Part shown: positions 1 through 64,000 of the stretch, piece after piece
Numbering within the stretch: the first letter of the stretch is position 1
Layout: the number at the start of each line of letters is the position of its first letter
Assembly (NCBI GenBank): GCA_963718855.1
Contig: CAVRAA010000013.1
Span: 230,074 to 294,073 of the forward strand
Length of the DNA stretch: 64,000 bases
DNA from: an uncultured Nitrospiraceae bacterium
Lineage (GTDB): Bacteria > Nitrospirota > Thermodesulfovibrionia > Thermodesulfovibrionales > SM23-35
Direction: 5' to 3'
Notes under the pieces: generated by a model
Databases searched by the model: none
Told to the model about the DNA's origin: nothing
What the model saw: the letters and a program-made list of their open reading frames with translations, nothing else
Made by a program: the position numbers and the translations under genes

Positions 1-40
1 CCAGAATGGAAATGCCAATTTCAGGAAGAATTCCGTGCAT
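1..40 (-). CDS. 5' end of an unidentified CDS running off the window (MHGILPEIGISIL...)
   Basis: ATG at 40-38 preceded by an AAAAGGGGA SD-like run. Only 13 codons are visible, so the gene cannot be identified. Confidence 0.25.
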   Translation of the reverse strand, partial: MHGILPEIGISIL

Positions 41-126
41 AAGATTCCCCTTTTCTTGGGCCAGCGATGAGAAAAAACTTATTCATACAGCGTTCGGGCA
101 TAAACACAAGTATCCTTATGCCTGCC

Positions 127-555
127 TTATTTAATGTAATAGCCGGACACCCGCCATTTGCCATCCTTCTCGAGCATAGGGGTGACAGTCTCGATTGACG
201 ATTTCTTCTTCTCGAAAGAGGTCTCATACTGTATGACCAAATATTCACCATCCGGCGCTCCGGGCAAACTCGTGGCATACTGTTTTGATTTGACACTCCT
301 TTTTAAAACTTTTCCAAGCGGCTTTCGCACTGCATTCAATGATTGACTCCACTGTTCCTTGCTGATAGCGTTCCTGAAGAGTTCTGCAGCCGTTTCCCAG
401 CTCTCTGAATATCGGTCGTTATCGCTTAATTTCAGCCACATATCAGAGGCTTCGAGCGCTCTTTTTTCAGCCGCTTCATCAGCAAACGCCGGCAACCAGT
501 TTAAAAGAATCAAGCTTACACATGTTATTGCGAATAAAAATTTTCTGCTACTCAT
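127..555 (-). CDS. DUF4019-like secreted protein
   Basis: 142-aa ORF with an N-terminal signal peptide (…LLNWLPAFA/DE). The pattern W..L..ndrY.eSWe.aa.lFr...s.eqW...l...R.plG and the ending DGKWRVSGYYIK are as I recall for DUF4019. Confidence 0.6.
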   Translation of the reverse strand: MSSRKFLFAITCVSLILLNWLPAFADEAAEKRALEASDMWLKLSDNDRYSESWETAAELFRNAISKEQWSQSLNAVRKPLGKVLKRSVKSKQYATSLPGAPDGEYLVIQYETSFEKKKSSIETVTPMLEKDGKWRVSGYYIK

Positions 556-651
556 TGATAGTGCCTCCTTTGTCAGCTTACATTACTAATGACTCTCATC
601 AAATGCCCGTCATTCCCGCGGAAGTTCATACATAAGGAATCATTTTTAAAA

Positions 652-728
652 AATCTCCCCTTACCCCCTCTTTACCAAAGAGGGGCATTACTCCTCCCTT
701 TGGCAAAGGGAGGTTAGGAGGGATTTGA
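652..728. repeat. Repeat family B copy 1 (double hairpin CCCCTCTTT..AAAGAGGGG / CCTCCCTTTGGCAAAGGGAGG)
   Basis: Near-identical copies at 8986-9060 and, inverted, at 52177-52250. A half unit lies at 3511-3543. Confidence 0.85.
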
Positions 729-734
729 AAATAG

Positions 735-948
735 CGGACACTTTGGAATGGCGCTAATTTAAGCGCTTATTCCAAACCACTCATAATCAGAGCCTAATGT
801 TTGTCATTCCACGGCTTGACCGGGGAATCCAGGCTTAAGGCCCGTGGATGCCCCGATCAAGTCGGAGCATGACAGAATCATTTGTCAACATTTTTAAATG
901 CTTTCTCTTGTAAATAACCCTTAAATTAGCGCCATTCCGGACACTTTG
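735..948. mobile_element. MITE-like non-autonomous element with target-site duplication
   Basis: 11-bp direct repeat CGGACACTTTG at 735-745 and 938-948. 18-bp perfect terminal inverted repeats GAATGGCGCTAATTTAAG (746-763) and CTTAAATTAGCGCCATTC (920-937). The 192-bp body has no ORF and contains a family A palindrome. Confidence 0.6.
803..872. repeat. Repeat family A copy 1 (about 70-bp palindrome GTCATTCC..CTTGACCGGGGAATCCAGG...CTGGAT..CCCGATCAAG..ATGAC)
   Basis: Related copies at 35314-35420 and 42309-42374. Confidence 0.8.
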
Positions 949-949
949 T

Positions 950-1800
950 CTAATAGAATTCTTTCAGAGTCGTCTCTAATTTCGATTTCTCGAATGTCTG
1001 TTTCACCAGCGGGGCATTTTTAATCACGGGAATTCTTTCCTCCAACACAGGGCGGTTATTTTTATAAATGATCCCGAGGGGAATGCGGTCTCCCCATTCA
1101 AGCGCCCTGTTGAAGGCCTCGATTCTGTCATCAGGATCATATTCAGGTTCCATGTGATAGGCCCGCTGTTTATACCATTCATAGGTATTAATCTTATTGA
1201 AGGTCACACAGGGCTGAAGGATATCGAGAAGCGAAAAACCTTTATGGAGTATTGCGGCTTTCATGAGGTCCTTAAGATGGACCGGATCTCCGGCAAAACC
1301 CCTCGCAACAAAACTGCAGTCAAGGGCGATTGCCAAAGCCATAGGATTCAGTTGTTCAGAAAAAACGCCGAAGGGCTGATTCTTTGCAACCGTTCCTTCC
1401 ACGTTGTAGGAGAAGGCTGCCCTTTTGTGAGTCCGTAGATCTGATTATCATGCACAAACAGTTTAAGTCCGATATTTCTTCTCATCGCATGAATAAGGTG
1501 ATTCCCACCTTCACCGTAGCAGTCGCCGTCTCCTGCAACGGCAATAACAAGCATCTCGTGATTGGCAAGCCTAATGCCTGTGGCCACAGGGAGAGACCTT
1601 CCATGGAGCCCGTTGAAGGTATTGCATTTCAGATAGTGCGGGAATTTGCCGGACTGTCCTATGCCGGACACAATAGTAAACTGATGGGGTTCTATCCCCA
1701 GTTCAACGACGGCATCTTTAAAGGCCTTCAGGATGCCAAAATTCCCGCATCCCGGGCACCATGCAGGCGTTTGTCCTTTATAATCTTCCAATGTAGGCAT
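950..1800 (-). pseudogene. korB: 2-oxoacid:ferredoxin oxidoreductase beta subunit (TPP-binding), one frameshift
   Basis: Two ORFs (1348-1800 and 950-1402) together give a full KorB-like protein (…CPGCGNFGIL…GDGDCYGEGGNH…YGLTKGQPSPTT // GTVAKNQPFGV…LDILQPCVTFNK). The frame change is near 1395-1402. Confidence 0.85.
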
Positions 1801-3495
1801 CTAATTCTCCAAGAAGACCCTCCACGGTGAACGGTCTTCCATCAAATCGATTGATTTTTGCCTGAATTCATACCCTGTCTCTGCTCTCATAAGATGCGCA
1901 AACTGTCCTGTTGCATTGTTTTCGATGCAGAGGCAAATTTTCGCGTTCTTTAATACTGTCAGATAATCGAACCCCTCAATCGACGGAAACGGATAAATCT
2001 CACTGAAATGCAGCATTGCAATGCTTCTGCTTTTTGAAAGGAGTCCACCACCTCTTTCATAACCCCGTATGTGGAGCCCCATCCTACCATTACGATTTCC
2101 GGCTCTCTGTTTCCGTATAACAACGGAGACGCAATCTCTTTTCTTATTAACGGCATTTTTTTCAAAAACCTTTTTTGCACCATCTTTATTCTCGTTTCAG
2201 CATCTTCGATGATATGGCCTTCTTCATCATGCTCATCGCTGTCTGCTACAACTAAATGTTTTGCATCTCCCGGAACCCCAATCGGCGATACGCCGGTATC
2301 GGTAAAGGCATACCGTTTGTATTCTGTGAGATTCCTGAACTCATCACCCCTCAGCCGTAATCGTTCAGAACAATCCTGTTCAGATCGAATTGTTCCGATG
2401 TCCATACGGAATCTGCGAGGTACTGGTCAAAGATAACAAAGGCTGGAATCTGATATTTCTCTGCCATATCAAATGCCTTATTGGTAAGATAAAAGGCCTG
2501 CTCCGGCGTGCCAGGCGCAAAAATAACCCGTGGGAATTCTCCATGCGCTGCATGGAGGGCAAATAACAGATCGCCCTGTTCTGTTCTTGTCGGCAGACCC
2601 GTAGCAGGGGCTGGTCTCTGCCCGAGGCGATCACAATCGGCGTTTCCGTCATCGCTGCCAGAGACAGCCTTCCACCATCAATGCAAAACCTCCTCCTGCT
2701 GTGCCGGTCATTGCCCTCACACCGGCAAACGATGCACCCAAAGCCATATTGATCGCAGCGATTTCGTCTTCTGCCTGCTCTACGATGATGCCGTATTCCT
2801 TTTCTTTCCCGGCGATATAATTCATGATACCTGTTGAGGGTGTCATCGGATATGCTGAATAAAATTTACATCCGGATGCAATGGCCCCAAGCGCAATAGC
2901 TTCAATCCCTGCAATAAGCATTTTGGCGCTGACAGAGAAGAGGGGATAAACGAGCATTGCGGGCAGTTCTTCACTGCGAATTCATGTCCGGCCTGTGCAG
3001 CTTTGATATTCGCATTGATGACCTCATCTCCCTTTTTCTTAAAGGTATCGGTGAGAATTCCGTCAAGGACGTTCAGATCCATTCTCAGCATGCCCAGCAC
3101 CGCGCCCGTAGCTACGGTATTTGCCATAATCTTATTCCCTCCATGCTCCACCGCCAGCTTCTCAAAAGGGATATCGAGGAAATTCTGCTTTTCGTGTTGC
3201 TCCTTCAATGTCGAAGAGTCATAGATTATCAGCCCTCCTTCGAAAGTTCATTCTCATGGAGGGCGATGCTCTCCTTATCAAGGGCGACGATAATATCAAT
3301 TCCGTCCCTGGAAGCCATGATAGGTTTGTCGGAAAAGCGGATCTGGAAAAAATTGTGGCCGCCTCTTATGCGGGATTCATAATCCTGATGGGTGAAGACG
3401 TGATATCCGGACCTCGAAAAAATCCGTGAGAGGGTATCACCAATGGTCTGGATGCCCTGTCCGGCCTCACCGCCTATTTTGATTGAATAGTCCAT
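1801..3495 (-). pseudogene. korA: 2-oxoacid:ferredoxin oxidoreductase alpha subunit (gamma-alpha fused type), at least five frameshifts
   Basis: Conserved KorA sequence is spread over ORFs 3229-3495, 2843-3208, 2649-2957, 2380-2652, 1959-2405 and 1801-2082, plus an untracked frame I translated (QRPAPATGLPTRTEQGDLLFALHAAHGEFPRVIFAPGTPEQAFYL…). Junctions lie near 3230, 2965, 2625, 2405, 2075 and 1850. Confidence 0.85.
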
Positions 3496-3555
3496 GTGAA
3501 CAACCCCCTTAATCCCCCTTTTCTAAGAGGGGAAAGGGGGAATATACTAATAAAT

Positions 3556-4026
3556 TTAACTACACAAAGCTTTTCTTAAATTAGTGAGCCAAACGATATG
3601 GCTTTTCTCTTCCTTGATAATAGAATCGATAATCTCTTTCTCCTTTAATGCTTCCCTCAGCGTGTAATAGTAGAGCAGCGTCTCCCTCTCAAAACAGAGC
3701 GCAAAATCGATAGCCTCTGCCGCAGTCTTCACATGTTCGAGGGAAGGCAGGCACTTGTCCTTGCCGAGGAAGAATTCCGAATCGACAATCGCCTTGAGAT
3801 AGAGGGTGACCTCTTCCCATCCCTCGGGTTCTTCCTCCATCAGTTTAGTTTTGAGAGCGGCAAAGCTCGCGCCATGTTTTGTCTCATGTGATGCGAGCAA
3901 TCCGAAGAGTTTCTTTAATTCATTGTGATCCTGAAACTTCTGTGCCATCTTTGTATAGAATTCATTTCCGAGTTTCTCCGTCTGGATCGCCTGTTCAACT
4001 ACCTCTCTTACCGAAAAACTGACCAT
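3556..4026 (-). CDS. ferritin-like / rubrerythrin-family diiron-domain protein
   Basis: 156 aa, all-helical. Paired E..H-type motifs (…ASHETKHG…, …EEKSHIVWL…) resemble the ferritin-like superfamily. Confidence 0.6.
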   Translation of the reverse strand: MVSFSVREVVEQAIQTEKLGNEFYTKMAQKFQDHNELKKLFGLLASHETKHGASFAALKTKLMEEEPEGWEEVTLYLKAIVDSEFFLGKDKCLPSLEHVKTAAEAIDFALCFERETLLYYYTLREALKEKEIIDSIIKEEKSHIVWLTNLRKALCS

Positions 4027-4061
4027 AATCCCTCCCTCATACGTCTTTCGTTTATTAAAGT

Positions 4062-5489
4062 TTAGATGATATTTTTTATATCGTCAATATGAATAACTTT
4101 TCTGTCGAGGAGGCGGCCCAGAAGAGTGAACCCTCCGCATGGCGAGCGGCTGGTACCTGTTACAAAATCACAGTCATTTTCAAAAAAAGGACACGCCGTA
4201 CAGAGCACCTCTAAAAGCATTCCTTTGGTTCGTTCCTCAAATCCTTTATCCTGCGTATCGAATGAAATCGCCCATCCCTTCCCGATGAGCCTTTCGATGA
4301 CGGTAAAGCCGAGACAGGCAAGTTCCTCATCTTTTGAGGGTTTATAATACGGGCAGAAGTTCCGGCAGAGCTCTTCGCGTATTGTAGTCACATCTAACCT
4401 CGCCTGCGCCTTCATTTTCCAAACTCTATCATCGGAGGGCAGTGCCCCGACGATATGCTCCAGGGAGAGACTGAGTCCGGTCAGCACCTCTCCGATTTCG
4501 TCATGCAGTTCCTGCGCGATGTAACGGCGCTCGGATTCCTGCACTTCCAATAAACGGGCAGAGAGTGCCTGCAGACGTTCCGCATATTGCACCATCGCCT
4601 CTTCGGTCTTCTTGCGCTCGGTGATATCGATAAAGGATGCCTCAATACAAAGAGGGATGCCGTTCGCATCCGAAACCACATTTGCGCTGAACTGGGCATC
4701 GAACGTCGAGCCGTCCTCTCTCCTTCCGACCATTGCCCCCATGCACCAGCCCCTCGCCGACAGATCTTCCATAACCTTGCCTGCTTTTCCCCTGTCCTGC
4801 CAGCAGAACATTATCGGTTTATTCAAAATGTCGCGCTCGGTATCGTATCCCCAAAGCTGAAGAAATGCGTTATTGACATAGGTCAGCGTTCCTTCGAGAT
4901 CTGCAAACGCAATTGCATTGATTGACGATGCGATAGCGATCCCCTTTATCCTCAGATCTTCTTCAATGTGCTTGCGTTCAATGATCTCGCTTTCAAGTTC
5001 ATTGACGACCGCTTCGAGCTGCATGGTTCGATCGACGACACGGCGTTCAAGTTCTTCATTCAGTATCCGGTATTGTTCCTTGCTTTTCCGAAGGGCTATC
5101 TCTGCATCCTTGAGCCGGATCATTGCTTTCACGCGCGCCAGAAGTTCTCTGCCTGAAATCGGGCGGATTAGATATTCATCCGCTCCCAAATCCAGGCCGT
5201 ACACCTTACTCTCAGAGGAAATTTCGACACCGGAGATCAGTATCACATACGTGTTCGCCAGGAGAGGGTCTGCCTTGATCTGTTTACAAACGTCAAATCC
5301 GTTCGTATCGGGAAGGTTTACATCCAGCAGAATTACATCCGGCAGCATTTCCCTTGCCATGCTGATGCATTCGTTACCGGTGCCCGCTTCAATGACTTCA
5401 AGCCCTGAGGATTGAAGAATGCTTGAATTGATATTGAGAAGATCGGGGTCATCGTCTACGACGAGAATTCTTGCTTTCGAGTTCATCAT
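4062..5489 (-). CDS. response-regulator receiver / coiled coil / PAS / HisKA_3 protein with a Cys-rich C-terminus instead of a recognisable ATPase domain
   Basis: REC domain (ILVVDDDPD…DVILLDVNLPDTNGF…K). PAS region (…GTLTYVNNAFLQLWGY…). HisKA_3 H-box (ERRYIAQELHDEIGEVLTGL). The last 101 residues have 7 Cys and no N/G1/G2 boxes that I can see. Confidence 0.7.
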   Translation of the reverse strand: MMNSKARILVVDDDPDLLNINSSILQSSGLEVIEAGTGNECISMAREMLPDVILLDVNLPDTNGFDVCKQIKADPLLANTYVILISGVEISSESKVYGLDLGADEYLIRPISGRELLARVKAMIRLKDAEIALRKSKEQYRILNEELERRVVDRTMQLEAVVNELESEIIERKHIEEDLRIKGIAIASSINAIAFADLEGTLTYVNNAFLQLWGYDTERDILNKPIMFCWQDRGKAGKVMEDLSARGWCMGAMVGRREDGSTFDAQFSANVVSDANGIPLCIEASFIDITERKKTEEAMVQYAERLQALSARLLEVQESERRYIAQELHDEIGEVLTGLSLSLEHIVGALPSDDRVWKMKAQARLDVTTIREELCRNFCPYYKPSKDEELACLGFTVIERLIGKGWAISFDTQDKGFEERTKGMLLEVLCTACPFFENDCDFVTGTSRSPCGGFTLLGRLLDRKVIHIDDIKNII

Positions 5490-5599
5490 AGAATCTCCGT
5501 TTTTCGAGACCGGCGTCGTTCAGCGCCTTCCTTAGGTTGTGTCACATATTATCAGAAAAGGTCTCTTTTTATCCTTTAGTAAAAACACTTATATTTTAT

Positions 5600-5617
5600 A
5601 TCAGTAGTTCTACTGAT
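5600..5617. promoter_or_regulatory. 18-bp perfect palindrome ATCAGTAGTTCTACTGAT in a divergent intergenic region
   Basis: Lies between the divergently transcribed sensor gene (start 5489) and the rSAM gene (start 5687). Candidate operator with no known motif assignment. Confidence 0.3.
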
Positions 5618-5686
5618 AATCAGCAAAAGCACCGTCCTGCGGTTCGGCGTTGGGACGCTCGTCTTTTTTTTGTTGTATCATAGGGC

Positions 5687-6820
5687 ATGAGGTATTTTCT
5701 TTCTCACGATGCCGTGCTTAAATGGCTTGAAACACCTTCTGTTTACCATATTGCACGGGATGACCTCTATGAACTCGATCAAGAATCCTTTACGCTGCTC
5801 AGAAAGTGTGCCTCTCAAACCGGGGGTACGATTAGCGATCATGATTTCCTGGATTATTGCCTGAGGGAAGGCATCCTTATAACTGACACGGCTTCAGCAA
5901 AGCACCCTCCCCTGACAGAATCTCCTGTTCCCTCGCTCCGGTATCTTGAGCTTCAGATCACAGATCGCTGCAATCTCAGGTGTAAACACTGCTTTATTGA
6001 GGAAGGTTCCTCGGAGCTTTCAATACATCACATAAGGGATATCCTGCAGGAATTCGAGAAAATGCAGGGGTTAAGGGTTCTCATCACCGGCGGGGAACCC
6101 CTTCTTCACAGCAGGTTGAGGGAACTATGCGACATGCTTCCTGATTTTTCCGTCCGGAAGATCCTCCTTACGAACGGCATTCTCCTCAGCAGTACCATAC
6201 TGAAAACCCTTAGCGTTCATGAAATTCAGATAAGCATCGACGGCCTGGAAAGAGCCCATGATTCCCTCAGGGGCAAAGGCGCCTACAAATCCGCGATCAG
6301 GGGATTGCACGCTGCCCTTGATGCCGGATTCGAGGTATCTGTCTCTACCATGATTCATCCCGGCAATCTCGGAGATTTCGATGCAATGGAGAAATTATTC
6401 AAGACCATAAAAATAAAGGACTGGACTGTCGACATCCCCTGTGTTGCCGGGCGTTTGAAGCAGAACGATGCATTTCAGATAAGCCCGGAGAGCGGGGGCA
6501 ACTTTCTCCGGTACGGTTTTGGAGGAGGAATGCATGCCGGTTCAGCAGGGTATGCGTGCGGTTCTCATCTCATGGCGGTAACGGCGGACGGCAGAGCCGC
6601 CAAATGCACCTTCTTTTCCGAAAATCCCGTTGGAAGGATTGATGAAGGACTGAGAACCTGCTGGCAGAGGATCAGGCACGTCAGACTCGATGAGCTGAAA
6701 TGCGACTGCAGCTCTATCGAATCCTGCAGAGGCGGATGCAGATACCGGGCTCTGCTGTTCGGCGATCAACTGGGCAGGGATTTTTACCGTTGCCATTCGT
6801 ATGATATAATGGAAAAGTGA
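5687..6820 (+). CDS. radical SAM/SPASM-domain enzyme with a PqqD/RRE-like N-terminal domain (peptide maturase-like)
   Basis: CNLRCKHC CxxxCxxC motif. C-terminal Cys cluster (…AKCTFF…CDCSSIESCRGGCRYRA) typical of SPASM. The N-terminal ~85 aa resemble a winged-helix RRE. Confidence 0.75.
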   Translation: MRYFLSHDAVLKWLETPSVYHIARDDLYELDQESFTLLRKCASQTGGTISDHDFLDYCLREGILITDTASAKHPPLTESPVPSLRYLELQITDRCNLRCKHCFIEEGSSELSIHHIRDILQEFEKMQGLRVLITGGEPLLHSRLRELCDMLPDFSVRKILLTNGILLSSTILKTLSVHEIQISIDGLERAHDSLRGKGAYKSAIRGLHAALDAGFEVSVSTMIHPGNLGDFDAMEKLFKTIKIKDWTVDIPCVAGRLKQNDAFQISPESGGNFLRYGFGGGMHAGSAGYACGSHLMAVTADGRAAKCTFFSENPVGRIDEGLRTCWQRIRHVRLDELKCDCSSIESCRGGCRYRALLFGDQLGRDFYRCHSYDIMEK

Positions 6821-6867
6821 AGATCGGGTATGAAGCCCGGGTTCCTCTACGAAAGGGGGTGTCTGTC

Positions 6868-6930
6868 ATGAAGATAAAAAAGGTGCTGAAAAGAGTCTCA
6901 TTGACGTGCAAGTGCAAAAGTTCCTGCTGA
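6868..6930 (+). CDS. unannotated 20-codon ORF MKIKKVLKRVSLTCKCKSSC (candidate precursor peptide)
   Basis: AAGGGGG lies 8 nt upstream of the ATG. The ORF starts 47 nt after the rSAM stop and lies before the terminator at 6964-6998. Three Cys in the last seven residues. Such a short ORF could occur by chance. Confidence 0.3.
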   Translation: MKIKKVLKRVSLTCKCKSSC

Positions 6931-6963
6931 TAACGCGGGAGGATTGCATGCAATAACGCAGCA

Positions 6964-6998
6964 GAAAAAAAGGCTGGTTTAAAACCCAGCCTTTTTTC
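6964..6998. terminator. bidirectional Rho-independent terminator
   Basis: AAAAAAAGGCTGG-TTTAAAAC-CCAGCCTTTTTT: a GC stem flanked by an A-run and a T-run, between convergent genes. Confidence 0.75.
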
Positions 6999-7007
6999 AT
7001 AATACTT

Positions 7008-7193
7008 TTATTCCATGGTTATGGCCTGCACAGGACATGTATCCGCAGCTTCCTGGCAATTGCAGGTACTGCATTTGTCAGGGCCTATGACATGGGCTTT
7101 TCCATCGTCTTCAACCTTAAAAACCTCCGGACACATTTCTTCACACGTGCCGCACCCTTCACATGCATCCATATCAACTACTGGTTTTGCCAT
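7008..7193 (-). CDS. small 4Fe-4S ferredoxin
   Basis: 61 aa with CEGCGTCEEMCP and CSTCNCQEAADTCP cluster motifs. Confidence 0.85.
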   Translation of the reverse strand: MAKPVVDMDACEGCGTCEEMCPEVFKVEDDGKAHVIGPDKCSTCNCQEAADTCPVQAITME

Positions 7194-7288
7194 ACTCTTT
7201 CCTCCTTACTGTTGAAAAGTTTGATGAACCTTCATCTCTATCCAAAATTGCCATAGAGAGAAGTGCGCTCTCATTCCCAATGAAAACG

Positions 7289-7543
7289 TTACGTCCTGAT
7301 CTCAAAATTCTTAATAAACTGTCCTACCTGAACACCAAGATACACGCATTTTACATTCTCCATGCAATCGTCTGCGTCCTTCTTTTCGAGGTGCGTGGTG
7401 AGTTCCTTATTGTCTCTCCTGAACTTGACGACATAGGCGTTCTTTGCTTCATCAAACTCGAGAGTTACAACAATGCCGTTTTTTGAAATCTCGGGATACA
7501 TTTCAAGTATCTTGTCCTGTAAAGCAACCTTTGTATAACCCAT
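7289..7543 (-). CDS. conserved-looking small hypothetical protein (84 aa)
   Basis: Clean ORF co-oriented with the ferredoxin. No family recognised. Confidence 0.45.
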   Translation of the reverse strand: MGYTKVALQDKILEMYPEISKNGIVVTLEFDEAKNAYVVKFRRDNKELTTHLEKKDADDCMENVKCVYLGVQVGQFIKNFEIRT

Positions 7544-7696
7544 ATATCCTCCTTTTTCAGATCACGTCAGATGATGGCGTTGCGTTTATGCCTATATACG
7601 CAGGCTATCACCTCAGCAATCCGCCGGGGCGGAAAGCCTGCGGCTACATTGCTCTGTTCCCTTGCCCTAAGCCCGTTGCCGTTAATCCCCGTGGGT

Positions 7697-8182
7697 TCAG
7701 CCCTCGACGATGCTATGCTCGTCCCACATAAACCAGTTGCCGGTATCGGACATAAAAGAATACGTATTGGCAAAGACATCGTAATGCTGCTGCTCTTCCT
7801 TGACGAGCCTCATGAAGAGGGCCCTCTCTTTTTCCGTCGGTGCCTCTGCTTCCGCCTTCTTGTAAAACTCCACCCCCTCTTTTTCCATCTGCATCGCTAT
7901 CCGGAATGCGTCGATTTCATCCTTTGTTGCCGCAACCTGTTGCATCATGGCGTCTTTCATCGTCTTAAAAATTGTCTGTATGTTCCCCATCGGGCTCACA
8001 TTTTCGGGAGTAATGCCGATGTCTTTGAAGATTGCCGACAGCATCTTGAGATGTCTCTTTTCATCTTCTGTGATACTCAAAAACATCTTTTTCCCAACAG
8101 GATGCTTCGTTTTTCCGGCCGCCTCCGTGTAAAAATCGATTGCATCTTTTTCCATTTTTATCGCCACTTCAATAGCGTTCAT
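7697..8182 (-). CDS. ferritin-like / rubrerythrin-family diiron-domain protein
   Basis: 161 aa. Duplicated helix pairs with E…ExxH motifs (MEKDAIDFY…EDEKRHL; MEKEGVEFY…EEQQHY). Confidence 0.7.
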   Translation of the reverse strand: MNAIEVAIKMEKDAIDFYTEAAGKTKHPVGKKMFLSITEDEKRHLKMLSAIFKDIGITPENVSPMGNIQTIFKTMKDAMMQQVAATKDEIDAFRIAMQMEKEGVEFYKKAEAEAPTEKERALFMRLVKEEQQHYDVFANTYSFMSDTGNWFMWDEHSIVEG

Positions 8183-8269
8183 GTAATCCTCCGTACATCA
8201 GTATTCTTTTTATCAGTTTAATATTTTTAAGAAAGATAATCAATCGCCGGCATCAAATCAATCCCATTC

Positions 8270-8895
8270 TCATTCAAATCTCACAAATTCTTCAATCTCC
8301 CTCCGGAATGCTCGCGGGAGAAGGGTAATACCCGTCTTTAATTTTCCGACAGCAATAAGCATCGGGATAATTTTATCATCCGGTATGGCAAATTCCTTTT
8401 TTATGCATTCTTCGTCAAATCCGTCCATCGGGTGCGTTTCAAGACCAAGGCCCTTGGCAGCAAGCATCAGGTTCATCGCAAAAAGCGCCGGTATTCTTCG
8501 GCTGCAAAGACTTTCCGCCTGAGGCTCTCTTTGGTACCGTAGAGGTCTTTGGCCATGCCGATATAGGTATCCCTCATTTCCGGAGCAATAAAGCCCAGTT
8601 CCTGCCAGCTGTCGAGTACCCGGTCAAGATTTTCTTCCACTCCATTCGGGTCTGCGATCATAATGAAAACTGCTGATGCCTCTTCTACTTTCGGTTGATT
8701 AAACGCGCATCTCCGCAAAACCTTCTTCCTTTCGTTATCTCTCACTACGATAAGCCTCCATGGCTGGAGATTAAACGAGGAAGGGGACAGATTTGCAATC
8801 CGGATAATCTCCTGCAACGTATCAACAGAAAGCGAAACCCCTGCTTCAAAAAAATTGATGGAACGCCGTTCCCGTATCGCCTGTATCACATCCAT
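8270..8895 (-). pseudogene. nitroreductase-family protein, one frameshift
   Basis: 8473-8895 (…RRSINFF…SPSSFNLQPWRLIVV…) and 8270-8476 (MNLMLAAKGLGLETHPMDGFD…) together make one nitroreductase fold. The frame change is near 8480-8500. Confidence 0.8.
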
Positions 8896-8985
8896 GGGGC
8901 TACTCCTTTTGACGATTTGCTGTCCGAAGCCTATAGGGCTCTTATTTTTTCTAAGAAAAACATACGTAAGATATCATTATTGAAA

Positions 8986-9060
8986 AATCTCCCCTAACCC
9001 CTCTTTATTAAAGAGGAGACATTATTCCTCCCTTTGGCAAAGGGAGGTTAGGAGGGATTT
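8986..9060. repeat. Repeat family B copy 2
   Basis: Aligns with 652-728. Confidence 0.85.
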
Positions 9061-9158
9061 TATAATTAATGTTTTTATCCTTATGACCTTATTGTTAAGT
9101 ATTGCATGTTTTGAAATATTGTCAAGATAGTTATAATTGGGTTAAGGAATATAACACC

Positions 9159-10138
9159 ATGAAATTTCCCTCGTTTATACAATTGTATCCGACATTACGC
9201 TGCAATCAGAGGTGCGGGTTCTGTTTTAATCAAAACATATCAACTCCTTATAGAGACATGCATGAAAAAGACGCATACATGCTCTCCTCGATGCTGGGAG
9301 AACACGGATGTTCCGAAATAGACATCCTTGGCGGGGAGCCTATGCTTGTGCCATGGATGTCAGATTTTGTGAATCATGTCACAGATTCGGGAACTATGGT
9401 GAACATAAGTACAAACGGAAGCCTTCCTCATGTCGTTGACCAACTGTCAAGAAACAACACAGGATTGCTCAATATCGGATTCTCCATCCACGGGCTTCCC
9501 GAAGCACATCAGTGCCTCACGGCTGCCGATAACTTCTCAACTGCCATCACAGGGATTCAGAAAATGATGGAAAAAGGGAAAGACCCTCTTGTAAAGAGCA
9601 CCTTGACGCGCGCCAACACGAATGAAATCCGCCCTTTGGTGAAGTACCTCAGGGACCTTGGAATAAAACGCTATTACCTTCTGTATGAAGATAGTATCGG
9701 CAGGACTGATCTCTCATCGGTTCTTTCGTATCCGGAATTCATGCGTTTTTATACCGCCGTTCAGAATGATATTAAGCCATTTCATATCGGGTTTGTAGCA
9801 GCGTCCGGGTTCTATAAATATGGGAGGGAAGCACCCGGCAGATGCGACGCAGGCATCGAAAAAATAGCGGTGATGCCGGACGGTTCTGTTTTTCCCGTGC
9901 AATCTCTTTGCAGGCTTTAAAGAATTCCGGCTTGGAAATATATTTCTTGATAGCATCGAAAAAATCTGGAACAATCCCATTCTGAAGCCATTTCGTACAT
10001 CCTTATAAAAATGCATGCAGGAGAGATGACTGCAGCCATTCTGCCAACTGCAGCGGCGGATGTCCTGCCCACAGTTACTTCTTCTATGGCACCATCGATG
10101 CAGCTGACCCCAGGTGTGGCGTCAATAACCCTATTTGA
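9159..10138 (+). pseudogene. second radical SAM/SPASM-domain protein, two frameshifts in the SPASM region
   Basis: MKFPSFIQLYPTLRCNQRCGFCFN rSAM motif. After about 9900 the conserved sequence continues in other frames (FPCNLFAGFKEFRLGNIFLDSIEKIWNNPILKPF… then …CSHSANCSGGCPAHSYFF…DPRCGVNNPI stop at 10136-10138). The likely true start is ATG 9159, not the tracked TTG at 9102. Confidence 0.75.
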
Positions 10139-10208
10139 CAAGAATATTTCTAATATAATAATATTTACTAAATAATAATTACTACTGAATTCAAAAGAAA
10201 GGAGAGTC

Positions 10209-10349
10209 ATGATGGCAACAAAAAAGGGACAGAAGTATAAATGCAATATCTGCGGGAATGAAGTAGTGGTAACTCATGAAGGAAAGGGTGAGCTTGTCTG
10301 CTGCGGACAGCCGATGGCAGCTGTAGGAGAAGGATTTACGTGCAAATAA
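10209..10349 (+). CDS. desulforedoxin-like small Fe(Cys)4 protein (46 aa), absent from the ORF track
   Basis: [46 protein letters not shown]. The Y-K-C-x-x-C-G…L-V-C-C-G pattern matches desulforedoxin as I recall it. GGAGAG SD 3 nt upstream of the ATG. Confidence 0.75.
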
Positions 10350-10351
10350 TC

Positions 10352-10394
10352 ATACCCCTTTTTACCCCTTATCAAGGCGGGCAAAAAGGGGTAT
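10352..10394 (+). promoter_or_regulatory. 12-bp inverted repeat hairpin (ATACCCCTTTTT…AAAAAGGGGTAT) between the desulforedoxin and flavodiiron genes
   Basis: Perfect 12-bp arms with a 19-nt loop. Could be a partial terminator, an RNA stability element or a family B-related half repeat. Confidence 0.4.
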
Positions 10395-10438
10395 ACTTTT
10401 GGTAGCAAAAAATTCTTCTCTAAAAACAGGGAGGCTCA

Positions 10439-11656
10439 ATGAAAGCTGTTGAAATAAAACCTGACATTTATTGGGTAGGCGCCATCGACTGGGCCATCAG
10501 GGATTTTCATGGGTATGTCGTTCCGAACGGGACAACATATAACAACTACCTTATTCTCGACGATATGGTAACGCTGTTCGATACGGTAAAACACGATTTT
10601 TCCCATATCACCGTTGAGAATATCAAGAGCCTGGTGGACCCCGCAAAAATCCGGAACATAATTATTAATCATATCGAGAACGACCATTCAACGAGCATTG
10701 CGGAAATCATGCATCTCGCACCGAATGCCACAATCTACATCACTGAGAGAGGGAAAAAGGGTCTCGATAAATTCTACGATCTTTCCAGGTGGGACATAAA
10801 AACTGTAAAAACAGGTGATACCCTGAATATCGGCAAAAGGAATCTGCTTTTTATAGAGACCCCAATGCTCCACTGGCCTGATTCGATGATGACGTATGTA
10901 AAGGAAGACAAACTCCTCATCAGCCAGGATGCCTTCGGCCAGCATTATGCGTCGGCTGCGCGTTTTGACGACGAATTTCTCACCTGTTTTTCCGTATCCG
11001 AACTTGAGAATGCGGTGGAAGACTACTATGCGAATATTCTGATGCCATTCGGCACGCTGATCAAAACAAAAATCGCGGAGATTCAGAAATTGGGGCTTGA
11101 AATCGACATGATCGCACCCGATCACGGCATCATATGGAGAAAAGACCCTGCAAAGGTCATCAATATGTACCTTGATATGGCAAACGGAAAAGCCGATCTC
11201 AGGGTCGTCATTATCTATGATACGATGTGGAAAAGCACGGAGCAGATGACCGTCCCTATCATGCAGGGCATTAAGGATGAAGGGGTGGATGTACAGATCA
11301 TAAAACTGAGGGCAACCCCTATAAGCGCTGCAGTCAAAGAATTCTGGCAGGCACGGGGGTGTCTCATCGGCTCTCCTACATTGAATAATTCAATGTTCCC
11401 CACTATTGCAGGATTTTTATCGTATCTGAAGGGCCTCAGGCCCAAAAACCGCATTGCCGGCGCCTTCGGCAGTTATGGATGGGGAGGCGGCGCTGTCAAG
11501 GACATGTACGAAGAATTGAAGAAGATGGGGATTGAGATCGTGGAACCCGGAGTACAGGTCATCTATAAACCGACGGCTGATGAGGAGCAACGTTGCTACG
11601 AGTTCGGAAGGGAGTTTGCTGGCAAAGTAAAGGCATACCATGCAAAGTTCGAATAA
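10439..11656 (+). CDS. fprA: flavodiiron protein (rubredoxin:oxygen/NO oxidoreductase type)
   Basis: 405 aa. N-terminal metallo-beta-lactamase-like domain (…IINHIENDHSTS…) plus a C-terminal flavodoxin-like domain (VVIIYDTMWKSTE…GSPTLNN…). Confidence 0.85.
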   Translation: MKAVEIKPDIYWVGAIDWAIRDFHGYVVPNGTTYNNYLILDDMVTLFDTVKHDFSHITVENIKSLVDPAKIRNIIINHIENDHSTSIAEIMHLAPNATIYITERGKKGLDKFYDLSRWDIKTVKTGDTLNIGKRNLLFIETPMLHWPDSMMTYVKEDKLLISQDAFGQHYASAARFDDEFLTCFSVSELENAVEDYYANILMPFGTLIKTKIAEIQKLGLEIDMIAPDHGIIWRKDPAKVINMYLDMANGKADLRVVIIYDTMWKSTEQMTVPIMQGIKDEGVDVQIIKLRATPISAAVKEFWQARGCLIGSPTLNNSMFPTIAGFLSYLKGLRPKNRIAGAFGSYGWGGGAVKDMYEELKKMGIEIVEPGVQVIYKPTADEEQRCYEFGREFAGKVKAYHAKFE

Positions 11657-11679
11657 AAGGTTGAAACAGTGGGGTCGCG

Positions 11680-12349
11680 ATGACTGTTGAGACAGTTCTT
11701 CTTATCCTCGAATCGGTACTGCTTGCTGCTACGATCATCCTCCTTTTATACAGCATTAAGGAAGGCAGAGGACGGAGAAATATGTTATTGGAGGTCGGGA
11801 AAGTTACGCGGATGCTCACCCGGCAGGAATACTTTCAGAATGTCACCGATACGATGATGGATGCAAAAGATGAAGTGGCCGGTATTATTACCGGAAGACT
11901 GCCGGCTGAGGATGATAAGAAAAGAATTAAAGATATAGCGAATAATATTGAGAGGGTGACCAAAAGTCGGGGTGAGGGTGAGGTATCTCATACCGAAGTT
12001 CCACGACAGGCTTCATGTCGGATATCACTACACCAAAGCCGGCGCCGAGGTACGCTATAGCATCTGTGCCGTTGCAAATAACATCCGGTATATTGTCGTC
12101 GACGACAAGGTGGCCGTGATCGGTATCCCCGAAAGCATCGGCGAGAAAGCTGCGACGAGAAAGGGGTACAGAATTCCCTCTGAAGGTCTCGCTGCAATAC
12201 TGAAAGACCATTTTTCCCGATGCTGGGAAGAAAGTATGCCGTACGAGGAATATATAAAAGAGGTAATCAGGCAAACAGGAGCGACAGCCAAACTGCTCGA
12301 AAAAGAGCTGCAGATAGACGAGAGAGAGTTGAAGAAGTATATCGCGTAA
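11680..12349 (+). pseudogene. membrane-anchored hypothetical protein, one frameshift
   Basis: 11680-12060 (N-terminal TM helix) and 11972-12349 read as one protein if one frame change is made near 11975-12000. No family assigned. Confidence 0.5.
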
Positions 12350-12385
12350 AGGACCACACTAATAAAACGTTAACTGGAGGAAATT

Positions 12386-12881
12386 ATGGCAAAAACAGAA
12401 CAGGATCTTCAGGACGCCTTTGCAGGCGAATCACAGGCAAACAGAAAGTATCTCGCCTTCGCAAAAAAGGCGGATGCCGAAGGCTTACAGACAGGTCGCA
12501 AAACTCTTCAGGGCTGCTGCCGAGGCAGAGACAGTCCATGCGCTGAACCATTTGAAGGAACTCGGCGCGATCAAATCCACAAAGGAAAACCTTGAGGCGG
12601 CGATCGGAGGCGAAACGTATGAGTTTCAGAAAATGTATCCCCAGATGATTCTGGATGCAGAACAAGAGGGGAAAAAAGGCGCCCGGAGAAGTTTCGATCT
12701 CGCCAATGAAGTCGAAAAAATTCATGCAGCCCTTTACAAAAAGGCCCTCGAAACACTTGGCAAAAATGGAGAGGTCGATTATTATGTCTGTGAGGTCTGC
12801 GGGAATACGGTCGAAGGAGAACCGCCCGACAAATGCCCGATCTGCGGGGCCTTGAAAAAGATGTTTAAGAAGGTTGAATAA
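12386..12881 (+). pseudogene. rbr: rubrerythrin, one frameshift
   Basis: MAKTEQDLQDAFAGESQANRKYLAFAKKADAEG, then a shift near 12478-12482 (an extra T by my reading), then YRQVAKLFRAAAEAETVHA…. The C-terminus has a rubredoxin-like CEVCG…CPICG. Confidence 0.85.
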
Positions 12882-12886
12882 TTCGC

Positions 12887-14417
12887 ATGAGACAGCGAAA
12901 ATATATGGCGTTTTTATGTCTTATCCTGTTCATCTTTTCTTACAGCATGCTTTCTGCTTCTGAAACCGAGCCGGAGAAAAGGATCCCGGCGACAATGGAC
13001 TGATCAGCCCGGCCACAAAAACGTGCCTCGCATGCCACGAACGGGTCACCCCCGGAATCGTAGCAGACTGGCGCACGAGCAGACATTCGAGGGTGGCTCC
13101 TGCGGAGAGCCACAAAAAAACCATTTTTGGAAAAACGGGTATCTGCTGAAAATATTCCAGCGGAATTACAGGGGCACGTTGTCGGCTGTTATGAATGTCA
13201 TTCGCTGAATGCCGGAAATCACAGCGATAATTTTGAACATATGGGGCAGAGGATCAATGTAGTCGTCTCCCCTAATGACTGCAAGACCTGTCATCCCGTG
13301 GAAGTGCAGCAGTTTTCGGGCAGCAAAAAATACTATGCGCATAAAATTCTCATTGAAAATCCTGTTTATTCTCTCCTCGTGGATACCATCACCGGGATAA
13401 AGAAGATGGAAGGAACGCAGTTTGTTACCGCCAGACCCTCTGATGCGACCCTGCTATGAAACCTGTCTCGGTTGTCACGGAACACGGGTGGAGGTGAAGG
13501 GAACAAAGAATATAGCAACAAAAATGGGCTCTTTTGCATTCCCGAACCTCACGAACTGGCCGAACCAGGGAGTGGGAAGAATAAACCCTGATGGCAGCCT
13601 CGGCGCCTGCTCCGCATGCCATACGAGGCATGGGTTTCTCATCGAAGTAGCGAGAAAACCCTATACCTGCAGCCAGTGCCATCACGAACCGGATGTCCCT
13701 GCGTGGAATGTCTACGAAGAAAGCAAACACGGCAATATTTATTCATCCAAAGGCCTATAGCTGGGATTTTACAAGCGTACCGTGGAAGATCGGGCAGGAC
13801 TTTAAAGCGCCGACCTGCGCCTCTTGTCACAATAGCCTCATCGTATCGTCTGACAATGAAGTAATTGCAGAGCGGTCGCACAATTTCGGTTCCCGTTTAT
13901 GGGCAAGGCTCTTCGGCCTCATATATGCCCATCCCCAGCCGAAATCAGGGGATACGACGATCATCAAAAACAAGGACGGCCTGCCGCTGCCGGTAACATT
14001 CACCGGAGAAAACGCCTCAGAGTACCTTATTGATGAATCAGAGCAGGGGAAAAGATTGAACACGATGAGCAGTGTCTGCAATGGGCTGTCACAGTTCACA
14101 ATGGATAGCGGGTCATTTCGCAAAACTCGATATCTACGATAAAAGAGACGAACGATATGACACTCACTGCTACAAAGCTCATGGTGAATGCGTGGGAGAA
14201 AGGGATTGAGAATAGAGCAAATCCGTTTGATGAGACCATTGAATTGATGTGGATCAGGCAATGGCTTTTCTATGCGAACTCTGTCAGGTATGCCTCTGCG
14301 ATGACAGGCGCACCCGACTACACGAGCTTCAAAAACGGCTGGTGGGATCTGAGTGAAAATCTGCAGCACATGAAGGACTGGAGTGCACTCAAAAACAGCG
14401 GAAAAGAGAAACACTGA
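12887..14417 (+). pseudogene. octaheme c-type cytochrome of the hydroxylamine-oxidoreductase (HAO) family, at least five frameshifts
   Basis: Signal peptide MRQRKYMAFLCLILF…. Eight CxxCH motifs are recovered across frames: CLACH, CYECH, CKTCH, CLGCH, CSACH, CSQCH, CASCH, CNGCH. The motif PDVPAWNVYEESKHG is HAO-like. Pieces lie in ORFs 13127-13459, 13422-13760, 13693-14142 and 14157-14417. Confidence 0.75.
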
Positions 14418-14990
14418 ATGAAGGTGATCGCATTTCTCGGAAGTCCACGGCAAGGAGGCAATTCAGAGCTGCTTCTCAGGGAAGTTATCAGGGCCGTTGA
14501 GGAATCAGGATCTGATGTCCGTCTTTTCCCGCTGAATGAGATGAATATCATGCCGTGCCAAAACTGCGGGGGATGCGATGAAACCGGTGTCTGTATTTAC
14601 GATGATGACATGACGCAGATTTATGAGGCGATCCGCACTGCAGACCGGGTTATTCTGGCCTCTCCCGTTTTTTTCTTCGGCCTGAGCGCCCAGGCAAAAG
14701 CCATGATAGACAGGTGTCAGGCCTTCTGGTGCGAGAAATATCTTCTCAAGAAATCCATTCCCGCAGGTTCTCATGGAAGAAAAGGATTATTATTACTGGT
14801 CGGCGGGATGAAAAAAGAGATCGGCATCGAGTGTTCAGAAGCAACCGCAAAGGCCTTTTTCAGAACGATAAGCATCCCCGAGCATAAGACGCTCGGTTAT
14901 CTCAGCGTTGATGCCAAAGGAGATATTCTCAAACATCCCACGGCCCTGAAAGATGCCTGCAAGGCCGGAAAAGAACTTGTGAAAGCTTAA
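14418..14990 (+). CDS. iron-sulfur flavoprotein (Isf-type flavodoxin-like FMN reductase)
   Basis: MKVIAFLGSPRQGGNS… flavodoxin-like fold with the compact Cys motif CQNCGGCDETGVC. The ATG directly follows the stop of the upstream gene (TGAATG). Confidence 0.75.
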   Translation: MKVIAFLGSPRQGGNSELLLREVIRAVEESGSDVRLFPLNEMNIMPCQNCGGCDETGVCIYDDDMTQIYEAIRTADRVILASPVFFFGLSAQAKAMIDRCQAFWCEKYLLKKSIPAGSHGRKGLLLLVGGMKKEIGIECSEATAKAFFRTISIPEHKTLGYLSVDAKGDILKHPTALKDACKAGKELVKA

Positions 14991-15883
14991 TACTTTATAA
15001 TCCTCTTCCATCTCTTGTGTATCCAGAGCCACTCGGTGGGGTGTTGACGGATATATTCTTCAATATACCATGAAAACCGTTTCGTATCCTCGACTACCGC
15101 TGCATCTCTGTCCTGCTGCGCTGAAAGTTCCACGGCAGGGTTAATTGTTATTTTATGCCCTTTTTCGGTCCTATGGATGAAAACAGGCAGTACGGCCGCG
15201 CCCGTCTTTCGCGCGATAAGGGCGGGCATCTTCATGGTCCATGCGCCGATGCCGAGGAAATCCATTACAAATCCTTCATCTCTTTTTACTGCCTGATCCA
15301 TCAATATGCCCACTATCTCATTGTTTTTTAAAGCATGGAGTATCGGCTTGAGTGCGCCACGCTTATAAATGACGCCATTGCCGTATTTCTTTCGTACTCT
15401 CTCTACAAAACTGTTGATATATGAATTGTCGACCGGCCTGGCAACTACGGAGATCGCTTGAAGTTTCACGGCCGCTGTAATCGCCATCAACTCCCAGTTG
15501 CCGCAATGCCCTGTGATGATCAGAATTCCCTTGCCTTTCATCAGGGCATCCCTGACATGTTCAATCCCCTCTATTTCGACAGCATCGATAATTTTACCCG
15601 CGCGATGATAATAGAGTCTGATCACTTCAGAGAAAGTTTTTCCAAGGTTCTTGAAATTGTCACGGATCACCTTTTCAGCAGGCTCTGAAAAAGACAGAGC
15701 ACCGGATGCAATTACAGCCTTCAGATTCTGAATGGCAATCCGTCTCCTGCTTTGCCATAGGGAGAAAACGAAAAGGCCGAGCAGTTCCCCGGCCTTCTTT
15801 GACCACTTCAACGGCAGTATCGCGAAGGGTATGGATACGATAACAAATACAATAAACTCAAAAAACCATGCAGCTCTCTTCAT
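14987..15883 (-). CDS. lysophospholipid / lipid A (LpxL/HtrB-type) acyltransferase family protein
   Basis: N-terminal TM segment and the HCGNWE (Hx4D/E-like) motif. The start was moved to the internal ATG at 15883 to avoid overlap with xerD. Confidence 0.7.
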   Translation of the reverse strand: MKRAAWFFEFIVFVIVSIPFAILPLKWSKKAGELLGLFVFSLWQSRRRIAIQNLKAVIASGALSFSEPAEKVIRDNFKNLGKTFSEVIRLYYHRAGKIIDAVEIEGIEHVRDALMKGKGILIITGHCGNWELMAITAAVKLQAISVVARPVDNSYINSFVERVRKKYGNGVIYKRGALKPILHALKNNEIVGILMDQAVKRDEGFVMDFLGIGAWTMKMPALIARKTGAAVLPVFIHRTEKGHKITINPAVELSAQQDRDAAVVEDTKRFSWYIEEYIRQHPTEWLWIHKRWKRIIKY

Positions 15884-15890
15884 GTGCCTT

Positions 15891-16775
15891 CTACGCCCTC
15901 GGATGGTGTTTCGCATATACCTGCTTCATCCGGTCCGTTGTCACCTTGGTATAAATCTGCGTTGTGGAAATATCGGAGTGCCCGAGCATCTTTTGCAGTG
16001 ACCGGAGATCCGCGCCCCCTTCAAGCAGATGCGTTGCGAATGAATGCCGCATGGTATGCGGCGAAATCTTCAGCCCGATTTTTTGGCCGAACGTCTTGAT
16101 CGTCTGCCAGAAGCGCTGCCTTGTCATAGGCTCTCCTCTTCTGGTTACAAAAAGATAGGGGGAAGCCCTGTTTTTTAAAATGTGGCCCCGCTGTTGATTG
16201 ATATACCTCTGCAAGCGTTCCAAGGCACGTATATGCACAGGCACGATCCTCTCCTTGGCCCCTTTCCCTAAAACACGCAGGAAACCTGCATCAAAATGGA
16301 CATCCTCCAGTTTGAGCAGTACAAGCTCGCTGACACGCAAACCCGAAGAATAGAGAAGTTCCAACATCACCGAGTTTCTCATGATGAGCGGGTCAGCATT
16401 CTCTGTTATTGCGCTTTCTTCGAGCAGCAACGTAATTTCGGCAATGCTGAGCGACTTCGGAAGCCTCTCCCATCTTTTCGGCGTCTGGAGGTTCTCCGAA
16501 GGGTCCACTTTGATCTTTTTTTCGATGATGAGATATTTGCACAGACCTTTTATCGATGATATCGCCCTGCAGATGCTCGGGACCGAATATCCGCTGTCCC
16601 GGAGAGATTCGATATAATCGATAATATCCGCCCTCGAAAAGGAGATGAGATCTTTTTTCTTTGACGAAAGAAAAGACTGGAATTTCCTGAGATCGAATTG
16701 ATACGACTCAATGGTATTCCTCGACAGCCCCTTCTCTGCGGCAAGATAGGCAAGAAAATGTCTAAGATGCTCCAA
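15891..16775 (-). CDS. xerD: site-specific tyrosine recombinase XerD/XerC family
   Basis: 294 aa. N-terminal SAM-like domain (…LSRNTIESYQFDLRKF…). C-terminal catalytic residues (…HTMRHSFATHLLEGGADLRSLQKMLGHSDISTTQIYT). Confidence 0.8.
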   Translation of the reverse strand: MEHLRHFLAYLAAEKGLSRNTIESYQFDLRKFQSFLSSKKKDLISFSRADIIDYIESLRDSGYSVPSICRAISSIKGLCKYLIIEKKIKVDPSENLQTPKRWERLPKSLSIAEITLLLEESAITENADPLIMRNSVMLELLYSSGLRVSELVLLKLEDVHFDAGFLRVLGKGAKERIVPVHIRALERLQRYINQQRGHILKNRASPYLFVTRRGEPMTRQRFWQTIKTFGQKIGLKISPHTMRHSFATHLLEGGADLRSLQKMLGHSDISTTQIYTKVTTDRMKQVYAKHHPRA

Positions 16776-16784
16776 CCGGTCCTC

Positions 16785-17567
16785 CTACAACGTATAAATC
16801 GCTTTCATCTCATCTGTATAACTGCAGTCTTCGTTGTAGATATACAATGGCTTTTCAACCTTCAACCCGCTTCTTCCCCCCTTTACTGCTTCGATGAGTA
16901 CCATTTTAGCCTCTGTTGCAGGAGAGGAATGAACAAACCGCAGCCTCTTGGGTTCCATTTCCCTCTTTTTCAAGGAGACAATAAGTTCAGCGAGCCTGCT
17001 CGGGTGATGAATGAGGCAGAACCTTCCTCTGATATTTAGCAATGCCGCAGCAGCATCGGCAAGTTCATCAAGCTTGAGCATTATTTCATGCCGCGCGATG
17101 GCCTTTTCTTCTTCAACATTGAGAAGACCGCTTTTGCACCGCCTGAATGGTGGATTCGAAACGACAAGATCAAATCGGGGCGGAGATGAGAGCAAGTCAC
17201 GGTTTCTCAAATCAAACTTCACTGCCTTCACTCGGTCATCCATGCAATTCAAGGCCGTATTTTTCTCTGCGAGGCTGACAAGACTTTCCTGAAGCTCGAA
17301 AAGGGTGGCCTGTGAGTGGGGATATTTTTTTGCGAGCAATATTCCGACAATGCCCGAGCCCGCACCAAGGTCGGCAATATTCCGAACGGTTTTAAGGACC
17401 ACAAACTCAAACAGCAGTAAGGCATCGACTGAAAAACGATATCCCTTTGCCGGCTGGTATAACTGTATATCACGGATACTGTCAAGCGTGACATCCACAT
17501 CACTACCACTTGGGCCGGCGGAAGTGTGCGCTAAACTACAGGACACCTTTGTCTTCAAGCATAGCAA
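16785..17567 (-). CDS. class I SAM-dependent N6-adenine methyltransferase (tRNA m6A37 TrmN6/YfiC-like)
   Basis: DLGAGSGIVGILLA SAM motif and the NPPF catalytic motif (VVSNPPFR). The start is uncertain because the ORF overlaps the upstream gene. Confidence 0.6.
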   Translation of the reverse strand: MLCLKTKVSCSLAHTSAGPSGSDVDVTLDSIRDIQLYQPAKGYRFSVDALLLFEFVVLKTVRNIADLGAGSGIVGILLAKKYPHSQATLFELQESLVSLAEKNTALNCMDDRVKAVKFDLRNRDLLSSPPRFDLVVSNPPFRRCKSGLLNVEEEKAIARHEIMLKLDELADAAAALLNIRGRFCLIHHPSRLAELIVSLKKREMEPKRLRFVHSSPATEAKMVLIEAVKGGRSGLKVEKPLYIYNEDCSYTDEMKAIYTL

Positions 17568-18990
17568 TAAATATCTTAACGATGTGAGGATCGAACTGTG
17601 TGCCGGAGAATTTTTTCAGTTCCTTCACCGCTTCTGCCACCGAGAGCGCTTTTCTGTAAGGTCGGTCGGTCGTCATCGCGCCGAAGGCATCTGCAACGCC
17701 GATAATCCTTGCACCGAGCGGGATATTTTCTCCTTTCAGTCCCTCAGGATACCCTGAACCGTCGAAACATTCCTGATGGTACCTTATTATCTCCTTCGCA
17801 TACTTGAGTGGTTCGACAGGTTCAATAAGCTTTGCGCCGACCTCGGGATGTTTTTTAATGATATCTATCTCTGCATCGGACAGTTTGTCCGGCTTCATGA
17901 GAATATGATCAGGAATACATATCTTTCCCAAATCGTGCAGAAGAGCAGCTTTCCTGATGTTTTCGATCTCACGGTCGGGAAGTCTCAATTTCTGCGCGAT
18001 TTCGACCGAGTATTCTGCAATGTCTTTCATATGTTTGTCAGTATACAGATCCCTCGCCTCGACGACGGCAGACAGTGTTACTATCATGGAAAGGTACGAC
18101 TGCTCCAGTTTTTCATAGAGACGGGCATTTTCTATCGCAGCCGCAGCCTGACCGCACAGGACCGAGAGCAGTTCCATGTCAGACTGTGTGAAGAGATGAT
18201 CACTGCTTACCCGACAGATGCAGAGGAGTCCTATTGCACGCCCTCTCGTCAGGAATGGCATACAAATGCCCGACGATATTTCCTCTCTCTGTCTCATCTC
18301 ATCAATACCGGAGGGTAGTTCATTGCCGGCTGTCATGAGATAAGGGGTGTTTCCTTTCAGGGTGAGCGCAGTCAGGTTCTCACTGTAGTGTTCGCTGAAG
18401 TCTTTATCAAAATGAGATGAAAGGCCATGACATACCTTCAGTTCCAGCTTCGCCGATTCTTCATCCATGAAAGCGAGCCATGCTTTATCGGCGCCCGCCT
18501 CCTGCACTGCGATATCGATGATCAACCTGACCAACCGCTTCGTATCGATTTCGCTGATGATTTCTTTGCTCACCTCAAAGAGCGGCATTAAGGCGCGCAT
18601 CCTTATGTTTTCATTCAGGAGCCTCGTCTTTTCGAGGGCCTCGGCAACCGCGGATCTGAGTTCCTCCGGCGTAAAAGGCTTCAGGAGAAACCCCTGTGCG
18701 CCCAGCCTCATGGCATTAATAGCCGTATCGAGCGTGCCATGGCCGGTAATGATGATAATCGGCATCTCTGTATTACGGGCTCTGACATGCCTGATGACAT
18801 CCAGCCCGCTTATATCAGGCATGCGGATGTCGGTGAGGAGAAGGTCGAACTTTTCCGTATCTAACAATTCCAATCCCTTGTTGCCGTCAGAGACTGTTTT
18901 TATTTCATGGTCCGCCCTTGTCAGGATATCCTTCGCAAGATCAAGGATGAATTCTTCATCATCGATTACAAGTATTTTTTCTTTTTGCAC
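17536..18990 (-). CDS. response regulator with GAF and HD-GYP (c-di-GMP phosphodiesterase) domains
   Basis: REC (ILVIDDEEF…LLLTDIRMPDISG). A central GAF-like region. HD-GYP (…LLHDLGKICIP…HHQECFDGSGYPEGL…). The start was set to GTG 18990 (GGAGGAG SD) because the tracked ATG at 19125 lies inside the atp terminator hairpin. Confidence 0.8.
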   Translation of the reverse strand: MQKEKILVIDDEEFILDLAKDILTRADHEIKTVSDGNKGLELLDTEKFDLLLTDIRMPDISGLDVIRHVRARNTEMPIIIITGHGTLDTAINAMRLGAQGFLLKPFTPEELRSAVAEALEKTRLLNENIRMRALMPLFEVSKEIISEIDTKRLVRLIIDIAVQEAGADKAWLAFMDEESAKLELKVCHGLSSHFDKDFSEHYSENLTALTLKGNTPYLMTAGNELPSGIDEMRQREEISSGICMPFLTRGRAIGLLCICRVSSDHLFTQSDMELLSVLCGQAAAAIENARLYEKLEQSYLSMIVTLSAVVEARDLYTDKHMKDIAEYSVEIAQKLRLPDREIENIRKAALLHDLGKICIPDHILMKPDKLSDAEIDIIKKHPEVGAKLIEPVEPLKYAKEIIRYHQECFDGSGYPEGLKGENIPLGARIIGVADAFGAMTTDRPYRKALSVAEAVKELKKFSGTQFDPHIVKIFIAMLEDKGVL

Positions 18991-19100
18991 CCGCCGTTTC
19001 TCCTCCCCTAAAACACCTTTATTATACCTTTTTGAAAACAGAATGTTAACCTTGCAGGGCGAACGCCCCTGTTTGAATTTTTCAGGCGGTGATGGAAAAT

Positions 19101-19134
19101 AAAAAAAAGGCCATGCTGAAAGCATGGCCTTTTA
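19101..19134 (-). terminator. Rho-independent terminator of the atp operon
   Basis: AAGGCCATGCT-GAA-AGCATGGCCTT stem-loop followed, on the minus strand, by a T-run (plus-strand AAAAAAAA at 19101-19108). Confidence 0.75.
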
Positions 19135-19154
19135 ACTGTTATAGAAAAATTGAG

Positions 19155-19562
19155 CTATTTTCTTTCTGCTACCTGCACTCTTGCAACTGCCCTTTCAAGG
19201 GACGACGACGACCGGGCGAAATCAAACTCTTCGATCTTTTTGAGTCTTTCTTCAGCCCTTTTCATTGCCGTCTTTGCCCTCTCTATATCTATGTCTTCTG
19301 ATTTTTCCGCACTGTCGGCAAGAATCATGACCCTCTCAGGACCGACCTCTGCGTATCCCCAGTTTACGAAGACATATTTCGTCGCATTCCCTTTTTTATA
19401 TGCGAGCATGCCAACCTTTAAGGTTGTAAAGAAAGGCACGTGACCGGGAAGCACGCCGAAATCACCTTCGCTTCCGGTGCATGACACTTCGTCAACGTCC
19501 TCGCTTAAAATAAGGCCATACGGGGTAACGATTTCCAGCTTTAATTTATTTTCTTTCTCCAT
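19155..19562 (-). CDS. atpC: F1 ATP synthase epsilon subunit
   Basis: 135 aa. LKLEIVTPYG…VPFFTTLK… with typical AtpC layout, at the last position in the operon. Confidence 0.9.
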   Translation of the reverse strand: MEKENKLKLEIVTPYGLILSEDVDEVSCTGSEGDFGVLPGHVPFFTTLKVGMLAYKKGNATKYVFVNWGYAEVGPERVMILADSAEKSEDIDIERAKTAMKRAEERLKKIEEFDFARSSSSLERAVARVQVAERK

Positions 19563-19599
19563 TAGTACCTCTCCTGCCTTAGCCCTTTATTCTTTATAT

Positions 19600-21027
<1,428 letters not shown>

Positions 21028-21061
21028 TCAACTATATTAAAATTCTTTAATCCTTAATTCC

Positions 21062-21940
21062 CTAATCCTTTAATGCCTCAACACCGCCGACAATGTCCAT
21101 AAGTTCTCCTGTGATGGCCGCCTGTCTTACCTTGTTTGCCAGGAGTGTTATCTTGACAATAAGCTCAGAACAGTTCTTTGTAGCATTTTCCATGGCAGCC
21201 ATCCTCGCAGCTTCCTCTGATGCTGAGGATTCGAGCAATGCCCTGTAAACCTGTATTTCAATATATTTCGGCAGCAGTCTTTCGAAAATCGCTGCACGCG
21301 AAGGTTCATAGAGGTAATCCGCTGTCATGGATGTCTCTTTCTGGCCCTCTTCTCCCTCTATCACACCCACAGGCAGAAGTTTCATGACGGTAACCTTCTG
21401 GGCAATCATCGATTTAAACTCATTGTAAATGACAATAACTTCATCAAATGTCTCGCCGGAATACGCCTCGATGAGATTACCTGCAATCTCCTGTGCGTTG
21501 GCATACGATATTCTTCCGGAAAGGCCGACCCATTCGTTTCTCATCGGAATGCTTCTTCTTTTGAAAAAGTCGCGCGCTTTTCTGCCGACAACGCTCAGGG
21601 TCAGTTCAATCCCTTCCTTCTTCAGGCCGTTGATATAATTATTCGCAGCCTTAAGAATATTGGTATTAAAGGCGCCGCAGAGACCCTTATCGGAGGTAAT
21701 AACAACAACTTCCACCTTCTTTTTCAACCTCAAAGCAAGGAGGGGATGTATCTCGCGCTCCGCAACCTTCGCAAGATCGGTCAGGACTGTTCCCATCCTG
21801 GAAGCATAAGGCCTGAAATTCAGCATCCGGTCCTGGACCTTCCGCATTTTTGCTGCGGCCACCATCTTCATGGCAGCAGTAATCTTCTTGGTGCTCTGGA
21901 TTGCTTTTAATCTTTTTCTTATATCCCTTAAAGTTGCCAT
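21062..21940 (-). CDS. atpG: F1 ATP synthase gamma subunit
   Basis: 292 aa. MATLRDIRKRLKAIQSTKKITAAMKMVAAAKMRK… canonical N-terminus and a C-terminal …ITGELMDIVGG. Confidence 0.95.
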   Translation of the reverse strand: MATLRDIRKRLKAIQSTKKITAAMKMVAAAKMRKVQDRMLNFRPYASRMGTVLTDLAKVAEREIHPLLALRLKKKVEVVVITSDKGLCGAFNTNILKAANNYINGLKKEGIELTLSVVGRKARDFFKRRSIPMRNEWVGLSGRISYANAQEIAGNLIEAYSGETFDEVIVIYNEFKSMIAQKVTVMKLLPVGVIEGEEGQKETSMTADYLYEPSRAAIFERLLPKYIEIQVYRALLESSASEEAARMAAMENATKNCSELIVKITLLANKVRQAAITGELMDIVGGVEALKD

Positions 21941-21964
21941 TTATCTTCTCCTATCGCAACCGTA

Positions 21965-23476
21965 TTATGCTGAGAAGGTTTTCTTGAATGCGGTGATCGC
22001 CTCATTAAGCTTTGCTTTAAGGTCATCATCCAGTGCCTTCTTTTCCATGATCTCTTTCTTCAGGGCCTGCTTTTCAGCCCTGATATATCTCATAAACGCT
22101 TCCTCAAAATTCCTTATTGAATCAACCGGAACGTCATCGAGAAAACCCTGGGTTCCTGCATAAATAACAATTATCTGATCATCAACCGACATCGGAACAA
22201 ACTGGTCCTGCTTCAGAAGTTCGACCATTCTTCTTCCTCTTTCAATCTGTGCAAGAGTTGCCTTATCGAGGTCGGATGCGAACTGAGCAAATGCGGCAAG
22301 CTCTCTATACTGTGCGAGGTCGAGCCTAATCATACCGGCAACCTGCTTCATGGCTTTGATCTGGGCAGCGCCACCGACACGGCTGACCGAAAGACCCGCG
22401 TTAACCGCCGGCCTTATACCAGCGTAGAAGAGTTCAGGTTCAAGATAAATCTGCCCGTCTGTAATAGAAATAACGTTTGTCGGGATAAAACCGGAAACGT
22501 CACCAGCCTGCGTCTCGATAACCGGGATTGCCGTCAATGAACCGGCGCCCATGGCGTCACTCATCTTAGCCGCCCTTTCCAAGAGCCTGGAATGGAGATA
22601 GAAGACGTCACCGGGATATGCCTCACGTGAAGGAGGACGCCTCAGGATCAGGGAAAGCTGTCTGTATGCCTGTGCCTGTTTGGTAAGGTCATCATATGCG
22701 ATAAAAGCGGCTTGGCCGTTGTCCCTGAAATACTCACCCATTGTACAGCCGACGTACGGCGCTATATACTGCATCGGCGCCGGCTCACTCGCTGTCGCAA
22801 CAACAACGATGGTGTGCTCAAGTGCGCCCATTTCCTCAAGTTTTTTGACGGTATTGACGACAGCCGGTCTGCGCTGTCCGATTGCAACATATATGCAGGT
22901 AACATCGCCGCCTTTCTGATTGATAATAGTGTCAATGAGAATGGCTGTTTTTCCGATCTGACGGTCACCGATGCAAAGCTCTCTCTGACCTCTTCCGATC
23001 GGAATCATGGCGTCGATTGCCTTAATGCCTGTCTGGAGCGGCTCATGGACCGGTTTCCTTTTGATGATACCCGGTGCAACAACCTCGACTTTTCTTGTCT
23101 GCTTGCAGTTGAGCGGCCCTTTTCCGTCTATCGGCTGTCCGATCCCATTAACCACTCTTCCCTTGAGTTCATCTCCGACCGGGACTTCCATAACTTTTCC
23201 GGTCCGTTTGACGATGTCGCCTTCCTTAACATTCTTGTCCTCACCGAAGAGAACCGCACCGACGGAATCCTCTTCAAGGTTCAGCGCCATGCCGAAAACA
23301 CCGTTCTGGAACTCAAGCATCTCCATGGCCATACAGTTGTCAAGACCGTACACCTTTGCAACACCGTCACCGATATAGGTAACGGTACCGATTTCACTTA
23401 CATCAACCTTCTTCTCAAAATCCGTAATCTGCTTCTTTAAAAGTTCACTGATTTCTTCTGTCTTAATTTCTGCCAT
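21965..23476 (-). CDS. atpA: F1 ATP synthase alpha subunit
   Basis: 503 aa with GDRQIGKT Walker A and canonical alpha-subunit sequence. Confidence 0.97.
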
Positions 23477-23480
23477 AATG

Positions 23481-24020
23481 TCACCCCTTTATTAGCTCAT
23501 CTTTTAATAGCCTTAACTGGCCTTTTATGCTTGTATCATACATGGTGCTTCCGATCTTGACGAGGATACCACCAAAAAGGGAAGGATCTATGATATATTC
23601 CAACTCCACATCCCTGTCCGTCAGTCTCTTGAGGGACGCCTTTAGTGTGTTCTCACGGTCTGTGCTTATTGCGATCGGAGTCATTACAACAGCCTTGGCC
23701 TTCTTTTTCCTTTCGAGGTAGATAGTGGTGGCAATCCTGATGATATCAGCGAGGGCTACGATTACTCCGACTTCCGCGATATGCAAAATGAATTTCACCG
23801 TGCTTTCAGAAAGCTTCAGACGTTCTGATACCGACTTGATAATACCTGCTCTCTCATCAGTGGTAAAACGCGGATTCACAAGGAGACTCCTGAACTCCTT
23901 GCTTTTGACCATCAGATCACTCACCGAAATAAGTTCAGTAAGGGCCTGAGGCGCGTTTTCTATGCCGATGTTCCTCAACAATGCTTTGGCATATCTGTTT
24001 GCTTGTTTTACCGGTTTCAA
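23481..24020 (-). CDS. atpH: F1 ATP synthase delta (OSCP) subunit
   Basis: 179 aa. Position between b and alpha. The C-terminal motif …[20 protein letters not shown] is OSCP-like. Confidence 0.9.
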
Positions 24021-24553
24021 CCTTTGCCTCCTATCTTCACCAATGAGTCATCAAGAAGCCTTTCCTGTTCATCCTTTGTCAACTTATCCTTCAGCTTCTT
24101 TTCTGCAAGTTCCATTGCCAGCTCAACAGCCTCGGCCTTGATGACCTCTTTTGCATGTTTCAATTCAAAATCTATATTGGTTTTTGCCTGTTCCAATATT
24201 TTGTCTTTCAGCCGGGAGCTCTCTGCAATAATCCTGTCGCGTTCCTGTTCCCCGGATTTTTTTGCCGCGGCAAGAATCGCCTCTATCTCCGCGTCTTTCG
24301 TCTTCAGCCGTCCTTCCACTTCCTGCAATGCCTTTACTGCTGCTTCTTTCGCCTCTTTGGCCTCATTAAGGGTCTTTTCGATCAGCTCAGTCCTTTTCTG
24401 AAGAAAATTTGCAAGGGGTTTCTTTGCGAACTTGAAGAGGACAACTATGAGGAGCACGAAATTAAAAATCTTCCACATATACTCTTTCCAGAGCGGGGTA
24501 TGTTCTCTCTCTTCCCCTCCGCCGCTGGCAAATACCAGAGACGCAACAGCCAT
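24017..24553 (-). CDS. atpF: Fo ATP synthase b subunit
   Basis: N-terminal TM helix followed by a long charged coiled coil. Position in the operon. Confidence 0.85.
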   Translation of the reverse strand: MAVASLVFASGGGEEREHTPLWKEYMWKIFNFVLLIVVLFKFAKKPLANFLQKRTELIEKTLNEAKEAKEAAVKALQEVEGRLKTKDAEIEAILAAAKKSGEQERDRIIAESSRLKDKILEQAKTNIDFELKHAKEVIKAEAVELAMELAEKKLKDKLTKDEQERLLDDSLVKIGGKG

Positions 24554-24625
24554 ATTGAAAATGACGATGAAGACCAGATACTGCGACTATCTTCTTCCAT
24601 GTTGAATTTCTGTTTTTCATTTTTC

Positions 24626-25048
24626 TCATACCTTCACCAGCTTTCTCACGATTTCGTCAGAGAACTTGTCGACATCAGCCCTTAACGCCTGCCGTGCCTT
24701 CTCTGCCTCGGCCTTGATCTCTGCCTTTGCCTTGTCAAGGGTCGAAACCGCTTCAGCCTCAGCAGCAGAGAGGACCTCTTTCTGTTTGCTCATCCCTTCA
24801 GTCTTGAGGCCCTCAAACAGTTCCTTTGACTTTGTCCTCGATTCGGCGAGTTCGCGGTTCAGCCTGGCGATGCCTTCTTCTCTTTGGGCACTCATATTCT
24901 TTGCGGCATCGAGATTGCCTTTTACCGTATCTTCCCGTTCCTTGAAAATTTTCATGAGGGGTTTGAAGAGGATGGCATTCAAAAGGAAGATTAAAACAAT
25001 AAAGTTGATAGCCAAGACAATAAGCCACATAGGTTGAATATCTAGCAT
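24626..25048 (-). CDS. Fo ATP synthase b' subunit
   Basis: MLDIQPMWLIVLAINFIVLIFLLNAILFKPL… TM helix plus coiled coil. The start was set to the internal ATG at 25048. Confidence 0.8.
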   Translation of the reverse strand: MLDIQPMWLIVLAINFIVLIFLLNAILFKPLMKIFKEREDTVKGNLDAAKNMSAQREEGIARLNRELAESRTKSKELFEGLKTEGMSKQKEVLSAAEAEAVSTLDKAKAEIKAEAEKARQALRADVDKFSDEIVRKLVKV

Positions 25049-25225
25049 CTTGCACCTTCCGTTGAGTAGTTTTAGAAAAGCGAAACCAGAATACCACAGG
25101 GCAAAAAAGATTGTCAAGAGATTTTTCTGACCCCTGAAAAGGGCTGAAAATATTTTACTGTGCGCGCCTTTCACGGCAACTGCCGGGGCTGAAGAGAGGC
25201 CTTGTCATTGTGGTAAAATAGGCGT

Positions 25226-26356
25226 ATGTTTTACGAGAAAATCGAAGCGCTAAAAGCAAAAAAGCTTTTCAGGGAATTACGGGACCGGCGGTCTCCACAA
25301 GGGACAAGGATAGCGTTTGACGGCAGGGAATACATTAACTTTTCCTCAAACGACTACCTTGGCCTTGCGAACCATCCTGTTATCATAGAGCGGGTCAGAC
25401 AGGCTCTGGATTCTCATGGATTCGGCGCAGGTGCATCGAGGCTTCTGGGCGGCGGGAGTTCCCTCCACAACGACCTTGAAGCAAGGGTGGCGCAATTCAA
25501 AAAAACGGAATCGGCCCTTGTGTTTAACTCCGGATATGCGGCGAATACAGGTATTATCCCCTCTGTCGCAGATGAAGATACGATCCTCCTGAGCGACGAA
25601 CTGAACCACGCGAGTATCATTGACGGATGCCGTTTGAGCAGCGCGAAAACATTCGTCTATGCCCATAAAGACATCTCGCATATTGAAGCTTTGTTACAGA
25701 AAGAAACAGCAAAGAGAAAGATCATCATTACCGATTCGATCTTCAGCATGGACGGAGATATCGCACCTTTGGATGAACTGTACGTACTATGCAGAAACTA
25801 TGATGCTCTCCTCTATGTTGACGATGCGCATGCCACTGGCGTCATCGGGGAAGGAAAGGGCTCCCTTGCCCACTTCAATATCGACCCCGAACCATGGATA
25901 ATACAAATGGGCACATTCTCGAAAGCGCTCGGCTCATTAGGCGCGTTCCTTGCCGGGAGTGAGGATATTGTCCGGTGGACATCAAACAATGCCCGGAGTT
26001 TCATGTATTCAACAGCGCTGCCTGCCTGTGTCATTGCAGCATCCCTTGCTGCTTTGGAATTGGCGGAAAATGGAATTGAACGCTTAACGAAGCTTTGGGC
26101 AAACAGAGAGAAGGTGGTAAAGGGCATAACAGGGCTTGGATATGACACCATGGGATCAGAAACGCCCATCATACCTATCAGGACAGGGAGTGTAGAAAAT
26201 ACCCTTCGCATTTCGGAACATCTCCGCAGGAACGGGATTTTTGCTCCGGCGATACGGCCACCGACAGTAAAGGAACCGAGGATCAGGATCAACATCACTG
26301 CTGCACATACAGATGAAGACATTGAGCGGTTGATCGAAGCACTGAAAAAGGCTTAA
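25226..26356 (+). CDS. bioF: 8-amino-7-oxononanoate synthase
   Basis: 376 aa PLP-dependent acyltransferase (…SNDYLGL…DDAHATG…GTFSKALG…), followed by bioD. Confidence 0.9.
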   Translation: MFYEKIEALKAKKLFRELRDRRSPQGTRIAFDGREYINFSSNDYLGLANHPVIIERVRQALDSHGFGAGASRLLGGGSSLHNDLEARVAQFKKTESALVFNSGYAANTGIIPSVADEDTILLSDELNHASIIDGCRLSSAKTFVYAHKDISHIEALLQKETAKRKIIITDSIFSMDGDIAPLDELYVLCRNYDALLYVDDAHATGVIGEGKGSLAHFNIDPEPWIIQMGTFSKALGSLGAFLAGSEDIVRWTSNNARSFMYSTALPACVIAASLAALELAENGIERLTKLWANREKVVKGITGLGYDTMGSETPIIPIRTGSVENTLRISEHLRRNGIFAPAIRPPTVKEPRIRINITAAHTDEDIERLIEALKKA

Positions 26357-26403
26357 CCCGCCAATGAAAAAGAGGGTCATCCCAATCATCCTACAATAAA
26401 AAA

Positions 26404-27177
26404 ATGGCAAAAGGCTTTTTTATAACAGGCACTGACACAGGGGTCGGCAAAACAATTATCTCTGCAGCTCTCATTAAGACTGTTCACATGCTTGGCTTGA
26501 AAGCGTGCGGAATGAAGCCGATAGAGACGGGTTGTACAAAAAAAAAGTTCAAAGTTAACAGTTCTCACCTCGGCGAGTCGCCTGAGGCGACAAAGTTAAA
26601 AGTTCAAGACAGGGATTTAACACCGCACGATGGCACATTCCTGAAAAAAATCTCCGGCACGAATGCGTCTCTCGATCTCATAACCCCCATTCGTTTTGAG
26701 AGCCCCCTGGCCCCCTTGCCGGCATCTGAAAGAGAAGGGAGGGCCGTTGATCTTCGGAGGATCAAAAAGGCGTATCAGAAGCTTTCATTGGAATATGATG
26801 CAATGATTGTGGAGGGAATCGGCGGATTGCTCGTTCCGATCAGGAAAAATTATTTCGTGCTCGATCTCGCATCGGATCTGGGACTGCCGGTCGTTGTTGT
26901 CGCAAGGCCGGGTCTCGGCACGATCAACCATACGATGCTGACAGTCAATTATGCATTGAAGGCAGGACTTACTATTGCAGGAATTATTATAAATTATGTC
27001 CGGCCTCCTGAAGGCACGCCATCTGAGGGTACGAACCCGGGTATCATCAGACAGATCAGTGCCGTCCCGCTTTTAGGCGTCTTCCCCTTTCTCAACGATT
27101 TCAAAAGCGCAACAATCGGGAAGGCGGCGACTGATAGCCTGGATAGAGAAATAATCAAGAAATATCTCGCAGGTTGA
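26404..27177 (+). CDS. bioD: dethiobiotin synthase with an in-frame repeat-like insertion
   Basis: FFITGTDTGVGKT P-loop, …KPIETGC…, …VEGIGGLLVP…. An extra segment of about 20 aa (KKKFKVNSSHLGESPEATKLKVQDRD) is encoded by 26545-26608. Confidence 0.88.
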   Translation: MAKGFFITGTDTGVGKTIISAALIKTVHMLGLKACGMKPIETGCTKKKFKVNSSHLGESPEATKLKVQDRDLTPHDGTFLKKISGTNASLDLITPIRFESPLAPLPASEREGRAVDLRRIKKAYQKLSLEYDAMIVEGIGGLLVPIRKNYFVLDLASDLGLPVVVVARPGLGTINHTMLTVNYALKAGLTIAGIIINYVRPPEGTPSEGTNPGIIRQISAVPLLGVFPFLNDFKSATIGKAATDSLDREIIKKYLAG

Positions 27178-27178
27178 T

Positions 27179-27251
27179 GTAGCCGCAAACTTTAGTTTGC
27201 GTTTTATTTTTTCCAGTGCCTTGCAAACGCAGGCTAAAGCCTGCGGCTACC
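27179..27251. repeat. Repeat family C copy 1 (inverted pair GTAGCCGCAxxCTTTAGxxTGCG … CGCAGGCTAAAGCCTGCGGCTAC)
   Basis: Copies at 32485-32537, 37951-38003 and 52061-52135. Confidence 0.85.
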
Positions 27252-27319
27252 CAAACAGGACTTTGGCAAAAACCTCGCTTAAAACAGAATTATTGCCGCA
27301 ACCTGTCAGTACACCGCTC

Positions 27320-28192
27320 TTAAATCAGCTTCAAATCAGCAAGCACCTGTCTCAGTTTCACTTTGCCAGCAGGCGCCATCTCACACAGCGGGAGCCTGAA
27401 TTCCTCCTGAATTTTCCCCATCATCGCAAGCGCTGTTTTAACGGGGATGGGATTCGTCTCAATGAACATCGCTGCATTCAGCGGTTCGAGCTTGAAATGT
27501 AATGCCCTTGCCTTGTCATGATCTCCCTTCATCCACCAGGAACACATCTGGGAAACGGCCTTGGGAGCAACGTTTGCAGTGACGGATATCGTGCCCTTTC
27601 CTCCGAGGGCGAGGAGCGGCAGGGTCGTAAAGTCGTCTCCCGAGAGAACGGTTATTCTGTCTCCGCAAAGCCTGATGACCTCACTTACCTGTTTCATGTC
27701 GCCCGTTGCCTCTTTTAACGCAATAACATTCTCTATCTCGGCAAGGCGTGCTACAGTTGCCGGGAGTATGTTGACCGCCGTTCGGCCGGGAACGTTATAG
27801 AGGACAATAGGGATATCAACTTTTTCCGCGACCGCCTTGTAGTGTCTGTAAAGACCTTCCTGGGTCGGTTTGTTGTAATATGGCGCTACGAGCAATGCCG
27901 CATCCGCCCCGGATTTTTTGGCATGTTGTGTAATCTCTATCGTCTCATCAGTGGCATTTGCCCCTGTCCCGGCAATAACAGGGACTCTTTTGTTGACGGC
28001 CTTAACGGTAAAATCAATCACCCGGTAGTGCTCTTTATAATCCAATGTCGCCGATTCGCCGGTCGTCCCGCACGGAACAATTGCATTCGTCCCCTGTGCG
28101 ATATGCCACTCGATAAGATCGCCAAGCGCCTTTTCATCAACCTTCCCCTTCTTAAACGGTGTCACAATTGCGACAATTGATCCTTTCACCAT
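27320..28192 (-). CDS. dapA: 4-hydroxy-tetrahydrodipicolinate synthase
   Basis: 290 aa. …AIVTPF…VPCGTTGES…YNVPGRT… with the catalytic Lys context (ALKEATG). Confidence 0.93.
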   Translation of the reverse strand: MVKGSIVAIVTPFKKGKVDEKALGDLIEWHIAQGTNAIVPCGTTGESATLDYKEHYRVIDFTVKAVNKRVPVIAGTGANATDETIEITQHAKKSGADAALLVAPYYNKPTQEGLYRHYKAVAEKVDIPIVLYNVPGRTAVNILPATVARLAEIENVIALKEATGDMKQVSEVIRLCGDRITVLSGDDFTTLPLLALGGKGTISVTANVAPKAVSQMCSWWMKGDHDKARALHFKLEPLNAAMFIETNPIPVKTALAMMGKIQEEFRLPLCEMAPAGKVKLRQVLADLKLI

Positions 28193-28242
28193 AGCTGCCT
28201 CCTTTTTTGCGGATTGCTTTTGATAAACATCATTCCCCCCCC

Positions 28243-29103
28243 TTAATAATCAACAACGCCTTCAAAAACTCTGGCAGCAGGGCCTGTCATATAGATATGG
28301 TTATCGCCCGCCCATTCTATGAACAGGTCTCCTCCAAGGAGATGAACCGTAACTTTTTTGCCGGTTTTCCCTTTCAGGCTCGCCGCTACTGCAGCAGCCG
28401 AGGCACCCGTTCCACAGGCCATAGTTTCACCCGCACCCCTTTCCCATACACGCATTCTGATTTCTGTTTGGGACAGCACTTCAATGAATTCTACATTAAT
28501 TCTCCGGGGGAAAAGCGGATGATTCTCTATCATCGGCCCGTAATAGGTTACCGGGAAGCGTAACACATCATCAACAAGAATAATGGCATGGGGATTCCCC
28601 ATCGACACACAGGTTATGGCGAATTCCCGGTCCTCTATCTTCAGAGGATAATCAACGATGCCGCCTGAAGGATGAAGGATGAAGGATGAAGGATGAGCAA
28701 GCTGGACCGGTATTCTTTCCGGTTCGAATATCGGCTCTCCCATATCGACCTTCACGAGATCTCCTGCCTTTTCAGGCCTGATGATTCCGGCGGGGGTTTC
28801 GATAGAAAGAATTGTCTTGTCAGAGAGCCTGCTGTCCCAGATATAGTGAGCGAGGCAGCGGATTCCGTTGCCGCACATTTCCACCTCACTGCCGTCGGCA
28901 TTGAATATCCTCATCATAAAATCTGCTTTTTGTGAAGAGGAGAGAAGGAGGATTTGATCAGCGCCGATACCGAATCGCCTGTCGCATAACCGCTTGCCAA
29001 GGGCTTCGAGATCTTTCTTCTCTATCGGGCACTGCTGCGCAATGCAGTCAATGAGGATGAAGTCATTGCCGAGGCCGTGCATTTTTATAAAATGTATCTT
29101 CAC
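28243..29103 (-). CDS. dapF: diaminopimelate epimerase carrying an in-frame heptamer repeat array
   Basis: 286 aa. FIKMHGLGNDF…, both catalytic Cys contexts (MCGNGIRC and ACGTGASA). Residues HPSSFILHPS are encoded by the GGATGAA array. Confidence 0.92.
   Translation of the reverse strand: MKIHFIKMHGLGNDFILIDCIAQQCPIEKKDLEALGKRLCDRRFGIGADQILLLSSSQKADFMMRIFNADGSEVEMCGNGIRCLAHYIWDSRLSDKTILSIETPAGIIRPEKAGDLVKVDMGEPIFEPERIPVQLAHPSSFILHPSGGIVDYPLKIEDREFAITCVSMGNPHAIILVDDVLRFPVTYYGPMIENHPLFPRRINVEFIEVLSQTEIRMRVWERGAGETMACGTGASAAAVAASLKGKTGKKVTVHLLGGDLFIEWAGDNHIYMTGPAARVFEGVVDY
28668..28697. repeat. Repeat family D copy 1: tandem heptamer array (AGGATGA x4) inside dapF
   Basis: GAAGGATGAAGGATGAAGGATGAAGGATGAG. 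The same heptamer arrays occur at 52635-52712, 58516-58588 and 58961-58985. Confidence 0.9.
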
Positions 29104-29108
29104 GTGGC

Positions 29109-30365
29109 TTACTTCAGGAAAGCAGGGATCCGCTCATTGCGCACGAGGTCGTTATATGTCTCCCTTTGTCTGATCAGAAAATGCTCTCTGCCTTTCACCA
29201 TAACCTCCGCAGCCCGCGGCCTGCTGTTATAGTTGGAGCTCATCGAAAAGCCATATGCGCCGGCGCTCAGAACAGCAAGATATTCACCCTGCCTGATCCT
29301 TTTGAGTTCTCTCTGCCGGGCGAGGAAATCGCCGGATTCACATATCGGGCCGACAACATCGCAGAGGACCGTTCCCCTTTTTGTCCGTGTAACAGGCTGG
29401 ATATGATGATACGCTTCGTACAGTGACGGCCTGATGAGGTCGTTCATGCCCGCATCGACGATGACAAATTCCTTCTCAGGCCCTTTTTTCAGATAGAGCG
29501 TCCTGGTGACCAGTATGCCCGCGTTGCCGACGATCGACCTGCCGGGTTCCATAATCAACGTAAGCTTCCTGCCATCAAGCAGCGGGATAAGGTTGTCCGC
29601 CAGATCTTCAGGTACAGGGGGTTCCTCATCCTTGTAAGAAATGCCGAGCCCGCCGCCGATGTCGAGATATCTGATCGCAACCCCCTGAGCATTCAATTCA
29701 TCAATGAGGAACAGCACTCTCTTGAGCGCGTCGACAAACGGAGAGATCTTCGTAATCTGTGATCCGATATGTTTGTGAATGCCGACAACGCTGATATTTT
29801 TCAGCCGTGAAGCAAACTGGTAATATTCCAGTGCATCATCTATCGGGATGCCGAATTTATGTTTTTTCATCCCGGTAGTTATATACGGGTGTGTCTCCGG
29901 ATCGATATCAGGGTTTATCCGCAGCGCGATCGGCGCCTTCATCCTCATCTTGCCTGCGACTCTGTCGATCTCTCTCAGCTCATCTTCAGACTCAACATTA
30001 AACATGAGAATCTTTTTCTTCAGCGCAAACCGTATCTCATCCTCGGTCTTTCCGACTCCCGCATACACTATTTTCTTTGCCGGTATGCCTGCTTTCAAAG
30101 CAGCATGGAGCTCTCCGCCTGAAACAATGTCTGCCCCGCCGCCGCTCTTTGCAAAGAGCCTGAGGATCGCGGTATTGGGGTTGGCTTTTACGGCAAAGCA
30201 GATAATATGAGGATAACCGTTAAAGGCATCATCATATGCCTTAAAATGTCGCAAAAGCGTGTTGTAACTGTAAATGTATAAGGGAGTTCCGTATTGTTCG
30301 GCAAGCCGTTTGACCGGCACGTGTTCTGCAAAAAGCTCATTGCCCCGGTATTTGAAAAAATGCAT
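29109..30365 (-). CDS. lysA: diaminopimelate decarboxylase
   Basis: 418 aa. …FAVKANPN… PLP-Lys context, …GGGLGI…, …CESGD…. Confidence 0.93.
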   Translation of the reverse strand: MHFFKYRGNELFAEHVPVKRLAEQYGTPLYIYSYNTLLRHFKAYDDAFNGYPHIICFAVKANPNTAILRLFAKSGGGADIVSGGELHAALKAGIPAKKIVYAGVGKTEDEIRFALKKKILMFNVESEDELREIDRVAGKMRMKAPIALRINPDIDPETHPYITTGMKKHKFGIPIDDALEYYQFASRLKNISVVGIHKHIGSQITKISPFVDALKRVLFLIDELNAQGVAIRYLDIGGGLGISYKDEEPPVPEDLADNLIPLLDGRKLTLIMEPGRSIVGNAGILVTRTLYLKKGPEKEFVIVDAGMNDLIRPSLYEAYHHIQPVTRTKRGTVLCDVVGPICESGDFLARQRELKRIRQGEYLAVLSAGAYGFSMSSNYNSRPRAAEVMVKGREHFLIRQRETYNDLVRNERIPAFLK

Positions 30366-30515
30366 GGAATTCTCCGTATAACGATATTGGGTGCTGTTCG
30401 TATTGTACAGACATTTGATTGTAATCTCAAGGGGTTAAATGCCTGCATTTGCATTTCACACGAAGCGATATGTTACATTTTATAGTAGACAAACTAATCA
30501 ACAGCGGAGGACATT

Positions 30516-32478
30516 TTGGGGAAAAATATTGTAGAAAAAATAGTTGAAGCACATAAGGTTTCCGGCGAATTGAAAACTGATACGCCTGTTGGGGTAAGGG
30601 TCGATCAGGTATATACGCAGGATGCAACCGGAACAATGGCCTGGCTGCAGTTCGAAGCTATCGGGATCGACAGGGTCAAAGTTCCGCTTGCCGTCTCCTA
30701 CGTGGACCATAACATGCTCCAGCAAAACTTCATGAATCCCGACGATCACCTGTTCCTTCAAACCGCAGCTGCCAAATACGGGGCTTACTTCTCACGGCCC
30801 GGCAACGGCATTTGCCACCAGGTACACCTCGAACAGTTCGCAGCGCCGGGAAAGATCGCCCTTGGAACTGACAGTCATACACCGACAGGCGGCGGCATGG
30901 GGATGATCGCCATTGGCGTCGGCGGACTCGATGCGGCAACCGTAATGGGGGGAGCCCCTTTCGAATTGAATATGCCGAAGGTCGTGAAGATGAACCTGAC
31001 CGGGAAATTGCAGCGCCCATGGGTAACTGCCATGGATGTTATTCTCGAAATTTTGAGAAGACTCTCTGTCAAAGGGGGCGTCGGCAAGATATTCGAGTAT
31101 GGCGGACCAGGGGCAAAAGATTTGAGTGTGCCGGAACGGGCAACAATCACCAACATGGGGGCAGAACTCGGCGCAACCACATCTATTTTCCCCAGTGACA
31201 AAAAAACAAAGGCATATCTCGATGCAGTAGGGAGAGCTGGCGACTGGGTTGAAATCAAGGCAGACAAGGGCGCCAAATACGCCGAAGTCATTGACATCGA
31301 TCTCGGCAGCATCGAGCCGATGATCGCCCAGCCTCACAGCCCTGACAATGTCGTAACGGTGAAAAGTCTTACCGGGACAAAAGGTAGATCAGGTCTGCAT
31401 CGGAAGCTGCACAAACTCTTCGTATCAGGCGATGAAGACCGTTGCATCCATCCTCAAAGGGAATACCGTCGCAAAGGGTGTGAATCTCCTGATCAATCCG
31501 GGTTCACGTCAGGTATATGAGATGATCGCAAAAGAGGGACTGACTGCAGATATGATAGCTGCCGGCGCAAGAATGCTTGAATCGTCATGCGGTCCGTGTA
31601 TTGGCATGGGGGGAGCGCCGGGGAGCGGCCAGATTTCCGTGCGTTCCTATAATAGAAATTTCAAGGGGAGAAGCGGGACAAAGGACGCCTTTATCTATCT
31701 CGCAAGCCCGGTATCGTGTGCGGTATTTGCTTTGAGAGGAGAAATAATCGACCCGCGTGAATCAGGCCTGGGGATCACAAGTTTTAAAGAACCCAAAAAA
31801 TATCTGATAAACAGAAGTTTTATCATACCTCCAAAAGATGATACCTCCGGTGTCATTGTCATCAAGGGACCGAACATCAAGGAAATATCGGTGAAAGAAC
31901 CACTGATGGATTTGATTGAGGCAGAGGTACTGTTAAATCTGGGGGATAATATAACAACTGACGATATCATGCCTGCCGGTTCGGCTGTGCTGCCCTATCG
32001 CTCGAATATCCCTGCAATCTCCGAGTTCGTTTTCAGCAATATCGATGCATCATTCAGCAAACGTGCAAAGGAGGCAAAGTCGTCCGGCGGCGGTATTATC
32101 GTCGGCGGTGAGAACTATGGTCAGGGCTCGTCAAGGGAACATGCTGCAATCGCGCCCATGTTTCTGGGCGTGCAGGCGGTCATCGCAAAATCCTTTGCAC
32201 GGATTCACCGGTCGAATCTGATCAACTTCGGCATCCTGCCTCTTATGCTTGAGAATCCTGAAGACGCCGGCAAGGTCGAACAGGGAGACAGGCTGGTCAT
32301 GAAAGACCTGAAGAACACATTGGCAGGGGATCAATCGTTCCGTGTTTACAACAAGACCAGAGAGTATGCATTCACGGTAAAGTCAAATCTCAACGACAGG
32401 GAAAGAGAAATCATCCTGTCAGGCGGACTTCTGCCGAATACCAAGAAACACATACAGGTACCGGTCAGCGACGGGTAG
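30516..32478 (+). pseudogene. aconitate hydratase (Aquifex-type small aconitase family), one frameshift
   Basis: 30516-31520 and 31432-32478 join into one aconitase of about 650 aa (…GTDSHTPTGGG…, expected …VDQVCIGSCTNSSYQAMKTVASIL…, …CGPCIGMG…, swivel domain GENYGQGSSREHAA). By my reading there is an extra G near 31385-31390. TTG start with GCGGAGGA SD. Confidence 0.85.
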
Positions 32479-32484
32479 AATTTG

Positions 32485-32537
32485 GTAGCCGCAGGCTTTA
32501 GCCTGCGTTCATAGCGCAACCTAAAGGTTGCGGCTAC
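32485..32537. repeat. Repeat family C copy 2
   Basis: GTAGCCGCAGGCTTTAGCCTGCG…CAACCTAAAGGTTGCGGCTAC, directly after the aconitase stop. Confidence 0.85.
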
Positions 32538-32596
32538 CACATATCTAAACTATTTGACAAGAAAACCCTTAAAAGGTTAAATTAAGAATTACCTTC

Positions 32597-32672
32597 GGGC
32601 CGCTAGCTCAGTTGGTAGAGCAACGCCCTTTTAAGGCGTGGGTCGTTGGTTCGAATCCAACGCGGCTCACCA
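32597..32672 (+). tRNA. tRNA-Lys (anticodon UUU), CCA encoded
   Basis: Hand-folded cloverleaf: acceptor GGGCCGC/GCGGCTC, D arm GCTC…GAGC, anticodon arm ACGCC-CTTTTAA-GGCGT, T arm GTTGG-TTCGAAT-CCAAC. Confidence 0.9.
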
Positions 32673-32677
32673 AGAAC

Positions 32678-32755
32678 GTCCCTATCGTCTAGCCCGGCCT
32701 AGGACATCGCCCTTTCAAGGCGGTAACACGGGTTCAAATCCCGTTGGGGACGCCA
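32678..32755 (+). tRNA. tRNA-Glu (anticodon UUC), CCA encoded
   Basis: Acceptor GTCCCTA/TGGGGAC, anticodon arm TCGCC-CTTTCAA-GGCGG, T arm ACGGG-TTCAAAT-CCCGT. Confidence 0.9.
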
Positions 32756-32864
32756 ATTTTAATCGAAAACAGCGTTGACGCACTTTTCCCGATTATCGGA
32801 TTGTAGCAAAATTGAAACAGTCTCTTTTGATTCAATAAAAAAGAGTCTTCCGAAGGTCTCAAAT

Positions 32865-34037
32865 TTAGATAAGCCCTGCAAGAAATTTCCCGGCTGAAAT
32901 GATTCTTATTCCTTTTTCAAGCCTGTCTGTAGCAGGCTTCTTTACAACCTGATAGACATACGGGATTGAGAGTCTGTCTTTGAAGTAGGGAAGATGCGGG
33001 CACAGATCGGTCTCATTGAGCTTTGCCTCAACCGCAAACCAGGGCTTACCATCTATGGTTACAAGAAAGTCAACCTCGCGCTTGTCAACATCCCGCAAGA
33101 AGTGTAATCCTGCCTTGTACCCTTCATAGTCGGTTATGAAATGCACAAATTTCAGGAGATGGGAAGCCATCAGGTTCTCGAAACGGGCGGCCTCATCCTC
33201 AACCTCTGACCAGTCCCATAAATAAAGCTTGGGTTCTTTTTTGAGTGACCGTATTTTTTTCGCAGTGAACGGATAGATTCGGAAGTGATAATAAAAGGAT
33301 TCCAGAATTTCCATCCAGTGTGATACAGCGCGAAAACTCACCTCGAGGTCTTCCCTGATAGCGTTGATAGACAGCAAAGAACCGACCTTGAAAGGCAGGA
33401 TATCGCTCAGGAGTTTCATGTTGCCTATGTCCCTTATTGCCTCTACGTCAAAAATATCCTCTCGGAACATCCGTTCTATCTTCTCATTGTGCCAGCGCCT
33501 CAGCTGCTTTTTGTTCTGCTTCATAACAGGTTCGGGAAAACCGCCGAAAACGTCCATAGTGTCCATGGTATTCTGATGAAAACCCTGCCCCATCGGCAAT
33601 TCCTCTCGTATGGATGCCCTGAAATTTATACCTTCTATCTCTGCCAGGGTAAATGGATGAAGCCGGTAATAATGATACCTTCCCTGAAGCGAGTCACCTC
33701 CCCTGCGGTAAAGATCAAGCCGGGAGCTACCGGTGACAAGAAATTTATAGGTTTCTTTGAGTTTGTCATATTCGCCCTTAATAAGACCCTTCCACCGCCT
33801 GTATTTATGTATCTCGTCAAAGATGAGGAGTTCAGCATCTCCCGGCCAGATTGATGCGGTAATGGCCTTCCTGTCGGCCCTGTTATCCCAATTGAAATAT
33901 GTATGGTTCTTAAAATGCGTTGCGATGAAATTGCGGCAGAGGGTCGTCTTTCCGACCTGGCGCGGCCCGCCGACAAAGACCATCTTGTCTTTCAGGTCTT
34001 CAACAATATAAGGTGTCAGATAGCGGTCCTTCAGCAT
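32865..34037 (-). CDS. AAA-family ATPase with a DUF4143-like C-terminal domain
   Basis: 390 aa with Walker A GGPRQVGKTT and Walker B LLIFDEIH. The overall layout matches the AAA_14/DUF4143 ATP-binding protein family as I recall it. Confidence 0.7.
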   Translation of the reverse strand: MLKDRYLTPYIVEDLKDKMVFVGGPRQVGKTTLCRNFIATHFKNHTYFNWDNRADRKAITASIWPGDAELLIFDEIHKYRRWKGLIKGEYDKLKETYKFLVTGSSRLDLYRRGGDSLQGRYHYYRLHPFTLAEIEGINFRASIREELPMGQGFHQNTMDTMDVFGGFPEPVMKQNKKQLRRWHNEKIERMFREDIFDVEAIRDIGNMKLLSDILPFKVGSLLSINAIREDLEVSFRAVSHWMEILESFYYHFRIYPFTAKKIRSLKKEPKLYLWDWSEVEDEAARFENLMASHLLKFVHFITDYEGYKAGLHFLRDVDKREVDFLVTIDGKPWFAVEAKLNETDLCPHLPYFKDRLSIPYVYQVVKKPATDRLEKGIRIISAGKFLAGLI

Positions 34038-34049
34038 ATGTCTATTATA

Positions 34050-34095
34050 TAATAATTTTGCCTAAAAGCAAATTTATTAGCTAATAATTTTGCCT
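34050..34095. promoter_or_regulatory. 14-bp direct repeat TAATAATTTTGCCT x2 (34050-34063, 34082-34095) upstream of the ATPase gene
   Basis: Two exact copies whose starts are 32 bp apart, in an AT-rich region 13 bp upstream of the start codon. Possible operator or promoter element. Confidence 0.3.
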
Positions 34096-34297
34096 TCATA
34101 ATAATATATTCAAAGGGGCATAAGGGAAAGAATTAGAGAAAAACGCCCGGGGGCATATAAATTGATGCCAGAAGAGGAAGAGCCGGGTTAAACTGCTGTC
34201 CACCAAACGTAACATGAGATCGAAGTGTGAAACGACTGGAGTTTTTTATTTTCTGCGATTGATTTCAAAAAACATCGCTGTTGTTTTATCCTATGCC

Positions 34298-35264
34298 ATG
34301 AAAAGAACAGCCTCGTTGTTTTCGTTTCTTCTTATTATTGCAGTTCTCTCTGCTTCATCAGAGGCATTTGACGGCCCTCTGCAGGTGAAAAATCAGTTCC
34401 CGTTATTCCTGAATGTAAATGCGCCTTACCTGGAGTCAGCATCTCTTCAGGAATTCTTTTTCTGCAAGCCTTTCTCATTCGAGCATTTATCTTGTCGATA
34501 ATTCATCAGAATGGGATATCGGGCTTGATATGGAAATCACTGAGCTTAATCTCCGGTTCAGAAAAAGCATCAACAATTTTATCGAACTTGGAGTCGAGGT
34601 GCCTATACTCAGTTTCAATTCCGGCTTCATGGATGGTTTTCTCGACAGCTATCACGACACATTCGGCTTTCCCGATTATGGAAGGAGCGACAGACCGAAG
34701 AATGATTTTCTTTATGAAGTGAAGAAGAACGGTGGCGTGATTGTAAAAGGAGAAAGCGGACGCATCGCAATTGGTGATATAAGAGTAACTGTAAAGAAAA
34801 CTCTTCTGAAAGGCGACCCCGCGATCAGTGTTAAGGGAGAAATCGAACTTCCCACCGGAGAGCCTGAAACCGGTTATGGAAACGGGAGCATTGATACCGG
34901 CATCAGTCTGATGATGGATAAAAAATTCGGAGAGGTATGGAAAACGTATCTCAATCTCGGCGTGGTATTTCCCGGTGATCTGAAAGGACATGAGAGGGTG
35001 AATCTCGATCATTTTCTTTACGGCGGGGCTGCTGTTGAGGCCGCGTTGTGGAAAACTGTCAGCCTTCTCGGACAAGTATTCGTTCAGGGATCTCCATTCC
35101 CTGAAACCGACATTGACGCTGTTGACAGGACAGCGGTGCTGCTCTCATTGGGCGGCAGATATTATTCCGGCAATTCAAGCTTTGAGCTTTCCCTGACCGA
35201 AGACCCGAACACGTCGGGAGCGCCGGATTTTACATTAAATTGTACGTTTAGAAGAATATTTTAA
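34298..35264 (+). pseudogene. DUF3187-like outer-membrane protein, one frameshift
   Basis: Signal peptide MKRTASLFSFLLIIAVLSASSEA, then FDGPLQVKNQFPLFL…. The frame change is near 34445-34455 (an extra G by my reading). The sequence continues in ORF 34419-35264 and ends in an aromatic residue (…CTFRRIF). Confidence 0.6.
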
Positions 35265-35313
35265 TCGCCATTCCCGTTGAATCATTCACTGAATGAAATA
35301 ATATCTCCTTGTC

Positions 35314-35420
35314 GTCATTGTCCGGTCGGAGCGACTCCTCGCGGAGATCCGCATCGGACTTGACCGGACAATCCAGGCTTGTTGATAAGACTGGATTCCC
35401 CGATCAAGTCGTGGAATGAC
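35314..35420. repeat. Repeat family A copy 2 (with an internal insertion)
   Basis: GTCATTGTCCGG…CTTGACCGGACAATCCAGG…CTGGATTCCCCGATCAAGTCGTGGAATGAC. Confidence 0.75.
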
Positions 35421-35465
35421 ACCCCTGAAAATTTTCTCTGCCGGTCTGCTATTAATAAGACACCT

Positions 35466-35547
35466 GAGATTGCTTCGCACCGCTCGCAATGACCCGAAAC
35501 GCCTTTGCAATCAGTCATTGCGAAGGGTCTTATCCTGAAGCAATCTC
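35466..35547. repeat. Repeat family F palindrome (GAGATTGCTTCG…CTCGCAATGAC…GTCATTGCGAAG…GAAGCAATCTC)
   Basis: Nested inverted repeats. Single copy in this window. Confidence 0.6.
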
Positions 35548-35625
35548 TCTCTTTTTCATTGAGAATTGCTGAAATATTAAGCACTATCTTGTAAGCCTAT
35601 AAGCTTGTAAGCTATTATATCCATC

Positions 35626-36099
35626 ATGAAAAGTGCCAAAAAACTCAGGCCTGATTGGGATGAGTATTTCATCAACATCGCAAAAGCTGTTGCAACAAGG
35701 GCAACGTGTCTGAGAAGAACGTATGGGGCTGTAATTACAAAAGACAACATCATCGTAAGTACGGGATATAATGGCGCCCCTGCCGGCATGAAAGACTGCC
35801 TCGAAGTGGGGAAATGTACACGGAAAGAATTGCAGATTCCCCACGGCGAGCGGTATGAACTCTGTCATAGCGTCCACGCAGAAGCGAACGCGATCATCCG
35901 CGCGTCTGCTGATGAATTAAGGGGTGCGACCATTTACATTTCGGGCGCTGACGATGAAAACAACGAATGTTCTTCTGAACCGTGCATGATGTGCCAGAGG
36001 ATGATACTGAACGCCCGGATCGCAAAAGTAGTCTATTCAGATGGAAACAGCGGGTTTATTGTCGCAGATCCCGGAAAATGGCTCAAGAAAAGGGTTTAG
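35626..36099 (+). CDS. deoxycytidylate (dCMP) deaminase / ComEB family
   Basis: 157 aa. HAEANAI zinc motif and PCMMCQRMI (PCxxC) motif. Confidence 0.88.
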   Translation: MKSAKKLRPDWDEYFINIAKAVATRATCLRRTYGAVITKDNIIVSTGYNGAPAGMKDCLEVGKCTRKELQIPHGERYELCHSVHAEANAIIRASADELRGATIYISGADDENNECSSEPCMMCQRMILNARIAKVVYSDGNSGFIVADPGKWLKKRV

Positions 36100-36197
36100 C
36101 CGCAGCTGATGAGAACATTGCTCTGTTGTCAGGCCCGGAAAATACAGTTCATTGAGCAAACAGGGAGCTTGTAAACAGCCTCAAAACCCCGTAGCCT

Positions 36198-37751
36198 TTA
36201 TGCAGGCTTTGGCGTTGCCTTTCGAACTTTGACCCTTCTGCCTTTCAGCATGATATCGTTAAGAGAACGGATGCCCCTGTCGGAATACTCCTGCGACACT
36301 TCCACGAAAGTAAATTTTTCAAAGACATTGATTTTTCCGATCTCGGCAAAGGGAATCTGCGCCTCCGTGGTAAGCGATCGTACAATATCAGAGGCTGTTA
36401 TATTGTCCTTTCTGCCGATCGTCAAAAACAGGCGGACAGTACCGGCATTCTCTTTCTGCTCTTCTGCCGGCGATTCCTTTTTCTCTCCGTATGCGATATA
36501 CAGAGCTGCTGCTCCGATATCGTTGATATCATAGTTCTGGGACAGTTCCTTCACAGCAGAAACATATCCCTCATGCTTCTGTTCTGTGATGATCCCGGAA
36601 ATTTCCCTGATAATATTTTTCTCCCTCGCCTTTACGACATCTTCTGCTGACGGCAATTTCTTCTTGTTAATCACCGTCCTGGCGGTTTTTTCGATCAACC
36701 GCAAATGCCTGTATTCCCTGGGATTAACAAGGGTTATCGCGATTCCCGACTTCCCTGCCCTTCCCGTCCTACCGATCCTGTGGACATAACTGTCGGGATT
36801 CTGCGGGATGCTGTAATTCACTACATGGGTTACGTCCTTGATATCAAGACCCCGCGCCGCCACGTCAGTTGCAACAAGTATGTCGAGCATGCCTGTCTTG
36901 AATTTACCCATAACCTCATCCCTCTGTGCCTGTGTATAATCCCCGTGAAGGGCGCCTGCATTGTATCCCATCTGGCCAAGCTTCAGAGAGACTTCATCGA
37001 CATCCCGTTTGGTATGGCAGAAGATAATGGTAAGCTGCATGTCTTCCACATCAAGGAGTCGTGAAAGGGCATTAATTTTATCCGGTTCTCTCACCTCATA
37101 AAATATCTGTTTTATCTTCGGGATAACGACATCCTGCATGTTGACCCGTATCTTTTCAGGGTTTCTCATATAACGCCTGGCGATATTCATTATGGGCTGG
37201 GGCATCGTAGCTGAGAATAAAAGGCACTGCCTTTCTGCGGGGATTGATTTGAGTATCGTTTCCATATCTTCAACAAATCCCATGTCGAGCATTTCATCCG
37301 CCTCATCGAGCACGACAATCTTTACCTCAGCTAATGAGAGGGTCTTCCTGTTCAGATGGTCGATCACGCGACCCGGGGTCCCGACAACAACGTTTACGCC
37401 GCGCTGCAGGGTCTTTATCTGCCTTTCGATTGACGTGCCTCCATAGACCGGCAGAACGCTGATGTTTTTATGCTTTCCTATTTTATGAATCTCCTGGGCA
37501 ACCTGCACTGCCAATTCCCTCGTCGGTTCCAGTATGATTGCAAAAGGGATTCTCCCCTTATGACAGTTCTCTACAATCGGGATGCCAAACGCAGCGGTCT
37601 TCCCCGTGCCGGTCTGGGCCTGGCCCACGATATCACGCCCTCCAAGTATGAGCGGTATGGTGGAAACCTGAATAGGGGTAGGCTCCTCGAAGCCTATTTC
37701 CGATATTGACTTCATTGTTTCCTTGCTTAGATTAAAATCTTCGAATCTCAT
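36198..37751 (-). CDS. DEAD-box ATP-dependent RNA helicase (DeaD/CsdA-like, with a C-terminal RNA-binding extension)
   Basis: 517 aa. Q motif (F…GFEEPTPIQ), AQTGTGKT, DEAD (VLDEADEM), SAT, HRIGRTGRAG. Confidence 0.93.
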   Translation of the reverse strand: MRFEDFNLSKETMKSISEIGFEEPTPIQVSTIPLILGGRDIVGQAQTGTGKTAAFGIPIVENCHKGRIPFAIILEPTRELAVQVAQEIHKIGKHKNISVLPVYGGTSIERQIKTLQRGVNVVVGTPGRVIDHLNRKTLSLAEVKIVVLDEADEMLDMGFVEDMETILKSIPAERQCLLFSATMPQPIMNIARRYMRNPEKIRVNMQDVVIPKIKQIFYEVREPDKINALSRLLDVEDMQLTIIFCHTKRDVDEVSLKLGQMGYNAGALHGDYTQAQRDEVMGKFKTGMLDILVATDVAARGLDIKDVTHVVNYSIPQNPDSYVHRIGRTGRAGKSGIAITLVNPREYRHLRLIEKTARTVINKKKLPSAEDVVKAREKNIIREISGIITEQKHEGYVSAVKELSQNYDINDIGAAALYIAYGEKKESPAEEQKENAGTVRLFLTIGRKDNITASDIVRSLTTEAQIPFAEIGKINVFEKFTFVEVSQEYSDRGIRSLNDIMLKGRRVKVRKATPKPA

Positions 37752-37950
37752 TCGTTCGTGTCCTTTTGATATATTTTATTGTGAAACAGAAATCCTCCGG
37801 TAGTTTTATTGTCAGCATTTTACCGAATACGCTCTCAAATAAAAACCCCAGAGCTTTCAAAGCCTCTGAGGTCTCATGTATGCACTCTAAAAGCTTGTGT
37901 AGTATACCTTAACAATGCCATAAAAATCATTAATATTCAGTTACAGTGGG

Positions 37951-38003
37951 GTAGCCGCAGCCTTTAGGCTGCGCCAATCAACGCAGGCTAAAGCCTGCGG
38001 CTA
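37951..38003. repeat. Repeat family C copy 3
   Basis: GTAGCCGCAGCCTTTAGGCTGCG…CGCAGGCTAAAGCCTGCGGCTAC. Confidence 0.85.
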
Positions 38004-38072
38004 CAGAGTTTCACCCGTAACTAAAAGGTTACGTGAATAGAGAGATAAGATTTTATGGTATTATGTAAGCTT

Positions 38073-38918
38073 ATGGAACAACGATTGCAGAAAATCCTTT
38101 CCGAGATGGGGATTGCGTCAAGAAGGAAGGCGGAGGATCTGATCATCGAGGGCAGAGTTACCGTGAACGGACGGGTCGCAACCATAGGCATGAAGGCAGA
38201 TGCGGCAAAAGATCATATAAAGCTCAACGGGAAACTCCTCATAAGACCTGAACCAAAGGTTTACCTCATACTAAATAAACCCCCGCAGGTCGTTACATCC
38301 CTCCTTGATCCCGAAGGAAGGCCGACGGTAAAAGAGTTCATGAAGAAGGTAAAATATAGAGTTTATCCTGTCGGAAGGCTCGATTACGACTCTGAAGGGC
38401 TCCTTCTGCTGACCAATGACGGTGATTTTACCCAGGCATTGCTCCACCCCTCAAAAAAGATACCGAAGACATATCTCGTTAAGGTAAAAGGGGTCCCCGG
38501 GGAAGAACAGATACATAAATTACGATCAGGGATAAAACTTGAAGAAGGCATGACTGCTCCTGCAAAAATAGAGAAATTGAGGAAAACACAAAATAATGCA
38601 TGGTTTGAGATGACAATCCATGAAGGCAGGAAAAGACAGATACGGAGGATGTTCGATACTGTGGGGCATTCTGTCCTCAAGCTCAAACGGATACGGATCA
38701 ACGGCATTGAACTGAAAGACCTTAAGCCGGGAGAATACCGATATCTGACGCCGGGAGAGGTGAACAAAATAAAGAGAGAGGTTTCAGGAGGGCTTAAAGA
38801 TTCTCGCCTCAGCCGGGTTCGCACTCCACGGCGAGTCGCCGGGGTGAGCGGACAGGAGAGGCGATCAGACAGCTCCGATGGAAGAGAGGCTTCAGACGGG
38901 GCAGGCATGAATGGATAA
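38073..38918 (+). CDS. rluB: pseudouridine synthase, RsuA/RluB family, with a Ser/Arg/Gly-rich tail
   Basis: S4 domain (RLQKILSEMGIASRRKAEDLIIEGRVTVNG). Catalytic GRLDYDSEGLLLLTNDG. The start was set to the internal ATG at 38073. Confidence 0.85.
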   Translation: MEQRLQKILSEMGIASRRKAEDLIIEGRVTVNGRVATIGMKADAAKDHIKLNGKLLIRPEPKVYLILNKPPQVVTSLLDPEGRPTVKEFMKKVKYRVYPVGRLDYDSEGLLLLTNDGDFTQALLHPSKKIPKTYLVKVKGVPGEEQIHKLRSGIKLEEGMTAPAKIEKLRKTQNNAWFEMTIHEGRKRQIRRMFDTVGHSVLKLKRIRINGIELKDLKPGEYRYLTPGEVNKIKREVSGGLKDSRLSRVRTPRRVAGVSGQERRSDSSDGREASDGAGMNG

Positions 38919-38968
38919 AGAACAGAAGTGCCTATTCATTTCAGCGACTAATACTATTTGGAGGCAAC

Positions 38969-40750
38969 ATGGTTCGCGATAAGGGATGCGGAGAGATACG
39001 GGAATCTGACAAAGGGCAGAACCTCACACTGTGCGGATGGGTTTTCAGGAGGAGAGATCACGGCGGCCTTATTTTCATCGATTTGCGCGACCGGAGCGGC
39101 GTTCTGCAGGCGGTGTTCAGCCCTGATGTATCGGCCGACGCACACAAACTGGCGCATGACCTGAGGAGTGAATTCGTCCTCTCCGTATCGGGTGAGATCA
39201 GGCAGAGGCCCGAAGGCACTGAAAATCCGGGCATGCCGACCGGCGCAATGGAGATGTATGTAAATAGCCTTGAGATTCTGAATGAATCATCTCCCTTGCC
39301 GTTCACGATAGAGGACGCTGCCGATACCTCCGAGGCGCTCAGACTGAAACACCGCTATCTTGACCTCCGGAGACCCGAGTTGCAGCAGAATTTCATCACA
39401 CGCCATAAGGTGACAAAAATAATCAGGGATTACCTCGACGAAAAAGGGTTTCTCGAAATTGAAACCCCCATGCTCACAAAATCCACCCCTGAAGGCGCAA
39501 GAGATTATCTTGTCCCGAGCCGTCTGAATCCAGGGCATTTCTATGCGCTGCCCCAGTCCCCGCAGATATTCAAACAGATACTTATGGTATCCGGCTTCGA
39601 AAAATATTTTCAGATCGTAAAGTGTTTCCGGGACGAAGACCTCAGGGCGGACAGGCAGCCTGAATTCACCCAGGTCGATCTTGAAATGTCGTTCGTCGAC
39701 GTCAAAGACATCATCACAAATATTGAGTTCATGATAAAGAGACTCTTTCACGATATTTTTGATACTGATATTGCGATACCTTTTGAAAAACTTTCTTTCC
39801 GTGAGTCCATGGAGCGGTTCGGCAACGACAAGCCTGACCTCCGGTTCGGCCTCGAATTGAAGGAGATGGCCGACCTTGCAGAGAAGGGCACATTCAAGGT
39901 ATTCCTTGATGCCGTTCTGTCAGGGGGAAGGGTAAAGGCGATCAACGGAAAAGGCATGGCGTCTCTGTCGAGGAAAGAGATCGATATGCTCACGGAAGAA
40001 GCCCAGTCGTTCGGAGCAAAAGGCCTCGCGTGGATAAAAGTGAAAAACGGCTTCGAGTCGCCGATTGCGAAATTCTTTCCCGAAGAGATTCTGAAACAGA
40101 TGGCGCAAAGGCTTGATGCTGAAGACGGGGATTTAATGCTCTTCGTTGCCGACAAAGAGAAGGTGGTCCATGACGTTTTGAGCAGAATGAGACTTGAGTT
40201 CGGCAAACGGTTGAACCTGATCACGCCGGGGTTCCGGTTTGCGTGGATCACGGATTTCCCCCTCTTTGAATGGAATGACGAAGAGGGCAGATTCGAGGCT
40301 ATGCATCACCCGTTCACTTCGCCGATGGATGAGGATGTTGAGAAGATGCTCACCGGCGATATGAATGATAAAGGTGTGATCTCCTCACTCAAGGCCAAGG
40401 CATATGATATTGTGCTGAACGGCTATGAGATCGGGGGCGGCAGCATTCGTATCCACAGACGCGATCTGCAGAAAAAGATGTTTGAACTTCTGCGGATATC
40501 CGAAGAAGAAGCGAAGATGAAATTCGGATTTTTACTGGAAGCACTCGAATATGGCGCTCCTCCACATGGCGGAATCGCACTCGGGCTCGACAGGCTCGTG
40601 ATGCTGATGGTCGGGGCATCGTCAATAAGGGACGTCATCGCATTTCCGAAAACGCAGAAGGCATTCTGCCTCATGAGCGGCACTCCATCTGCCGTTGAAC
40701 CGAAACAGTTGCGGGAGCTCTCGATTAAAATAGACCTGCCTGAAGTGTAG
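38969..40750 (+). CDS. aspS: aspartyl-tRNA synthetase
   Basis: 593 aa. …LCGWVFRRRDHGGLIFIDLRD…, class II motifs (FRDEDLRADRQPEFTQ; GGGSIRIH; …GIALGLDR). Confidence 0.96.
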   Translation: MVRDKGCGEIRESDKGQNLTLCGWVFRRRDHGGLIFIDLRDRSGVLQAVFSPDVSADAHKLAHDLRSEFVLSVSGEIRQRPEGTENPGMPTGAMEMYVNSLEILNESSPLPFTIEDAADTSEALRLKHRYLDLRRPELQQNFITRHKVTKIIRDYLDEKGFLEIETPMLTKSTPEGARDYLVPSRLNPGHFYALPQSPQIFKQILMVSGFEKYFQIVKCFRDEDLRADRQPEFTQVDLEMSFVDVKDIITNIEFMIKRLFHDIFDTDIAIPFEKLSFRESMERFGNDKPDLRFGLELKEMADLAEKGTFKVFLDAVLSGGRVKAINGKGMASLSRKEIDMLTEEAQSFGAKGLAWIKVKNGFESPIAKFFPEEILKQMAQRLDAEDGDLMLFVADKEKVVHDVLSRMRLEFGKRLNLITPGFRFAWITDFPLFEWNDEEGRFEAMHHPFTSPMDEDVEKMLTGDMNDKGVISSLKAKAYDIVLNGYEIGGGSIRIHRRDLQKKMFELLRISEEEAKMKFGFLLEALEYGAPPHGGIALGLDRLVMLMVGASSIRDVIAFPKTQKAFCLMSGTPSAVEPKQLRELSIKIDLPEV

Positions 40751-40755
40751 ACTGA

Positions 40756-42228
40756 TTACTGCCGCTCGATTTCCGTGAGCGCTCCATCCGCAATCTCCCG
40801 GACAAATGCGTCTTTGTCGCTGAGCGTTTCGCGGAGGGGTACAATCGCCCGGGGATCTTTGATCTTTCCGAGGGAACGGGCAGCCTCCGACCTGAGAACC
40901 CATGACTGGTCCCTTAACACTTCAATCAGCGGAACAACCGCGCGGGCATCTTTAATTTCACCAAGAATCGAAGCTGCCTGAGAGCGTATGCGTATACTTT
41001 TGTCCTGAAGGGCCATAATTAACGGATCCACAGCTGCACCGCCTATCTCCGCCAGCGCTTTTGCGGCGCTATCCCTCACCTGGCTATCGGCGTCTTTCAG
41101 TACGTCGATGAGGGGCTCGACGGCACGCGCATCTTTGATCTTTGCCAGTGCCCGGATTGCCTCAACCCGCACGGTCCTTGATTCTTCTCTCAGGGCATCA
41201 ATGAGTGGAATCACGGCACGGGGGTCCCTTATTTCAGCCAAAACGGAGGCTGCTTTTGCCTGGAGCGCGGGATCATCGTCCTTCAATTTCATAATCAATG
41301 GATCAACTGCCGGGGCGCCAAGCCTTTCAAGGGCCTTTGCAGCGCCATCCCTGACTTGTGCATCTTCATCCCTGAGAGCTTCTATCAGTGGATCAATCGC
41401 ACGGGGATCTGATATCTCCTGCATTGCTTTCACTGTAATACGCCGGACTTCCGGGTCTCTGTTCTTCAGTGCAAGGAGAAGGGTGTCCACCGCCTTATTA
41501 TTGTTCAATTCCTTCATTATCTTCTGTAATGCGTTGCCGGCAGCATTCTGGACCCTCGATTTTTTATCTTTGAGGGAAGCAATGAGAGGCTCGAATGCCC
41601 TGATATCGTTTATTTCTCCCAGCGACTCCGCTGCGCTTTCCCGGACAACCGGATCCTGATCTTTCAGCGCAGATATCAGCGGCTCCACAGCACGATTGTC
41701 TTTTATCCTGCCTAATGCCTCCGCAGCATTTTTTCTCACCACGGCGTCTCCGTCTTTCAGCGCTGCTATGAGTGGTTCCACTGCCCGTACATCGTTTATC
41801 TTCCCCAATATCTCCGCAGCGTTTTGCCGTATCGGGACTTCTTTATCCCCGAGCGCCCCGATGAGGGCCTCAACAGCAGGCTTCCCTATCTTCTGCAGCG
41901 CGCCATGAGCTTCTTTGGAGGGAGAAGTGGAGAGCGCTGTATTAGAATCAATGCGCATTACAACCGGATATGAATCACTGAGAATGCCGATGAGATACGG
42001 AATCGCGGGTCGTGCCTCAGCCCCGAATTCCCCCAATTTCATGGCTCCGTCAGCACGCTCAGCAGCCTCCTGCGAAAATAAACGTTCGATCTGACTTCTT
42101 ATTTGTGGAGGAAGGTTTGCCGGGATGTCTTCTTTGGAAAATTTCGGGAGGGCATAACAGAACGCATGTGTCATGAAAATAAATATGACAACAAATCCCG
42201 CACCTCTGAGTATCTTATTCATTACCAT
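40756..42228 (-). CDS. HEAT-repeat (PBS-lyase type) protein with an N-terminal signal/anchor
   Basis: 490 aa. About a dozen tandem units of about 31 aa (…RAVEPLIxALKDxDxxVRxxAAxALGxIxD…). Confidence 0.85.
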
Positions 42229-42308
42229 TTCCTCGAATACTTCATTGACTCAACCTCTCCTGCTCATTATGGTCATAAGTAAAAAAAGTGAACTACTCTG
42301 TCTTATTC

Positions 42309-42374
42309 TGTCATTGCCCGACTTGATCGGGCAATCCAGGGTAAGACTGGATTCTCCGGTCAAGCCGGAGAATG
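42309..42374. repeat. Repeat family A copy 3
   Basis: GTCATTGCCCGACTTGATCGGGCAATCCAGGGTAAGACTGGATTCTCCGGTCAAGCCGGAGAATGAC. Confidence 0.8.
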
Positions 42375-42414
42375 ACGATACTATTAAGCTCTTTGAAATA
42401 CCGAACGGCTCTTC

Positions 42415-43638
42415 TCAGAAATTATTTATATGCTTCATATAGCTCTGATAATTGCTTTTCACTTCGTCCATACTGTCTCCGCCGAATTTTTCGAGAAAAG
42501 CAGAGGCAAGAGTGAGGGCCACCATGGCCTCTCCGATAACTGCGGCTGCAGGAACCGCACAGATATCAGAACGTTCGTATGCCGCTTCAACCGGTTTCTT
42601 TGTAATGATATGGACAGACCGGAGCGGTTTTCTTAATGTGGGTATCGGTTTCATCGCTGCCCTGAGGATTACCGGCATTCCGTTCGTCATTCCTCCCTCA
42701 ATCCCTCCGGCATAATTGGTTTTTCGGTAAAAGGGAGCTTCAAATTCAACATTTTTACCCCTTGCCCCTTGCCACTTGATCCTTGCTTTATAACCTATCT
42801 CGTCCATCACCTCAGCCCCGAACCGTTCGCCCATGCCGAATCCGAAGCCAACCTCGACTCCTTTTATCGCCTGGATGCTCATTAAAGCCTGCGCAAGGCG
42901 GCCATCAAGCTTCCGGTCCCACTGCACATGACTGCCGAGCCCTGCGGGGACCCCTGCAGCAAATACCTCAAATACGCCGCCTAAGGAATTCCCCTCTTTT
43001 GCCGCCTGATTAATGAGACGAACCATTTTTTCGGACATCTTGTCGTCCGGACACCTGACAGGAGAGCCCTCTGCCTTCCTGAATAGTTCCAGTAGTTTTT
43101 TCTCGTTGATGTCATGACTTCCGCTCGCCGACTGCCGGCTGCCTATACCGATCACGAAACTTCCGATCCGCATGTCAAACTCAGACAAAAACTTTTTTGC
43201 TACTCCTCCCAATGCAACACGCATAGCGGTCTCGCGTGCGCTCGAACGTTCAAGGATATTCCTTATATCATGCTGGCTGTATTTCATCGCCCCGGCAAGA
43301 TCGGCATGTCCTGGTCTTGGTTTCACAACAGGCGGAATAGACCCTTCGTGAATGCTATCCGTTGACATGCCCTCCCGCCAGTTTGCGAAATCCCTGTTTT
43401 CGATGAGGAGGGACAAAGGAGATCCCATGGTCTTGCCCCATCTCACCCCCGACAGGATTTCGGCATGGTCTGCCTCAATTTTCATCCTGCCGCCGCGGCC
43501 ATAGCCCCCCTGCCTTCTTTTCAGATCTCTGTCAATGTCCTCCGAAGAAATGGAAAGTCCGGCGGGAATACCTTCGAGAAATCCCAGAAGGGCCTGGCCG
43601 TGCGATTCCCCTGCTGTCAGGTACCGAAGCGCTGTCAT
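42415..43638 (-). CDS. aroC: chorismate synthase
   Basis: MTALRYLTAGESHGQAL… canonical N-terminus, so the start is the internal ATG at 43638. …RPGHAD…, …GGIEGGMTNG…. Confidence 0.93.
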   Translation of the reverse strand: MTALRYLTAGESHGQALLGFLEGIPAGLSISSEDIDRDLKRRQGGYGRGGRMKIEADHAEILSGVRWGKTMGSPLSLLIENRDFANWREGMSTDSIHEGSIPPVVKPRPGHADLAGAMKYSQHDIRNILERSSARETAMRVALGGVAKKFLSEFDMRIGSFVIGIGSRQSASGSHDINEKKLLELFRKAEGSPVRCPDDKMSEKMVRLINQAAKEGNSLGGVFEVFAAGVPAGLGSHVQWDRKLDGRLAQALMSIQAIKGVEVGFGFGMGERFGAEVMDEIGYKARIKWQGARGKNVEFEAPFYRKTNYAGGIEGGMTNGMPVILRAAMKPIPTLRKPLRSVHIITKKPVEAAYERSDICAVPAAAVIGEAMVALTLASAFLEKFGGDSMDEVKSNYQSYMKHINNF

Positions 43639-43842
43639 ATCACGAGAAGTATACCATAGGTGAAACGGTTTTTTTAGAATCAGTGCGGACTGCCAGAGGA
43701 CACGGCAGAGGGTTATTGCAAGCATCGGCAAGTTGCCGGATTGAAAACAGGAACGGCTTGGCTGGGAAGAGATTGGGCGGATACTGACCGGCAATCCCAA
43801 ACCACAAGAAAGCCTGCTTGAAAAGACAGAGGAGAGCCCTGA

Positions 43843-45180
43843 TGGGCAACCGTAGATATCAACGGAGTGAGCGTGGAGAGGCTGGGAAGCTTAGGCGATA
43901 TGTATATTGGGCTTCTACTATGGCACCGGCTTGGCTTCCCTGAATTCTGTAAAGAACATATGCCGGAAGGGAGGGAAGCAATCCCGTGGTCAGTAATGGC
44001 CTGTATACGTATAGTTGCGCGTTTTTGTGCGCCATCTTCGGAACTGCAGATAGCAGAATCCTGGTATGACAAGACAGCGCTTGATGATCTGCTGGGAGTC
44101 CCCGTCGATAGAGTAAATGACGATCGGCTATATCGATCTCTGGATGCCCTTCTTCCTCACAAAGACTCTTTGTGCAGGCATTTGCAAAATAGCTATGGAG
44201 AGCTCTTTGGCGAGACCTTCGACTTTCTTTTTTACGATATCACCTCCACATACTTGAAGGGGCGTCCCTCGGCAATCCGCAGGCCAAAAGGGGTTACAGC
44301 AGTGACAGCCGTCCGGACTGTCCGCAGGTATGTATCGGACTGGTTACGAGTCGGGAAGGATTGCCCCTTGCCTTTGAAGTCTACGACAGCAACAGTAAGG
44401 ATGTCACCACTACCGAAGAAATGGTGCTGATCATGGAACGCAAGTACGGCAAAGCCAACAGGATCTGGGTCATGGACAGAGGAATGGTGAGCGAAGAAAA
44501 CATAGAGTTCATGCAGGAGCGTGGTGCCAGATATCTTGTCGGCACGCCGAAGTCCATGCTCAGAAAGTTTGAACAAGCGCTTCTTGAAAAAGACTGGGAA
44601 GAAGTTCATCCCGGCGTTGAAGTGAAAATGTGCGCTTCTCCTGAAGGCAAAGACGAAACCTTTGTGCTGTGCGGCTCTGAAGGCTGGAAGGACAAAGAGA
44701 TGGCAATCCTCAACCGGTTTGTTGCCGCTTGGAGGCAGGGCTTAACAATATCAAAGAACAGGCGGAGCAGGGAAGACTCAGAGACCGGCAGAAGGCTGAC
44801 CGCCGGATCGGACGGCTTCTTGAGAGAAACAGCCGAGCAGCATCACTCTTTGAAGGTATTGTCACAGAAATAGGGGCTGGGAAGGACAAACGCCTTGCGG
44901 TCGATGTCAAAAGAAACGATGAGCGTTATCAGTGGGCGCTTCAGAGTGGCGGTAGTTACATCCTTGGCACAAACTGGAAGGAGGATGATCCAAAGACGAT
45001 ATGGAAACGGTATCTTCAGTTGAACGAAGTGGAGGATGCCTTCAGGACAGAAAAACATGATCTTGGCATGCGGCCTATATATCATCAGAAACAAGACAGA
45101 ACGCAGGCACACATCCTGGTCTGTTTTTTGTCGCTGGCAATGTGGAGGACCCTGCAGCAGTTGATGAAGACATCGGAATT
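43843..45180 (+). mobile_element. degraded IS1634/IS4-superfamily transposase remnant (5' and 3' truncated, two internal frameshifts)
   Basis: Three overlapping ORFs (43867-44430, 44361-44873, 44729-45328) read as one DDE transposase (…FYDITSTY…, …IWVMDRGMVSEENI…, …YILGTNW…YLQLNEVEDAFRTEKHDLGMRPIYHQKQDRTQAHILVCFLSLAMW…). The conserved C-terminus is missing after about 45175. No terminal inverted repeats were identified. Confidence 0.7.
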
Positions 45181-45213
45181 GACAAAATCCGTAGAGAAAG
45201 ATAATCATTGTAA

Positions 45214-45747
45214 ATGCGCACAAAAGCGGTTATCGGCTACGTTGCACTTCTTATCCTGTCAGTGCTCCTGCACACGGCAAAACCGGCAAATACTCTTTAT
45301 TACAGCCTATTGCCCGCTCTTATGCTGATCTTCCCTATCATTGTTGGACACAGAATCAAACTGCGGTTTTCGATTAAGGATTTTATTCTTGGGCTCGTCG
45401 TATCCATCAGCATTCTCGCGCCTTATTACATAATCTTCGGAGAAAGCATGAAGACGATTACGGGCTACGTCCTGCTGTTCCAGCTCCTCAGCGTATCGTT
45501 CCCCGAAGAATTCTTCTTCAGAGGTTTTCTTCAGGATACAATCGGCAGGAATTTCAAGGCTGTGTTGCTTGTGAGCCTGTTGTTTGCAGTTGCACACATA
45601 CCGAAAGCACTTCTTCTCGGAGACTGGATGTCGCTCCTCACCTTTTTCCCGTCGCTCGTCATGGGCTGGCTTTACGTGAAGACGAATAATATCCTGCCCG
45701 GAACGATATTTCACCTCTTAGCGAACCTGACATATCAGAACTGGTAG
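45214..45747 (+). CDS. CPBP-family intramembrane glutamic endopeptidase (CAAX protease/Abi type)
   Basis: 177 aa, multi-TM. Motif 1 FPEEFFFRGFLQ, motif 2 FAVAHIP, motif 3 HLLANL. Confidence 0.8.
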   Translation: MRTKAVIGYVALLILSVLLHTAKPANTLYYSLLPALMLIFPIIVGHRIKLRFSIKDFILGLVVSISILAPYYIIFGESMKTITGYVLLFQLLSVSFPEEFFFRGFLQDTIGRNFKAVLLVSLLFAVAHIPKALLLGDWMSLLTFFPSLVMGWLYVKTNNILPGTIFHLLANLTYQNW

Positions 45748-45752
45748 AATTC

Positions 45753-45842
45753 AGGGTCCAAGGGGTCGAGGATTCAAGGAGCCAAGTGGCAATATAATAT
45801 ACATACCTAACCCCTCGAAGCCTTGAATCCTTGAACCCTTGA
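45753..45842. repeat. Repeat family E copy 1 (inverted GGGTYCAAGGRTTCAAGG-type arms)
   Basis: Arms AGGGTCCAAGGGGTCGAGGATTCAAGGAGCCAAG and CTCGAAGCCTTGAATCCTTGAACCCTTGAC. The right arm encodes the last 11 codons of the S8 gene. Other copies at 53621-53694 and 60053-60103. Confidence 0.8.
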
Positions 45843-48101
45843 CTTATTCACTCTTCTGATTATCCAGATGACCGTCACCGGCAGAAAGAGAACCATCATA
45901 TCCGCAAATGCCGTCTGCCCGTTCCGGATAACCCCGACCGTGCATCCGCCTCCTCCACCTCCACCGCTCTTTTTCGTTCCGGGCACCGTCACCACTGCAT
46001 CATTCGTATATGCAGAGAAGGCAGCGTCATTGAATGCCCGAACTCTATAGGTATACGTCGTACCCGCCTTCACACTGTTATCCGAATAGGTCGTCTGGTT
46101 TGAAGAAATAGCAGTTATCTCGCTGAATTGGTTACCTGACTCTTTTCTTTCGACAGAAAAGCCGATTTCTCCATTGGCATTATCCGTCCATGTGAGCATG
46201 ACATTTGTCTCTGACTGTGCAGCAGCAGTAAGGTTTGTCGGAGGAATCAGCGAGGTAAGCGCCTTGTAGGCGTTTATTCTCCCGCCTGTCACGAGTTTTC
46301 CCTGTAATGATTGTTTTGCATCGACCGATCCCAATAGGACTCCCTTTATCTGATCGGCGTTTAAACCGCCGTAGTGTGAACCAACCAAAGCGGCAATGCC
46401 TGAAACCATCGGCGTGGCCATTGAAGTGCCCCTGAAAAACTGATACGCGTCATCGTAATGGATATAAAAAGCAGCGCTGCTGTCGAGTGGATTGACCGCA
46501 TCGATCGCGATCTGGTTTCCCGCGCCATCTCCGGTATTCACAGGAAGCTCTATGGAAAGTCCGTTAAAATGATTCACGCCTGTGTAACCCGCTCCGTTTG
46601 CGTCGTCTGTCACATACAATGCATGGAGGTAATTCTGGTAGAAATCGTCTGATCCAACGTCGTACCCGATATCCTGCCCTGTTATGAAAATCCGACCGCC
46701 ATTGTTCAGATACGTCTGGAGATTTATCTGGTCGCCCGGTCTCAGCGTATCCACATACTCATCACCCGTAAACCATATAACAAGTTTATATTGATTCAGT
46801 GCGGAAACCGCAGGGCCATCATTGAAAGGAGCGACAGAAAAGGAATCGAAAGAATATCCGAGGCTCTGAAGCGCCTGAATATAGAATGTTTCATAGGTGT
46901 CTCCTCTATCGTCGTCAACGAGCAGGATGGTATCGCTTTGTGATATGCCGTGAAAATCAAGCACCCTCTTCATAACATCACGCCTCATATTCACTCCGTT
47001 TATCCCTTCGAAGCCGAAGGAAAAATAAACCACCCTATATGCCCCGCTATATGTCACGCCGGCGATAAAGGACGGGATAGTGCTCAGGATGTCTACTCCC
47101 GGCGCCGCTACATCTACAGATATGCTCCCATAGTTCGAAAAGCGCGCGAGATTATCATTCTGGTCCGTTGCAGCGACAGAAAGGATATTGGGAAGGTCAA
47201 AGCTTGCAGGATATTCGGCGAACAAGGTTGAATCATTATTATCTCCCATCTGATCATCGCCTCCGTTTCCGGCAGCTGCGACAAAGAGAATCTCCGGGTA
47301 TGATCCGATTGAACCGTAAAGGGACTGGGCAAAGTCCGGCCCGCTGAAACTCATATTCACCACCCTGGCGTTATGTTCCGCAGCATAGTCTATGGCTTCT
47401 ATCACATCGGCAATGGTCCCATCGCCGTTGTGATCCAGCACTCTCAGGGGCATTATCTTTACAGACCAGTTTATGCCCGCAACCCCAGTTACATTATTGC
47501 CGGAAGCACCGATAATCCCCGCGACATGCGTGCCGTGTCCGCTAAGGTCATCAGGTTCGCTGTCGTCATCAACAAAATCATGCCCTGCCATAAGGTTGCC
47601 TGCGAGATCAGGATGGTTTTTGTCAACGCCTGTATCGATCACTGCGACAATGAAGCCTGAAGAACCATGAGTGATTTCCCATGCTTCAGAAGCTTTGATA
47701 TCAGCGCCTGCTGTCCCTGTTACTCCGTTTACTGACTGGCCCGCGTTATGCAGTCCCCACTGTTCGGGAAACCGCGCATCATCCGGAATAACAGTCGCTT
47801 TTACCATATAGTTCGGCTCAGCGTATTCAACACCAGGAGTTGCCTCATACGTTTTAATAGCCATTTCCACAGACATGCCCTCCGGCAGCTTCACCCTTTC
47901 AACCCCTCTCCGTCCGACTCTCTTGATCACTTCCGCGCCAATCAGCCTATGGGTATCGGATGACCGCATCTCATAAACTCCGGCTTTAAATTTAACGAGT
48001 ATCTCACCCGCCTTATAGGCTGAATAGGTTCTCCGTGGGGAGTCCGATCCACATGCGATGATACTCAGGATGATACATACGGAAATGATATAACGCATCA
48101 T
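45807..48101 (-). CDS. S8 (subtilisin-family) serine peptidase: lipoprotein signal, fervidolysin-type prodomain, catalytic domain with a ~215-aa insertion, FN3 domain, Gly-run/Cys/TM/basic C-terminal tail
   Basis: The start was moved to MMRYIISVCIILSIIAC (lipobox) at 48101. Catalytic triad contexts VAVIDTGVD, HGTHVAGII and GTSMATPMVSG. FN3 (PPTNLTA…YTYRVRAFN). Tail SGGGGGGGCTVGV…MMVLFLPVTVIWIIRR. The gene lies 7 nt downstream of gspN on the same strand. Confidence 0.88.
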   Translation of the reverse strand: MMRYIISVCIILSIIACGSDSPRRTYSAYKAGEILVKFKAGVYEMRSSDTHRLIGAEVIKRVGRRGVERVKLPEGMSVEMAIKTYEATPGVEYAEPNYMVKATVIPDDARFPEQWGLHNAGQSVNGVTGTAGADIKASEAWEITHGSSGFIVAVIDTGVDKNHPDLAGNLMAGHDFVDDDSEPDDLSGHGTHVAGIIGASGNNVTGVAGINWSVKIMPLRVLDHNGDGTIADVIEAIDYAAEHNARVVNMSFSGPDFAQSLYGSIGSYPEILFVAAAGNGGDDQMGDNNDSTLFAEYPASFDLPNILSVAATDQNDNLARFSNYGSISVDVAAPGVDILSTIPSFIAGVTYSGAYRVVYFSFGFEGINGVNMRRDVMKRVLDFHGISQSDTILLVDDDRGDTYETFYIQALQSLGYSFDSFSVAPFNDGPAVSALNQYKLVIWFTGDEYVDTLRPGDQINLQTYLNNGGRIFITGQDIGYDVGSDDFYQNYLHALYVTDDANGAGYTGVNHFNGLSIELPVNTGDGAGNQIAIDAVNPLDSSAAFYIHYDDAYQFFRGTSMATPMVSGIAALVGSHYGGLNADQIKGVLLGSVDAKQSLQGKLVTGGRINAYKALTSLIPPTNLTAAAQSETNVMLTWTDNANGEIGFSVERKESGNQFSEITAISSNQTTYSDNSVKAGTTYTYRVRAFNDAAFSAYTNDAVVTVPGTKKSGGGGGGGCTVGVIRNGQTAFADMMVLFLPVTVIWIIRRVNKSRVQGFKASRG

Positions 48102-48108
48102 GCCCTCC

Positions 48109-48888
48109 TTAGAACGAAAGATTTCCCCGCACGGGAATCGCATAATAGCCGGGAGAAACCTTGTACCGTTCAAACTCCGCGAGAAACAGCGGATTTTCAA
48201 TAACTGTTCTGCCCGGCATTAATTCCATCGTCATATCCATCAGGGAATTTTGTATCCTCCCTTTCAGCCGCGCAAAGATATCCTTACCTTCAAGCGAAAC
48301 AGCTTCTATAGTTAGTATATTGCCTTTTGCGGTCAATGAGCCAGTTGCCCTGTGAAAAAAATTGAGGGGCAGTCTTATGCCCGCAACCAATGAGGGTTCG
48401 AAGCTGACTTTGTCCGTTGCAAATATAATGGTGACTGAATCATTCTTTAGGCTGACCTTTCCCGAAATAGTCCCTGTCCCCTGGACCCCTATATTTTGAA
48501 GCAAGGGAATCCTGTTAATGTCTGCCTGTTTCACATCGAACAGCATCTGCCCTGCGCCTCTTTCCAGGCGGAGATTCCCGGAAAAAGTGCCGCCTCCAAT
48601 GCATCCGTCGGCGGTAAGATGCAATTTCCGTATCACAAGGCTCAGCGGGTCGATCCTGCTCCGGACGGAATCGAATTCAAGAAGCTCTCTGCCGGGGCTC
48701 CTGATTATTACCTTTTCGGCCCTCAGGGTATAAAATAATCCCTTTTCAAGCCCCGTTGTTTCCACGTGTATCCTGTCGGTATTAAAAGAATCTTCGATAA
48801 TGAATTGCAGTGATGCGGAAGAAAAGATTATCCAGGGGACCCAGAGAATGACAACAAGAGCAATGAAGCCAATAAGAATTTTTTTCAC
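48109..48888 (-). CDS. gspN: type II secretion system protein N-like
   Basis: 259 aa with a single N-terminal TM helix. Last position after gspM. Its start codon overlaps the stop of gspM. The assignment rests mostly on position. Confidence 0.5.
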   Translation of the reverse strand: MKKILIGFIALVVILWVPWIIFSSASLQFIIEDSFNTDRIHVETTGLEKGLFYTLRAEKVIIRSPGRELLEFDSVRSRIDPLSLVIRKLHLTADGCIGGGTFSGNLRLERGAGQMLFDVKQADINRIPLLQNIGVQGTGTISGKVSLKNDSVTIIFATDKVSFEPSLVAGIRLPLNFFHRATGSLTAKGNILTIEAVSLEGKDIFARLKGRIQNSLMDMTMELMPGRTVIENPLFLAEFERYKVSPGYYAIPVRGNLSF

Positions 48889-49382
48889 TTGTTCTTCAGA
48901 AAGGAGAGGATCAGGGAAATGTTCAGGAGCTCCGGGTTTTCAAAAGACTTTTTAACCGTGACTTTTTTGACTGTCAGCACCATGGGAGCATTTTTGATGC
49001 GGTAAAAAATATTTACCATTTCATTCATGGTGACCTTTTCGATATAAACATCAGCCTCTTCTTCAAATCCATCTTTGGTCTCCCGTTTCCCGGTCGACTT
49101 CACAGTCTTTACCCTGTCCTTTAATCCCACGGAAGAAAATACTTCTTCAACCGCCTGCGCGATCCCCTGTACATTGGATAATTCCTTCTTCGCTTCCACA
49201 GTGTTGACTTTCCGGCTGAGAAGCAAAAGGGCATCCTTGAGAACGATCATTTCATTCCTCTGCTCTTTCAGCTGCAGGAGGTGCTTGCGCTCATTCGCAA
49301 GGATCGTGAGTGCAACAGAGACCATAATAATAAATATGACAAGTCCCGCAATGCCGAGGATTATCTTCCTATCCTTCATCAT
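48885..49382 (-). CDS. gspM: type II secretion system protein M-like
   Basis: 165 aa bitopic protein (TM ILGIAGLVIFIIMVSVALTIL plus a coiled coil) between gspL and gspN. Confidence 0.55.
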   Translation of the reverse strand: MMKDRKIILGIAGLVIFIIMVSVALTILANERKHLLQLKEQRNEMIVLKDALLLLSRKVNTVEAKKELSNVQGIAQAVEEVFSSVGLKDRVKTVKSTGKRETKDGFEEEADVYIEKVTMNEMVNIFYRIKNAPMVLTVKKVTVKKSFENPELLNISLILSFLKNK

Positions 49383-49387
49383 CTCTC

Positions 49388-50452
49388 TTATCCTTTTTTC
49401 CCCTTTGCGGTGATGGTAAAAATCATGCTCCCGCGCGCGGAAGACTTTGAATCCACTATCGTGACATCGCCATAGATCGAATCCAGTTTCTGTTTGAACT
49501 GCTGGATGAGGCCCAATGAAGCCGCTTCCCCCTTCAGTGTAATCGCGTTTTTGTCTTCCATTATTTCATTGAAGACGACGCCCTCCCGTTCGAGCTGCGA
49601 GAGGTTCAACAGCAGCCCGAGTGCATCAATGCCTATGAAGACATCTTCTTTCTCCTGCAATTCCTTCAGGTGAGATTTCAACTGATACAGTTCATTAACG
49701 ATATTCTTCTCTCCCGGGAACAGCTCCATATATTGTTTCCGTATCTCATTCTTTATGGCTGCGCTTTCCTGACGAAGAGATACCATCTTTAACAGTACGT
49801 CTGCTGAAAAAACCACCGCAATGAATACCAGAAGCGCTGCTGTCACCCTTAATGATTTTCTTGTTCGCTCGATGTCACGGGTGTATGCGAAATCGCCTCT
49901 CCGCACATTGATAGTCGGTTTTTTTATTTCCTCACCTGCCAGGGCGATTCTCTCCTTCTCCTCAAACAGGACAGGAGTGAGAAGCTCCGGCAGCGTAAAA
50001 TCAGCAAGTTTTTTCCTCAGCTCAAGGCATGTTACATGTACCGGGTCGATGCCGTTGGAATGTAATGCATCGAGGACCTTCTTCAGGAGATTTTTTTCTA
50101 TATAGACCGCCAGAACCTGGACCGCGTTCCCGGATTTTCCTACGATGACATCGTCAAAAATCACCGCATTTGACCCGCCCAATATCACTCCGTCAAGTTC
50201 AAACGGCAGCGTCTCCCGGATCTTATCCTTGTCGGAAAAAGGCAGCTCGATAACCCTGAAATTAAACCATGCTGCAGGAAGACTTACGTATGCGCTTTCG
50301 ATCTGCCCCGTCTCCATCTCGAATGAAAAATCATGCTGGCCGGACATGGGGAAGCTCCTGGTTTCTTTCATCTCACAGATATTCCCTCTGACATGGAAAA
50401 TATACGCCGCGAGCTCTTTTTCTTTAAAATCGATAAAAAGGACCCTGCTCAT
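49388..50452 (-). CDS. gspL: type II secretion system protein L-like (actin-like cytoplasmic domain + TM + periplasmic domain)
   Basis: 354 aa with a central TM helix (VTAALLVFIAVVFSADVLL). Position after gspK. Confidence 0.6.
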   Translation of the reverse strand: MSRVLFIDFKEKELAAYIFHVRGNICEMKETRSFPMSGQHDFSFEMETGQIESAYVSLPAAWFNFRVIELPFSDKDKIRETLPFELDGVILGGSNAVIFDDVIVGKSGNAVQVLAVYIEKNLLKKVLDALHSNGIDPVHVTCLELRKKLADFTLPELLTPVLFEEKERIALAGEEIKKPTINVRRGDFAYTRDIERTRKSLRVTAALLVFIAVVFSADVLLKMVSLRQESAAIKNEIRKQYMELFPGEKNIVNELYQLKSHLKELQEKEDVFIGIDALGLLLNLSQLEREGVVFNEIMEDKNAITLKGEAASLGLIQQFKQKLDSIYGDVTIVDSKSSARGSMIFTITAKGKKG

Positions 50453-51357
50453 TAATATTCCTTCCAGTATTGGATATTCCTATTACGCGTATCGATAACC
50501 GTCTCGATGATCCTTTTCACACCTTCGGAGGAAGCTATAGATTTTATGGAAAACAGTGTGCCTTTAAATGTTATCGAAATTTGTGCGGATACCCTCCCGG
50601 TACCTATAATACTATCAAGTTCTCCTGCCGATTCAAAAGGCTTGCTCTTTCTATGATCAATTACCTGTTGAGCAAGTCTTTCATCAATTCCGTCTGCAAG
50701 ACACATAATGATCGGCTTCTTCGCACTGTTAATGTTGATAATAAGATGTTCTCTCTCTTTATCGACAGTTACATATGGCAGTAATGTATCATAATCCTTC
50801 CTGCTTATTCCATTCATGAGCAGCAGTTCATCAATACTGTGAAGAGCAGCGTTTTTTGCACCGGCTTCAGAATCGGGCAGCATCGCTTCGTTGTTCGGGT
50901 CTATCCAATCTACCACCCTATCCGCAACCTTCTTATCCAAAAAAAGGGAATCAAGCAATATTTGGAATGCATGATATACAGCGGTATTTAGATTCCCATT
51001 CGAAAAAACCAGAGAATTAATATTAAACTTGGAATTTTCATCCTCTATCCTTACTGTTATCGTTCCATTAAAATCTGTGAACGGATTTTCTACCGGCATT
51101 TCAATTTCGCTCTGAGTCTTATAATCCTCTATATTCGCAGCCTCTTTCATGACTCGGGCTATTACATTCACCCCGGATTGCGCCATGATCGAAAGCCGCT
51201 GTGAATCCCTCCAGTTGTAAAGGTTATTTGTCCCTGTATAGACACCATAGGAGAATTCAATTACCATTGCGGTAATCATGACCAAAGCCAATAAGGTTAC
51301 TATGAGAGCAATGCCTTGTTGATTATGTAACCGGCAAGACAAAACAGGACACGACAT
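50452..51357 (-). CDS. gspK: type II secretion minor pseudopilin GspK
   Basis: …QQGIALIVTLLALVMITAMVIEF… hydrophobic N-terminus lacking the Glu5-type motif. Large periplasmic domain with helix-hairpin-helix-like segments. The start is uncertain (ATG 51357 or 51498). Confidence 0.7.
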   Translation of the reverse strand: MSCPVLSCRLHNQQGIALIVTLLALVMITAMVIEFSYGVYTGTNNLYNWRDSQRLSIMAQSGVNVIARVMKEAANIEDYKTQSEIEMPVENPFTDFNGTITVRIEDENSKFNINSLVFSNGNLNTAVYHAFQILLDSLFLDKKVADRVVDWIDPNNEAMLPDSEAGAKNAALHSIDELLLMNGISRKDYDTLLPYVTVDKEREHLIININSAKKPIIMCLADGIDERLAQQVIDHRKSKPFESAGELDSIIGTGRVSAQISITFKGTLFSIKSIASSEGVKRIIETVIDTRNRNIQYWKEY

Positions 51358-51466
51358 TTGAGCGGATTTGAATACTTTCGAAGAAAGAATTCTCCTCGGA
51401 GGGGCCGACGAATGTCGGCCCCGAGAATGAGCGCAAATGTTGTGCCTTGTTTTCGTCCAAAGCACG

Positions 51467-52087
51467 TTAAATCTTCCTTCCGATCTTCGGGCTTGCAATG
51501 TCGGACAGAGTTACTGTTCTCCCCTTAATGGTAATCGCCAGACTAATCCTGATCTCCTCCGGCATATCCTTGTTAATGCCGGTATCCCATGTCTTCACCC
51601 AGGCATCGTTGAATTTCGCTTCGATGCCGAATGCCTCCATATCCTCAATGATATCCGCCTCTTCGGTTTCTTCCTTCCTGTACGGCGATTCGACCTTCTT
51701 GAAAAGAATCAATTTTCCTTCCTTATCTTCGATAAAATACGTGACCATCGAAACTCCGGGCCTTTGGGGAGAAAACGCAGTGAATTCAAGCCGCGTCGCC
51801 TGCTTTCCGTAAACGTCTCTGTCAACAATCCTGAAAAAAGTGTTTTGGTCACCGACAGCATAAAAAGTAGAATCAAGTTCCCGCTTGAGAATATCGAGCA
51901 CCCTTCTTGCTTCCTGCAATTTCACCATGGATTCGTCCATACCTTCAATGGCCTTATAACTTAAGAAAAAAGTGCTGTAGATCGCGGCGAGGAGAACCGA
52001 GAGTATTGCCACGGCAACAAGGATTTCTATGAGGGTGAAGCCGTGACTACACCGGCTTTGGTAACCGCAGGCTTTAGCCTGAGACAT
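51467..52087 (-). CDS. gspJ: type II secretion minor pseudopilin GspJ
   Basis: Prepilin-type N-terminus …SHG/FTLIEILVAVAILSVLLAAIYS. The leader MSQAKACGYQSRCSHG is encoded by repeat C copy 4. Confidence 0.75.
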   Translation of the reverse strand: MSQAKACGYQSRCSHGFTLIEILVAVAILSVLLAAIYSTFFLSYKAIEGMDESMVKLQEARRVLDILKRELDSTFYAVGDQNTFFRIVDRDVYGKQATRLEFTAFSPQRPGVSMVTYFIEDKEGKLILFKKVESPYRKEETEEADIIEDMEAFGIEAKFNDAWVKTWDTGINKDMPEEIRISLAITIKGRTVTLSDIASPKIGRKI

Positions 52088-52135
52088 TGAATGATCGCCA
52101 ATAAAAGAATTGCGCACACGAAAGTTTGCGGCTAC
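52061..52135. repeat. Repeat family C copy 4 (overlaps the gspJ 5' end)
   Basis: GTAACCGCAGGCTTTAGCCTGAG…GAAAGTTTGCGGCTAC. Confidence 0.8.
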
Positions 52136-52176
52136 AGTTATAAAAGGCTTCATATTAATGACAACATTATTTATAG

Positions 52177-52250
52177 AATCCCTCCTAACCTCCCTTTGCC
52201 AAAGGGAGGATTTATTCCCCTCTTTGGCAAAGAGGGGCAAGGGGAGATTT
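52177..52250. repeat. Repeat family B copy 3 (inverted orientation)
   Basis: Reverse complement aligns with 652-728 and 8986-9060. Confidence 0.85.
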
Positions 52251-52303
52251 TCTGATCTATGTAAATTCAATTTTAGACCCTTAATAATTTGACAAAGGCA
52301 TCC

Positions 52304-52720
52304 TTATTGAAAAACAAACTCATTCAGCCTTACCTCTTCTTTGCCTGCTGTAACCACAACGCCGATCTCGGATATCCCGGGATATGGCGATTCTTTGACA
52401 AAAGTCTCGTATGTGTATCGGTTATAGGGAACTTCGAATTCGCCTTTTTTGCTCTCCGGCTTCTTCTCCAGGTCGATCATTTTACCTTTGGCGAGAAGGG
52501 TTGCAACAGTAATTGTCTCCTGTCGTTCAACAAGCCCCAGATGGTAGTTGAGCGTATAAATCAGCGTAACAAGAAGCCCGCCCACCATCGCGAGGGCAAT
52601 CAGGACTTCAAGCAAGGTAAACCCTTTTTTAGAAAGGATGAAGGATGAAGGATGAAGGATGAAACAAAAATCCTTTTCTACTTCATCCTTCATCCTTCCT
52701 ACTTCATCCTTCTTATTCAT
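52304..52720 (-). CDS. gspI: type II secretion minor pseudopilin GspI
   Basis: …KKG/FTLLEVLIALAMVGGLLVTLIY prepilin motif. The unusually long leader is encoded by heptamer arrays. The start is ATG 52720 or 52693. Confidence 0.75.
   Translation of the reverse strand: MNKKDEVGRMKDEVEKDFCFILHPSSFILSKKGFTLLEVLIALAMVGGLLVTLIYTLNYHLGLVERQETITVATLLAKGKMIDLEKKPESKKGEFEVPYNRYTYETFVKESPYPGISEIGVVVTAGKEEVRLNEFVFQ
52635..52712. repeat. Repeat family D copy 2: inverted pair of GGATGAA heptamer arrays (52635-52663 versus 52681-52712)
   Basis: AGGATGAAGGATGAAGGATGAAGGATGAA … CTTCATCCTTCATCCTTCCTACTTCATCCTTC. Predicted long hairpin at the gspH/gspI junction. Confidence 0.9.
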
Positions 52721-53174
52721 CTTTAATTTTCACCTTTCCGCTTAGGTGGTACAAGGTGATCGTGAAGGTTTTTTCTCCTTTGCTCATCTTCACAGTGAGG
52801 TTTTCCCGGGTGCCGAGCGGCTCGAAAAAAAATATCAACTCGCCTTTTGACAATAGTCCTGATGACTGGGTTGCGACACTGGTCATATCATCAAATGTTC
52901 TTGTTTTCTCTCCCTCGGGTCCTTTCCACGAAACCTGGTTGGTATCCAGGTTAAAATTCATAAAAAACGTCTCTTTCCTCGCAGAAGCGCTGTCATAAAT
53001 ATACCGCAAAATTGAAGCCATTTCCCGGGATTCTGATTTGAGTTTATTTTCTCCGAACCCGCCGAAAGACGGCAGGACAACAGCCAAAACAAGCGAGACG
53101 ATAAAAAGGGCGACGATGAGTTCGAGAAGGGAAAAACCGTGACTACTGGATGTCCCAGTTCTTGATATCCGCAT
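52713..53174 (-). CDS. gspH: type II secretion minor pseudopilin GspH
   Basis: …SSSHG/FSLLELIVALFIVSLVLAVVLPSF prepilin motif. The start is uncertain (ATG 53174 or 53210) and overlaps the gspG 3' end. Confidence 0.75.
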   Translation of the reverse strand: MRISRTGTSSSHGFSLLELIVALFIVSLVLAVVLPSFGGFGENKLKSESREMASILRYIYDSASARKETFFMNFNLDTNQVSWKGPEGEKTRTFDDMTSVATQSSGLLSKGELIFFFEPLGTRENLTVKMSKGEKTFTITLYHLSGKVKIKDE

Positions 53175-53574
53175 CCTTGCCTTCCCCGCCTTCCCTGCCG
53201 TCCGCGCCATAGGAGATGATATCGAAATCTCCGTTCAATCCGGGAGATATGAAAATATAGGGATTGCTCCATGGGTCCGCCGGTATTCTCTTCTGTTCAA
53301 GATACCCGCCTTCCCGATATTTCTGGGGGATCTGGCCGGTCCCCGGCTGCTCCACGAGAGCTGAGAGTCCCTGTTCCGTAGAGGGATAAAACCCGTTATC
53401 GAGTTTAAACAGTTTGAGCGCGGTCTCAAAATTTTTTATCTGCACCTTTGCTTCGGCAATGCGCGCATCGTCCGTCCTTCCAATGATTTTGGGCGCGACA
53501 ATCGCTGCCAGCAGACTGAGGATGAAGACAACGACAATGATTTCGAGAAGGGTAAAACCTTTATTATTTTCCAT
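53143..53574 (-). CDS. gspG: type II secretion major pseudopilin GspG
   Basis: MENNKG/FTLLEIIVVVFILSLLAAIVAPK…, then …LDNGFYPSTEQGLSALV… and …DPWSNPY…SYGADG…, canonical for GspG. Confidence 0.92.
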   Translation of the reverse strand: MENNKGFTLLEIIVVVFILSLLAAIVAPKIIGRTDDARIAEAKVQIKNFETALKLFKLDNGFYPSTEQGLSALVEQPGTGQIPQKYREGGYLEQKRIPADPWSNPYIFISPGLNGDFDIISYGADGREGGEGKDADIKNWDIQ

Positions 53575-53620
53575 CGATTCCTCCTATATATCTATTATGC
53601 TCTTTCTATAAATTATACCG

Positions 53621-53694
53621 GGGTTCCAGGATTCAAGGGTTCCAGGGTTCGAGTGATATCACTGGAATCCTTGACCCCTTGAATCCTTGACCCC
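53621..53694. repeat. Repeat family E copy 2
   Basis: GGGTTCCAGGATTCAAGGGTTCCAGGGTTCGAGTG…CACTGGAATCCTTGACCCCTTGAATCCTTGACCCC, between gspF and gspG. Confidence 0.8.
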
Positions 53695-53700
53695 TATTCC

Positions 53701-54876
53701 TCACTTTATCAACTGGTTCAACTGGAATATCGGCAGAAGCACAGCAAGGACGATGAGTCCGACAATAAGTCCCATAACAAGAATCATGGTCGGCTCAAGA
53801 TACGAAAGCGCCTTCTGCACCCGTCGCGAAAACTCTTCTTCATACGAAGCCGCCGCCTTTTTCAGAATGGGGACCAACTGTCCGCTCCGCTCACCTGTTG
53901 CGATGAGCTGAAGCAGCACAGGAGGAAATCCTTCGAGGGAACTCGAAAGACGCGCTCCTTCTGCTACGCGTTTCCCCGCCTCATTCACCCTTCTCTCGAG
54001 CGCTTCATTCCCCATGGATTTGGCCCCGAGTTCAAGGGCTCTCAGCACGGGGAGCCCGCCTTCAAGCAAAAAACCCAATGTCCTTGCAAAACGTCCGAAA
54101 TAAAGGCTCTGGGGGATATTTCCCGGCAGCCGTAATATCAACCGGTCGATAAATAATCTGTTCTTCTCGCGCAGCCTTTTAAAGCCGAATACCGCTCCTG
54201 CAAGCACCCCTGTGATAAGCCACCAGTAATGCTGAACAATATCACTCGCCGCAATCAGAACGACCGTGATGAAAGGAAGAGCGCTCTGCGTATCCTTGAA
54301 AATCCTTGTTATCTTGGGGATGACGAAAGCGAATAAAAACGAAAGGACGACAAAACCAACGCAGACCATAAAAACAGGATAGATCATCGATGTCCTTACC
54401 TTTGATTTGAGGCTTGCCTGTGATTCGAGAAAATCCGCCATATTTCCGAGCACGTTGTCGAGATTTCCGCTTGCCTCTCCTGCCGCAACCATGTGCACAT
54501 AGAACTCCGGGAAAATGGTTTGGTATTCCTCGAATGCTTTCGAAAGGCTTGATCCCGAGGCGAGCTTTTCCTTAATGCTGACCAGCACATTCTTCCAGAA
54601 TCCTCTCTGTTCCTCTGCAATCGAAGTAATGGCATCCATCAGGGTCACCCCTGACGAAAGGAGGGTAGACAGCTGCCTCGTTATCGACGGGAGGAGTGAG
54701 ACGTCAGGTCTCTGGGATATGGCGAACCGTCTTTGATAGACAGCTCCCTGCACATTTTTCGGGTAGAGTCCGGATTCCCTGAGACGTACTGCAGCATCCT
54801 TTGCGCTGTTCGCCTCTATGGTCCCTGTTGCCTGAGAGCCGTCGGTTTTATAGCCCTTATACTGAAATATCGGCAT
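53701..54876 (-). CDS. gspF: type II secretion inner-membrane platform protein GspF
   Basis: 391 aa. Duplicated GspF domains, three TM segments, and the ending …LPIFQLNQLI. Confidence 0.92.
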   Translation of the reverse strand: MPIFQYKGYKTDGSQATGTIEANSAKDAAVRLRESGLYPKNVQGAVYQRRFAISQRPDVSLLPSITRQLSTLLSSGVTLMDAITSIAEEQRGFWKNVLVSIKEKLASGSSLSKAFEEYQTIFPEFYVHMVAAGEASGNLDNVLGNMADFLESQASLKSKVRTSMIYPVFMVCVGFVVLSFLFAFVIPKITRIFKDTQSALPFITVVLIAASDIVQHYWWLITGVLAGAVFGFKRLREKNRLFIDRLILRLPGNIPQSLYFGRFARTLGFLLEGGLPVLRALELGAKSMGNEALERRVNEAGKRVAEGARLSSSLEGFPPVLLQLIATGERSGQLVPILKKAAASYEEEFSRRVQKALSYLEPTMILVMGLIVGLIVLAVLLPIFQLNQLIK

Positions 54877-56377
54877 AGTCTTTCTGCGTTACCCTGAGGA
54901 CCTCTTCAAGGGTGGTGATCCCACCCACGACTTTCCCGATGCCGTCCTGACGAAGGGTCTTCATCCCTTTTGAAATTGCGTAATTTTTTATGCTCTGTGA
55001 ATCGATTTTGTCGGTGATCATGGGACGTATTTCATTATCGATAACAAGGAACTCAAAAATTCCCGTCCTCCCCAGGTATCCCCTGTTCTTGCATTTATCG
55101 CATCCTGTGCCGCGATACAAAACGTCGGGGATACTACTGAAATAGGACATTTCAAGTTCAGACGGCTTATACGAAACCTTGCAGTGAGGACAGATCGTCC
55201 TTACGAGTCTCTGCGCAACAACTACGGTCAATGATGATGCAACAAGGAATGGTTCGATTCCCATGTCGATGAGGCGCACGAGCGCGCTTGGTGCATCGTT
55301 GGTATGAAGAGTACTGAGAACGAGGTGGCCGGTAAGGGATGCCTGCATCGCTATTTCAGCTGTTTCAAGGTCTCTTATCTCGCCGACCATAATGACATCC
55401 GGGTCCTGCCTGAGAATCGACCTGAGTCCTGTGGCAAAGGTAAGCCCTATTTTCGGACTCACCTGTATCTGACCGATTCCTTTCAGCTCATATTCAATGG
55501 GGTCTTCAACGGTTATGATATTTTTTTCTACGGTATGGATTCTGTTGAGTGCTGCATAGAGGGTCGTCGTCTTGCCGCTCCCGGTCGGGCCTGTGACAAG
55601 GATGATGCCGTCAGGCTTCTGAAGATATTCTTCGAGTTTCCGGGCGTCCTCCCTGTCGAATCCCACCTCCCACATACCCAGCAGCCCCTGCTTCCTGTCC
55701 AGGAGTCTCAGCACGGCTCTCTCTCCATGTGATGTCGGGATGACCGAGACCCTGATGTCTATGTCCCTGCCGCCGAGCAGGAGTCGTATTCTGCCGTCCT
55801 GAGGCAGCCGCTTTTCGGCGATATCCAGGTTCGACATAATTTTTATCCGGCTTATCAGGGCGTCCTGAATAATCTTGGGAGGCGTCAGAACTCTATGAAG
55901 GACCCCGTCTATGCGCAGTCTCACATCGAGTTCCTTTTCATATGGTTCGATGTGGATATCGCTCGCCCTTTCTTTGACTGCCTGAAGGAGCAGGGCGTTG
56001 AGGAGCCTGATGATCGGGGCATCTTCCGTCAGTTCGAGGAGGTCTTTCGGCGCCTCGAATTCCGTTGCGACAGTCGAGAGATCTTCTCCGCTGATGGTAT
56101 CCATCACCTCTTCGGCAGATCCCATCTGTCCGTAGAACCGGTTGATCGCGTCGAGGATAACACCCGGGGTTGCCCTTACTGCGTGGGGCTTCAGCCCGAG
56201 CATCTTCGAGGCTTCAGAAAGTGCAAGCAGACCCCTTTCATCTGCAACAGCGCCGATCAGCTCGGAATCACTTTTCCTGATAGGAAAGATCTGATTTCCT
56301 TTTACAAAAGGAAGGGGGATGTTCTTGAGGAGTGAGATATCGACATCTTCATCTTTTATAACGTCAATAACGTCCAT
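54857..56377 (-). CDS. gspE: type II secretion ATPase GspE
   Basis: 506 aa. Walker A GPTGSGKTTT, Asp and His boxes, a tetra-Cys zinc motif (CPHCK…CDKCK) and an N1E-type N-terminal domain. Confidence 0.95.
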   Translation of the reverse strand: MDVIDVIKDEDVDISLLKNIPLPFVKGNQIFPIRKSDSELIGAVADERGLLALSEASKMLGLKPHAVRATPGVILDAINRFYGQMGSAEEVMDTISGEDLSTVATEFEAPKDLLELTEDAPIIRLLNALLLQAVKERASDIHIEPYEKELDVRLRIDGVLHRVLTPPKIIQDALISRIKIMSNLDIAEKRLPQDGRIRLLLGGRDIDIRVSVIPTSHGERAVLRLLDRKQGLLGMWEVGFDREDARKLEEYLQKPDGIILVTGPTGSGKTTTLYAALNRIHTVEKNIITVEDPIEYELKGIGQIQVSPKIGLTFATGLRSILRQDPDVIMVGEIRDLETAEIAMQASLTGHLVLSTLHTNDAPSALVRLIDMGIEPFLVASSLTVVVAQRLVRTICPHCKVSYKPSELEMSYFSSIPDVLYRGTGCDKCKNRGYLGRTGIFEFLVIDNEIRPMITDKIDSQSIKNYAISKGMKTLRQDGIGKVVGGITTLEEVLRVTQKDYADISV

Positions 56378-56380
56378 TCT

Positions 56381-58609
56381 TCATTTCATCTTCATGATAT
56401 AATTCGGCTCTGCATACTCCACTTCCCTATAACTACCCAATCTCTGTGCCGCCTCTTTCACGTCCTGTCCTGTCTTCAGCCGTATTTGATACAACCCTTT
56501 CGGCTTCAATGGAGCAATAACCGATGCGCCTTCGGCTGAAATAATCTCTGCGGCCCTTGCTTCATTGGTATCGTCGGTAAATTTAACGAGCACTTCTCCC
56601 TGCTTGTACGTATCCTCAACCCTCGCGAACTCTATTTTCTTGGCCTCTGTCAGGCGTTCGATGTCTTCGGCCCCCTTTATTATATGCGGGGTCAGAAAAA
56701 CGATAAGGTTTGTCTTATTCTTGGATATACCTTTTTGAGTGAAAAGCCATCCCAGGACAGGAATATCCCCGAGAAACGGCACCTTCGTCACATTCTCCTC
56801 ATCCTTTTCCTGCATGAGTCCTCCGATAACAACGGTCTGGTTGTCCTTCACCACAACAGACGTCTTTGTAGAACGCTTCGTTATGGTGGGACCGACAGTG
56901 ATTGTGATAACCGCTGACTCCTGAATGACCGCTGAAATCTCCTGATAAAGGTCGAGCTTCACGTAATCTCCCTCGGTAATCTGAGGGGTCAGCTTCAATT
57001 TAATGCCGACATCCATCCTCTCGATATTGTTCAGAACGGTATTTGTTGTCGTGACATCCCGTTCCCTTGACGATATAAAGGGGACATTTTCACCGACGAT
57101 AATCTCTGCTTCCTTATTATCAGACGTCAAAATCTGCGGCGTAGATAGAACATTCACCGCGTCTTTGAATTCGTTAAGGCTGAACACCGCGGCAAATCCC
57201 GGGATGGTAAGGGTTGAAGTAGTAGGGGTTCCATCTGAGCCGGTTGTCGTAAACGGGATATCAATGAAGTTGCCCAGACCGCCGACCGACATTCCGGAAA
57301 GCCCCTGTACAATATTCTGCACTGCCGCCGAGTCGATGGTTCCAAATCCGCCGATCAATACGGGATCGCCGTCTTTCTCTGCTGTCAGCCGCCATTTTGC
57401 CCCAAGTTCTCTCAGCTTGTTAATCGATGCCTCGACAATCATCGCTTCAACATATACCTGCCGTCTCCGTTTATCAAGCTGTTTGATTACCTGCAGGAGG
57501 CTCTGATAATCCGCCGGTGCAGCAATGACAACAAGGGAATTCGTCGCCTTATCAGCAGTAATTGTTATCTTACTCCCCAGTTCAAAGGGACTTTTGGGGG
57601 CCTGTCCGGCCTTCGCAGACGGTGCGATCCCTGTAATCATCGTTTCCAGAACTTTGGAGAGTTCGGTTGCATCCGCATACTCAAGAAAATAGACATTGAT
57701 CTTGCTCGTTGCCTCGGGCAGCGGAATATCAAGAAGAACAATCATCCTCTTCATCGCATCCTTTTCCTGCTTATCTGCAATCAGCACTACTGCGTTAAGC
57801 CTCGTGTCGGCAAAAACACTCCCTCTCGCATCTTCAACCGAACCTGCAGTTACTGTTTCGCCCGGCCTCGGCACGCGACCGGCAGCAGGCTGCCCTTTAC
57901 TGCTTAACGCGAGAGACTCGGAAATAATCTTCACGATGTCCTCAGCGCTTGCATACTTGAGGAGGATGAGCTCCGGCTCCTCGACCCCCTGCTTATCAAT
58001 GGTATCGAGAATTTTGAGAACCTTTTCGATATTGTTTGAGGTATCAACAACCATGATCATATTGCCGGGCCCGAATGAAGAAATATGTCCGTCTTTGGAA
58101 ATAAGAGGCTGGAGGAAACCGACTGCTTTCGCGGCGGATATTGATACCAATGGAATGAGTCGTATAATATATGCATCGCTTACCGTCATCCCCCCTTCTG
58201 TGAGCATTTCCGTACCCGATTGTTTTGCCTGGGAGACCGGAATAATCTTATACACTTTTCCGGAAGGGACGATGGTAAATCCTTTTAATTCGAGGACAGA
58301 GGTGAAGAGACTGAATGCGTCGTCAACCGAGAGTCTGGATGGAGCAATAATCGTGACAGTGCCCTTGACTTTGTCGTCAAATACAAAATTCTTGCCGGTT
58401 ACTTCACTGATAAATTTCACCACAACAGATATGTCGACATCGACAAAGTTGAAGGTGACCTGCTTGGAATCTTTAAGCCGGCTCTCCCCTGTTTCCGCTA
58501 AGGCATTCCCCATCAAGGATAAAGGATGAAGGATGAAGGATGAAAAAAATACCAACAGAAAGATGAAAGATGAAAGATGAAGGATGAAAATGGAATTTTT
58601 ATTTTTCAC
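56381..58609 (-). CDS. gspD: type II secretion secretin GspD with an extra C-terminal subtilase-prodomain-like domain
   Basis: 742 aa. N0-N3 domains (VTFNFVDVDISVVVKFISEVTGKNFV…). Secretin core (…VVIGGLMQE…VPFLGDIPVLGWLF…LIVFLTPHII). The last 75 aa align with the S8 prodomain. GTG start lies 1 nt after the upstream stop. The signal peptide is encoded by heptamer arrays. Confidence 0.93.
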   Translation of the reverse strand: MKNKNSIFILHLSSFIFLLVFFSSFILHPLSLMGNALAETGESRLKDSKQVTFNFVDVDISVVVKFISEVTGKNFVFDDKVKGTVTIIAPSRLSVDDAFSLFTSVLELKGFTIVPSGKVYKIIPVSQAKQSGTEMLTEGGMTVSDAYIIRLIPLVSISAAKAVGFLQPLISKDGHISSFGPGNMIMVVDTSNNIEKVLKILDTIDKQGVEEPELILLKYASAEDIVKIISESLALSSKGQPAAGRVPRPGETVTAGSVEDARGSVFADTRLNAVVLIADKQEKDAMKRMIVLLDIPLPEATSKINVYFLEYADATELSKVLETMITGIAPSAKAGQAPKSPFELGSKITITADKATNSLVVIAAPADYQSLLQVIKQLDKRRRQVYVEAMIVEASINKLRELGAKWRLTAEKDGDPVLIGGFGTIDSAAVQNIVQGLSGMSVGGLGNFIDIPFTTTGSDGTPTTSTLTIPGFAAVFSLNEFKDAVNVLSTPQILTSDNKEAEIIVGENVPFISSRERDVTTTNTVLNNIERMDVGIKLKLTPQITEGDYVKLDLYQEISAVIQESAVITITVGPTITKRSTKTSVVVKDNQTVVIGGLMQEKDEENVTKVPFLGDIPVLGWLFTQKGISKNKTNLIVFLTPHIIKGAEDIERLTEAKKIEFARVEDTYKQGEVLVKFTDDTNEARAAEIISAEGASVIAPLKPKGLYQIRLKTGQDVKEAAQRLGSYREVEYAEPNYIMKMK
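58516..58588. repeat. Repeat family D copy 3 (GGATGAA/AGATGAA heptamer arrays inside the gspD signal-peptide codons)
   Basis: AGGATAAAGGATGAAGGATGAAGGATGAAAAAAATACCAACAGAAAGATGAAAGATGAAAGATGAAGGATGAAAA. Confidence 0.9.
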
Positions 58610-58610
58610 A

Positions 58611-58976
58611 TTATTTATTTCTCATCTTTTTCATTATTGACGTGAAAATTGCCAACAGTTCATTTGTCTCTGATAATAGCGATTTCAGTTCAAGGCTACT
58701 GCTTATTGTACCATCAAATAATAGTTCAAGCCAGTATGAAGTTTCATCGAGTTCCTGGATAATGATACCTAGTTTGGAAATAAATTCTGCATTTGAACGA
58801 GCACGAGATGCTTCACGATAATTTGCACCAACAGATGTGCCGGATTTCAAGAACTGATGCCCGATTACTTGAGCATCTTTAGTTTTTGGAAGTGATGAAT
58901 ATAAGCGAATTATTCTTAACGCATACTGTTTGGTTCTGCTCCTTAAATCTTCCGCTTTTCTTCCTTCATCCTTCAT
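58611..58976 (-). CDS. four-helix-bundle protein (23S rRNA intervening-sequence protein / Avd-like family)
   Basis: 121 aa. …QFLKSGTSVGANYREASRARSNAEFISKLGIIIQELDETSYWLELL… matches the family I recall as PF05635/TIGR02436. The gene is wedged between gspC and gspD. Confidence 0.8.
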   Translation of the reverse strand: MKDEGRKAEDLRSRTKQYALRIIRLYSSLPKTKDAQVIGHQFLKSGTSVGANYREASRARSNAEFISKLGIIIQELDETSYWLELLFDGTISSSLELKSLLSETNELLAIFTSIMKKMRNK

Positions 58977-58985
58977 AATTCATCC
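58961..58985. repeat. Repeat family D copy 4 (TTCATCC orientation on the plus strand)
   Basis: TTCCTTCATCCTTCATAATTCATCC covers the start codon of the four-helix-bundle gene. It is inverted relative to copy 3. Confidence 0.8.
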
Positions 58986-58991
58986 TTGTTC

Positions 58992-59861
58992 TTACTGTAT
59001 CTGATACGTCATTGTCATCCTTGCGCCCGATCGAATAAGGTCAATCTGGACCCTGTCGAGCCCCCTGAGCGCAGTAAATGCCTGCAGTGCCCTTTCGGGA
59101 TTGGAGATGTCATAATCATTAATCCTCAGCAATACGTCGCCGTCCTGGAGCCCGAGACTCTGATAAATACCGCCGGGCTTTACCTCGCTCAGAATAAAAC
59201 CCTCATCCCTTCCGCTGACGTTATTCGGCCTGAGTCTTGCATCTGTCATCATCTGGGCCGGATTTCCGATAGCCTGCTGCAATTTTCTCTGATCAACAAC
59301 ATAAGCCCCTCTCCCGATTTTCTGTGCAAATACTGCAGAAGGGGCGGTTCCTGATGCCTGTTTATGAATCTCTTTCACCCTCACGTCTTCAAGCGGTATT
59401 TCTATTGTCCGCGCATCCTTTTTGATCATTGCTTTATCTTTCTTCACCGCATGAAGCGTCCCGACGCCGAAAACAGACTCGCCGATCCTGAATATCTCCT
59501 GCACCCCGGTATTGTCCTTAAAAACACCGTAGCTGAGCTCTTTGATGCCGGTCACAGTGCCGATCAGCGTTACATTCGCCGCCTGGTTCCCCTGGTTCGC
59601 CGCAACGGTCAAAGGCTTTATCTCGCCGGCGGCAAAGCCGAAAGGGTTGTTCTTCAGAATGGGGGCATACTCCATAAGTTGGACCGTTCTTTCAGGCTGC
59701 GATGAATCCGCAGTTGTACGCATCTTCTCTTTTTGCATTTTTCTTTTTTCAACAGAGATGGAAATGCCGTCCCTGACAAGCATAAGCGCCGACACTAAGA
59801 GCAGTATGCCAATGATGATATTCAGATAAAAGATGTTTCTCTTCGTAAGGAGCCCTGTCAA
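58992..59861 (-). CDS. gspC: type II secretion protein GspC (TM + HR-like region + PDZ domain)
   Basis: 289 aa. N-terminal TM helix and a C-terminal PDZ (…GFILSEVKPGGIYQSLGLQDGDVLLRINDYDIS…). First gene of the operon. Confidence 0.8.
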   Translation of the reverse strand: MTGLLTKRNIFYLNIIIGILLLVSALMLVRDGISISVEKRKMQKEKMRTTADSSQPERTVQLMEYAPILKNNPFGFAAGEIKPLTVAANQGNQAANVTLIGTVTGIKELSYGVFKDNTGVQEIFRIGESVFGVGTLHAVKKDKAMIKKDARTIEIPLEDVRVKEIHKQASGTAPSAVFAQKIGRGAYVVDQRKLQQAIGNPAQMMTDARLRPNNVSGRDEGFILSEVKPGGIYQSLGLQDGDVLLRINDYDISNPERALQAFTALRGLDRVQIDLIRSGARMTMTYQIQ

Positions 59862-60052
59862 TACATACCTCTATGCACAATATTCTTTTACTGGTTTAGT
59901 CTATTGAAAATTGTACAGCCTGTCAACTTTGGCAGAAACATTACTGAGGCGATGCTGGTTGCCGGCTTTGCGACGGTAGGTGCGACTAAGGGTGCCTGTT
60001 AGCGAGGATTATTCAGACATTGGATTTTTAGCCAATTTCGTTGCTAAACAAG

Positions 60053-60103
60053 GCAAGGGTTCAAGTTCACTCGAATCCTTGAATCCTCGGCCCCTTGTAT
60101 CCT
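60053..60103. repeat. Repeat family E copy 3
   Basis: GCAAGGGTTCAAGTTCACTCGAATCCTTGAATCCTCGGCCCCTTGTATCC. Confidence 0.7.
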
Positions 60104-60112
60104 TATCCAATG

Positions 60113-61900
60113 TTATTTTTTCAGCGGGAGATTTTTCAGAAGCTTGGAATCGTCTGCAATAATCTTTTTCACAGACTGACTCTGGATATTGAACGAATTC
60201 GCTTCGTACGACATCGCGTTAATCGGAGTAATGGTATTCCCATTAAGTTCAAACACCGTCCATAAGGTCCCTCCCTGATTCACAGGGACATTGAATGTAG
60301 CAATGAGGCCATCCCCCCGGTACACCTTTACCTGAGCGCCGGAAATGGAGAGGGCGTCGCTTTCTGATGAACTCTTGTTGGAGTAATCATGCACTGAGAA
60401 CCTGTAGACTCCGCTTATCTGCTGGTAAATCGTCGTTGTTTCCGGCCCGACACTGTCAGTATCGTCCAGATCCAAATCTGCATATATAATGTCGTTCACT
60501 GCATATGTTTCGTTAGAATAATAAATATGGAACCTGCTGCTGTCAGGGGTCGGTCCGGTAAGGTGTGAATCCAGATCAGAAGGTTCTTCCCCCCATGAAA
60601 GTATAATGCGTGTTTGACCGGCCTGAATAATCGGCGTTATGGTTCCCTGCTGATTGCCGGTTGAGGTACCCCCGATACAGATAACAGTAAAGAAGGCATT
60701 CGTGTACCCGCTTTTCAAAGCCTCTGCCGTATAGTGGCCTGCAGCGAGGTCCGTGAAACTAAAGAAACCTCCGCTCAGTGTTGCACCCGTAGCTGCAATC
60801 GGACCTGAAGTGACATTTATGCCGCTGCGCAGGTTGATTGTCACGCCTTCAACTCCCTGCCCGTTAAACGCATCAACGATAGTCCCGCTTACAGTGCCTG
60901 TGCCGGAATGGTCTGTATCTATCTGAAGTACGGGTTCAAGGGTCGTAGTGCCGCTTTCCACTGCAACATTTTCATAGAGTGCAGTAACGAAGCCCTCCTT
61001 CACAAACTCAACCCTGTATCCGCTGCCCTCAGGGACCGGGAGAGAATATGTTCCATCGTCTATGGTCACGCCTGAGGCGACTACGGTATTCTGGCTGTAA
61101 ACGGTTATGGAAACCCCGGGGAGGGGCGCAGTGGTCAGCGCATCGTTTACTCTCCCCGATAATACGCTTGAGGAAGCTGATAATGTAGTGGCAGACCTCT
61201 CCACGGTATTGGTGTCGATATTCCCGCTCTCGTCCTTGGCCCTTACTACAAAATAATAGGGGGTATTCTGGTTAAGACCGGTCACGATGAATGATGTCTG
61301 ACCTGGCGTTGTAGTGTAACTCGGCGACGAAAAGTTTTCTCCTCCCTGCACTGTTGCCATATAGACAAGATATTGTATGCCGGCCTGAGGTGTCACATTG
61401 TCTGTTGCCGGTGGCCATACAAGTGTCAGGGATGTGGCAGCAATTGATGATATATCTGACAAACCCGAGAAAACAGGCGGAACCGTATCCTGCGCTACCA
61501 TGGTAATGGGCAAGGTAACCGCTGTACCGTTCATGTCTGCAAAGGCATCTCCTGTATAATTCACATGACCGGCTGCATCCCTCGCATCGACTATAAAATG
61601 CCTGTTGCTGCCGTTCGGAACTGTGAATGTCTCAGACAGTGAAAACTGCCCGTTGACAGGAACAATGCGCTCAATAGTAGCCATATCCGGTGCTGATATT
61701 TCAAACCGTATGCTGGCTACTTCCGGCGGTATTGAAGCTGATTCAGTTAATAATTTCCCGTTCAGATCAGCGGCTTTGGTATTGCCGAGCGCTATCGTTA
61801 CGTTCGTGGTGCCTGAAGAAAGCGATGAAGAACCGCCTCCTCCGCAACTCAGATTCATTGCCATCAACACAAAAACCACTATCGCACATAATTTTTTCAT
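60113..61900 (-). CDS. large surface/periplasmic lipoprotein: FN3, two carboxypeptidase-regulatory-like domains and a DUF2135/YfaP-like C-terminal domain
   Basis: The start was moved to MKKLCAIVVFVLMAMNLSCGGGGSS (lipobox LSC). FN3 (…LTLVWPPATDN…YYFVVRAKDESGN). Two segments of the SG(R/T)V.DA…G..GV.I.L type. The C-terminus …RIILSWGEEPSDLDSHL…DDTDSVGPETTTI… is YfaP-like. Confidence 0.65.
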   Translation of the reverse strand: MKKLCAIVVFVLMAMNLSCGGGGSSSLSSGTTNVTIALGNTKAADLNGKLLTESASIPPEVASIRFEISAPDMATIERIVPVNGQFSLSETFTVPNGSNRHFIVDARDAAGHVNYTGDAFADMNGTAVTLPITMVAQDTVPPVFSGLSDISSIAATSLTLVWPPATDNVTPQAGIQYLVYMATVQGGENFSSPSYTTTPGQTSFIVTGLNQNTPYYFVVRAKDESGNIDTNTVERSATTLSASSSVLSGRVNDALTTAPLPGVSITVYSQNTVVASGVTIDDGTYSLPVPEGSGYRVEFVKEGFVTALYENVAVESGTTTLEPVLQIDTDHSGTGTVSGTIVDAFNGQGVEGVTINLRSGINVTSGPIAATGATLSGGFFSFTDLAAGHYTAEALKSGYTNAFFTVICIGGTSTGNQQGTITPIIQAGQTRIILSWGEEPSDLDSHLTGPTPDSSRFHIYYSNETYAVNDIIYADLDLDDTDSVGPETTTIYQQISGVYRFSVHDYSNKSSSESDALSISGAQVKVYRGDGLIATFNVPVNQGGTLWTVFELNGNTITPINAMSYEANSFNIQSQSVKKIIADDSKLLKNLPLKK

Positions 61901-61916
61901 AAGAGTCCTCTGTATA

Positions 61917-62744
61917 TCATGGGAAAATAGGCACAATAGTCACCGGCGTACCATTACTTGGTGGTGGCAGATTCTGTATCGGTGGTGTCAGATTCTCTAT
62001 CGGCGGTAACGCCGGAAGAGTTTCTCTCGTAATCGGCGCGCTGTCCTTCATCAGCAGCGGTGCAGACTGCACTCCTGCAGGCTTCCGTTCTTCCAGAATT
62101 GATTTTTTGTCGACTTCAGGGGAATTCTGCAGTTCAGTGGCGTCAATCAGTTGATTCAGGAGTGTCATCGGGGTAGGAAAAGACATAGGCGCTTTGTTCT
62201 GGAACACCTTCCCCGTAGTACCCTTTTCAAGTCTCACTACGCCGACAATGGCAGGATCGATGTTCGAAATATCCACTGCTCCCTCGATCACCGTTATAAT
62301 GCTGACTGCTATGCCGTCTTCAACCCCTGTCGCCGTTATAAAATAGGTCCCCCTCGCTGCAACTACTGCGGTGGGTGTATGCACTTCGAATTCATTATTG
62401 CCGACCAGAGACCTCAGTTTCCCTTCCACAAGGTTGAATACGGATTTTCCCTTCTTCTTGTCCCCTCCTGCACCGAGATATTCCCTGATGACAACCCTGG
62501 ATTTTTCAGCGAGCGTCAGGATGCTGTCGTCCTTAAAAAAAATCTTCAGCCTCGATGCCTCTCTGGTCTCAACGGTGTCCCTGAGCATAATCGTATCCTT
62601 CAGAACTGCATCCATTGTTTTGTTGTCTCTCAGGATCAATGCCTTGCCTTTCAGCGCCACGATACGTCCGGCATCGTCTGCTGCAAAGGCCAAGACCGGC
62701 AGAACAAGCATCAGCAGTACAAGAAGTATTACTCTCTTTTTCAT
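61917..62744 (-). CDS. FecR-domain protein with a signal peptide and a Pro-rich C-terminal tail
   Basis: 275 aa. …GRIVALKGKALILRDNK…LKDTIMLRDTVETREASRLKIFFKDDSILTLAEKSRVVI… resembles the FecR (PF04773-like) fold. The tail is LPALPPIENLTPPIQNLPPPSNG. Confidence 0.65.
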   Translation of the reverse strand: MKKRVILLVLLMLVLPVLAFAADDAGRIVALKGKALILRDNKTMDAVLKDTIMLRDTVETREASRLKIFFKDDSILTLAEKSRVVIREYLGAGGDKKKGKSVFNLVEGKLRSLVGNNEFEVHTPTAVVAARGTYFITATGVEDGIAVSIITVIEGAVDISNIDPAIVGVVRLEKGTTGKVFQNKAPMSFPTPMTLLNQLIDATELQNSPEVDKKSILEERKPAGVQSAPLLMKDSAPITRETLPALPPIENLTPPIQNLPPPSNGTPVTIVPIFP

Positions 62745-64000
62745 AGCTGTACCCTCACCATAAGCGTCACGATATCCCTGTCATAATCAAAGTAACTGAT
62801 ATTCGAGCTGTTGCGCTCATACAAATACCCTGCGGTAATGTCTATTTTCCGATACAGAGACTTTGTGAGATTGACGGAACAGGTGCGGGTAATATCCCTC
62901 CGTTTGCTCTCAGTACCAGGGAGCTCGCCTTTATAGTGCTTTCTGTAATACTGGCCCCACAGGTCGCCTGTCCAGCCTTTGCCAAAATCGAAACGCAGAT
63001 ACGCATCTCCTGCGTTGCCGTCATACTTCCAGTACGTTTTATCGGCTCCGTCGTCGTCATAGGCATAGCCTACGCCGACAAGAACGGCTTTGTGAAGCTG
63101 AATATACTGCGTTATCCCGAAAAGGTTATTTGCCCCGTCTCTCTCTGAATTTGTCTGAAACAGCTCTGTGTCCTTGAAATCTTTCTGCTGATACCGGTAA
63201 CGGAGATTGGTGAAAAAGCCCTTTCCCTCTGCAATGGTGATGACCGGCTGGATGCTGTTCGAAACCAGATAGGTTTCATTGTCTACCGTCGTATATTCAA
63301 ATGTATAATTCAGCCTCAGGAGAACGTTTTTCATAACAGCATAGCTTATCAGTATACCGGGCAGATGCTGCTGAACGTTGAAATCATCCAGCCGGCTCTG
63401 CAAACTCTGGTAGAACGAATAGGTAAGGTCAATGCTGACGTTGTCTTTCATGAGCGGCGTGTATCTGCCGTCCAGGTAAAAGACCGTACGCCAGTCGGAT
63501 TTCCCTGATATGCCTTCAGCCAATGCCCCGTCGGACGGTTTGAGGACAACATTGCTGTCATACTGCTCTCCTACCGACAGGCCGAGCGCCCAGTTTTTCT
63601 GCCCCTCTTTTTTCGCCTCGCTCTCCCGCTTTGCTATTTCGCTGATATAGGCGTCGGCAGGGCCGGACAATTCTCCGCCCGGGGACAATGCCTTCGCAGT
63701 CTCGAAAAAATCCTTTGCTTCGCTATAAATACCTTTATGGTAATACAGCACTCCCAATTCGAAGTTTGCTCTTGGCGACTGAGGATCGAGGGTCAAGGCC
63801 TTTTTCAGAAACGTCTCTCCCTCTTTTTCATTCCCTGATTTGCTGAGGGCGACGCCAAGATAAAGGGTTGCCGGCGGATCATCGGGTTTTACTTCGAGCG
63901 CGGACTTAAAATCGCCTATGGCTTTCTGATATTCTTTTTGGTCGAGAGAGAGGATTCCTCTGGCAAGGCTGGCTTCGTACTTTGCAGTGTCCCCCGCATA
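62741..64000 (-). CDS. TPR-repeat + C-terminal outer-membrane beta-barrel protein (5' end outside the window)
   Basis: The reading frame stays open upstream of the tracked TTG start to position 64000 and encodes TPR units (…YEASLARGILSLDQKEYQKAIGDFKSALEVKPDDPPATLYLGVALSKSGNEKEGETFLKKALTLDPQSPRANFELGVLYYHKG…). The C-terminal ~300 aa show an alternating beta-strand pattern with …YDSNV… and end in …LMVRVQL. Confidence 0.7.
   Translation of the reverse strand, partial: YAGDTAKYEASLARGILSLDQKEYQKAIGDFKSALEVKPDDPPATLYLGVALSKSGNEKEGETFLKKALTLDPQSPRANFELGVLYYHKGIYSEAKDFFETAKALSPGGELSGPADAYISEIAKRESEAKKEGQKNWALGLSVGEQYDSNVVLKPSDGALAEGISGKSDWRTVFYLDGRYTPLMKDNVSIDLTYSFYQSLQSRLDDFNVQQHLPGILISYAVMKNVLLRLNYTFEYTTVDNETYLVSNSIQPVITIAEGKGFFTNLRYRYQQKDFKDTELFQTNSERDGANNLFGITQYIQLHKAVLVGVGYAYDDDGADKTYWKYDGNAGDAYLRFDFGKGWTGDLWGQYYRKHYKGELPGTESKRRDITRTCSVNLTKSLYRKIDITAGYLYERNSSNISYFDYDRDIVTLMVRVQL

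Follow-up and report, generated by a model that had tools for sequence, protein, structure and literature searches.

Genuine pseudogenes with multiple frameshifts and a deletion bias occur in host-restricted bacteria undergoing reductive evolution. Programmed frameshifting is known from prfB (+1), dnaX (-1) and IS transposases, and transcriptional slippage occurs in endosymbionts. In the excerpted text of the Strainberry paper (PMC8302730), indels in long-read assemblies disrupt ORFs and Flye merges strains about 98.65% identical; indel load in such assemblies varies with coverage (Sereika et al., 2022, PMC9262707).

The window, by which we mean the whole 64,000-nucleotide stretch of DNA analysed, resembles the noisy long-read indel errors of IDEEL-type analyses (Sereika et al., 2022) in that single-base indels split conserved genes whose fragments translate well, with a load that depends on the assembly and is nil in short-read contigs. 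Unlike classic long-read errors, which sit at homopolymers, about one third of all events here touch a run, which is not above chance, and they separate by direction into deletion-only and insertion-only patches. The conspecific relatives at 91-98% identity and the insertions resembling alleles in series also recall the strain-collapsed long-read metagenome contigs of the Strainberry paper. The excerpts of that paper cover strain collapse and indel frameshifts; the doubling of alleles at SNP sites is not described in them and is proposed here.

Number and placement of the frameshifts

Frameshift-aware alignment to orthologues, together with base-level alignment to relatives, gave 21 frame-changing single-base indels in the interval 1.4-14.1 kb, spread over eight genes. 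The relevant features of the window are as follows.

korB (2-oxoacid:acceptor oxidoreductase beta subunit), 950-1800, minus strand: a single 1-nt deletion, between 1402 and 1403, located by aligning the L001 orthologue
korA (alpha subunit), 1784-3495, minus strand: seven 1-nt deletions, after 1862, 2042, 2356, 2627, 2667, 2924 and 3243
rubrerythrin/ferritin-like gene, 3556-4026, minus strand: 1-nt deletion after 3577; C-terminus LKKSFV-stop becomes LRKALCS-stop
event-free stretch of 4.9 kb, 3578-8488, no strand: sensor 4062-5489, radical SAM gene (rSAM1) 5687-6820, ferredoxin, 84-aa gene 7292-7543, ferritin-like gene 7697-8182
nitroreductase, 8273-8895, minus strand: two +1 insertions, 8499 and 8489, with a conserved 'KNT' between them (alignment to the L005 orthologue)
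second radical SAM/SPASM gene (rSAM2), 9156-10129, plus strand: +1 insertions in the T-run 9887-9891 (listed at 9889) and at 10001
flavodiiron protein, 10439-11656, plus strand: intact in the window
membrane protein, 11680-12358, plus strand: +1 insertion at 11967 (AG[T]C)
rubrerythrin, 12386-12881, plus strand: +1 insertion at 12485 (GGC[T])
HAO/hydrazine-dehydrogenase-like multihaem cytochrome, 12890-14417, plus strand: 1-nt deletion after 12978; +1 insertions at 13108, 13456, 13757, 14086 and 14132
atpF (ATP synthase B subunit), 24020-24629, minus strand: +1 insertion at 24572 (frameshift-aware alignment to the intact L014 orthologue)
aconitase, 30516-32478, plus strand: +1 insertion at 31379 (AAA[G] or A-run); Pfam domain split over two ORFs (base-level alignment to L014)
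DUF3187 gene, 34298-35264, plus strand: +1 insertion at 34444 (TC[T]C); the L014 codon is TCC

The first-pass annotation had counted about 17 events in seven genes. That count was too low, but the frameshifts themselves are real, and all 18 junctions it listed (18/18) lie within about 50 nt of a single-base indel. The first 14.1 kb hold 22 events, or 1.56 per kb, against 3 events, or 0.20 per kb, in the part of 22.9-40.2 kb open to base-level checking (15.3 kb; p = 3.6e-5). The reported enrichment of the first 14 kb therefore stands; the reported absence of frameshifts from the atp operon does not, the atpF insertion, which cuts off about 20 N-terminal codons (GGT[C], a synonymous pair), having been missed. 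The T2SS ORFs hold whole Pfam domains.

The events form two patches, one of nine events, all deletions, at 1402-3577, and one of 13 events, 11 of them insertions, at 8489-14132. Sorting by direction is strong (9 deletions and no insertions below 4 kb, 2 deletions and 14 insertions beyond it; Fisher p = 2.7e-5, runs test p = 0.002). The 4.9-kb gap between the patches (3577-8489) is the sole statistically unusual one, with p = 0.002 given 22 uniformly placed events; a search of the four-way alignment for window-private 1-nt indels in 3578-8488 returned none, and identity to the relative L011 there is 98.1%. The 1.6-kb flavodiiron gap is as expected at the observed event rate, and the dispersion index of the events is 1.25. 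Small indels against relatives also occur in non-coding DNA, at 569, 664, 9143, 10364 and 12355; the one at 10364 is common to the window and the relative L016 and may be natural variation. The indels form patches across adjacent genes rather than gene-specific events, and their earlier description as confined to particular genes was overstated. The interleaved genes called intact include the sensor, rSAM1 and flavodiiron genes, which are; the rubrerythrin/ferritin-like gene at 3556-4026 is not, because the deletion after 3577 alters its last five residues. What is lost there is the third base of a Leu codon, which reads TTG in L011, L013 and L016 and TTA in L012.

Coding sequence beneath the indels and in relatives

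Once the indels are corrected, all broken genes run to full length; they lack in-frame stops and encode well-conserved proteins, as the first-pass annotation had read them. Corrected korB and korA both exceed their NCBIfam cutoffs over the full length, korB with 363.5 bits on TIGR02177 (cutoff 261.9) and korA with 683.8 bits on TIGR03710 (cutoff 482.75); the HAO-like cytochrome is a weak family match (72 bits vs cutoff 900). Against L011, dN/dS ranges over 0.04-0.33 in broken genes (0.154 in korA, with zero stops; 0.037 in the rubrerythrin gene at 12386-12881) and over 0.04-0.35 in intact genes; most differences lie at third codon positions. Window-private korAB substitutions number 18, 5 and 68 at codon positions 1, 2 and 3. 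These patterns indicate that the coding sequence beneath the indels is under purifying selection.

The close relatives compared were ENA 'contig_N' assemblies with 91-98% identical DNA. At least four such relatives, of mosaic divergence, are found in sister samples. Judged solely by the 'contig_N' names and the error pattern, they and the window would be long-read assemblies. Comparison with the orthologous loci, as the first-pass annotation had suggested, showed a complete reading frame in the relatives at every comparable site. The nine deletions at 1402-3577 correspond to an ordinary base in L011, L013 and L012 (9/9 each) and in L016 (8); the korB base at 1402 is present in all four, and the korA bases in all aligning relatives. 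The window insertions are absent from all relatives covering those sites: the extra G at 8499 is missing from L012 and L016, and both rSAM2 insertions are private against L011 and L013, from which the nitroreductase block itself is missing.

The relatives carry breaks of their own: korB and rSAM2 in L011; rSAM1, ferritin, rSAM2, flavodiiron (8 private 1-nt deletions), rubrerythrin and HAO in L013, with korAB intact; the sensor gene and korB in L012; and rSAM1, the sensor gene, korA and korB in L016. The rSAM2 indels of L011 and L013 differ, and two more ENA contigs hold korA fragments cut elsewhere. At the SNP-dense korB spot of the window's 1402 deletion L016 has a +1 indel, so that two assemblies are hit there in opposite directions. 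Counted by assembly, korAB frameshifts number 0 in five short-read-style contigs, 1, 1, 0 and 6 in the four ENA 'contig_N' assemblies, and 8 in the window. A contig from another run, ERR11561443, is 99.86% identical and gapless over 3.5 kb.

Probable consensus errors and their proposed trigger

The indels are private, purifying selection acts beneath them and sister assemblies have private frameshifts of their own, all of which favour the assembly or consensus artefact that was among the options first listed. We consider it very probable that the frameshifts are errors of consensus building, probably from noisy reads of mixed strains, and not mutations of the organism; the broken genes should therefore not be called pseudogenes. 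In the organism itself, korAB and the genes for the nitroreductase, rSAM, membrane protein, rubrerythrin and HAO-like cytochrome would be expected to be intact and functional.

A signature in the insertions bears on the trigger. Thirteen of the 14 are the synonymous alternative of the flanking third-position base (null 0.40-0.43, p about 1e-4). Those at 8489, 8499 and 24572 were placed by protein-to-DNA alignment that allows frameshifts at codon boundaries only; without them the fraction is 10/11. The 13 resemble a synonymous SNP whose two alleles have been placed in succession. At 13456 (window CT[A]T) both blended alleles could be traced, the single site being T in L011 and A in L013. One allele was traced at 34444, in the short-read contig L014, and one at 8489, where the window has GGCG and L016 GGC; the other, GCG, is suggested by an Ala residue conserved in orthologues. 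At 11967 the Ser codon remains whichever of T or C is dropped. Among the deletions, 4 of 10 fall on a site polymorphic among relatives (background 0.11-0.13, p = 0.037) and codon positions are unremarkable, which would lend an origin at SNP sites weak support.

Most likely the contig was assembled from noisy long reads of a metagenome, and several strains of about 91-98% identity were merged into its single sequence. In a two-allele read pileup a SNP would sometimes be written as an insertion plus a deletion; a consensus keeping both alleles would gain a base, and one keeping neither would lose a base. Where co-occurring strains are near-identical or coverage is good, segments would be clean, and broken genes would adjoin intact ones. 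We lean towards mixed-strain SNP sites as the specific trigger, in keeping with the strain heterogeneity raised by the first-pass annotation, given the relatives in sister samples and the allele-pair insertions. This model does not foresee that patches are deletion-only or insertion-only, or that the events are evenly spaced, and L013's own insertions show the synonymous-pair signature in 4/9 only. Indel density does not track divergence from L011 (rho 0.28, p = 0.17), and no indel accompanies the 42 differences of the flavodiiron gene.

Alternatives to the proposed strain-mixed consensus errors

A deletion-biased read technology would give a deletion-only patch such as that in kor. Plain residual long-read errors at low coverage, with no strain mixing and with patches marking few reads or a lack of short-read polishing, are a possible if rather doubtful source. 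They would suit events that are patchy, private to one assembly and unlinked in density to divergence from L011, and error loads that differ greatly among sister contigs and are coverage-dependent (PMC9262707). Against this, the long insertion-only region is odd for such a technology, and the synonymous-pair signature is unexpected from random read errors. Nor are the events enriched at homopolymers, at whose 2-3 nt runs the indels had first been placed: 5/14 insertions adjoin an identical base (chance about 0.44), and of the 9 deletions at 1402-3577, 2 are within runs of at least two.

That the strain has just lost korAB and oxidative-stress genes through single-base indels, another option originally offered, seems to us quite improbable. 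The indels are present in the sequence as given, and the affected genes are related (redox, oxygen stress) and lie in a strain-variable region. Real bacterial mutation is also typically deletion-biased, and all eight korAB events are deletions; this bias and the multiple frameshifts per gene recall the pseudogenes of host-restricted bacteria. Unlike genes in decaying genomes, those of the window lack stops, relaxed selection, shared descent and larger internal deletions: eight korAB indels come with no stop codon and few window-private second-position changes, and dN/dS equals that of intact neighbours. The earlier argument that old pseudogenes should carry substitutions is sound, and agrees with these values. 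No event is common to the 91-98% identical relatives, each of which would need separate, different inactivations (of korA in several contigs); short-read contigs have no such frameshifts, and mutation offers no rationale for the synonymous-pair signature.

Several of the kor, rbr, hao, nitroreductase and rSAM families are often multi-copy, and the window has two rSAM genes and several rubrerythrin-like genes. A polishing artefact restricted to such families, through mis-mapped or excluded reads, had been proposed on the first reading and is very improbable. The two rSAM genes share 24-26% amino-acid identity, in-window paralogues being too divergent to attract reads, and a search within the window for nucleotide-level paralogues of the broken genes found none. 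The patches take in a membrane protein without an in-window paralogue and adjoin indels in non-coding DNA, while rSAM1 and the other rubrerythrin-like genes are clean; sister assemblies break other genes, such as flavodiiron and rSAM1 in L013.

Restoration of the frames by programmed ribosomal frameshifting, transcriptional slippage or RNA editing, under which a functional product needs a frame change and the well-conserved, stop-free fragments would yield one, is in effect already refuted, since relatives at 91-98% identity lack the indels: the sites are conserved in no relative, the junctions have no visible shared motif, slippery heptamer or long homopolymer (A/T runs included), many sites fall in one gene (to our knowledge, seven frameshift events in one gene are without precedent in bacteria), and the relatives translate through these sites without a change of frame.

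Position and direction of the frameshifts

The ORF map of the first 14.4 kb contains four runs of short overlapping ORFs in differing frames, with long single ORFs between them:

950-3520 (minus strand), short overlapping ORFs
8270-8970, short overlapping ORFs
9100-10270, short overlapping ORFs
11665-14414, short overlapping ORFs

Pfam places the pieces in single families: those of korB match PFO_beta_C and TPP_enzyme_C, those of korA match POR and POR_N, and the remaining fragments belong to the nitroreductase, radical SAM and rubrerythrin families. We located the frameshifts with a purpose-written, frameshift-tolerant protein-to-DNA aligner, using as references orthologues from ten genome-database loci (Nitrospirota and Thermodesulfovibrionia). 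By this alignment korB carries one shift and korA seven, every one a single-base deletion. The nitroreductase gene has two +1 insertions 10 nt apart, rSAM2 (the second radical SAM gene, of the rSAM/SPASM type) also has two, the membrane protein and rubrerythrin genes have one shift each, and the HAO-like cytochrome has several. Base-level alignments to close relatives then placed each indel and identified which sequence deviates; positions 8489, 8499 and 24572 come from the protein-to-DNA aligner, which puts frameshifts at codon boundaries only.

Single-base coding events in the first 14 kb
Deletions private to the window (base-level alignment to relatives): after 1402, 1862, 2042, 2356, 2627, 2667, 2924, 3243, 3577 and 12978
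Insertions private to the window (base-level alignment to relatives): 9889, 10001, 11967, 12485, 13108, 13456, 13757, 14086 and 14132
Nitroreductase insertions, completing the list: 8489 and 8499

This amounts to 21 coding events in eight genes. The first-pass annotation, made from the sequence alone, had reported about 17 frameshifts in seven genes; the events are real, and all 18 of the junctions it listed are matched by an indel within ~50 nt, but its count was too low. It had missed the events at 2667 and 3577 and the second nitroreductase insertion, and had taken as intact the rbr-like gene (3556-4026, minus strand), which is broken near its 3' end: the deletion after 3577 changes the C-terminus from the LKKSFV-stop of relatives to LRKALCS-stop, altering the last five residues. 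It was right that the frame segments are conserved and free of extra stops, since alignment to orthologues revealed no in-frame stop codon in the corrected frames of the broken genes.

The events are unevenly distributed: 22 fall in the first 14.1 kb, and only 3 in the 15.3 kb of 22.9-40.2 kb that was compared base by base (regional contrast, p = 3.6e-5). Within the first 14 kb the only unusual gap is the clean 4.9-kb stretch at 3577-8489 (p = 0.002); the 1.6-kb gap at the flavodiiron gene is expected from the event rate, and the dispersion index is 1.25 in 1-kb bins. The events therefore form patches that span adjacent genes and, contrary to what had been proposed, do not single out selected genes; non-coding DNA, too, has small indels when compared with the relatives (569, 664, 9143, 10364 and 12355). 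The indel at 10364, common to the window and one relative (L016), may be natural variation.

The events are also sorted by direction, which the first-pass annotation did not describe. All nine below 4 kb are deletions, and above 4 kb two deletions stand against 14 insertions (Fisher p = 2.7e-5; runs test p = 0.002). A strand rule, with deletions in minus-strand genes and insertions in plus-strand genes, was rejected because the minus-strand nitroreductase and atpF genes have insertions. Within patches the events are spaced more regularly than random placement would give (CV 0.45, p = 0.014 at 1402-3577; CV 0.56, p = 0.076 at 11967-14132), and many intervals inside these two patches measure 257-348 nt. 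Periodic spacing of the kind left by a fixed consensus window was also considered, and the best period across all events, 308 nt, was not significant once the scan over periods was allowed for (p = 0.135).

Comparison with close relatives and sister assemblies

With the stitched korA as query, a protein of 91% identity was retrieved; the contig that encodes it was fetched along with several others. Four are syntenic with window positions 1-14.2 kb, at 88-98% DNA identity:

L011, ENA ERZ25039462 contig_37590
L012 and L013, ENA ERZ25039461
L016, ENA ERZ25039459

At each of the nine deletions in 1402-3577, every relative that aligns there (L011, L013, L012, L016) has the normal base, and the extra base of every comparable insertion is missing from the aligned relatives (these four or L014, a short-read contig). 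For the insertions at 11967, 12485, 14086 and 14132, which L011 alone covers, private status comes from L011 together with the orthologue alignments. Comparison with related loci, a check that the first-pass annotation had suggested, finds orthologues in one frame at each site and the indels private to the window. In JGI metagenomes the junction at 3243 was sought both as it stands in the window and with the missing base restored; two contigs only were matched, both ~89% identical and with the base present.

We also looked for the same strain in other assemblies. Exact-protein look-ups found no record of the window's rSAM1 (its first radical SAM gene), flavodiiron, Isf, ferritin-like or sensor proteins or its Dfx_N peptide, and look-up of these intact genes yielded no independent same-strain assembly over the broken genes. 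Only AtpC, encoded outside the broken region, gave a same-strain contig, the Logan contig L015 from run ERR11561443, which matches 16442-19935 at 99.86% identity over 3494 nt with zero gaps. Judged by this match, the strain of the window is also present in that independently assembled public run.

The sister contigs carry different sets of broken genes. These are korB and rSAM2 in L011; rSAM1, ferritin, rSAM2, flavodiiron, rubrerythrin and HAO in L013, with korAB intact; the sensor gene and korB in L012; and rSAM1, the sensor gene, korA and korB in L016. Two further ENA contigs contain korA fragments whose cut positions are different again. A census of korAB frameshifts, with assembly method taken from contig names, gave 0 in five short-read-style contigs, 1, 1, 0 and 6 in four ENA "contig_N" contigs, and 8 in the window. 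The private indels of L013 likewise cluster by direction (runs test p = 0.015), suggesting that this is a property of the method.

Beneath the indels, the coding sequence looks selected. Relative to L011, dN/dS is 0.04-0.33 in broken genes and 0.04-0.35 in intact ones, with differences mostly at third positions; window-private substitutions in korAB fall 18/5/68 on codon positions 1/2/3, and corrected korA and korB are full length and score above NCBIfam cutoffs. The third-position bias, the low dN/dS and the lack of stops indicate purifying selection. Eight neutral indels in korAB would have brought many evenly spread substitutions, and since these are not seen the pattern counts in favor of an artefact. 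None of the pseudogene hallmarks (raised dN/dS, stops, an even spread over codon positions) was found in the broken genes.

Altogether, the private events, the differing broken sets of sister assemblies, the korAB census, the purifying selection and the direction clustering in L013 argue that the frameshifts, real in the sequence and non-random, very probably reflect the assembly and not the organism. An artefact was among the options raised by the first-pass annotation, and private indels, intact coding sequence and sister assemblies broken elsewhere support it.

Sequence context and possible origins of the indels

The indels had been described as lying at short homopolymers. This is not borne out: 5/14 insertions adjoin an identical base (chance ~0.44) and 2/9 deletions at 1402-3577 fall within a run of at least two, so that homopolymer-length miscalls, the classic Nanopore/454/Ion Torrent error, were rejected. 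We likewise rejected a phase-variable contingency locus, as the longest tract is a T5 at 9887-9891 and most indel sites have no repeat.

What the insertions do have in common is the identity of the extra base. In 13 of 14 it is a synonymous alternative of a neighboring third-codon-position base, as in GCC|G, ACC|G, AGT|C, GGC|T, GAG|A, CTT/CTA, GGG|C, GGT|C, AAA|G and TCT|C. When insertions are placed at random in the corrected genes, 40-43% satisfy this description (p ~1e-4), and leaving out the aligner-positioned 8489, 8499 and 24572 gives 10/11. At three sites one or both of the paired alleles occur in relatives. The T and A that stand side by side in the window at 13456 are each found in a relative, T in L011 and A in L013; at 34444 the window has TCTC and L014 TCC; at 8489 the window has GGCG and L016 GGC, the GCG allele being deduced from an Ala conserved in orthologues. 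Among deletions, 4/10 fall on sites polymorphic among relatives (background 0.11-0.13, p = 0.037). The SNP-dense korB site at 1402 has -1 in the window and +1 in the independent ENA contig L016 (korB residue 134).

SNPs between strains under selection are mostly synonymous, so insertions that form synonymous pairs are expected if SNP alleles are doubled. We therefore propose that reads from two co-occurring strains could have been piled up and that the consensus would retain both alleles of a SNP, adding a base. The mirror error, in which neither allele is retained, might perhaps produce the one-base deletions. Flye merges strains ~98.65% identical into consensus contigs, and indels in long-read assemblies disrupt ORFs (PMC8302730). 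Allele doubling at SNP sites is our own inference; the window and the ENA contigs would be of long-read origin, judging from contig names and error pattern.

Strain mixing leaves several features unaccounted for: the direction-pure patches, the even spacing, the lack of correlation with divergence (rho 0.28, p = 0.17, for indel density set against distance to L011) and L013, whose own insertions show the synonymous-pair signature in 4/9 only. A model with indel density proportional to mismatches is no improvement on a uniform model, and the flavodiiron gene, with 42 differences from L011, has zero indels; divergence from L011 was accordingly rejected as the driver. These features keep in play a variant of the artefact reading, plain low coverage with no strain mixing, which we consider unlikely but credible. 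Coverage is known to govern indel load (PMC9262707).

Recent genuine pseudogenisation is improbable, as it needs parallel and different inactivations in each sister strain, all without any sign of relaxed selection, and involves lesions common to none of the relatives compared (L011, L012, L013, L016). Still less probable is its more elaborate form, in which the indels would be real and a Thermodesulfovibrionia population would be losing korAB and oxygen-stress genes to single-base indels at polymorphic sites, rapidly, in parallel and privately to each strain, or would have an unknown means of correcting them; each strain would then have its own broken set while its coding sequence still looked selected. 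We give equally little credence to a polishing artefact restricted to paralogue families. This option of the first-pass annotation finds no support within the window, the scope of the comparison, where no broken gene has a nucleotide-level copy, and it fits neither the membrane protein nor the differing broken sets of sister contigs. Programmed recoding can practically be set aside, because the sites are unconserved in relatives 91-98% identical, orthologues read one frame throughout, and the junctions compared share no sequence motif or slippery sequence.

If the indels are indeed assembly errors, annotation at face value would label korAB, rubrerythrin, the nitroreductase, a radical SAM enzyme and a multihaem cytochrome as pseudogenes, falsely implying that this Nitrospirota lineage lost a central 2-oxoacid oxidoreductase and oxygen-stress defence, and would depress genome completeness estimates. 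In practice, the broken genes should be regarded as intact until reads show otherwise. An inserted base synonymous with its third-position neighbor would be a read-free flag for collapsed-strain consensus error, and may aid curators of long-read metagenomes.

The rest of the window and strain-variable DNA

The short-read contig L014 (ERZ27247845 k141_233734, ~90% identical) spans window positions 22.9-40.2 kb. Relative to it, the window has only three single-base indels, each a +1 insertion:

24572, atpF (ATP synthase B subunit; gene at 24020-24629, minus strand)
31379, aconitase
34444, DUF3187

The insertion in atpF detaches ~20 N-terminal codons, and the atp genes, which had been reported as clean, are thus not so. 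Breaks noted earlier in aconitase, the DUF3187 gene and an IS are confirmed by Pfam, which shows both genes split and the IS broken, and the T2SS ORFs do hold complete Pfam domains, in keeping with their description as intact. The IS remnant (43843-45325, plus strand) consists of DUF4277 and DDE_Tnp_1 pieces in frames 1, 3 and 2, equivalent to two -1 shifts by the frame order in the window alone. A multi-copy IS collapsed during assembly could undergo the same consensus error as the broken genes.

Divergence between the window and L011 is mosaic: korAB together with the rbr-like gene (950-4044) is 92.5% identical, and the 4.2 kb that follow (4045-8275) are 98.1% identical. As L011 and L013 are alike in korAB (98.4% identity) and the window is divergent there, the window holds a distinct korAB allele, which from these alignments was probably gained through recombination.

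A repeat of ~100 nt with internal inverted repeats occurs at three places:

627-732, repeat copy
8961-9086, repeat copy
52150-52262 (minus strand), repeat copy

Its core, CCTCCCTTTGGCAAAGGGAGGTTAGGAGGGATTT, occurs three times in the window against 0 expected, and the repeat may be a MITE- or REP-like mobile element. Two copies lie in strain-variable DNA, one in a 332-nt insertion (606-937) missing from L011 and the other in the nitroreductase block (8276-9075) missing from both L011 and L013.

What the first reader, a model, noticed from the sequence alone, without database searches (positions are those of the whole stretch)
56384..56608. Secretin GspD carries a C-terminal domain homologous to the prodomain of the co-operonic subtilase
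Seen: the secretin core ends at about …LIVFLTPHIIKGAEDIERL. After it, GspD has 75 extra residues (YKQGEVLVKFTDDTNEARAAEIISAEGASVIAPLKPKGLYQIRLKTGQDVKEAAQRLGSYREVEYAEPNYIMKMK). Aligned without gaps to the S8 protease N-terminal region (nt 47796-48020, YKAGEILVKFKAGVYEMRSSDTHRLIGAEVIKRVGRRGVERVKLPEGMSVEMAIKTYEATPGVEYAEPNYMVKAT), I count 28 of 75 identical positions. These include YK.GE.LVKF at the start and VEYAEPNY at the end. Established: this pattern (…LVKF… … VEYAEPNY) is the fervidolysin-type / I9-like subtilase prodomain, which acts as an intramolecular chaperone and a tight inhibitor of the mature enzyme. The GspD copy stops 5 residues after the YAEPNY motif, roughly where the prodomain boundary would be expected in the protease. 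Inference: the outer-membrane channel displays a prodomain mimic. It could dock, inhibit or chaperone the protease at the secretion pore, or be a decoy or cleavage substrate. I do not know of a described secretin with this fusion.
Basis: partly seen in the sequence, partly recalled or inferred. Interest (0 to 1): 0.72.

Follow-up and report, generated by a model that had tools for sequence, protein, structure and literature searches.

The report
Secretin carrying a protease-prodomain-like tail
The outer-membrane pore protein of a type II secretion system in a Nitrospirota bacterium ends in a domain copied from the self-inhibiting prodomain of the subtilisin-like proteases encoded beside it, so the pore may hold or silence its own protease cargo; this fusion is conserved in hundreds of relatives, and I found no paper describing it.

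Summary
GspD (56381-58609, minus strand) is a complete type II secretin. It carries a further 75-residue C-terminal domain that passes Pfam's threshold for the fervidolysin-type subtilase prodomain (PF22148). BLASTP matches it to the prodomain of the co-operonic S8 protease at E 2e-14.

[quoted passage not shown] Its best PDB matches are subtilisin and convertase prosegments.

By alignment, the invariant E-P-N corresponds to the helix-capping residues of the subtilisin BPN' prosegment, and the secretin's last residue corresponds to P1 of the autocleavage site.

The fusion is not a chimera. About 238 of 240 close homologues (Nitrospirota MAGs) carry it, and the tails form their own clade.

In the window's clade one or two lipoprotein S8 proteases flank the gsp operon; these have a Cys-containing C-terminal sorting signal. 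In other metagenomic loci the same module is a free-standing lipoprotein gene immediately upstream of an S8 gene (18 of 18). In four of those loci it sits beside gsp genes.

Best reading, untested: a periplasmic, secretin-tethered prodomain that acts in trans and binds S8 cargo.

Main caveats:
- A more distant fusion-bearing clade shows no adjacent S8 (0 of 31).
- The secretin C-terminus lies outside the channel.
- No binding was modelled or measured.

The parts
56381..58609 (-). gspD, type II secretion secretin, 742 aa: N0, three Secretin_N domains, Secretin domain (482-645), plus the extra C-terminal tail
   Evidence: Pfam. TIGR02517 at 543 bits against a cut-off of 351, matched 1-600 of 600 and ending at residue 654.
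56609..56674 (-). Linker after the last secretin strand (residues 646-667, ...GAEDIERLTEAKKIEFARVEDT). Conserved K, F and A positions; predicted helix of low confidence
   Evidence: AlphaFold model: helix at residues 2-12, pLDDT below 50 for residues 1-9. Conservation in alignment A1.
56384..56608 (-). [quoted passage not shown]
   Evidence: PF22148 E 3.7e-13. BLASTP to the S8 prodomain E 2e-14. AlphaFold mean pLDDT 83. Foldseek best matches 1spb_P, 3whi, 1scj_B, PC1/3 and furin prodomain complexes, 3wqb_B, 1r6v.
56402..56410 (-). E-P-N (residues 734-736), invariant in the tails. Aligns with the helix-capping residues Glu69 and Asp71 of the subtilisin BPN' prosegment
   Evidence: A, E, P, N, Y invariant in 43 diverse tails. 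Y after EPN in 118 of 118. hhalign register. Capping role taken from PMC6993865 section 18.
56384..56401 (-). C-terminal strand YIMKMK (residues 737-742), corresponding to P6-P1 of a prodomain. Pattern Y-hydrophobic-hydrophobic-K/R-hydrophobic-Q/K conserved; low AlphaFold confidence on its own
   Evidence: Residue frequencies. Chain stops at +6 in 53 of 120 homologues, +9 in 51, +16 in 8. pLDDT below 50 for residues 87-89. The last residue aligns with BPN' Y77, i.e. P1.
45807..48101 (-). S8 subtilase, co-operonic, likely cargo: lipoprotein signal peptide, N-terminal prodomain, catalytic domain with a large insertion, fn3, C-terminal sorting signal
   Evidence: Pfam Peptidase_S8 1.3e-54, PF22148 3.3e-16, fn3. 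Start and Shine-Dalgarno sequence.
48051..48101 (-). S8 lipoprotein signal peptide MMRYIISVCIILSIIAC (lipobox IIAC)
   Evidence: Read from the sequence. Equivalent lipoboxes in the flanking S8 proteins of related loci.
47793..48017 (-). True N-terminal prodomain of the S8 (YKAGEILVKF...VEYAEPNYMVKAT). Predicted autocleavage just before VIPDDARFPEQWGL
45810..45980 (-). S8 C-terminal sorting signal: GGGGGGGC, hydrophobic helix, basic tail (Cys-containing CTERM type)
   Evidence: Read from the sequence. The same GGGC-helix-RRR end occurs in the complete upstream S8 genes of L001, L003, L004, L005, L007 and L009.
45214..45747 (+). CPBP (Rce1-like) intramembrane protease related to myxosortases; candidate processing enzyme for the S8 C-terminal signal
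   Evidence: NCBIfam MrtS 71 bits and Mrt_core 66 bits, both below their curated cut-offs. Orthologue next to gspN in L005. A CPBP gene follows the S8 gene in L102.
48109..56377 (-). gspE, F, G, H, I, J, K, L, M (by position and orthology only), N
   Evidence: ORFs. NCBIfam GspL and GspN. Synteny in L001-L021.
58992..59861 (-). gspC with a C-terminal PDZ-like region
   Evidence: NF041515 GspC_delta at 143 bits, just below its cut-off of 150; TIGR01713; PDZ-region matches to HtrA-family models.

Best explanation
The last 75 residues of this GspD are a subtilase prodomain homologue that works in trans. Fifteen copies (one per secretin subunit) would sit in the periplasm around the base of the secretin barrel.

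Each copy keeps the two features by which real prodomains grip a subtilase catalytic domain. These are the E-x-N/D helix-capping motif and an extended C-terminal strand that lies in the active-site cleft as P6-P1.

I propose that the tail binds the catalytic domain of the S8 lipoproteases encoded next to the gsp operon. This would hold them inactive and concentrated at the secretion machine until the type II system exports them to the cell surface. Because the module is anchored to the secretin, it stays behind and the protease becomes active only outside.

Shown: homology, predicted fold, motif and end-point correspondence, conservation, operon linkage, and the existence of split versions.

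Inferred: periplasmic location, binding, inhibition, and the order of events.
For: 1. Homology and fold.
2. Interface features are retained. A-E-P-N-Y is the only invariant block of the tail. It aligns with BPN' residues 68-72, so E81 and N83 of the tail model (GspD E734 and N736) correspond to Glu69 and Asp71. Those residues cap the catalytic-domain helices (PMC6993865).
3. The six residues after EPN have no confident structure in the isolated model, yet their type is conserved in 118 homologues. This is typical of a binding strand. The chain ends at the position of P1. The neighbouring S8 proteins continue at that position into the mature N-terminus.
4. Genetic linkage. S8 is translationally coupled to gspN. 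One or two S8 genes flank the operon in 10 of 17 tail-bearing GTDB loci and in 9 of 16 close metagenomic loci.
5. Split versions. Stand-alone lipoprotein genes with the same free-ended domain lie immediately upstream of an S8 gene in 18 of 18 testable loci and in 3 of 3 separate look-ups. In L102, L104, L095 and L086 this pair sits beside gsp genes, with a CPBP gene in L102.
6. Precedents for trans-acting prodomain mimics. Aeromonas ORF2 places its C-terminal Lys at the catalytic centre of its protease (PMC5638518). Stand-alone I9 inhibitors and SUB1-ProM use an E-x-N cap.
7. Periplasmic side: some homologues continue into a SPOR domain.
8. The tails form a single clade apart from the prodomains. 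This indicates an old fusion that has been maintained.
Against: - No binding was modelled or measured.
- In solved secretins the C-terminus lies outside the barrel, away from the substrate path (my knowledge). A bound protease would therefore not be in the channel.
- In the more distant fusion-bearing clade, 0 of 31 loci show an S8 gene in the available flanks. Several of these have a full 10 kb on both sides.
- P2 and P1 of the tail (M/I, then Q/K) differ from those of the neighbouring prodomains (A/L/K, then T/A/D).
- About half of the orthologues carry 3-10 further residues after the P1 position, so a free carboxylate at P1 is not required.
- Tail-to-prodomain identity is only slightly higher within a genome (0.377) than between genomes (0.341), a difference partly due to the very divergent L016 and L018 tails.
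- Fifteen stoichiometric sites cannot inhibit a large flux of cargo.
Confidence: 0.5

Rival explanations
1. Structural or assembly role only. The prodomain fold was recruited as an extra ring or stabilising domain, or as a substitute for the S-domain and pilotin system or a peptidoglycan spacer. It no longer binds any protease.
For: It occupies the position of the S-domain at the secretin C-terminus. Some homologues extend into SPOR, and some carry two tandem copies, as a spacer or scaffold might. 0 of 31 distant-clade loci have an adjacent S8. Small alpha/beta domains build rings in the secretin N-domains (my knowledge).
Against: The most conserved part of the tail is the E-P-N cap and the following strand, which in prodomains serve only to contact the protease. 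The same free-ended domain as a stand-alone gene is always paired with an S8 gene. The tail has no similarity to Secretin_N.
Confidence: 0.2
2. Foldase rather than holder. The tail acts as an intermolecular chaperone, like Aeromonas ORF2, that helps S8 catalytic domains fold or refold at the secretin. Inhibition would be a by-product.
For: Prodomains are folding catalysts. ORF2 is a trans chaperone for a secreted S8 protease, and its structure is among the fold matches.
Against: Every neighbouring S8 keeps its own N-terminal prodomain, so an external foldase seems unnecessary. Type II systems export folded proteins (established knowledge).
Confidence: 0.1
3. Substrate or switch. The tail, or the 3-10 residue or SPOR-containing extensions after it, is cleaved by the S8 protease. 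The cleavage would mature, release or regulate the secretin.
For: The conserved strand resembles a subtilase substrate. Half of the orthologues carry residues on the prime side, and some carry a whole SPOR domain.
Against: 53 of 120 orthologues, including the window, end exactly at the P1 position and have nothing to cleave. A whole folded prodomain-like domain is not needed for a cleavage site.
Confidence: 0.1
4. Homotypic docking. The tail pairs with the cargo's own lipid-anchored prodomain (like with like), or mimics a prodomain-borne secretion signal recognised by another Gsp component such as the GspC PDZ domain.
For: The two domains are homologous. GspC has a PDZ-like region. Prodomain-driven dimerisation is reported for a Plasmodium subtilase (title of PMC10936178, listed; paper not read).
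Against: The C-terminal residues are not of the hydrophobic type that PDZ domains usually bind, and variable extensions are tolerated. No evidence was found that these prodomains self-associate.
Confidence: 0.07

Closest known systems
Subtilase N-terminal prodomains (Pfam PF22148 fervidolysin type; MEROPS inhibitor family I9; subtilisin BPN'/E prosegment, PDB 1SPB and 1SCJ)
   Same: [quoted passage not shown]
   Different: It is not part of a protease precursor. It lies at the C-terminus of an outer-membrane secretin, so it cannot be an intramolecular chaperone and is never released by autocleavage. The tails form their own clade.
Trans-acting prodomain mimics: Aeromonas sobria ORF2 external chaperone (PDB 3WQB); stand-alone I9 inhibitors (POIA1, yeast PBI2, Arabidopsis SPI-1); TgMIC5; Plasmodium SUB1-ProM
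   Same: A prodomain-like fold supplied from a separate polypeptide and encoded next to the protease gene. The free C-terminal residues reach the active site: ORF2 ends in Lys at the catalytic centre, and SUB1-ProM has an E-x-N cap.
   Different: Those are small soluble proteins, whereas this one is covalently tethered to the secretion pore. The neighbouring proteases keep their own prodomains, unlike the ASP protease served by ORF2.
Secretin S-domain and pilotin systems (PulD-PulS, GspD-AspS)
   Same: A C-terminal appendage of a type II secretin on the periplasmic side. Its expected partner here, the S8 protease, is a lipoprotein, as pilotins are.
   Different: No sequence relation to known S-domains was detected. 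No pilotin gene was identified in the operon. The fold is that of a protease prodomain.
Periplasmic inhibitors encoded in protease-secretion operons (Pseudomonas AprI, Serratia/Erwinia Inh; my knowledge)
   Same: The logic is the same: an inhibitor kept in the periplasm and encoded with the secretion genes and the protease.
   Different: Those belong to type I secretion operons, inhibit metalloproteases, have an unrelated fold, and are free proteins.
C-terminal sorting signals that need a type II system (GlyGly-CTERM with rhombosortase for VesB; MYXO-CTERM with myxosortase)
   Same: The neighbouring S8 has a Gly-rich motif with Cys, a helix and a basic tail. A CPBP/myxosortase-like gene and a type II system lie beside it.
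   Different: The CPBP protein scores below all curated Mrt cut-offs. None of the papers read mentions a secretin-borne prodomain.

Membership tests
Fervidolysin-type / I9 subtilase prodomain (PF22148) | Profile match above the curated threshold | tested here: met
   50.1 bits in the whole protein and 56.6 bits for the tail alone, against a cut-off of 21.
Fervidolysin-type / I9 subtilase prodomain (PF22148) | [quoted passage not shown] | tested here: met
   AlphaFold mean pLDDT 83, elements E-H-E-E-H-E. Foldseek best matches 1spb_P (TM 0.72 on the target), 1scj_B, furin/PC1 prodomains, 1r6v.
Fervidolysin-type / I9 subtilase prodomain (PF22148) | Helix-capping acidic/amide pair (BPN' Glu69 and Asp71) and a C-terminal strand reaching P1 | tested here: met
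   Met by alignment only. hhalign aligns tail 65-85 with BPN' 53-73 at a weak score, and the BPN' sequence was verified against 1spb_P. Invariance. The role of the residues is taken from PMC6993865.
Fervidolysin-type / I9 subtilase prodomain (PF22148) | Located N-terminal to a subtilase catalytic domain in one precursor and removed by autocleavage | tested here: not met
   The domain is the C-terminus of a secretin, and no S8 domain is present in the protein.
Fervidolysin-type / I9 subtilase prodomain (PF22148) | Binds and inhibits, or folds, a subtilase | not testable with these tools
   Needs multimer modelling or biochemistry.
Type II secretion secretin GspD | N0, Secretin_N repeats and Secretin domain; equivalog model above its cut-off; located in a gsp operon | tested here: met
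   Pfam. TIGR02517 at 543 bits against 351. gspC through gspN surround it.
Secretin S-domain / pilotin-dependent secretins | C-terminal segment that binds a dedicated small lipoprotein pilotin | tested here: inconclusive
   The position is equivalent. The tail matches no pilotin-binding family in Pfam or NCBIfam, and no pilotin-like gene was seen among the operon ORFs. No specific S-domain or pilotin profile was available to test against.
Stand-alone / trans-acting prodomain-like subtilase inhibitors or chaperones | Prodomain fold on a polypeptide separate from the protease, gene adjacent to the protease gene, chain ending near P1 | tested here: met
   Stand-alone relatives are paired with S8 genes in 18 of 18 loci.
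Stand-alone / trans-acting prodomain-like subtilase inhibitors or chaperones | Small soluble protein | tested here: not met
   It is fused to a 650-residue outer-membrane secretin.
Myxosortase (Mrt, CPBP) / Cys-CTERM sorting system (for the neighbouring S8) | C-terminal signature with invariant Cys, hydrophobic helix and basic residues on the substrate | tested here: met
   GGGGGGGC...helix...RRVNKSR in the window. The same pattern in six related S8 proteins.
Myxosortase (Mrt, CPBP) / Cys-CTERM sorting system (for the neighbouring S8) | Cognate Mrt-family CPBP protease above the curated threshold | tested here: inconclusive
   MrtS 71 bits (cut-off 130) and Mrt_core 66 bits (cut-off 100). Related, but below every cut-off.

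The most novel reading that the evidence does not exclude
The tail may be a built-in cargo receptor of a type II secretion system. The secretin would recognise its protease substrates through a copy of their own prodomain. This would be the first molecularly defined, sequence-readable cargo-recognition element on a secretin.

A stronger variant: the S8 lipoprotein bound to the tail plays the part of a pilotin, so cargo and pore are targeted to the outer membrane together.

The stand-alone lipoprotein versions next to S8 and gsp genes would be the unfused form of the same receptor.
Probability: 0.15. Interest if true: 0.88.

Novelty: new variant of a known kind. Interest (0 to 1): 0.68.

Why it matters
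How type II secretion systems choose their folded substrates is a long-standing open question, and no general signal is known. In this case a secretin carries a domain whose relatives bind one specific enzyme family tightly, and enzymes of that family are encoded in the same operon.

If the tail binds the S8 proteases, it gives a simple, testable pair (an 89-residue tail and a protease) for studying three things:
- how cargo is captured at a secretin;
- how a dangerous protease is kept silent in the periplasm;
- how it is handed over for export.

It would also explain a large, unstudied family of small lipoproteins that look like free prodomains and always sit next to S8 genes. If the tail does not bind S8, it would be an example of a protease prodomain fold reused as a building block of a membrane machine.

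Tried and rejected
- Assembly chimera or recent local duplication: rejected. The fusion is present in about 238 of 240 homologues, and the tails form a clade separate from the prodomains.
- Tail as a permuted secretin N-domain: rejected. No Secretin_N match.
- Sequence search of PDB with the tail profile: only spurious designed-repeat hits. The fold search was needed.
- Coevolution or gene conversion between tail and neighbouring prodomain: only 0.377 against 0.341 identity, and confounded by divergent tails. Not usable.
- Context of S8 proteases that have a second, C-terminal prodomain-like domain (P0138, P0145): no gsp genes nearby, so no link to secretion.
- Taxon names for divergent fusion proteins: none on record.
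- Contigs of P0135 and P0143: too short to show S8 context.
- E-P-N conservation in loci L030-L109 was not used as evidence. The metagenome scan pattern itself was E[VI][EQ]YAEPN.
- PDZ-ligand idea for the free C-terminus: weak. The terminal residues are basic or polar, and extensions are tolerated.
- Literature searches for secretin plus prodomain or subtilase, PF22148, GspD C-terminal extension, and myxosortase plus type II secretion found no description of the fusion.
- The second structure-prediction job was not used. The tool returns no coordinates or inter-domain confidence, so it could not test docking.
Full report
**1. What is in the sequence**

The finding lies on the minus strand. 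ORF 56381-58609 encodes a 742-residue protein with an N0 domain, three Secretin_N domains and a Secretin domain (residues 482-645). It matches the NCBIfam GspD equivalog TIGR02517 from end to end (543 bits, cut-off 351), and that match finishes at residue 654. So the secretin is complete, and the remaining roughly 90 residues are extra.

The similarity is real:
- BLASTP of the tail against the S8 protein gives 29/78 identities, no gaps, E 2e-14.
- Pfam PF22148 (fervidolysin N-terminal prodomain) matches the secretin tail at E 3.7e-13 and the S8 N-terminus at E 3.3e-16. Both are well above the curated cut-off.
- The tail does not match Secretin_N.

**2. The surroundings**

The operon on the minus strand reads as follows:
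- gspC
- a small four-helix-bundle gene
- gspD
- gspE, F, G, H, I, J, K, L
- a gspM-like gene (assigned by position and orthology only)
- gspN
- the S8 protease gene

The S8 ATG at 48101 follows the gspN stop codon by 7 nt, and AAGGAGG overlaps that stop codon. The protease is therefore co-transcribed and probably translationally coupled.

The S8 protein has these parts:
- a lipoprotein signal peptide (lipobox IIAC)
- the prodomain
- a catalytic domain
- an fn3 domain
- a C-terminal GGGGGGGC, hydrophobic helix and basic tail

That C-terminus has the form of the Cys-containing sorting signals processed by myxosortase-type CPBP proteases. Such signals depend on a type II system for surface delivery (Haft preprint).

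A CPBP gene lies just downstream on the other strand (45214-45747). It is related to the Mrt families but scores below all their curated cut-offs.

**3. Structure and register**

An AlphaFold model of the last 89 residues, built with 43 diverse tails, has mean pLDDT 83. Its topology is strand-helix-strand-strand-helix-strand.

The best Foldseek matches in the PDB are:
- the subtilisin BPN' and subtilisin E prosegments (1spb_P, 3whi, 1scj_B)
- PC1/3 prodomains, alone and bound to furin
- Tk-subtilisin propeptides
- the Aeromonas ORF2 chaperone (3wqb_B)
- fervidolysin (1r6v)

I verified my recollection of the BPN' prosegment sequence against 1spb_P. I then aligned the tail profile to pro-subtilisin. 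The alignment is weak but unambiguous in register: tail residues 65-85 align with BPN' residues 53-73.

Two things follow from that register:
- E and N of the invariant E-P-N correspond to Glu69 and Asp71. These residues cap the two surface helices of the catalytic domain in subtilisin-propeptide complexes (PMC6993865).
- The last residue of the secretin corresponds to Tyr77, the P1 residue at which the prosegment is cut.

In the neighbouring S8 proteins the same position is followed by VIPDD..QWGL or IIPND..QW. That is the usual start of a mature subtilase (my knowledge). The secretin tail therefore looks like an already-processed prodomain.

**4. Conservation**

- All of the 120 best homologues (64-96% identity; Nitrospirota and Thermodesulfovibrionales MAGs) carry the domain, except two that end before or within the tail.
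- 119 of 120 in a second clade (Nitrospiraceae, Candidatus Sulfobium and Thermodesulfovibrionales MAGs) also carry it.
- In 43 diverse tails the invariant columns are A9, E19, L21, F24, L58 and the block A-E-P-N-Y.
- The six residues after EPN follow the pattern Y, hydrophobic, hydrophobic, K/R, hydrophobic, Q/K. AlphaFold gives them no confident structure in isolation.
- The chain stops exactly there in 53 of 120 homologues, 3 residues later in 51, and 10 later in 8.
- A neighbour-joining tree puts all the tails in one clade, apart from the prodomains of the flanking proteases. This points to an old fusion inherited vertically, not repeated copying from the neighbouring gene.

**5. Linkage to S8 proteases**

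In species-representative genomes the arrangement in the window's clade is: pilQ, S8, gspC, gspD with tail, gspE to gspN, then a second S8.
- S8 genes flank both sides in L002, L003, L004, L007, L014 and L020.
- They flank one side in L001, L005, L006 and L008.
- All complete flanking S8 proteins have a lipobox and the GGGC-helix-RRR end.
- Two relatives without a tail (L013, L021) show no S8 in the sequence available.

A metagenome scan gave 47 further secretin fusions.
- In the close clade, 9 of 16 loci contain an S8 gene.
- In the more distant clade, 0 of 31 do. Several of those have 10 kb on each side.

Adjacency is therefore a property of the window's clade, not of the fusion as such.

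**6. The same module elsewhere**

A search of 1.84 billion representative proteins with the tail profile found 3,061 hits. Besides ordinary N-terminal prodomains there are three other contexts, and in each the domain nearly always ends the protein 5-10 residues after EPN:
- Secretin tails. Some are tandem copies, and some are followed by a SPOR domain (P0121, P0143).
- S8 proteases that carry a second copy at their C-terminus (P0138, P0142, P0145, P0163), or downstream of the catalytic domain though not at the extreme end (P0159).
- Dozens of proteins of 100-140 residues made of a signal peptide, usually with a lipobox, plus the domain.

The stand-alone genes sit next to S8 genes in 3 of 3 look-ups. 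In the metagenome loci, 18 of 18 with enough downstream sequence lie immediately upstream of an S8 gene, and that S8 has its own prodomain.

In four loci this pair lies beside type II secretion genes:
- L102: gspE to gspK on one strand; the stand-alone domain, S8 and CPBP on the other; then gspC.
- L104: stand-alone domain, S8, gspC, gspD.
- L095 and L086: the stand-alone gene is divergent from gspE.

This is the unfused counterpart of the window's arrangement. By the usual fusion argument, it links the module functionally to both the protease and the secretion system.

**7. Mechanism**

The best-supported reading is a trans-acting prodomain tethered to the secretin on the periplasmic side. 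Through its cap motif and C-terminal strand it would bind the catalytic domain of the S8 lipoproteases. This would keep them inactive and close to the machine until export, and the module itself would be left behind.

The periplasmic location rests on two points. One is the known position of secretin S-domains (my knowledge). The other is the SPOR extensions, since SPOR binds peptidoglycan.

Precedents exist for prodomain mimics acting from a separate chain. Aeromonas ORF2 places its C-terminal Lys at the catalytic centre. SUB1-ProM and the I9 stand-alone inhibitors are further examples.

The weak points are:
- Nothing was modelled or measured.
- The C-terminus lies outside the substrate channel.
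- The distant clade lacks adjacent S8 genes.
- P2 and P1 differ from those of the true prodomains.
- A free end at P1 is not obligatory.

I put this reading at about 0.5. The rivals are:
- a purely structural role (0.2)
- a foldase role (0.1)
- a cleavage substrate or switch (0.1)
- homotypic or PDZ-type docking (0.07)

**8. Comparison with what is known, and novelty**

As a sequence and a fold, the tail belongs to the subtilase prodomain family. It fails the family's architectural criterion, because it is not part of a protease precursor. It is best described as a tethered member of the trans-acting prodomain-mimic class.

Automated Pfam annotation already marks these secretins. Seven full-text searches and three papers checked for it found no description of a secretin-prodomain fusion and no mention of PF22148. 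I rate it a new variant of known kinds.

**9. Verdict**

The homology and the boundary claims are correct. The functional reading is plausible and now better grounded, but it is untested. Interest is about 0.68, because the fusion offers a concrete, testable handle on cargo handling by a type II secretin.

Noticed in passing
window 45807-48101 (-) and 45214-45747 (+): The S8 protease has both an N-terminal lipobox and a C-terminal GGGGGGGC, helix and basic sorting signal. The adjacent CPBP protease resembles myxosortases but falls below every curated Mrt cut-off. This may be an undescribed Cys-CTERM sorting class in Nitrospirota tied to a type II system.
   Followed up: partly
L076-L109 (for example L085 4254-7005 and 9779-12536; L104 1176-4037): A widespread two-gene module: a lipoprotein of about 125-170 residues, consisting of a free-ended prodomain-like domain, lies immediately upstream of (often overlapping) an S8 gene that has its own prodomain. 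This held in 18 of 18 testable loci. L085 has two such pairs.
   Followed up: partly
P0138, P0142, P0145, P0163, P0159 (contexts L028, L029): These S8 proteases carry a second prodomain-like domain besides the N-terminal one. In the first four it sits at the extreme C-terminus and ends a few residues after EPN. No gsp genes lie nearby.
   Followed up: partly
P0121, P0123, P0143; L019 4019-6487: Some secretins carry two tandem prodomain-like domains, and some carry a SPOR (peptidoglycan-binding) domain after the tail. The L019 secretin (823 aa) has the tail internally, with a long extension that was not examined.
   Followed up: partly
window 58611-58976 (-): A four-helix-bundle protein gene (TIGR02436 family) is inserted between gspC and gspD. 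It is also present at the same place in L003 but absent from most related loci.
   Followed up: no
window 43867-45328: Overlapping, interrupted ORFs that look like transposase fragments lie between the CPBP gene and aroC (not tested against any family library). In L005 the CPBP gene directly abuts aroC, so this looks like an insertion-sequence remnant.
   Followed up: no
window about 46431-47072 (-), S8 residues about 377-590: An insertion of roughly 200 residues splits the S8 catalytic domain between the AAPG and GTSMATP motifs. It matches no Pfam family. Pfam reports the S8 match as two stretches.
   Followed up: no
window 60113-63796 (-): Three genes upstream of gspC: a lipoprotein with CarboxypepD_reg and fn3 domains, a FecR-like protein, and a TPR plus beta-barrel protein. 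They recur in L030 and L031 between an upstream S8 gene and gspC. A second S8 gene therefore probably lies just beyond the window's end.
   Followed up: partly
P0130, P0131, P0160, P0228: Giant proteins of about 3,000 residues contain two or three prodomain-like domains, with S8-like similarity spanning about 2,000 residues.
   Followed up: no
L002-L005, L007, L014, L020 (for example L004 1493-3763): A second secretin upstream of the S8-gsp cluster in related genomes is a PilQ-type secretin with an AMIN domain and no prodomain-like tail.
   Followed up: yes
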